32,593 bases of DNA from Octopus bimaculoides (lineage: Eukaryota). The number at the start of each line of letters is the position of its first letter. The first letter of the stretch is position 1. Below the pieces are notes generated by a model. The model did no database searches, had not been told where the DNA came from, and was given only the letters and a program-made list of their open reading frames with translations. Positions 1 through 32,593 of this stretch are shown one piece after another. The position numbers and the translations under genes were made by a program. Location of the stretch: the NCBI RefSeq assembly GCF_001194135.2, contig NC_068985.1:54822510-54855102 (forward strand), written 5' to 3'.

Positions 1-50
<50 letters not shown>

Positions 51-72
51 CAAGAGTGAGAGAGAGACAGAG
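1..72. repeat. (TA)n then (GA)n microsatellite
   Basis: Read directly from the sequence. Confidence 0.95.
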
Positions 73-402
73 AGAAGTGTTGTTTTTAAAAAGTCTGAGG
101 AAGTGCTAAGGCACAGGTGCTGCTGGATCATATTTATTTCTCTTATAATGTACAAAATAAATTGTGTAATGATATGAGACTGAAAACTCAGCAACTTGTA
201 GCTGTTTACACTGCACAGAAACAAATGTAATTTGTAATTAAAACCCGTTTATTACATCTGATATAAATTTTTATATAAATTCTACAAATTAACAGTGTTC
301 CACGTTTATATCCAGCTCAGGAAATAACCCTGCTATATCATGGCATATGGTAGGTGATAACCTTATAGAAGCTTTTAAATGCATTTTATGAAGTTATTAC
401 TC

Positions 403-442
403 ATATAATGCATATATATATGTGTGTGTGTGTGTGTATGTA

Positions 443-486
<44 letters not shown>

Positions 487-489
487 CAT

Positions 490-525
<36 letters not shown>

Positions 526-533
526 GCACACAT

Positions 534-593
<60 letters not shown>
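403..593. repeat. Compound (TA)n/(TG)n/(CA)n microsatellite
   Basis: Read directly from the sequence; it produces spurious HT/YI/CV ORFs. Confidence 0.95.
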
Positions 594-596
<3 letters not shown>

Positions 597-889
597 AGCA
601 GTAAAATCTTTATCTCTTTTCTCTTGTTAATACAAACTGTTTGTCTATGACATATTTCCTCTAATGTCAGACTTTCAGATTTTGAGACTTAATCCTTCTC
701 TCATATACGTTCACTTTACGATGCTCCCATTCCCATATACAGCTGAGAAAATCTATTTAAAAGTGTGTTTTGATTTTAGTGGAATGTTCCTTCTCTGTCA
801 TGTAATGGCTTGATAATTTAATCTAATACATGCACTTTACTACTTTACAGAGATGTAGTTCTTTACTAGCTCCACTATTGCTGCTATTT

Positions 890-1770
890 GAGGGTGTGGT
901 CATATTTATATCCCAGCTATCAAAGTGTGGTGAAATTTGCATTCCAACTTTCCTGGTATGGTGACATTTATGCCCGGCATTCAGTGTGTGGTCTTGTTTA
1001 GCTTTTGGAGTGTTGCAGTGTTTGTTTTTATACCCCAGTTTTCAGGGTATTGCAGTGTTTATATTTATACCCCAGTTTTCAGAGTATTGTGGGCTTGTGT
1101 TTATACACCAACTTTCAGGGCATTGCAGTGTTTGTGTTTATACCCCAGTTTTGAGGGTATTGCAGTTTTTGTGTTTATACCCCAGTTTTCAGGGTACTGC
1201 AGTGTTTATGTCTATACTTCATTTTTCAGAATATTGGTGATTTGTCTTAATACCCTAACTTTTCTGGCATTGCAGTGTTTGTGTTTTTATACCCCAGTTT
1301 TCAGGGTATTGCAGTGTTTATATTTATACCCCAGTTTTCAGGGTATTGTGGGCTTGTGTTTATACCCCAGCTTTCAGGGCATTGCAGTGTTTGTGTTTAT
1401 ACCCCAGTTTTCAAGAGGGTATTGCAGTGTTTGTTTAAACCTCAGTTTTCAAGAGGGTATTGGGAGTTTGTGTTTATACCCTAGCTTTTCTAGTGTTGCA
1501 GTGTTTACATTTATATCTCAACTTTCCTGGTATTGCAGTGTTTGTTCTTATACCCTAGTTTTCAGAGTATTGTAGTGCTGGCATTTATACCCCAATTTTC
1601 AGGGTATTGCAATGTTTGTGTTCATGTTCCACCTTTCAGGATATTGCTGTCTTTGTGTTTATACTCCAACTTTCCTGGTATTGCAATGTTTGCATTTATA
1701 CTCTAGTTTCCAGAATGACACATTGTTTATATTGATACACTAGTATTCAGTGTATTGGTGTGTGTATACT
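890..1770. repeat. 37-bp minisatellite (consensus about GTATTGCAGTGTTTGTGTTTATACCCCAGTTTTCAGG), roughly 20-24 units with degenerate ends
   Basis: The TGCAGTG register recurs at 1014, 1051, 1088, 1124, 1161 and 1198. Some units are 39 bp. Confidence 0.92.
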
Positions 1771-1952
1771 TTAGACAGACTGATAAACAGATTTGTACAT
1801 GAAAACTAAACATTAAAACTATAGTTAAGATTTCTCTGTAATTCAGTTTATACTTGATGACTTCTCTGTTAATCAAGAAATATCAGTAGAAATACAGCAG
1901 GAGAAAAAAAAGCAAAAACTGTTGACTATTTTCTTTATTCTGTTATTATTAT

Positions 1953-3123
1953 GGTGCTAGCTGGCAGAATTGTTACTGTTCTGGAAAAAAATGCGTAGCA
2001 GCATTTCTTCCAGCTCTACATTCTGAATTCAGGTGTTACTGAGGTTGACTTTGCCTTCTATCCTCTCAGAGCTGATGAAATAAGTGTCCATTGAGTACTG
2101 GGGTTAATGTTATTGACTAATACCTTCTCCCCAAATTTCAGGCCTTGTGCCTATAGTAGAAAGGATTATTATTACTAAGGATGCAAGTTGGCAGAATTGT
2201 TACCACACTGGACAAAATGCTTGGTCATATTTCTTCCAGCTCTTTACATTCTGAATTCAAATGCTACTGAAGTTAGCTTTGTCTTTCATCTGTCCAGGGT
2301 TGATAAAGTAACATACTATGTTCAATGTAATCAATTCCCCACCACTTCAGAATTTCTGACCTAGTGCCAAAATTTGAAACCAATATTATAATTAAGACAG
2401 TGAGCTGGTAGAATCATTAGCATGCTGGGCAAATCACTTAGTGACATTTCGTCTGACTTCACATTCTGAGTTCAAGTTCCACCGAGGTTGACTTTGCCTT
2501 TCATCCTTTTGGGGTCAATAAAATAAGTGTCAGTTGAAGACTGGGGGCAATGTAATTGACCTATGCTCTCCTCCAAACTTGCTGGCCTTGTGCCAAAATT
2601 TGAATATTATTATAATTATTTGAATCTTGAAAATTGCCTTTCGTCCTTTTGTGGTTGATAAATTCAATACAATAAAGTATGAGTCCAATATTGAGGATGA
2701 TGTAATCCACTAATCTGCTCCCACCAAATTTCAGGCCTTATGCATATTTGTGAAAGAATTATTGTTATTTTTATTAAAAGGTGGCGAGCTGGCAGAGTCA
2801 TTAGCACATCGGGCAAAATGTTTAGCAGAATTTCATCTGACTTTATGTTCTGAATTCTAATTCCACTGAGATCACCTTTGCCTTTCATCCTTTCGGGGTG
2901 AATAAAATAGGTACTAGTTGAGCACTGAGGTCAATGTAATTGATTTACCCGTCTCACCTGAAATTGCTGGCTTTGTGCCAAAATTTGAAACCATTTATTA
3001 TTAAAATTAGTGAGGTGATAGAATTGTTAGTGTCAGATTAGATGCTTAGTGATATTTCTTGAGGCTCCATATGTTCTAAGTTCAAATTCTACTGAGGTCA
3101 ATTTTGTCTTTCATCCTTTCAAG
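1953..3123 (+). mobile_element. Head-to-tail stack of about six tRNA-derived SINEs (family A)
   Basis: Repeated GAGCTGGCAGAA head, CTGAGTTCAAATTC B-box-like motif, GCCTTTCATCCTTTCGGGGTCGATAAA core and ATT-rich tails. Unit starts are near 1953, 2176, 2393, 2630 (partial), 2776 and 3003. Confidence 0.85.
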
Positions 3124-3129
3124 TTCGAT

Positions 3130-4075
3130 ATTCTCAAGAATATTGGGATTCCTATAGAATACCAGATGGTACTTTTCTGTAGGTTGACAATGTGACTCTC
3201 AATTCCAAGATAGTTCAGTGTTTTAGGTAGTATTTTGGATGTGTCAAGTGCACCTATTACCACAAGAATAATTATTGTTTTAGTCTTCCACAGTCTCTTT
3301 AGTTCTCTGGTTAAATCCTGCTATTTCTCAATTTTTTCAATTCCTTTGGTACCAACTCTGTGATGAGAAGGGATCTGTTATGATAATTGTCTATGATCTT
3401 ACACTGTTTATTTTTTCCACTATAATTGTATCTCGTCCTCTTGCTTCAATAGTATGATCAGTCTTTATGATGAAGTCTCATAAGATCCTGTAATTCTCAT
3501 TCTCTGTCATAGCCTCTGGTTTGTGATCATACTACTTTCCTGTTATTTTGAAGCCAGACACTTGGCTATCATTCCAATGCACTCTTTTATCTATGCAGCC
3601 ATGTCTGCACTTATACTCTTTTTGTGCTAGCTTACTGCACTCACTCAAAGATGATTGATACTTACATCTTTCCTACACAGTTTTGTCAATCTTGGCCTTA
3701 ATCAGATTTGTCCTAGTGGCTTGTTCCTGAGTGTATATAATTAGTGCTTTGGTCTCTTGTTTCAGATTTCTATCTGTTAGCCATAGCTTTAATTCCAAAA
3801 TTCTCGATTTATTGCATGAATTGGCTGCATAATTCTTTCTTTCCATCTGCTTGCTATGTTATTCTTCCTTCTGTTCTTAAATTCTCCTACTGTTTCAGTA
3901 ACTATTTTAGTATCTGTAGCTGCCATTCTTTCTTTACTCCACACAACATAATTTTTCAACCCCAGTATTGCGGTACTAACAGTGTCTTCTGCATTTAGTA
4001 ATCCTCTGCCTCCTTCTTTCTTTCTTGGTAGGTAGAGTCTGTCAGTATTATTGCCAAAATTTGTTAGCCTCAAAA
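3130..4075 (-). mobile_element. Decayed R4/Dong-clade non-LTR retrotransposon, 3' part (RT thumb to restriction-like endonuclease)
   Basis: Minus-strand peptides RLYLPRKKEGGRGLL, LKQETKALIIYTQEQATRTNLIKAKIDK and RIL*DFIIKTDHTIEARGRDTIIVEK, interrupted by stops and frameshifts. Confidence 0.85.
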
Positions 4076-4127
4076 TTGAATTGCTGATATTTTAGCTGTC
4101 CCTTTCTTTTATCATTCCTTAGTTGGA

Positions 4128-4500
4128 GGGGCAGTGAGTTAACAAAATGTTAGTGTGTCAGGCAAAATATGATGCAGTATTTGTTAAGGTCAACTTTGGT
4201 TTTCATCCTTTTGGGGTTGATAAACTAAAGTATCAGTCACACTGGAGTTGATGGTATCAACTCACCTCCTCCCTTCAAAATTGCTGTCCTAGTGCCAAGG
4301 TCAGAAGCAATTACAAAAGGCAGGGAGCTAGCAGAATTATTAGTGTTGGACAATATTCCAAGGGGTATTTCTTTCAAACCTTTACAGTCTGAGTTCAATT
4401 TCTGCCAGGGTCAACTTCATTTTTCCAGGGTTGATAAAATGAAATATTAGTCAAATATTAAGTTGATGGTATCTCCTCCCCTTAAAATTGCTGACCAAGT
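4128..4500 (+). mobile_element. Two degenerate tandem family A SINEs
   Basis: Same head, core and tail motifs as 1953-3123. Confidence 0.7.
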
Positions 4501-4889
4501 AAGTTGAGTGTCTTGGTCAGGTTAATAAATAGTTTGACTATCTCTCCCTTTCTGTTTCCCTCCTCCAGATAGTGACCACCTTACCTAACAAATGCAATAT
4601 TGTCTGTGAAAGAAAAGTAGATTGCTTTGTGTTTATGAGAAATAAATATGCTATCATCATTATATGTTAGGTACCTGAACACTGTACACAATAAATTTAC
4701 TTTATTATTTTGTATTTTGATATAATTGCTATGTGGTCACATGACTTGATGGAAATAACAGCCAAATTCTCTCAACTCACACCCTATCATCTTAAAAGAG
4801 AAGGACACATTGTATAATGTATTCATGAAAAATTAGATGGGATAAGCTTGGTTGGAATGACTAGATTTGTGGTAAAAAGATTTTTTTCT

Positions 4890-5195
4890 TTGATTTTGGG
4901 ATGTTGAGTCTCACAGAGGCGATGACAAGTGATCGAGGCCTTTGGCAATTTATTGTATTCAAGAAGACATGTCAAGCCAAGTGAGATCATAGTCATGGTT
5001 AGTGCTGGTGACATGTACAAGTGGTGACTACTCTTCGAGTAGTTGGCATTAGGAATGGCATCCAGCTGTAGAAGCCAAGCCAAATCAGACTGGATCCTGA
5101 TATAGCCCTTTAATTTACCATTCCCAATTAAACTGTCTAAACCATGCCAGCATGGAAAATGGATGCTAAATGATGATGGTGATGATGATAATGAC
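4890..5195 (+). mobile_element. SINE family C fragment (AGGAAGGGCATCCAGCTGTAGAA-type 3' region ending in (GAT)n)
   Basis: Shares tail motifs with the copies at 10766, 11064, 14920, 21075 and 21835. Confidence 0.7.
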
Positions 5196-5576
5196 GAAGT
5201 ATTTTAAAATAAATTAAATATTTTTGTTTAATGCTTTACTGTTTGTGTGCAAGAAAAATGTCTTTGTACATGACACCACACAACCACATATCCATGCAGC
5301 CACATACCCACACAGCCATGTATTTATGTCCTACTGTTTAATCATGCAGCTTCATCTGAATCACAAAACTAAGGCAGGCATAAAAGATATTTCTGACAAA
5401 GACACTATTTATAGAATCACATGTCATTATAAGAAATGAAGATCTTGTCTAAAGATCTTTTATTGTTGCTGTCAGTGGTTTAGAACAGCTGTTCTCAAAC
5501 TGTGCACCACAAGGGATGTCTAGATGAATCTTGGATTAAAAAAGATATATTTTAAGGCTTAAGAAAAGCTATATTC

Positions 5577-5760
5577 TTTTCTAATCTAGGCACAAGGCAC
5601 AAAACTTTTGGGGAGGGGGGCTAGTCGATTAGATCAACCCCAGTATGCAACTGGTATTTAATTTATCAACTCCGAAAGGATGAAAGGCAAAGTTGACCTC
5701 AGCAGAATTTGAACTCAAAACGTAAAGACAGACAAAATACCACTAAGCATTTCGTCCGGC
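5577..5760 (-). mobile_element. Family A SINE, reverse orientation, 5' end clipped by the adjacent MITE
   Basis: Its reverse complement matches the 25677-25910 copy (GAAAGGATGAAAGGCAAAGTTGACCTC...GAATTTGAACTC on the + strand). Confidence 0.85.
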
Positions 5761-5762
5761 GA

Positions 5763-6162
5763 AACCCTTTTGTTACTATATTTCTATTGAAATACACTGT
5801 CTTTATTTCAATTAATTAAAAAAAAAAAAGAATTTATTAAAATAACTTTGTCATTATTAACCCTTTAGTGTTCAGATTACCCTATCAAATATATATATAT
5901 ATATAATGCTTATTTATTCACATTATTTTGAATTAATCATGCATTATCTTGTAGCTTTGAGATTTTGATGATGTGATTGTTTATTTTTAGAGATGACATT
6001 GTAGGTAGGTGTGCAGATAGAAAATTTGGGATGGATATGGCTGGTTTAAATGCTAGTGTTTGGAACATAAATTAACATGGAATTATATTGGAAGGTTTTT
6101 TGATTACTTTAAAAGAGGAGGTTATTGAGGTACTCCAGGTGGCTTGGTATCACAAGGGTTGA
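5763..6162. mobile_element. piggyBac-type MITE with a second MITE-like sequence nested at an internal TTAA (about 5857-6053)
   Basis: Ends are AACCCTTTTG and CAAGGGTTGAA. The outer parts match the reverse complement of the 24677-25320 element, and the inner part starts TTAACCCTTTAG. Confidence 0.6.
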
Positions 6163-6269
6163 AACATAATTTTGTTTAACTTTCCATATGAAGTCGTAGT
6201 GTAGCAGTAATTATTTGATCTCCAATGTTCCACATTCCACCAAATCAAAAACATTTGGACGACAGCTTA

Positions 6270-6439
6270 TCTATTTTATAAGCAGACATATCTGTGTGAT
6301 TAAGAAGATCGCTTTGCAGCCATGTTGTTTTGTGTTCAGTCCCATGGCATGGCACCTTATGCAAATCACTGCTTCTGTAGCCTAGGCTAACTAATGCCTT
6401 ATGAGTGAATTTGATTGACAAAAACTGTATGGAAGCCTG

Positions 6440-6477
<38 letters not shown>

Positions 6478-6660
6478 GTATTGTGTTTGTCACTCACTGT
6501 GTGACAATGTGTTGGTTTGTTTTATGTCCCTGTAAATTATCAGTTTAGCAAAAAGCAAACTTATAGAATTAGTACTAAACTTAAAATCAGCGTTGGGATC
6601 AATTTCACCAACAAAACTCATTAAGGAGGTGCTCCAACAAGACTAAACAAGTAAATGAAT
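6270..6660 (+). mobile_element. Degenerate family B SINE (head, internal microsatellite, tail)
   Basis: Colinear with the better-preserved copy at 17262-17662. Confidence 0.7.
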
Positions 6661-6959
6661 AAAATTATTATTCTGACTGTATGGTGTTTAAGATTAAACT
6701 GTTTTGTAATAAAACATTACTATTGACTGTTGTTACCAACACCTGATATGTCAACAGCCTACAGACTTTGACCTGGTTTAAGGAAAGCTTAAACCTTTGT
6801 TGCTAAGAGTGTATTATTAGATTTGAAAGCAAATTATGACAAGATTATATCATGACAATGCAAGAAACAGAATCAATTTCAAGGAATCAAAAATCTGTCA
6901 ATGATTTTTTTCTATGAATTGATACATACAACATTTTATTTCTTCTTGTTTTCATGGCA

Positions 6960-7250
6960 TGGTTGATTCCTCCCAGATAAAAACTTCCTCAGCTATGTCC
7001 AGCCCCCTAACAACATCTTGAGAAGACGACCTTTCTCCAATTGATATGGGAATCCCCACCAACTGAGGACCTCCTCCTTGGATCAGAAGCACCGTGGATT
7101 CAGTGGAAGACGTTCAACTGCTTGAGAAATTGCTTTGATCACATGTAGCTACAAGATGGGCAGAACTACCTGTGATTGTGGAGAAGCAGACCAGACTATG
7201 GAGAAACCCTTGTCTGCTCTCTATTATCCAACCCCTGCTGCACAAATAAA
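6960..7250 (+). mobile_element. Decayed non-LTR retrotransposon C-terminal fragment
   Basis: Frameshifted WKTFNCLR...TTCDCGEADQTME resembles the WxxLNRLR...CxCGxxxQT C-terminal Cys-motif region of LINE ORF2. Clade not assigned. Confidence 0.5.
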
Positions 7251-7306
7251 TCTTGCAAACTTCAATTAAAAACAGAAAGAATGTATAAAGAAATGGAAAA
7301 TTGTTA

Positions 7307-8534
7307 TATGAGGGCCAGTTGAAAAGTCCATAGGCTGACCAAGATATCTTCATGGAATGTGACCAAATGAAATTTATTATTCAATATAGCACCCCCTTGT
7401 GGTCCATACACTTTTTCCATTGGTGTTGCAGTGCTTGGGTCTTTTATCAAAAACTTCATCAACACTGTGATACTGGTTCCCAGCCAAGTGTTTTTTTTTT
7501 TATGTTGGGCCAAATCACAAGAATAGAGATGGTGGTCAACCAGTTCAAAGCCACAGTGACATGCAGCAGTCAGGACTGGTGTGCTGGAGCATAGTCCTGA
7601 TGAAACAAGACCTCTTTCACCAGTTTTGTTGGATGTTTGGTCTTGATAGCCTTTCATAACTGCCTCAGCAAGTTAGCATAGTACTCTCCATTGATGGTAT
7701 TGCCTTTTGAAGATAGTCTGTAAACACAATGCTTTTTGCATCCCAAAAAACTGAGGCCATCCCCTTCTATGCTGGTGAATGACTTTGGATTCTTTGGAGC
7801 AAGAGAGGAGGGGTTTTTCCACTGAATGGATTGTTTCTTTGTATCTGTCTCAAAGTGATGAACCCAACACTCATCCTGCGTTAGGAAATGTTCAAGGATA
7901 CTAGCTGGTTCTACCTCAAATAATATCAGATTTTGCCATGATGTGATCAGCCTGGTGCACTTTTGATCAGGTGTTAGATGTGGCAACCACTGAGCAGAAA
8001 CCTTTGTCATGCCAAGTCCATTTTGTAGAATATTCTCAACTCTCTCATGGGATATGCTATTTACATTGGCTATTTTATTTATTGTTAGTCGCCTGTTATC
8101 CATCACCATGTGGTGAACACAAGCAATGTTTTTCTTGGTGGTGGCAGTTGCAGGATGTCCGGCCATTGAGTGATCTTCAAGATTCTCTCTTCCCCTCTTA
8201 AATTCAACTGCCCACTTTTGCACTGTTGATAAAGCTGGAGTGTCATCCCCTAATGTAACAACCATGTCAGCATGAATATCCTGGTGGTTGGGGGTTAAAC
8301 CCTTTTTCAGCAGGTACTACTTGATAACACCACAATGCCAAATTTTGTTGATTTTCAAGACAAGTCACTACTATTTATTTCTGAAGCCTGTTTTGAACAG
8401 TCAGATGTCAATTTACCTGGAAAGAAACAATGCAATTATTAATAAGAAGTGTTGAAATTAATGAATGCAAGATTTTACAGCTCTAGCATCACTCTTTCAT
8501 AATCAGCCAATGAACTTTTTGTCCCACCTTTGTA
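7307..8534 (-). mobile_element. Decayed mariner (Tc1/mariner, DD34D type) transposon, about 1.23 kb, with imperfect TIRs and TA ends
   Basis: Transposase remnants WLPHL (WVPHEL-like), TQDECWVHHFE, VLFHQDYAPAH and HHLYSCDLAQ (HPPYSPDLAP-like) lie across frameshifts. The TIRs are TATGAGGGCCAGTTGAAAAGTCCATAGGCTGA and TCAGCCAATGAACTTTT...CCTTTGTA. Confidence 0.92.
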
Positions 8535-8875
8535 CAACTATCATACTTTGAAGAATTGAAAGATGTCACAGTAAAAACAAACCTAGGATATGTGAGTGAA
8601 ATGTCACTCATCATTTGGTTTTTATTTTAATCTTCCTCTCATTGTCCTATCATCTGCCTGGTGGTGTGTCATGGTGCAACTAAATGTGGGTGGTGGTAGT
8701 GGGTGCAGGGCTTTCTTAGAACAATTACCATGGTGATATTTCATAAGAGGAGACAGTAAAATTAGTTTCATATTATGATCCATGAATGTATTATTGAGTT
8801 AGCTCAAAGTTAATGATGTGTTTATTGTCTTTGGTGGGTGTGTAATGTTGAGAACACCCAGATGAAAGTATCTGA

Positions 8876-9012
8876 NNNNNNNNNNNNNNNNNNNNNNNNN
8901 NNNNNNNNNNNNNNNNNNNNNNNNNNNNNNNNNNNNNNNNNNNNNNNNNNNNNNNNNNNNNNNNNNNNNNNNNNNNNNNNNNNNNNNNNNNNNNNNNNNN
9001 NNNNNNNNNNNN
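8876..9012. other. Assembly gap (137 N)
   Basis: Run of N. Confidence 1.
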
Positions 9013-9044
9013 ACACACACACACACACACACACATCTGTTATG

Positions 9045-9530
9045 TTGAAGGTGCTGGCATGGCTGTGGGGTTTAAAAGTTCACTTCCTAACCACATGGTT
9101 TTAGGGGTTCAATCCCTCTGTGTGGCACATTGGGCAAGTGTCTTCTACTATAGCCCTGAGCCAACCACAGCTTTTGGGTGGGTTTGGTAGATGAAGATTG
9201 AAAGTAGCCCATCATATGGTGTATGTGTGTATGTATATGAGTGTGTGTTTGTGCGTCCTTGTCTTGCCATTACTTGACTTGTTAACTGATGATTACCATG
9301 ATGCAAGATGTGTTGTTCATTTCCAATCTTCTGTGGAAACATGTCTGGCCATGGGGGAAATATTACTTTGCTCAGAAACTGGTGAGGATTGGCAACAAGA
9401 AGGGCATCCAGCTGTTGGAAATCTGCCTCAACAAATTCTCTGTGACTTTTGCTAACAAGGAACAATAGATGGTTAAAACAATGGTAGTGATGATGATAAT
9501 AATCATGAGGATTGATGATGATGATGATAC
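9045..9530 (+). mobile_element. SINE with family B head, microsatellite hinge and an AGAAGGGCATCCAGCTG-type tail ending in (GAT)n
   Basis: GGTTCAATCCC B-box-like motif and TTGGGCAAGTGTCTTCTACTATAGCC. The tail differs from the one at 17262-17662. Confidence 0.75.
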
Positions 9531-9838
9531 CTGAACTTCACCAATGAATCTATCAACTGGTCAGTTTGATTGTTTTCAGACACCTGTGAACATTCGTTTT
9601 GGAAATGTTATATTTTGCTAAATTTTTATTCTCATTTTTCAACAAAACAAAAAAAAAAGAAAAGAAAAATGTTCTGCTATTAAAAGACAAAGAAAAGAAA
9701 CAGTTTTTTTTTTTTCTTCAGTCAAATTTCATGGCTTAATGCTAAGCCATATCTTCTCCCAGAACTTTTGCTCTCACTATTATTATAAAGACAAGTCAAA
9801 TATACGTGAATTATAAACTGAATTTTCAACAATTTCAG

Positions 9839-9949
9839 GGCGTAACTGATTTTGTTAGTTCTTGTAACAAATCTGTTATAAATGTGGTTGCTTCAGCGGG
9901 TACTAAAGTTGTGGACATTGGTTCCAAAGTGATGAGTGCCTGTATGTCG
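9839..9949 (+). CDS. Candidate orphan internal exon, unknown protein
   Basis: Acceptor tttcag|G and donor G|gtaagt; 111 nt, open only in phase 0 (GVTDFVSSCNKSVINVVASAGTKVVDIGSKVMSACMS). Non-repeat sequence, with no homology recognised. Confidence 0.35.
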
Positions 9950-10029
9950 GTAAGTTAGTCATTGTTTATAGCTGGTGTCTGTACCACATTTTTCTCCATC
10001 ACTCTATGTTTAGATGTCTTTGTGTGTAA

Positions 10030-10037
10030 ATGAGTGA

Positions 10038-10071
<34 letters not shown>

Positions 10072-10110
10072 GTGCATATATATATATATTTGTGTGTGTG
10101 TGTGTGCATA

Positions 10111-10159
<49 letters not shown>

Positions 10160-10215
10160 ATATATATATATATATGCTCATACACATACATATATATGCA
10201 CATGTGCATGTGTGA
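10030..10215. repeat. Compound CA/TA/TG microsatellite
   Basis: Read directly from the sequence. Confidence 0.9.
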
Positions 10216-10373
10216 TGTATAGTGCATATGTTGTCTCATTTCGTACATGGGTGTTGTCAGTAAAACTTAGTTTAGTGCATGGTTTCTCCTCTCACTTGTT
10301 TTTGTTGTCTAGCACTTTGTCACTTGTACACCTTATATACATACATACATATATATATATGTCATTTCTTCAG

Positions 10374-10406
10374 GAAGTATACACTGGAGTGGTTTCAGTT
10401 TGGTGA
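10374..10406 (+). CDS. Candidate terminal exon following 9839-9949 (EVYTGVVSVW*)
   Basis: Acceptor tcatttcttcag and phase-compatible with the upstream candidate. Very short, and no clear polyA signal was seen. Confidence 0.2.
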   Translation, partial: EVYTGVVSVW

Positions 10407-10765
10407 AGTGAGGACCCAGGCAGAATCAAATGACTTTGACTGTGAATGCAATTGCATATTACATTTTGACCACAATGGAAAAAGGCTGACCATAAGCCAT
10501 AAAGTAACTAAAGCACCTTTGTCTTACAGCATATACAGCATTATATAATCAGTTAAAGTTTTGTTTGTCTTGCAGTGTTGAATGGTGCAACTCCTCCTAT
10601 GACTATGGTGTTTCTATTTCAGGAGAAGAATGGTCAGACATCCATGTAAAAGTACCCAATTTCTATAGAGTTCTATCATGTCTATATTTTCTTACATAGT
10701 TTCTTAATTTTGTCTTTTCAACTACTTCATATTTTGGTGTATTCTCAAATTAGCCATAAATTAGG

Positions 10766-10877
10766 TACTGCCAAATCAGATTGGAGCCTGGTGTAGCCAT
10801 CTGGTTTCACCAGTCCTCGGTCAAATCGTCCAACCCATGCTGGCATGGAAAGCGGACGTTAAACGACGACGACGATA
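10766..10877 (+). mobile_element. 5'-truncated family C SINE 3' end
   Basis: Near-identical to 11327-11435 (CCAAATCAGATTGGAGCCTGG...GGACGTTAAACGACGACG). Confidence 0.85.
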
Positions 10878-10888
10878 TATATGTGCTG

Positions 10889-11063
10889 NNNNNNNNNNNN
10901 NNNNNNNNNNNNNNNNNNNNNNNNNNNNNNNNNNNNNNNNNNNNNNNNNNNNNNNNNNNNNNNNNNNNNNNNNNNNNNNNNNNNNNNNNNNNNNNNNNNN
11001 NNNNNNNNNNNNNNNNNNNNNNNNNNNNNNNNNNNNNNNNNNNNNNNNNNNNNNNNNNNNNNN
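10889..11063. other. Assembly gap (175 N)
   Basis: Run of N. Confidence 1.
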
Positions 11064-11435
11064 TCTTGTGCGGGTGGCACATAAGATGCACCATTTTGAG
11101 CGTGACCGTTGCCAGTGCCGCCTGACTGGCCTTCGTAGGGTTTTCGAGCAAGATCGTTGCCAGTGCCCCTGGACTGGCTTTTGTGTGGGTGGCACATAAA
11201 AGACACCATTTCGAGCGTGGCCGTTGCCAGTACTGCCTGACTGGCCTTCGTGCGGGTGACACGTAAAAGCTCCCACTACACTCTCTGAGTGGTTGGTGTT
11301 AGGAAGGGCATCCAGCTGTAGAAACTCTGCCAAATTAGATTGGAGCCTGGTGTTGCCATCCGGTTTCACCAGTCCTCAGTCAAATCGTCCAACCCATGCT
11401 AGTATGGAAGGCGGACATTAAACGACGATGATGAT
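11064..11435 (+). mobile_element. Family C SINE with internal tandem subrepeats, relatively young
   Basis: Repeated GTTGCCAGT...GACTGGC units, an AGGAAGGGCATCCAGCTGTAGAA motif and a (GAT)n-like tail; CpGs are retained. Confidence 0.85.
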
Positions 11436-12834
11436 ATATATATAAAGAAAACAGAAAATGGAGAAATATTGATGAACAACAATTGACTTACATCAGTTAT
11501 TATTTATTAATTCAATACAAATAGACTGCATCCCATCTAACATCTGTTGCTGCTTCCAATGTTGATGTTGTTGCCATTGATATGCTAAAAGTATTTATCA
11601 TATTTGGTAATAAAACCGATCTGAAACATGGAGCTTCATGAGAGTGAAGAATAAATAAAAAAAAACAGAAGAGCCTAGAGAAGAAAAAGGAAAAGTCGAA
11701 TATGGTTGTAATCATACCATTTTGCTTGTGTATCTCCTTGGTTAAACATAGGTAATATACTGGTAGTATAATGGGTACTTCTGTCCCTTATTTTAGCCTC
11801 TATCTCAGCTAACCTCTTATGTATATATGTATATATCTTTGGGTTAGAATTGAACTTGGAACATTCTTTTATAATTCCTGATGTGGTTTCAGGATAATGC
11901 AATCATTGTTTTGTCTGTTGGGGCTACAAAACATTTGCATGTCTTTCTATAATATAATTATGTGTTGTCAACTATTTTTCTACTTTTGTTTTTGTGTTGT
12001 AATGATATAGTGCATTGCAATTACTATTTGTTGTAAGTGCATGGTAAACTGGCAGGAGAGTGTTGTACATGTATGACCAATATAACTGTTGGAGTCTTCA
12101 AGTTTACTATTTTCACATTTACAAACAAATTTACAAATCACATTTGTGTTCAGTTCAAAATAATATAATAAGAATATTAAAACATTGCAAGAGGAATGTA
12201 AATAGATCTAATGTAGTGAGGGTGCCTAGGACATCTGGATGCTGAACAATATGGTTGATAGTATCTAAAGCTTATACCTTACAGGTTACAGCTAAAGAGG
12301 AAAATAGAGGATTGATGGATCAGAGAGAAGTGAATTTGTTTGGATAAAATAAGGAGAGAAGCAAAAAACATAGTGGTAGGGAGGAGGGGTAGGTAAAACA
12401 GGATGGGATGGTTGAAAGAAGACAATGGTATGTGGAGAGGGTTTGGAGGGGCACTTTCCTTCTCTGTTTCCTCCTCTTAATCCCATCCCACACCACACCA
12501 CCTGTTATTGTTTTGTATATATGCAATTCTTACATTCCTCGTATTATTTCCTTTGCCTGTTGACAACAGCCATTATCATGCCATCAGTTGGATGAACAGC
12601 TTTCATTGCCTGTGGTCAGGTGCACTCTTACAAACACATGGATGTGTTTGCCTGTGTTTGTATCCTTGCTGTCTGCGTATATTCATATCTCTATTGTCTA
12701 CAGACGTGTGTGTGTGTGTGATATTCGTGCCTCTGTGTGTTCTATTGTCCTTAAGCTCTGTTGACATTTCCTGGTTCTTACTGACCTTCTCTCCACTTGT
12801 GTATTACACATGTTTAGATCTCAGATCTTTCAGT

Positions 12835-13150
12835 CTCTGGTGAATTGGCAGAATCGTTAGAGCACCAGACAAAATATCTCGCAGGATTTGTTTCAACCTT
12901 TTACATTCCAAGTTCAACTCTCATCCCAGTACTAACAGGTATTGGGATTAATAAAATTGACTGTTCCTCTCTTCCAAATTCCAAGCCTTGTGCCAATGTT
13001 AGAAACCAAGTTGGCTGAGAAAAATGTCTTATAGCTTTTGCTCTGGTTCTTTTATGTTTTGTGTTCAAATCCAGCTACAGTTAAGTTATCCTTTCAGGTT
13101 CAATAAAATAAAGTAACAGTCAAGTACTGGAGTCAATGTAATCAACTTAC
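12835..13150 (+). mobile_element. Two degenerate family A SINE remnants
   Basis: TGAATTGGCAGAATCGTTAG head, AAGCCTTGTGCC tail and AATAAAGTAACAGTCAAGTACTGGAGTCAATGTAATC core. Confidence 0.6.
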
Positions 13151-13639
13151 CCGTCATGACTACCTGTCTGATAAGGGCACCAGGCGCATGCATCACAACC
13201 ATATGTGCATGACATGTTGATCTCTTGTCAAGATAAACAATGCATGACTTTGCAAGGTAGGAGGCAGTTCTAACTTTTTACACGTTGACTAGCCTATCCT
13301 GCTCAAAAGGCAACTGAATAAGGGTTGTTTTAAGGATGATGAACGAATCAAACCCCAAAGAGTTCTTCTCAACGCATGACTATGATGCTCTCTCATTACT
13401 CTTGCTATTGATCAGAGATGCACACACCATCAGCCTTAATCATGCCCAACAGGTTAAGGTCAAGCAACTGATAAGCAGATCTGCAGTATTGAGCAGAATA
13501 TTTTACTGTAGTCCAGCTTTTACACCAAGACAAAACATGTACATGATAACATTTCCAATCAGTTATGATCAGAAGCTGTGAGAACCACTGCCTAGTACTG
13601 CATCAGGGCATTTGTTATTATTATTATTATTATTACTAC

Positions 13640-13803
13640 TATTGAAGACATTGCACAGTATCCAAGATTGAAGGTGTTCTGTATACTGTGGATTTGTACT
13701 GTCTGTCAAGTCACAATAAGGACCTCAGATAGTATATGTGCAGTTCCAAGTAAAGCCAATTTTTGCAATTTACCAAGATTGTAGGGTATTTCTAAAGTCT
13801 CTG
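13640..13803 (-). mobile_element. R4/Dong-clade LINE 3' terminus, with an adjoining (AAT)n run
   Basis: The minus strand reads ETLEIPYNLGKLQKLALLGTAHILSEVL, which resembles the LQKxALLGTAxILRxVL terminal motif. Confidence 0.7.
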
Positions 13804-13830
13804 TCGTTGTCAGTGGTGGCGGAAGAGGGG

Positions 13831-14070
13831 GGAGTGGCAAGCTGGTTGAATCGTTAATGCACTGGAAAAAATGCTTAGCAGCATTCCTTCAGTTTATACA
13901 TTCTGAGTTCAAATGTCGTCTGGGTTGACTTTGCCTTTTATCCTTTCAGGGTCGATAAAATAAGTACCAGTTGAATGCTGGGGTTGATATAATAGATTAT
14001 CCCCTTCCCCTCAAATCTCAGGCCTTGTGCCTATAATAGAAAGGATTATTATTCTTGTTGTTATTATTAT
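13831..14070 (+). mobile_element. Family A SINE, near full length
   Basis: Head, CTGAGTTCAAAT, GCCTTTTATCCTTTCAGGGTCGATAAAATAAGTACC core, and CTCAGGCCTTGTGCCTATAATAGAAAGGATTATT tail. Confidence 0.85.
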
Positions 14071-14919
14071 TAGGTTGGTAGATGATAAATTTGATAATTT
14101 ATGGGACAAACTACTGTGGTTAAAGGAGATGTAAATCTCAGCCTTTTGCATTTAAACCTCATCATATACTGGAGTAAATATAATCATCTATACTCTCCCA
14201 TTGCCAAAAATGTCTGTGTGTGTGTGTGGTATAAATAATAGTTAATGAAACAAAGTTTTCATCAGTGTTGAATGGTTGTTGTTGATCTGTTTGTTATTTT
14301 AATTACTTTGTTAAAGTTGTTATGCTATCAAGTAATTGTTTTTTTTTTTTCATTAACCTCTGTTTTTCAATGTCTTCATTTTCTCAGAATCTTGTCCTTT
14401 CTGCATGGGTCTTTATTCTCTTACTGTCTTGTTATTCTCAAATCCGTATAATTTGTAGTTGGTCACTTTGATCACATCCAGTTGTGTCAGCATATCTGAT
14501 GCCACCTTTGGTGCTCATTTGTCATCATCATCATCATTATACTCATCATTATCATCATAACACTTCAACATCCATCCATTTGTCTTTCTGTTTAATAATA
14601 ATGATAGTAATTATATACATATATACGCTACACTGAAATGATATCCTTTGTGTCCAACTCATTCCCTATATCTAATCATCAGGCACACTATTTTCACTCT
14701 CTGCATTTCCTATTCTGTCTCATATTCATATTGTACTTGGACCTCATACTTCTCTCTCTCTTTCTCTCTCCATCGTACTCACTCACTCACTCTTCTCTCT
14801 CCTCTCTCTCTTCTCTCTCTTCTCTCTCTCTCTCTCCATGTATTCACCTCTTCAGCAAGGCACCTGCTTCCCTCTCTCTATCATAGTTTCTTATTCCTCC
14901 TATCTATACCTCGCTCAGT

Positions 14920-15160
14920 GGAGGGCTTTTATCTTGCAGGTACCTAGTCAACCTCACTGGTGCTAGTGCCACATAAAACAGCATCCAGTATACTCTGTCA
15001 AGTGGTTGGCATTAGGAAGGGCATCCAACTGTAGAAACCATGCCAGAGCAGACACACAACCTGGCAGAGCCTTCTGGTTCAGCTGTTCATTTCAAGTACT
15101 AGTTGAGAACTGGGGATAGTCTATTACATTGATCCCAGCTCTCAACTGGTACTTATTTCA
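14920..15160. mobile_element. Family C SINE fragment (+) followed by short family A remnants
   Basis: AGGAAGGGCATCCAACTGTAGAAACCATGCC motif. Confidence 0.55.
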
Positions 15161-15329
15161 TGCTAGTATGGTAAAAGGGAGACATTTAATGATGATGATA
15201 ATGTATATATAACCTGTATGGTCTGGCTAAGTCAAAATGGTTTTTTGTATTCCTCCTTTCTACTTGGAGAGTTTAGATTTAATTATAAGAATATGTCCTT
15301 CTGTTTAAATGTAATTTCATTAAATTTCT

Positions 15330-15440
15330 ATATCTTTGTGCAGCTGAAGATTGCTCTACATTTTATATTTGATATAATGTTTACATTGCTCAGTTAAATG
15401 GGGTCGCATGAAACGACTGTACTGCATTAACTTCGGATAT
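15330..15440 (+). ncRNA. Type I hammerhead-ribozyme motif, family A copy 1
   Basis: TGCAG(15339-43)-CTGAAGA(15344-50)-long stem II-GAAA(15410-13)-C...GTA(15419-21)-CTGCA(15422-26), with a distal ATATC/GATAT pairing. The base of stem II is a U-U mismatch. Paired by eye. Confidence 0.65.
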
Positions 15441-15455
15441 CCTTGTTGCTTATTT

Positions 15456-15457
<2 letters not shown>

Positions 15458-15538
<81 letters not shown>
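15458..15538. repeat. (TA)n microsatellite
   Basis: Read directly from the sequence. Confidence 0.97.
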
Positions 15539-15543
<5 letters not shown>

Positions 15544-16044
15544 ACAATAGTTGAGATGATCTGTGATACATCATCTTTATAATTATCTCAGTCTGATGTC
15601 ATTTCATCTGTTTATCACCAACATTGTTTTTTTACTAACCTTCAATCTCTGTGAAATACACATCCCTCATTCCTTCACCTACCTCTCTTTGAACTTTCCA
15701 ACACTGATACATATCACTTTACTCTTTGCATGCAACACATTTTCCAATCTATATAAATTTAATCACTGCATGCAGTGCACCTTCCAGTCTATAAATTTGA
15801 TCCTTTGATCATCTTTGTATCTTAAGAGTAGTCTCTTAACATTTTGTGCACCATTGTGCATATATGTGTGAATGTATATGTGTGTATGTGTGCACGTATA
15901 TGTGTTTATATATAGGTGTGTGTGTATATGTGTGTGTGTATATGTGTGCATGTGTGTATATGTGTGTGTGTGTGTATATATGTGTGTGTATATATATGTA
16001 TGTATGTATGTGTGTATATATATATATGTATATATAATTTTTCT

Positions 16045-16141
16045 ATATCTTTGTGCAGCTGAAGATTGCTCTGCATTTTACATTTAATGTAATGCTCGCA
16101 TTACTTAAATAAATGGAGTGGCATGAAACGTGCGTACTGCA
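16045..16141 (+). ncRNA. Type I hammerhead-ribozyme motif, family A copy 2
   Basis: TGCAG(16054-58)-CTGAAGA(16059-65)-stem II with inner GTAATGC/GCATTAC hairpin-GAAA(16125-28)-CGTGC-GTA(16134-36)-CTGCA(16137-41). Stem III ACGUGCGU is self-complementary if G-U pairs are allowed. Confidence 0.7.
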
Positions 16142-16313
16142 ATAACCTTTAAAATCCGTGTTGCTTTTTTTGATTTTTGATCACCTTGTTTTTGGAATTG
16201 TTTGGATAATACCATACTATATTCTGGTGCCTAAACTTAAGTGCCACATTCAATTTTGAATCTAGATTTTATATATATATTTATCTGTAATATAATATGT
16301 GACAATTATTCGG

Positions 16314-16388
16314 TTGCCATAATAAAACTCCAAGTTTCGGATGTCAGTGTGGAAACCTGTTCCGGCATCTTGTCAGTTATCAAGGCAA
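16314..16388 (-). ncRNA. Hammerhead motif family B, probably inactivated copy (core CUGACAA, i.e. G8A; GUU site)
   Basis: The reverse complement reads TTGCC-ttg-ATAA-CTGACAA-GATGCCGG...CTGACATCC-GAAACTTGGAGTT-TTATT-at-GGCAA. Confidence 0.6.
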
Positions 16389-16629
16389 TCAAAAAAATGC
16401 TATGAAAATGACTGTTAAACAAAGGGAAATTACTATGTAATTGACTGTTATTAAGACAAAAGAGCTATTAGAATGACCGTTAAATAAGGGGAAAAAACCA
16501 AAGGGGAGAAAGTAAAAAGTAAAGAAGTAAAAAAACTCATAGCAATCGCGTATGGGTACATGTACATACATGCACGCATGCACACCCACGTACATGTGCC
16601 AATATGCATATGCTCACTCACACTTGTGT

Positions 16630-17160
16630 GAAACACATACATGCGCACCCGCACATATGCCAATATATGCACATATATATGCAACCATGCATGTACACGT
16701 ATACATATCCACACACACCCATACGCACACAATTATATTCAAATACACCTCTAAAAATACATACATGCTATATATGCATCTACTCACTCACACTCACGTG
16801 AAATCAATGTACATCCACATATATATGCAACCATACACATGTACATATATATACATACGCACACACACACACACAATGTACACATATGCATATCCACACA
16901 CGTGCGCACACACACACACACACACACATACACGTGCACATACCCAAATGCGCACAATTATATTCAAATACACATCTGAAATACGTACATGCTATATATG
17001 CATAAGCTCAATCACACTCACGTGAAACACTCGCGTGTACACCCACATATATAAGCAACCATACACGTGTACATATACATGTACATATATATATACATAC
17101 CCACACGCGCACACACACACACGCACGCACACAAAAAGGTTCATATACACGTCTTTATAC
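16630..17160. repeat. Degenerate tandem units (about 225 bp) rich in CA/TA simple repeats, in the PLE 3' region
   Basis: CACAATTATATTCAAATACAC...CATGCTATATATGCAT...CACACTCACGTGAAA occurs near 16727 and near 16952. Confidence 0.75.
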
Positions 17161-17261
17161 GCACATGCACAAGAAAAATACAGGGTGAAAGGTAAAATAC
17201 AGAAAAAAATGTGTAAAAATATATGAAGCCATAAAAATATAAAAGATATATCTATAGCCAC

Positions 17262-17662
17262 AGGAGTGGCTGTGTAGTAAGTAGCTTGCTTACCAACCAC
17301 ATGGTTCCAGGTTCAGTCCCACTGCATGGCACCTTGGGCAAGTGTCTTCTACTATAGCCTCGGGCTGACCAAAGCCTTGTGAGTGGATTTGGTAGATGGA
17401 AACTGAAAGAAGCCCGTCATATATATGTATACATATATATGTATGTGTGTGTATATGTTTGTGTCTGTGTTTGTCCCCCCAAACATCACAACTGATACTG
17501 GTGTGTTTACGTCCCTGTAACTTAGCGGTTCGGCAAAAAGAGACCGATAGAATAAGTACTAGGCTTACAAAGAATAAGTTCTGGGGTCGATTTGTTCGAT
17601 TAAAGGCGGTGCTCCTGCATGGCTGCAGTCAAATGACTAAGACAAGTAAAAGAGTAAAGAGT
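17262..17662 (+). mobile_element. Family B SINE, young and apparently complete, inserted in the PLE
   Basis: GTGGCTGTGTAGTAAG A-box-like and GGTTCAGTCCC B-box-like motifs, ACCTTGGGCAAGTG (CORE-like), a microsatellite hinge and a (GAGTAAA)-type tail. Confidence 0.9.
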
Positions 17663-17722
17663 ATAAATATGTAAAAAATATATAAAAAATATATGTAAAA
17701 AGTATAGTGAGAGAAAATGCTT

Positions 17723-18514
17723 CTACGTGAACACAATATAAAAAGCAGGTTCTATCTGTGATCTTGGTGGGAGGGGGGACCAAAAACGTAACAAGTATTT
17801 AACCATATGTGGACATGATCCAAAATGTTCAGTTCTTGAATTTAGACATGTAGCTGGGTCTAAGCTGCTTTTCCAGATGAGCCATCTTTCAATATCACAA
17901 AGACTGCACTTTCCACTGCTGTTGGTGTAAGGTTTACACTTGGCTAAGATCTTCCAATGGATGTTGTAACTGACACCTTTATCTTTTAAGGACCATATAT
18001 GACTGGATAATTTGGTCATTTTCCTTTTATCCCAGTGCCTGAAGTTGAAGGTGTGATTGTTGAACCTGGCCTTAAAATTCCCCTCTGTAAGGCCCACATT
18101 GAAAACACCCTCTGTATCAGTAGTCTTGACCCACTCTGCGTTCTCACTGAGGAGTAAAGTCTTTCTAGCATGGAAGATTATGTCCTTATCTTGTGTACTA
18201 ATTTCTATAAATTCGCTTGCGAAGGTGAGGGCTTTATCTAGCAGTTCCCTAGAGATAGAGGCACAGAAATCGACAATATCGAATTGCGTAAATCTCACTT
18301 TATTCTTGTTCCTAATGGCTTTAAACAAGTCAACGACTTCTATACTGTTGGTCCATTGTACTAACCTAGTAGCATTCCTGACTTTCGCATTGATTTTTCC
18401 TAAAATTTCTTTACTAATAATACCAATTTCTGATTTAGCTGGGTTAATATTCCTACATTTAGGATTAGATAGGAAGTTCTTTTTATGGTCCTTGATAGTT
18501 ATAAAGGCCTCTGC
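17723..18514 (-). pseudogene. PLE ORF remnant: RT N-terminal part fused in frame to the GIY-YIG endonuclease C-terminal part
   Basis: AFITIKDHKKNF...PKCRNINPAKSEIG...FTQFDIVDFCASIS (PLE RT motifs up to about motif B) is joined at EGVFNV|GLTEG to FKARFNNH...LSSHIWSLKD...CSLCDIE...LNSRTEHFGSCPH. The catalytic YxDD motif is absent. Confidence 0.85.
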
Positions 18515-18757
18515 GAGTGTGAGTGAGCATATGCATATAGGCACATGTGCATGGGTGTACGTGCGTGCATGTGTATGTATGTTCATGTGCGTATACGCGA
18601 TTACTATGAGCTTTTTTACTTCTTTACTTTTTACTTTCTCCCCTTTGGGTTATTTCCCTTTATTTAACAGTCATTCTAATAGCTCTTTTGTCTTAATAAT
18701 AGTCAATTACATAGTAATTTCCCTTTGTTTAATGGTCATTTTCATAGCATTTTTTGA

Positions 18758-18832
18758 TTGCCTCAATAACTGACGAGATGCCAGAGCAGGTTTCCACACT
18801 GACATCCGAAACTTGGAGTCTTATTATGGCAA
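18758..18832 (+). ncRNA. Type I hammerhead motif family B with intact conserved core (CUGACGA...GAAA...GUC; predicted cut after C18820)
   Basis: Stem I is AATAA(18765-69)/TTATT(18821-25) plus distal TTGCC(18758-62)/GGCAA(18828-32). Stem II is GATGCCAG/CTGACATC with one mismatch and an extra C. Stem III is ACT/AGT. Confidence 0.75.
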
Positions 18833-19905
18833 CTGAATAATTGTCACATATTATATTACAGATAAATTCCTCTATTTACATAATATCGAGGTCTCATTCA
18901 TTCTTTTTTGTCTTACCATTACTATTAATATATATATATATATATATATATAAAGATATTCTATTATATTAAAAGGATTTATTTAGATAACCCTTGTACA
19001 TATGTTTCCATAGTAGATATCCACAAAATATTTAAGAAATAAATATTTGAAAATAAGTATCATTTCCTTGGCATTTGAAATCTGAATAAATGTGTAAGAT
19101 GAAGAAAAACATTGTGCTTGTTATTACAAGTTGAAGAACAATCATACTGTTGAAGTAAAACGAACAAAACAAAACGAAAAAGAACAAAGGAAATAGAATG
19201 GAGTAATGATAATAATGATCAAAACAAAATATGAAAGAAAGATTAAGAACGCATAATAAGTTAATGTACGTACACACACACACACACATTAGTTAGTACA
19301 GTTGATGTCCAGATTTGTGTCCTCATCTGATTTTTTCTCAAAACTTCCCGTAAAGTATTATTACATTCCAGCTGACCAGGATCCTTTATTTTTATTCAAT
19401 TTTATATCTAGATGAATTGCCCATATTTCATGGCTATGCAACAGACTTAGATATGCTTTGTATTATCTGCCTTTTGTCTCTTTTTAAGATTCTTTTTCAG
19501 CAAACCCCTGTTCTGTGTTCACTTTGTCTTTAATAAAATTTCTCATATCATCATTTGAAACTGTTAATACATAAGTGCCTCACAAATGAATGAAACTAAG
19601 ACAGTGGCTTTATACCAAACATGAAACTAGAATTCATGCAAGATGAAGGAGTCTATATACAGTACATATGGCAGCCAAAATTCCCTCAAATCACACCTTA
19701 CCATCTTTAAAAAAGGGAAGGATATATTAGATGATGTAGTTTGGTCAGAGCTGGAATATCTTTGATCATAGGCTTCTTGATTGGGAATGACCTGGGGCTA
19801 AACAATTACAAGAGTGCTTCATTGTGGGTTCTTGACTTTTAATTTCTGTCTTTATTAATTTAGTCTTTCACCTGCTTATAGCACCAATACCTGTTTTGTA
19901 TGATG

Positions 19906-20400
<495 letters not shown>

Positions 20401-20419
20401 TCTTTAACTCTTCTATTTT

Positions 20420-20640
20420 GGTCTCAATATCAATATTTATCGGTCTGTAGAACAGATATTTTGGCATTGTTCCAAGTAATTCTATGACATTATGGGTTAC
20501 TTCCACTCCTGTCTCTCCCACGATTTCCCTTGTTCTCTGGGATCAGATTCTCCAAAATCTTGTTTTCAATTCTTGTTCCTTTTTAAACTCTACTGCCATA
20601 TATGGTAAAGTAATATCTAGGATGTAGGATCTTACAATAA
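20420..20640 (-). mobile_element. Highly decayed R4/Dong-like endonuclease-region fragment
   Basis: Minus-strand DITLPY...VEVTHNVIELLGTMPKYL resembles the VIPIVIGALGTxPK motif. Confidence 0.4.
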
Positions 20641-20644
20641 TGGT

Positions 20645-21060
20645 TTCTGACTTAGGCACAAGAGTAGCAGTTATGAGGACTGGGGGTTAGTTGATACCAT
20701 TGACCCCAGTACTAATCTGGAGGGATGAAATTCAAAGTTGACTTCAGCAAGATTTGAACTCAGAATGTGAAGAACCAAATCTGCAAAGTATTTTGTCTGA
20801 TGCTCTGATGAATTGGCTGGTTTGCTGCCTTTACACTGCAATAATAATACTTGTTTCTAGCAGAGGTACATGATCTGAAACTTGAAGGTGGGTCTGAGTC
20901 AATATTGTTAATCCCAGTACATGACTGGCACTTTATTTCATCAACACCAAAAGCAAAGCTGATCTCAGCAAGATTTGAACTCAGAATATAATGAGCTGGA
21001 ACAAAAACCACAAAGTATTTTATATAGTACTTTAATGATTCTGTCAATCCACTGCCCCAC
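20645..21060 (-). mobile_element. Two family A SINE copies, reverse orientation
   Basis: AGCAAGATTTGAACTCAGAAT occurs twice, along with GACCCCAGTAC. Confidence 0.75.
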
Positions 21061-21074
21061 TACCCTACAATAAT

Positions 21075-21430
21075 AATGATATTTACCGATGTCATGTAAC
21101 TGGCACCTGTGCTGGTGGCACATAAAAAACATCTTTTGAGTGTTGGGCCTCATGGAGGCAATGACAAATGACCAAGACAAGTGAAATGTCAAGCCAAGTG
21201 GAATCATAGTCATGGTAGATACTGGTGTCACGCAACTGGCACCCATATGCACTCATATATGCACCCATTACATTCTTGAAGTGGTTGGTGTTAGGAAGGG
21301 CATCCAACTGTAGAAACCATGCCAAATCAGACTGGAGTCTGGTGTAGCCCCTCTGCTTACCAGTCGTGGTCAGACTGTCCAACCCATGCCAGCATGGACA
21401 ATGGATGCTAAATGATGATGATGATGATGA
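21075..21430 (+). mobile_element. Family C SINE
   Basis: AGGAAGGGCATCCAACTGTAGAAACCATGCCAAATCAGACTGGAG...CCATGCCAGCATGG...(GAT)n. Confidence 0.8.
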
Positions 21431-21834
21431 AACCATGAAATACATGGTTGTCTAACACACAAAAGTACCATAACATCTTACAGCAATCATATCCAATAGT
21501 AGTTTCTCGGAAAGTGTTACTCTCTCCTCACATTCTTATAAACTTCCACCCTCTCCTTCTCCTACCTGATCCACTGTCTGTTTTCTCTCTTGCTCCTTGA
21601 ACCTTTGCTCTGGCCCTCTATCACTGCCATCTTATTTTCATCCCAGCTACATACACCAACCCTTACTTAATGCAAGGTTGTGATGTAGCTTTTCTATAGC
21701 CAGACACCCAGGCTTGTTTCCCTGTCATACTCTAACCATGAACACCTGGCATAAAGCCACTGTTCTCCCTTCTCAAATGTTCTCTCCTCTTAGTCAAGGA
21801 GTCTTTTTCCTTTTCCCGTTCTTTTCCTGTCCTG

Positions 21835-22040
21835 CTAGTTACTTGGTGTCCTCACTAGTGCTGCTGTTGTGAAGACATGTCCAGTACACATTGTAAAGTA
21901 GTTAGGGTCAGGAAAAGCATCCAGTTGTAGCAACCATGTCAAAGCTGATTGGAACTTAATGCTGCCCTGTGACTTGCTGGATTCTGTCAAACTATACCAG
22001 CATGGAAAATGACACCAAATGATTCTGATGGTGATGATGA
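21835..22040 (+). mobile_element. Degenerate family C SINE
   Basis: AGGAAAAGCATCCAGTTGTAG...CCAGCATGGAAAATG...GATGATGAT. Confidence 0.65.
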
Positions 22041-22229
22041 TCTTCATGTCATTTATCATTTAAGTCCAAATTTCTTCCTAATCTCTCAGTGTATCATTTC
22101 CTTCAACCCAACAGTATTTTACCTTGTATTCTTTTCCTGCCACCATCCTACATTTATACTCTACATGGCTGATACTTTCATATACTTCTAAATCTGCTAC
22201 ATTACACATTGCCTTTGTCTTCAGGCTCT

Positions 22230-22470
22230 CTGACATCAATAAAATTAGTACTAGTAATATACTGGTATTGATTTACTTGACAGGGGTTCTTGTAAGCTGT
22301 GACATACTAGACATAGAAAGTTTCCTTATCAAAGCACAACTGAAGTGGGTTGGCCATGTGGCATGCAGGGAAGACGCCCGATTACTTAGGGCCTTCTTCT
22401 ATGGTCAGTTTAGCTCTTGTGTCAGTCACCAAGTTCACCCAATGCTTTATGAAAATACTCTAAAGACCTG
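22230..22470 (+). mobile_element. RTE-clade LINE RT-thumb fragment
   Basis: IESFLIKAQLKWVGHVACREDARLLRAFFYGQF resembles the RTE motif QLRWAGHVxRMxDxRxPKxxLYGEL. Confidence 0.8.
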
Positions 22471-22662
22471 CTTTAGTTGCTGGCCTTGTGCTAAAATTTG
22501 AAACCATTATTGATAGAAATAGCTCCCCTAACTCTGCTACAAGACAGTAAGTAGAGGGTCATTAGACCTTTTATTAGCAATTTGTTGAAACAATTCAACT
22601 TGGTTTTCAGAATTGTACTGTATATTACTGTTTTCAAATATTTACCATCTTTAATTTTTCAG

Positions 22663-22851
22663 CGGATGTCACTGCTGTCAGGCTTCATACTTCAAGTAAA
22701 CTCCGTTCTTAAAATAGAACCAGTTCCTATAGAGTTGCCAAAGACTGATTCCAAGGGAAAGGAAACTCTATGTATTGAAGCACCATCAATCTACAGTGGC
22801 TTAACTAATCTTCAGTTCCGTTTGTTGTCATTTCATCTCCTTCAAGGACAG
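22663..22851 (+). CDS. LIPE: Hormone-sensitive lipase-like gene, first exon visible in window (end of HSL N-terminal domain), phase 0-0
   Basis: Acceptor ttttcag and donor gtaagt. The 63 codons RMSLLSGFILQVNSVLKIEPVPIELP...LQFRLLSFHLLQGQ resemble the mammalian HSL segment ending VRLISYDLREGQ. Confidence 0.85.
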
Positions 22852-22924
22852 GTAAGTATCATCATTATTACCAAATTTAGATAAAAGAATCTTTCTTCAA
22901 AAAGATTTTATAACAGGTACAAAT

Positions 22925-23110
22925 ATATGTGTGTGGCTAAGAACTTTGTTTCTCAACTACAAGGTTTTGGATTCAGTTTCACTGCGTGGTAACTAGGGCA
23001 AGTGTCTTCCTCTATAGCCTCAGGCTGACCTAAGCCTTATGGGTGGATTTGGACAAAAACTGAAAGAAGCCTATCATACATATGTATGTGTATGTGCGTG
23101 TGTGTATTTT
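22925..23110 (+). mobile_element. Family B SINE head plus microsatellite
   Basis: GTGTGGCTAAGAAC...GGGCAAGTGTCTTCC...CTGAAAGAAGCC. Confidence 0.75.
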
Positions 23111-23524
23111 ACTGCGTGTTAGTTGAACTTAGTGCCACCATTGTATTTTCCCTCTTTTTACATATATAGATGATTTATATTCAGTTTTTAATTTAGTTTC
23201 AGCTCACTTGTTATTATGGTCAGTTGTGTTTTCATTCAATTGATTCCTGTTATTTTGAATACTTATAATGCCCTGTCCTATCAGCTTTAAACGTATATTC
23301 ATTGAGTTGCTAAATAATTTTCCCTGCACCCATTTATAGATATTTGTAAACTGTAGTATTCTAAATACTCATGACTGTCTCTGATGATTGGTTACATGAA
23401 ACTCTAACTAACAATATGTAAAGTCTCCACCACTATCTCTCCCCTTTTACTTCCCATACTGATATTTCACATTAAGCTGCACCTCCACTCTTGTTCATCA
23501 CTCACTATAACCACTTCTGTGAAT

Positions 23525-23855
23525 CTGCATGGCTCAGTGATTTGAGTGCCAGGTTCACAATCATGAGGTAGTGAGTTCGATTCCCAGATTGGGCTGTGTG
23601 TTGTGTTCTTGAGCAAGGCACTTTATTTCACATTGCTCTAGTTCATTCAGCTGTAGAAATGAGTAGCGATATCACTGGTGCCAAACTGTATCGGCCCCTT
23701 TACCTTTCCCTTAGATAACATCAGTGGCATGGAGAAGGGAGGCTGGTATGCATAGGCAACTGCTGGTCTTCCATAAAACGTTGCCCAGACTTGTGCCTTG
23801 GAACATAACTTTCTAGGTGCAATCCCATGGTCATTCATGACCATAGGGGGTCTTT
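23525..23855 (+). mobile_element. Family D tRNA-derived SINE
   Basis: TGGCTCAGTG A-box-like and GAGTTCGATTCC B-box-like motifs, followed by GTGTTCTTGAGCAAGGCACTT. Confidence 0.75.
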
Positions 23856-24298
23856 ATAACCACTTCTACCCCCTATCTCTAATGTCTGTTACTCTCTCCT
23901 CATATTCTTGTAAAACTATCCCCTGTATCCCCATTTGAACCACTGTCTGTAATCTCTTGTGTTCTTTGAACGTTTGCTCTAGCACCCCATCACTACTGTC
24001 CACACACACACACACACATACCCACCCTTATATAATATGAGGTAGCCATGCATTTTCTCTAGAGCAAAACGCTTTTGCTTGTCCCTTTATCAAATTTCTT
24101 GGTGTTTATATAAAATGATGAAATCAATACTAACATTTATTACCTTTAAATAAAACAAATTACTCATTTGTTGAACTCTTCTCATAACTACTTTGTCATT
24201 TCCTCCTCCTCCACCTGTCTCTCTCCAATTTATTTCGTAAATATATTTCACATAAAGATCTTAAACATTGAGAATTTTTGCATTGTTTAATTTTACAG

Positions 24299-24421
24299 GA
24301 AAAACTTTTAAAAGACCACCTAATTATCCGTCTACCAAGCAAAGCACAGCCACCATCACCTAACCTACTCTTCCATATTCATGGTGGAGGGTTTGTTGCT
24401 CAGTCTTCAAAGTCCCATGAG
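24299..24421 (+). CDS. LIPE: HSL exon with HGGG oxyanion-hole motif, phase 0-0
   Basis: Acceptor ttttacag and donor gtaaga. Translates as EKLLKDHLIIRLPSKAQPPSPNLLFHIHGGGFVAQSSKSHE, matching HSL HFHGGGFVAQTSRSHE. Confidence 0.95.
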
Positions 24422-24676
24422 GTAAGATTTTTTTTTGACTGACTCTATGTGCTCTTCCATTTTCTGTATTGTTTCTGTGAGGTCCTTCTCACTGTTAACC
24501 CTTTGTTAAATGTGAATGTTGAAACGATGTGGCTGCCTTTTTTGTTTCCATGGAGATTTCTGTTGTTTTCATCATTTTGGGTTTTAGTTTTTTTCTTTGT
24601 GTTTTTGTTTAGTCATGTTTATTTGTTTGTTTTTGTCGTTTGTCTGTAAATATTTTCTTTGTGTTTGGAGTACTCT

Positions 24677-25320
24677 TTAAACCTTTTGAAACCAAACTAT
24701 CTTTTGAGTTTACCCTTGCTTTTAAATAAATAAGTAAATATTAAATAGATAAATTCCTTAGTTAAGCAGTATTTCCCAACACAAAGATATCACAAATCCT
24801 GTAATGCCCATAACATTAAGGTTAGCTATGGACTCGCTCTCTCATGCATACAAAGAGAGGGAGAGAGAGAGAGATTCCATACCTTACTTTGTAATTGCCG
24901 AAATCCTACCAAACTGCTCACCAGGAGAAACACATCTCTCAAAGGCTGTTGGCTATAGAGCTATCTTTACTCTATCCAGTGACACTTCACAGGTGTAACA
25001 GCCAATGTTTTCAAGATAAGATTTATGCAACACATGCAGTCTGTCTAGAGACAGGGAAGATTTAACTTCCTTGACCTGGCTCATCGGTAGACTGCAGGAC
25101 CAAGGAAACAACTTTCCCAACATTATAATATAGAGCATCATTGCTTTCCTGCTTTAAAGTAATCTAAATTAAAATCCTCCATCAAAATTTTATGTTACTT
25201 TCTGTTCTAGACACTAGTTTCATAATGATAGGGTTACTTCACTAAACTCTTCATTATTTTCAAAATCAATTGAAACAAAGAAAATGTAAACCAACAAAAA
25301 CATGGTAAGAAAAGGGTTAA
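24677..25320. mobile_element. piggyBac-type MITE flanked by TTAA at both ends, with another repeat inside
   Basis: TTAA(24677-80)ACCTTTTGAAACC ... GGTAAGAAAAGGGTTAA(25317-20). Homologous to the outer parts of 5763-6162. Confidence 0.75.
24875..25143 (-). repeat. Interspersed repeat, inverted partner of 27560-27855
   Basis: The reverse complement shares CAATGATGCTC, GGAAAGTTG, CATTGGCTGTTA, GTAAAGATAGCT, CAGCCTTTGAGAG and TTTCTCCTG with 27560-27855. Confidence 0.75.
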
Positions 25321-25491
25321 ATGTGTGTGGTCATTTCTCTTGTGTTTTCTTTTTAATGCAGGTTTATGTGTTTAGTATGTGTGTGTTGTGGTGCTTTTGT
25401 TGGTTCATATTATGTCATCTATTGGTTATTTTATTTTAAGTTCAAGGAGTTGTCCTATTTCTATTATTTTTCTAATGTACATTTTCTAATG

Positions 25492-25587
25492 TACATTGAA
25501 AACTAATGCTGGATTTACTTTACATCTACTGATAAGTTATTTACTTCATGTTTAAGACTGGTCTTATTTACATTACATTAACCCTTT
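25492..25587 (+). repeat. 96-bp direct repeat, copy 1
   Basis: Two mismatches relative to 26240-26335. Confidence 0.95.
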
Positions 25588-25676
25588 GCTTATGTATTTG
25601 GATTTTACTTGCTTATTTCTTTTTTAGAACATGTACCTTTCTTTTATATGTGAGTCAGATATATTACTGCACATTA

Positions 25677-25910
25677 AAAGGCAGCGAGCTGACAGAAACA
25701 TTAGCATGCCGGGCGAAATGCTTAGCAGTATTTCGTCTGCCGTTACGTTCTGAGTTCAAATTCCGCCGAGGTCGACTTTGCCTTTTATCCTTTCGGGGTC
25801 GATAAATTAAGTACCAGTTACGCACTGGGGTCGATTTGATCGACTTAATCCGTTTTTCTGTCCTTGTTTGTCCCCTCTATGTTTAGCCCCTTGTGGGCAA
25901 TAACGAAAAA
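25677..25910 (+). mobile_element. Young full-length family A SINE with a perfect 20-bp target-site duplication
   Basis: The TSD AGATATATTACTGCACATTA is at 25657-25676 and 25911-25930. The body is CpG-rich, with an intact B-box-like GAGTTCAAATTCC. Confidence 0.95.
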
Positions 25911-26034
25911 AGATATATTACTGCACATTAGAAGATTAAAACCTCAAGTATGTTGTGCACTGGCCCAATGTCCTTTATCCTCCCTTTCGTTATCAATATT
26001 GTCATTGTTAATTTATTCTTACTGATCTTTCTAG

Positions 26035-26179
26035 GTTTACCTCCGTCAATGGGCTCATGACCTCAAAGTGCCAATTGTGTCTGTAGATTATTCTCTGGCA
26101 CCAGAAAACCCATTTCCACGAGCTTTAGAAGAATGTTTTTATCTTTATGCTTGGGTTTTGAAAAATCCTGAACAAGTTG
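26035..26179 (+). CDS. LIPE: HSL exon, phase 0-1
   Basis: Acceptor ttctag and donor gtatgt. Translates as [48 protein letters not shown](G), matching [23 protein letters not shown]. Confidence 0.95.
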
Positions 26180-26239
26180 GTATGTATAAAAATAGAAATT
26201 TTGCTACAATTAAAGTTTTTAGTTTTAAAAATTATTCAT

Positions 26240-26335
26240 TACATTGAAAACTCATGCTGGATTTACTTTACATCTACTGATAAGTTATTTACTTCACGTT
26301 TAAGACTGGTCTTATTTACATTACATTAACCCTTT
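26240..26335 (+). repeat. 96-bp direct repeat, copy 2 (overlaps the start of a MITE)
   Basis: Offset by 748 bp from copy 1. Confidence 0.95.
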
Positions 26336-26565
26336 TACTGTAGAAACCAGAGAGATCCACTGGAAATTCACCATGGAAAACAGTTTTATATACCAATGTA
26401 TCTTTTGTTGAGGAATATCATGTTTGAAATTATTTTTTGTTCAAATATGTCAAGTTTATCGAGGCAAAGTGACTTTCCAGAAAATACGGATTCTATTTTT
26501 TTGGTAGATATTTAACATCATTACTGGAATAAGCATGACATTTATTTCATAGTTAAAAGGTTAAA
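26326..26565. mobile_element. 240-bp piggyBac-type MITE with TTAA ends
   Basis: TTAACCCTTTTACTGT ... ATAGTTAAAAGGGTTAA inverted termini. Confidence 0.7.
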
Positions 26566-26903
26566 GACTCGGCTCCACATTATGCAAAATTTTAGAGGTG
26601 CATTTGAGCTACTATTTCTTCAGATGCAAATTTGAAGATGGCTTTTAACACTACAATCCCAGATAATTATATTCATGCTAATACAGAGAGAGAGAATTTA
26701 TGCTTATGCTTTGGTAGTTGATGACCTGTAGGAATTGAGAAGTTAGTGATGACAGATAGTAATAATGATGAGAGAAATGTAGCAATGTAAGTGGTCTGGC
26801 AGTGTCAGGATACATATCGGTTTAAGTGTCAAGTGTAGCTGTGTATGGTATATAATATATGTATATATATATATATGTACTGCACAGTTTATAAATCTTT
26901 ATT

Positions 26904-26944
<41 letters not shown>

Positions 26945-27559
26945 TGAGAGACAGAGAGAGAGAAAACAGTATATGGTTGAATATGGTATAATTGTAGCTG
27001 GATACTGCTGGGCCATGATGATGGAACATTATCATCATTCATTGTGGCGCACCAGTACCCATCTAGAAATACAGCACACAACAACTTTGATATGTTAATG
27101 GGTGCAGAGCTAAGCAGAAATGTAGAAAGAATAAAAATGGAAAATAATTTCACTATGAACAAGTGGAGACTGTTTACTCTTTAATTGTGCATGAGCCAGC
27201 TAGCACTAAGGTGGTCTTTACAGAATATCAATGACCAATAGTTTGAAGTTCATTAACAAGATGTATATGTAGTGACAACAACAGGTTTGATCAGTGTTCC
27301 TGTTGATGGATATTGTAGCATAAGATTTCCAGACAATGGACATGAGTTGGACTAAGAACAGTAATAAACAAGTGAAGAACGAATATATAATGTGTGTGTT
27401 TGTTTGGTGGGAAAAAATAAATGACCATCCTGAAATACAACAATGTCTGTTTCAACACACAACTTCACATCAAGAATCTTGCAACACAAATTCATAAATG
27501 TAAAGTAGTATATACAGTTTCTCATGAATATAGAGTTTGGCAGTCACAAGCTCTTGGGG

Positions 27560-27855
27560 AGACAAGAAAGGTACTGTCAATGATGCTCCATATGATGTTT
27601 GGAAAGTTGGTTCCTTGATCGAGGAGTTTCCAGTTGAGCTAGGACAGGGAGGTTAAGTTTCCTTATCTCTACACTAGAAGGAGTGCATATATTGTGTAAA
27701 TCATTGGCTGTTATACATGTCAAGTACCTTGTAATATCATTGGATACTGTAAAGATAGCTTGTATATAGCACACAGCCTTTGAGAGGCACATTTCTCCTG
27801 ATGAGTAGTTGGTGGGATTTCAGAAGTTTCAGGGTAAGGTATAGGATGGACTCTG
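27560..27855 (+). repeat. Interspersed repeat, inverted partner of 24875-25143
   Basis: See the partner feature. Confidence 0.75.
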
Positions 27856-28029
27856 TGTGTGTGTGTGTATGTATCTACACATAGCTAACATTAATGTTAT
27901 GAGCATTACAGAATTCATGATACTTATGTATGCTTGGGAAATGTTGTTTCATTAGGAAAGGGAAATTTCTAGGTTAGTGGATGCATCAAAAGTGCATGGA
28001 GGATTGAACCAGATCACCTTTCTCTTTTT

Positions 28030-28260
28030 AACTCACTGGGGTAAGGACCTTAATTTATGAGTAAAGCCACTTCTTACTAGTGCCTTGTTGAAGGTCTTTC
28101 TGCTGATGCTTGTGACTAGGTTTCTAATTACAGCTGATGGTGACTGATTTGAGTTTCTATAGATGTAAGCAGTTTCATTATTACATTTTCTGTAGGGATA
28201 ATATTTACCTGTCCAGAGGTCTAGGATGGCATCTAAGAAGTTGACATTGGATAAGTTTGG
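28030..28260 (-). mobile_element. Old PLE RT C-terminal (palm end/thumb) fragment
   Basis: NLSNVNFLDAILDLWTGKYYPYRKCNNETAYIYRNSNQSP...FNKALVRSGF resembles the PLE motif VNFLDVTLxLxxGxYxPYRKPNxxxxYIxxxSNHPP. Confidence 0.75.
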
Positions 28261-28354
28261 TGGAAACAACCATACTCAGGCCATTTTCTCATGTTTGTAA
28301 ACACATATGCATATATGTATATATATTTTACTATTGTGTTATTTATTTTCCTAG

Positions 28355-28573
28355 GTTGGACTGGAGAGAGAATCTGCTTTACTGGTGACAGTGCTGGTGG
28401 AAATCTGGTTTTGGCGGTGACACTGCGTGCCATTGACTCTAATATTCGTATCCCAGATGGAATCCTAACTGTATACACATCAGCACTAATCAGTATAGTT
28501 CCATCCCCATCTCGTCTACTTAGTGTTATGGATCCATTGCTACCTGTTGGTGTCATGCTCAAATGTTTAGATG
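28355..28573 (+). CDS. LIPE: HSL exon with catalytic Ser (GDSAG; Ser codon 28390-28392), phase 1-1
   Basis: Acceptor ttcctag and donor gtaaga. Translates as (G)WTGERICFTGDSAGGNLVLAVTLRAIDSNIRIPDGIL...PSPSRLLSVMDPLLPVGVMLKCLD. Confidence 0.96.
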
Positions 28574-28734
28574 GTAAGAAATACTTTGAAATACTTAATA
28601 GATTCGTATTTCCTTAGTTTAAACATCTTTCTATAACTGGTAAGCCTTAACAGATTAAGGAAAATATAAAGCAGTCCTTATTTGTGTGTGTGTGTGAGAG
28701 TGAGTGTATGTGTGAGTGTGTGTATCTATATGTA

Positions 28735-28935
28735 TAGGTGGAGGTGTGGCAACACGGTTAAATAATTTGCTTCTGAAACACATGGTTTCAGGTTCAGTCC
28801 TACTGTGTTGATATTTTGGTGCCACACACTAGCACTGAAAGCAGTAGGATTGTGGTAGAAGTGTTTTCTACTATAGCCCCAGGTTGATCAAAGTCTTGTG
28901 AAAAGATTAGGTTGACAGAAGCTGAAAGAAGCCTA
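28735..28935 (+). mobile_element. Family B SINE head, degenerate
   Basis: GGTTCAGTCC and GTGTTTTCTACTATAGCCCCAGG...CTGAAAGAAGCC. Confidence 0.7.
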
Positions 28936-28943
28936 TAATAAAT

Positions 28944-29850
28944 GTGTCCCATAAAGCTAGGGATATAGAAACACTGTGTCCTGTAGAACTGAGGCCATAA
29001 TAGCCTGAAGAGTGAAACCTGTCAAAACATTGTGCCCCATAGAAACACTGTGACCTGTAGAGCAACGGCTATAAAACTTTGATCCAAACAACTAAGGTGA
29101 TAGAAACTGTAACCCATAGAGTTCAGACTATAAAACAGTGTATTCCATAGAGCCAAAACTTAAGAACATGTATCGCTTTGTGCTGAGCCTTATTGGGCTA
29201 AAGCTGTAGGAGATCTTGATCCATAGAGCTAAGGTTATAGAGACAATGTGTCCTATAGAACTGGAGTCATAGAACACTGTTCTGTAGAGGTAAGCCTATA
29301 GAAAACTATGTCTCTTAGAGCTAATGCAATAAAATTCATGTCCCATAGAGTTCAGGCTACAGAAAAACTTACTCAGAAGAGCTAAGGCTGTAGAAAAACT
29401 GTCTTGTAGAATTACATAGAACTGTCTTGTAGAATTACATAGAACTGTCTTGTAGAATTACATAGAACTGTCTTGTAGAATTACATAGAACTGTCTTGTA
29501 GAATTACAAAGAACTGTCTTGTAGAATTACATAGAACTGTCTTGTAGAATTACATAGAACTGTCTTGTAGAATTACATAGTCCTATAGGGCTAAGCCTGT
29601 ACAATACTGTGTCCCATAGACTATAAAATCACTGTGTTTCATAGGCCTAAGGTTAGAGAAATTGCATCAGAGCACTAAGGCTGCAGAACACTGCTCCATA
29701 GAGCTATGGGTATAGAAACTATGTCCTATAGAGCTAAGATGATAACAAAACTGTTCCATAGACCTAAAACTTTAGAACAGTGTGTTCTGAAGAGCTAACT
29801 GTCTGTTGTATATTGCAAAGGCCATACAAACTAAGGCTATAGATATAGTG
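28944..29850. repeat. Old degenerate minisatellite of about 31-bp units (CCATAGAGCTAAGGCTATAGAAACACTGTGT-like)
   Basis: CCATAGA / GCTAAGG / TATAGAAA motifs recur throughout. The period was estimated by eye. Confidence 0.75.
29399..29580. repeat. Near-perfect 23-bp tandem array, about 8 copies (CTGTCTTGTAGAATTACATAGAA)
   Basis: Unit starts at 29399, 29422, 29445, 29468, 29491, 29514, 29537 and 29560, with one T>A variant. Confidence 0.97.
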
Positions 29851-29909
29851 CTGCATGAATGTTCTTTAGTAACAACACTATCATTAATAAAAATCTTAAT
29901 ATTTTTCAG

Positions 29910-30114
29910 CCTACATTGGAACAAGTACTGTCTCTAGTGACTATTGCAACCAACCAGTTCTGGAAGAAGACTGTGAAACTCCTTCAACAGAGAAAGATGA
30001 TGATTCTTTGGACAATTCTAGAAAAATCAAAGAGGTTAACAGTTACGATTGTGAAACTTCTGAATCTTTATCTTCAGATTTGACTGAATTCTTTTCTCCT
30101 GATGACAGTGATGA

Positions 30115-30148
<34 letters not shown>

Positions 30149-30487
30149 GGTGGTGATGATCAAAAGACAAATTCACATCTCCCTAAACAGTATTTACCTC
30201 ATGATTCTTACTATATTCCCGGGGCTGACTTACCTCTTTCATCTGCTTCATCTCCTGGTCATGTGCCTCATCCTGATGGTCAGCTACCCCGCAGCCTTTC
30301 TACTCCAGTATTCAACAAAACTGAAAATGTTCATCTTCGACCCCCACATCATTCTTCCTTTGATTCTTCTAATGTACAATCAGCCATGGAACGGTTCCTC
30401 AAACTGACTCTCATCCAAAATCCTTTAGTCTCCCCTATATATGCCACTGACAAACAGCTCCAAATGTTCCCTGAGGTCAGCTTAGTG
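29910..30487 (+). CDS. LIPE: HSL exon encoding the regulatory insertion and the return to the catalytic domain, phase 1-0
   Basis: Acceptor tttttcag and donor gtaagt. Open for 578 nt in the required phase, from (A)YIGTSTV... through an acidic/Ser-rich region to ...IQNPLVSPIYATDKQLQMFPEVSLV (HSL KNPFMSP motif). Confidence 0.92.
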
Positions 30488-30537
30488 GTAAGTACAAGCA
30501 AAACTTTTTATAAAAGTGTTTTTCTCTTTATATATAG

Positions 30538-30580
<43 letters not shown>

Positions 30581-31099
30581 TGCATATATATATATATATA
30601 CATGAGTATATATATATATATATATATGCATACACATATATTTAATATAAGAGGCATACATGAGCTACTTCAAGTTTCTACTTTGTGCAGTAATCAGCTG
30701 GGCTTGTATAGCACACTGTGCATGATCAGTACACTATACAAGCCCATCTGATCTAACCATGAAACTTTAAGTAGCTCGTTTATAACTCCTGTATTGACTA
30801 AATGATATTTCTCTCTTGTGGAATGGAGTGTTTTTTTTTTTTTTGGCTGATCCTATCAACAAGCTAACTATATGTCTTTCTCAATAAATGAGTGACAAAA
30901 TAAAAAGAGTTATATAATCACTAAGTGTATGCTATAAATAAGTGTGTACCCTGAGCTGAGTGCCAATGTGACATCCTATAGCTTCCTCGGAGCCATTCGT
31001 TAAATGATTTTACACTCTATACTGGTCTGATGGTTTACTGTAAAGTATAAGTATGATGACGTTTAACCAACTGGTTATTAATATTTCTATGGCTAAATG

Positions 31100-31135
<36 letters not shown>

Positions 31136-31391
31136 AAAGGAACTGCTTTTCTTTCAGACATTATACATTAAAGACACAACTATATTTTAATCTTTTTTTT
31201 TCATTAGATTTTTTCCCAAGTTTCCTGATTAGTTATTTAGTCTAGTACAATACTTTTCCTAAATCTGTTAACATTTCAAGACTTCCTTGGTCTCATCATC
31301 AGAACAAAGTGAACTTGCTCTCATGCTTTGCTGTAGCTTGCAAAGGATCATGGGAATACTGTTTTAACTGATAAAATTGTCCATGCCAGGT

Positions 31392-31580
31392 TTTAGCATG
31401 CCGGGCAAAATGTTTAGTGGTATTTCATCTGTCTTTATGTTGAATTCAAATGCTGTCAAGGTTGGCTTTGCCTTTCATCCTTTCAGGGTTGATAGTATAA
31501 GTACCAGTTGATCATTGGGGTCAATGCAATCAACTTATGCCCTCCTCCAAAATTTCAGGTCATAATAGAAAGGATTGTTT
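31392..31580 (+). mobile_element. 5'-clipped family A SINE
   Basis: TTAGCATGCCGGGCAAAATG...GCCTTTCATCCTTTCAGGGTTGATAG...AATTTCAGG...AGAAAGGATT. Confidence 0.8.
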
Positions 31581-32195
31581 ATACAGCAGTTAAGTTCTGA
31601 TAGATTTAAAAATTTATTTTGCATGTGATATATCTATGTGTTGAGTTTTGGTTTGTATTTTTTATAACAAACCAATATTATTTTTTTAGAATATGTCTGT
31701 CCCTGTCTCATATTAGGGATATTCAGCAGCTATTATGTAATTGTGATGGCAATTTGGTAAAACACATTCAAGTTCTATAAAGCATTGAATACCATACTTT
31801 TTTCTGTATTTTATTAATACTATGACGTGGCTCATATTCCACTAGCCTGTCCTTAGGTGATGTTCCATATCATATACAGGAGTGGAGTGAGGGACACACT
31901 GTTAAGCCTGAATTTTGGTTATGTGTTGCACTTCACAACACAGATTCTCTATATATGCACATATGTTATAGACATATGTGTGTGTGTGAACATTTCATTG
32001 TTGTTTATCTCTAGAATGCTAATTGCTTTTGTTGCTTTCTTGTGCTGAGTCTGAAATTTGGTTACTCGTCATTCTTCACAGTGCATATATTCTCTGTATA
32101 CATACTTACATTACACACACACACAGAGGTATGTGTGTGAGTGTGAACATTTTCAGCTTATCTCTACAGTGTTGTTTTTGTTTCTTTATCTGCAG

Positions 32196-32393
32196 ACATG
32201 TCACCTTGATCCCCTGCTTGATGATTCTGTGATGTTGTGCAAGAGACTGAGACAACTTGGTAAAACTGCTGACTTCACGGTTCTGGACGATCTCCCTCAT
32301 GGATTCCTCAATTTTGTCCTTGTCAGTAAAGACGCACGACAGGGTTCAAATGTGTGTGTTGAAAAGTTGCGCAAATTGTTTAATCTCATCTAA
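32196..32393 (+). CDS. LIPE: HSL terminal coding exon with catalytic Asp (32208-32210) and His (32298-32300); TAA stop
   Basis: Acceptor tctgcag. Translates as TCHLDPLLDDSVMLCKRLRQLG...DDLPHGFLNF...KLFNLI*, matching HSL LDPMLDDSVML and DLPHGFL. Confidence 0.96.
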   Translation, partial: TCHLDPLLDDSVMLCKRLRQLGKTADFTVLDDLPHGFLNFVLVSKDARQGSNVCVEKLRKLFNLI

Positions 32394-32593
32394 TCTGTTT
32401 TGATTGGCTTGTTTGTTAATACTGTAAAAAAAAAAAAAATCAACTTATAATGGATGAGGTGTGGGCATGGAAATACACACAGAGGCTGGGGTTGGGTTGG
32501 GCTGGGCAATGGCAGATGTTGTGTACAGTCTCTGTCTGATAATTCTACAGTCTCTGTCTTTACGAAACCGGTTATTTTGTATGAAACAATTAT

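Follow-up and report, generated by a model that had tools for sequence, protein, structure and literature searches.

Does the pair of hammerhead-like motifs in this stretch of Octopus bimaculoides DNA mark a retrozyme-like unit that could give rise to a circular RNA, or a repeat that resembles one by chance? The window that we analyzed (the whole stretch, 32,593 nt) is eukaryotic, AT-rich and crowded with dispersed repeats, including families present in 8-10 copies, and it has assembly gaps at 8876-9012 and 10889-11063. Two hammerhead-like motifs were located by sequence reading, a descriptor scan and constrained folding, and their parts were assigned from the sequence. Each motif lies within one copy of a direct repeat.

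15326..15459, plus strand: direct repeat copy 1, a pLTR-like terminal repeat with hammerhead-like motif 1, 82% identical to 16041-16174.
15339..15426, plus strand: hammerhead-like motif 1.
15339-15343 and 15422-15426, plus strand: stem I of motif 1, 5 bp, UGCAG with CUGCA.
15344-15350, plus strand: C3-A9 of motif 1, CUGAAGA.
15351..15409, plus strand: helix II of motif 1, a long imperfect hairpin of 59 nt with U.U at 10.1/11.1 (15351/15409).
15410-15413, plus strand: G12-A14 and A15.1 of motif 1 (GAAA).
15414-15419, plus strand: helix III of motif 1, with C15.2 at 15414, loop GACU at 15415-15418 and G16.2 at 15419.
15420-15421, plus strand: U16.1 (15420) and A17 (15421) of motif 1, with predicted cleavage between 15421 and 15422.
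16041..16174, plus strand: direct repeat copy 2 with hammerhead-like motif 2, 82% identical to 15326-15459.
16054..16141, plus strand: hammerhead-like motif 2, laid out as motif 1 at +715, with its core at 16059, GAAAC at 16125, helix III loop GUGC, A17 at 16136 and predicted cleavage between 16136 and 16137.

The two repeat copies are identical at 110 of 134 nt (82%) with no indels, and the offset between them is exactly 715 nt. Transitions account for 15 of the 24 differences, and the Jukes-Cantor distance is approximately 0.20. Both copies share the same boundaries (TTTCTATATC...TTTTGAT), and the arrangement is head-to-tail, comprising about 1.19 units of 715 bp in which the first 134 bp recur. 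The first-pass annotation had described direct repeats of about 135 bp, placed 715 nt apart and each carrying a type I hammerhead core, and our analysis reproduced both the coordinates and the offset.

Each copy contains a complete 11-nt catalytic core, an A15.1-U16.1 pair, A at H17 and a 5-bp stem I, and the hammerhead consensus positions (C3 U4 G5 A6 N7 G8 A9, G12-A14, A15.1, U16.1 and H17) are identical in the two copies. The ends of the motif fall within stem I, and the topology is therefore type I. Helix III is reduced in both copies to two base pairs (A15.1-U16.1 and C15.2-G16.2) that close a tetraloop. As first annotated, copy 2 has a helix III strand (ACGUGCGU) that can pair with itself at all eight positions, including two G.U; the strand of copy 1 (ACGACUGU) self-pairs at six of eight only. 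Self-complementarity of the inner four nucleotides of this strand has a chance probability of about 0.14 and is not statistically notable alone. By analogy, the quasi-palindromic helix III agrees with the design of those metazoan type I hammerheads that act as dimers. The sequence also bears out the non-canonical U-U that had been noted at 10.1/11.1, as both copies read A9-U-U-G-C...G-C-A-U-G12, with a symmetric U.U and no G-C pair. No loop-loop tertiary contacts could be proposed for either copy.

The motif could be fortuitous. The repeat may be a local duplication, or an unrelated repeat, that contains CUGANGA...GAAA...UH with flanking complementarity and was never a ribozyme, an explanation to which we give a low probability. 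We estimated the chance level from 200 dinucleotide-preserving shuffles of the window, scanned on both strands. A strict descriptor (stem I of at least 5 bp, helix III of at least three pairs and helix II of at least 3 bp from 10.2) had two matches in the window versus 0.005 expected, or about 2e-5 per 134-nt repeat. These numbers argue against chance, but the strict descriptor was composed after the motif was known, and 0.005 is optimistic. A loose descriptor had five matches versus 0.35 expected per window: the two motifs, one match in the neighboring element and two probable chance matches. Loose descriptors thus match AT-rich sequence often, and the motif was presumably picked from many screened windows, both of which favor a fortuitous origin. 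Because the strict descriptor is post hoc, the real chance level lies between 0.005 and 0.35.

The distribution of differences between the copies bears on the same question. Changes are found in the helix II interior (13 of 59 nt), the helix III loop (3 of 4) and the 3' flank (8 of 33), but none of the 25 ribozyme-critical positions is altered despite 24 differences over 134 nt (hypergeometric p = 0.004). For the 3' half of the motif alone, the corresponding value is about p = 0.03. That 18% divergence has spared every critical position weighs against a sequence that was never a ribozyme. The 13 nt on the 5' side of stem I are likewise invariant, and hammerhead function gives no account of them; this extension of the invariant block past the motif is a point in favor of chance. 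Judged from sequence, a chance origin of the hammerhead core in both copies is unlikely.

Within the 59 nt of helix II, approximately 20 imperfect base pairs can form. Folded alone, the helix II segments share a common architecture, with energies of -7.9 kcal/mol for copy 1 and -16.4 kcal/mol for copy 2. On the two-sequence alignment, with the copy 2 structure as reference, 57 of 60 cells (95%) hold standard pairs, and this value falls to 28-52% when the partners are slid by one to three columns. Four of the seven affected pairs are preserved. One of these is a compensatory double change (G15371-C15391 to A16086-U16106), and three are one-sided, wobble-compatible changes (G.U versus A-U); the other three pairs are lost in copy 1. 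The statistics come from two sequences with the structure taken from one of them, and the shuffle control (251/500) was uninformative. The inner stem II covariation reported previously (AATGC-TC-GCATT versus AATGT-TT-ACATT) did not hold up: the change from U15380-A15383 to C16095-G16098 would close an impossible 2-nt loop and is therefore not a valid covariation. Overall, the alignment is suggestive of helix II pairing having been retained between the copies, and the pair-preserving changes, one of them double, weigh against a chance resemblance.

The Rfam and folding analyses that the first-pass annotation had proposed for each copy did not support it. No Rfam hammerhead family matched the whole window at the gathering score, or 1-kb and 121-nt queries at E <= 10, where the output consisted of microsatellite-driven, mir-297-like noise only. 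As a control, the more canonical hammerhead in an arm of the neighboring Penelope-like element (PLE), 2.6 kb downstream, was missed as well. Rfam therefore appears insensitive to hammerheads of this minimal-helix-III class, and its negative result carries little weight. The hammerhead conformation is not the minimum free energy (MFE) structure of either copy: the constrained fold of copy 1 is -10.2 kcal/mol versus an MFE of -16.4 (a gap of 6.2), and that of copy 2 is -18.7 versus -21.0 kcal/mol (a gap of 2.3). The MFE values of each copy and its reverse complement were no better than those of shuffles (z of -0.1 to -1.6) and were uninformative, and MFE folding of the PLE-arm hammerheads was equally so. 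Cofolding of copy pairs gave MFE structures other than a dimeric hammerhead. For a fortuitous motif, one can cite the lack of Rfam support, the U.U in place of G10.1-C11.1, and a long, imperfect helix II with folds no better than shuffles.

We then considered the sequence that separates the two repeats and the RNA that would span it.

15458..15538, no strand assigned: (TA)40 microsatellite adjoining the 3' side of copy 1, read from the sequence.
15855..16033, no strand assigned: TG/TA compound microsatellite adjoining the 5' side of copy 2, read from the sequence.
15422..16136, plus strand: hypothetical 715-nt RNA after double cleavage, by arithmetic from the two A17 positions.

The microsatellites are separated by a unique, pyrimidine-rich stretch (63% Y) of about 310 nt (15541-15850), and the GC content of the 715-nt unit is 29%. 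The interior had no coding signal, and RT/EN similarity was confined in the window to 18068-18592 and 27970-28260, both on the minus strand, with none between the repeats or beside them. The earlier description of the interior as non-coding, with TA/TG microsatellites and a pyrimidine-rich stretch, is thus correct, as are the coordinates 15422-16136 predicted for the 715-nt product, which agree with the A17 positions. We infer from these positions that a 715-nt circle could be released. The predicted fold of the 715-nt RNA (rod-like, z = -6.9) was rejected as evidence, as it consists wholly of (UA)n pairing with (UG/UA)n. The element had also been suspected to be old, and the 18% divergence of the repeats and the microsatellite-filled interior agree with this view. 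On the same grounds, with microsatellites expanded inside it and three helix II pairs lost from copy 1, the copy pair in this window is old and probably dead.

A second element that carries hammerheads adjoins the repeat pair.

16279..18867, minus strand: Penelope-like retroelement remnant, separate from the repeat unit, recognized from its arms, ORF and motifs.
17723-18586, minus strand: RT/GIY-YIG-like ORF, internally deleted, recognized from motifs in an alignment with homologues.
16310..16389, minus strand: left-arm hammerhead copy on the ORF strand, with a mutated core (CUGACAA, G8 to A, 16376-16370).
18765..18825, plus strand: right-arm hammerhead, minimal type I and more canonical, from the descriptor scan and sequence, with stem I AAUAA/UUAUU, CUGACGA at 18770-18776, G10.1 at 18777, C11.1 at 18807, GAAA at 18808-18811 and C17 at 18820.

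The remnant begins 105 bp past repeat copy 2, and its inverted arms (16279-16499 and 18648-18867) are 93.7% identical and enclose the ORF. The N-terminal half of the ORF has 40-55% identity to a family with the RT motifs KDHK...CRLINP.KSE, FDIVxFYPSI and GLYRDDGL, and the C-terminal half resembles the tail of a GIY-YIG nuclease. The direct joining of an RT-like half to a GIY-YIG-like half points to an internal deletion. Profile searches against Pfam and PDB did not confirm the RT/GIY-YIG identity of ORF 17723-18586, and the homologue of the neighboring RT from an unrelated organism had no DNA similarity and no hammerhead motif. The right-arm hammerhead is built from AAUAA, CUGACGA, G10.1...C11.1, GAAA-C, UUGGA, G-U-C and UUAUU, in that order. 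Runs of (TA)n flank the remnant at 16270-16279 and 18929-18952. In published PLE insertions, (TA)n runs flank an element that has one hammerhead in sense orientation 3' of its ORF and another, inverted, upstream (PMC8557442). The remnant matches this structure, and its motifs and architecture suggest that it is Penelope-like. The distance between its arms is about 0.07, compared to about 0.20 for the repeat pair. The arms are about threefold less diverged, indicating that the PLE remnant is a later, separate insertion. The presence of a PLE-type hammerhead element next door also counts against a chance origin of the neighboring motifs.

We favor, with moderate confidence, the explanation that the repeat pair is a fossil non-autonomous, ribozyme-bearing element of the Penelope/retrozyme type that was inserted as a more-than-unit copy. 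The adjacent PLE-like remnant with its own hammerheads supports this explanation, because it fits the reported co-occurrence of retrozymes and PLEs (bioRxiv 10.64898/2026.07.22.740005). The first-pass proposal of a retrozyme-like unit therefore survives in part: it gains from the complete cores, the low likelihood that they arose by chance and the PLE neighbor, and it loses from the lack of an Rfam match, the lack of other copies and the atypical period of 715 bp.

The published model for PLEs and retrozymes (PMC4209133, PMC7229834, PMC7761336) suggests how such an element may have moved. It would be a 715-bp non-coding unit with its first 134 bp repeated as a pseudo-LTR and a minimal type I hammerhead in each repeat, and read-through transcription would yield an RNA longer than one unit. 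The weak 2-bp helix III strands of the two hammerheads would probably pair to form a dimer, with predicted cleavage 3' of A15421 and A16136, and a ligase could circularize the product. A PLE might then provide reverse transcriptase and GIY-YIG endonuclease in trans to copy more than one unit, and integration at a (TA)n microsatellite would account for the terminal redundancy. What is seen at this locus is sequence motifs, and each of these steps is taken from the published model.

The same arrangement could have arisen if a hammerhead element of about 134 bp had inserted twice, or left two solo remnants, with a common orientation at a hotspot rich in microsatellites. The ribozyme motif would then be genuine and the element would be a monomeric retrozyme, a SINE-like unit or a solo PLE pseudo-LTR, but the 715-nt "unit" would be intervening host sequence and microsatellite. 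The two copies do start and end at common positions, as expected of a discrete element, and the (TA)40 after copy 1 and the TG/TA tract before copy 2 resemble target sites. The PLE-type insertion 105 bp away would be the third in a region that acts like an insertion hotspot, PLE mini-hammerheads are mostly single motifs from truncated elements, and the 310-nt unique interior has no other match in the window. However, unless the family is very abundant, one more-than-unit insertion is more parsimonious than two that share boundaries and orientation and are separated by 581 bp, and there is no third copy in a window where other repeat families reach 8-10. We consider two insertions rather unlikely.

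Another possibility is that the locus is an active retrozyme, or that the host has co-opted the ribozyme, for example to process transcripts 5' of or within a lipase-like gene. Exons similar to hormone-sensitive lipase are found on the plus strand at 22657-22974 (weak), 24320-24424, 26035-26196, 28306-28608, approximately 30008-30700, and 32184-32384; they begin at or before 22657, possibly at 19652. The best named relatives are molluscan (the bivalve Pecten maximus, 53-71% identical per exon and 42% for the exons concatenated into one query), and the closest relative is a fragment with 85% identity, located on a 2-kb contig. No near-identical lipase protein was present in the collection searched. 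The repeat pair lies upstream of every detectable lipase exon and on the same strand, and the core positions are intact in both copies, as activity or co-option would predict. Against this stand the 18% divergence between the repeats, a degraded helix II in copy 1 and an interior of microsatellite. We judge activity or co-option highly improbable, and nothing suggests a role of the repeat pair for the neighboring lipase gene.

Searches for relatives returned no further members. BLAST within the window found the repeat as these two copies only, and a core-anchored gapped pattern had no matches among metagenome contigs. A 20-mer search gave a single match to GC-rich bacterial sequence, attributable to chance, and none of 1.84 billion proteins was matched in a phmmer search with a 33-aa translation of the repeat.

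The first-pass annotation had also raised the possibility that such a unit is new to cephalopods. This argument is weak, as 235 Hammerhead_1 loci have been reported in the giant squid genome (PMC6962438), PLEs have been catalogued in the cephalopods Architeuthis, Euprymna and Octopus (PMC8557442), and retrozymes have been characterized in a mollusc (PMC7229834). One could still envision an undescribed mollusc or cephalopod retrozyme family, with short terminal repeats that carry hammerheads, a non-coding core of about 600 nt, a circle of about 700 nt and a plant-like architecture. Its type I hammerhead would be atypical, with U.U at 10.1/11.1 and an extended helix II of about 20 bp, and would be missed by Rfam and standard descriptors, and ribozyme-bearing elements would then be under-counted in mollusc and cephalopod genomes. 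We find such a family very doubtful. Most likely, the pair does not represent a new system and is at best an atypical, apparently dead example of an element type already known. If genuine, it adds one more apparently dead case to the very many hammerhead-bearing PLE and retrozyme sequences of invertebrates, and it would mean that Rfam-based annotation misses variants in which helix II is long and 10.1/11.1 is not a G-C pair. The practical consequence for counts of ribozymes, like that of the 235 giant squid loci, is modest, and no new mechanism is implied.

How does the pair compare with known hammerhead systems? It has in common with the Rfam hammerhead families (e.g., Hammerhead_1) the catalytic core consensus and the type I topology, but a helix II as long and a helix III as minimal as those of both copies fall outside the Rfam models. 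Plant LTR retrozymes (PMC4918200) resemble the pair in having a hammerhead in each direct repeat, a non-coding core and about 700 nt between cleavage sites. However, their hammerheads are type III and their LTRs are about 350 bp, whereas here the hammerheads are type I and the repeats 134 bp. Plant elements also have a tRNA-Met primer-binding site (PBS), a polypurine tract (PPT), a 4-bp target-site duplication (TSD) and a GC content above 55%. Here, (TA)n occupies the place of the PBS, there is no PPT, the flanks are TAAA versus TTTT with no target-site duplication seen around the pair, and GC is 29%. We rejected the LTR-retrozyme reading for lack of a PBS, PPT, TSD or TG..CA ends.

Metazoan non-LTR retrozymes are type I hammerheads in head-to-tail non-coding repeats (PMC7229834, PMC7761336). 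They occur as circular RNAs in coral, mussel and axolotl and are thought to be mobilized by PLEs (PMC7229834, PMC7761336), and a 2026 preprint argues that they derive from PLE pseudo-LTRs (bioRxiv 10.64898/2026.07.22.740005). Like the pair, they are type I with a 2-bp helix III and tetraloop, are repeated head-to-tail, are non-coding with low GC (below 45-50%, and 29% here) and have no LTR, PBS or PPT. They also co-occur with PLEs, and a PLE-like remnant with hammerhead arms adjoins the repeat pair. The U.U at the base of helix II in both copies is shared by axolotl HHR_Amex2, of which the monomer cleaves 22% in one hour and the dimer much better (PMC7229834). The differences are in size and in helix II. 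Metazoan units are 170-400 nt (monomers of about 150-450 bp) and occur as dimers to large multimers (PMC7229834), in contrast to 1.19 units with a period of 715 bp here, and their helix II is about 4 bp plus a loop, in contrast to 59 nt without recognizable loop1-loop2 contacts.

PLE pseudo-LTRs are the remaining comparison. The flanking repeats of PLEs carry minimal type I hammerheads that are massively dispersed in metazoan genomes (PMC4209133), and TA-rich microsatellite is a reported PLE target (PMC8557442). The two systems differ in that PLE pseudo-LTRs flank an RT-GIY-YIG ORF, whereas no RT/EN ORF or remnant is found between the repeats here. Of four hallmarks in the sequence of PLE mini-hammerheads, the pair lacks two. 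G10.1-C11.1 is highly conserved in them (PMC4209133) but is U.U in both copies. Their helix II of 6-8 bp (also described as 4-8 bp) is far exceeded by 59 nt. PLE pseudo-LTRs likewise place hammerheads with a 5-bp stem I in two direct flanking repeats (PMC4209133). PLE mini-hammerheads also share with the pair a helix II longer than canonical and a minimal helix III, which would imply dimer action where it is quasi-palindromic, as it is fully in copy 2 and at six of eight positions in copy 1. PLE insertions adjoin (TA)n, as the pair does, and here a PLE-like remnant lies adjacent. By analogy, these repeats may work like a retrozyme or PLE pseudo-LTR pair, as a candidate member of that family only.

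The hammerhead repeat pair lies beside a Penelope-like retroelement remnant, and a second fragment resembling the reverse transcriptase (RT) family of that remnant is found further downstream.

16279-18867, minus strand: Penelope-like retroelement remnant, with inverted arms around an RT/GIY-YIG-like ORF
17723-18586, minus strand: the RT/GIY-YIG-like ORF between the arms, internally deleted
18765-18825, plus strand: intact minimal type I hammerhead in one arm
16376-16370, minus strand: core box of the mutated minimal type I hammerhead (G8->A) in the other arm
27970-28260, minus strand: second fragment resembling this RT family, 29-46% identical to the related proteins P0003, P0006, P0007, P0009 and P0012

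The inverted arms are 221 bp long and 93.7% identical, and the remnant is bordered by (TA)n runs. Both arms contain a minimal type I hammerhead, and Rfam detected neither of the two. The second RT-like fragment sits directly upstream of the active-site exon of a hormone-sensitive-lipase-like gene, whose nearest named relatives are molluscan (Pecten maximus and Solemya velum).

22657-32384, plus strand: exons of the lipase-like gene, possibly reaching back to 19652
28306-28608, plus strand: active-site exon (GDSAGG)
~30008-30700, plus strand: acidic/low-complexity exon
32184-32384, plus strand: C-terminal exon

The window also contains other repeats, a transposase remnant and two N runs. Among the repeats is a dispersed SINE-like family, ~200 bp long, of which there are at least eight copies at 70-80% identity.

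1013-1713: 37-bp minisatellite, 19 copies, 74% matches
1956-2173, 2403-2613, 2781-3002, 5571-5752 (minus strand), 13834-14053, 19906-20080, 25678-25851, 31395-31579: SINE-like repeat
5032-5188, 11269-11435, 21261-21430, 14960-15212 (fragmented): second dispersed family
7304-8265, minus strand: Mariner/Tc1-like transposase remnant, broken across two ORFs
8876-9012, 10889-11063: N runs (assembly gaps)
29397-29580: 8 copies of a 23-bp unit in a very regular tandem array (98% matches)

The transposase remnant gave weak Pfam matches to HTH_Tnp_Tc3_2, HTH_32 and Transposase_1. The 23-bp array falls within the lipase gene region, and the fragmented second-family copy is directly upstream of the hammerhead repeat pair. 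Because of the two N runs, the local repeat structure at ~9-11 kb is incomplete.

Directly 5' of the hammerhead core, both repeats of the pair contain an invariant block, TTTCTATATCTTTGTGCAG|C (15326-15343 and 16041-16058). Judged from its sequence, this block may correspond to a polypyrimidine tract followed by a CAG 3' splice acceptor, though the resemblance could be an AT-rich coincidence. According to PMC4209133, Drosophila virilis Penelope has an intron that terminates at the 5' end of helix I.
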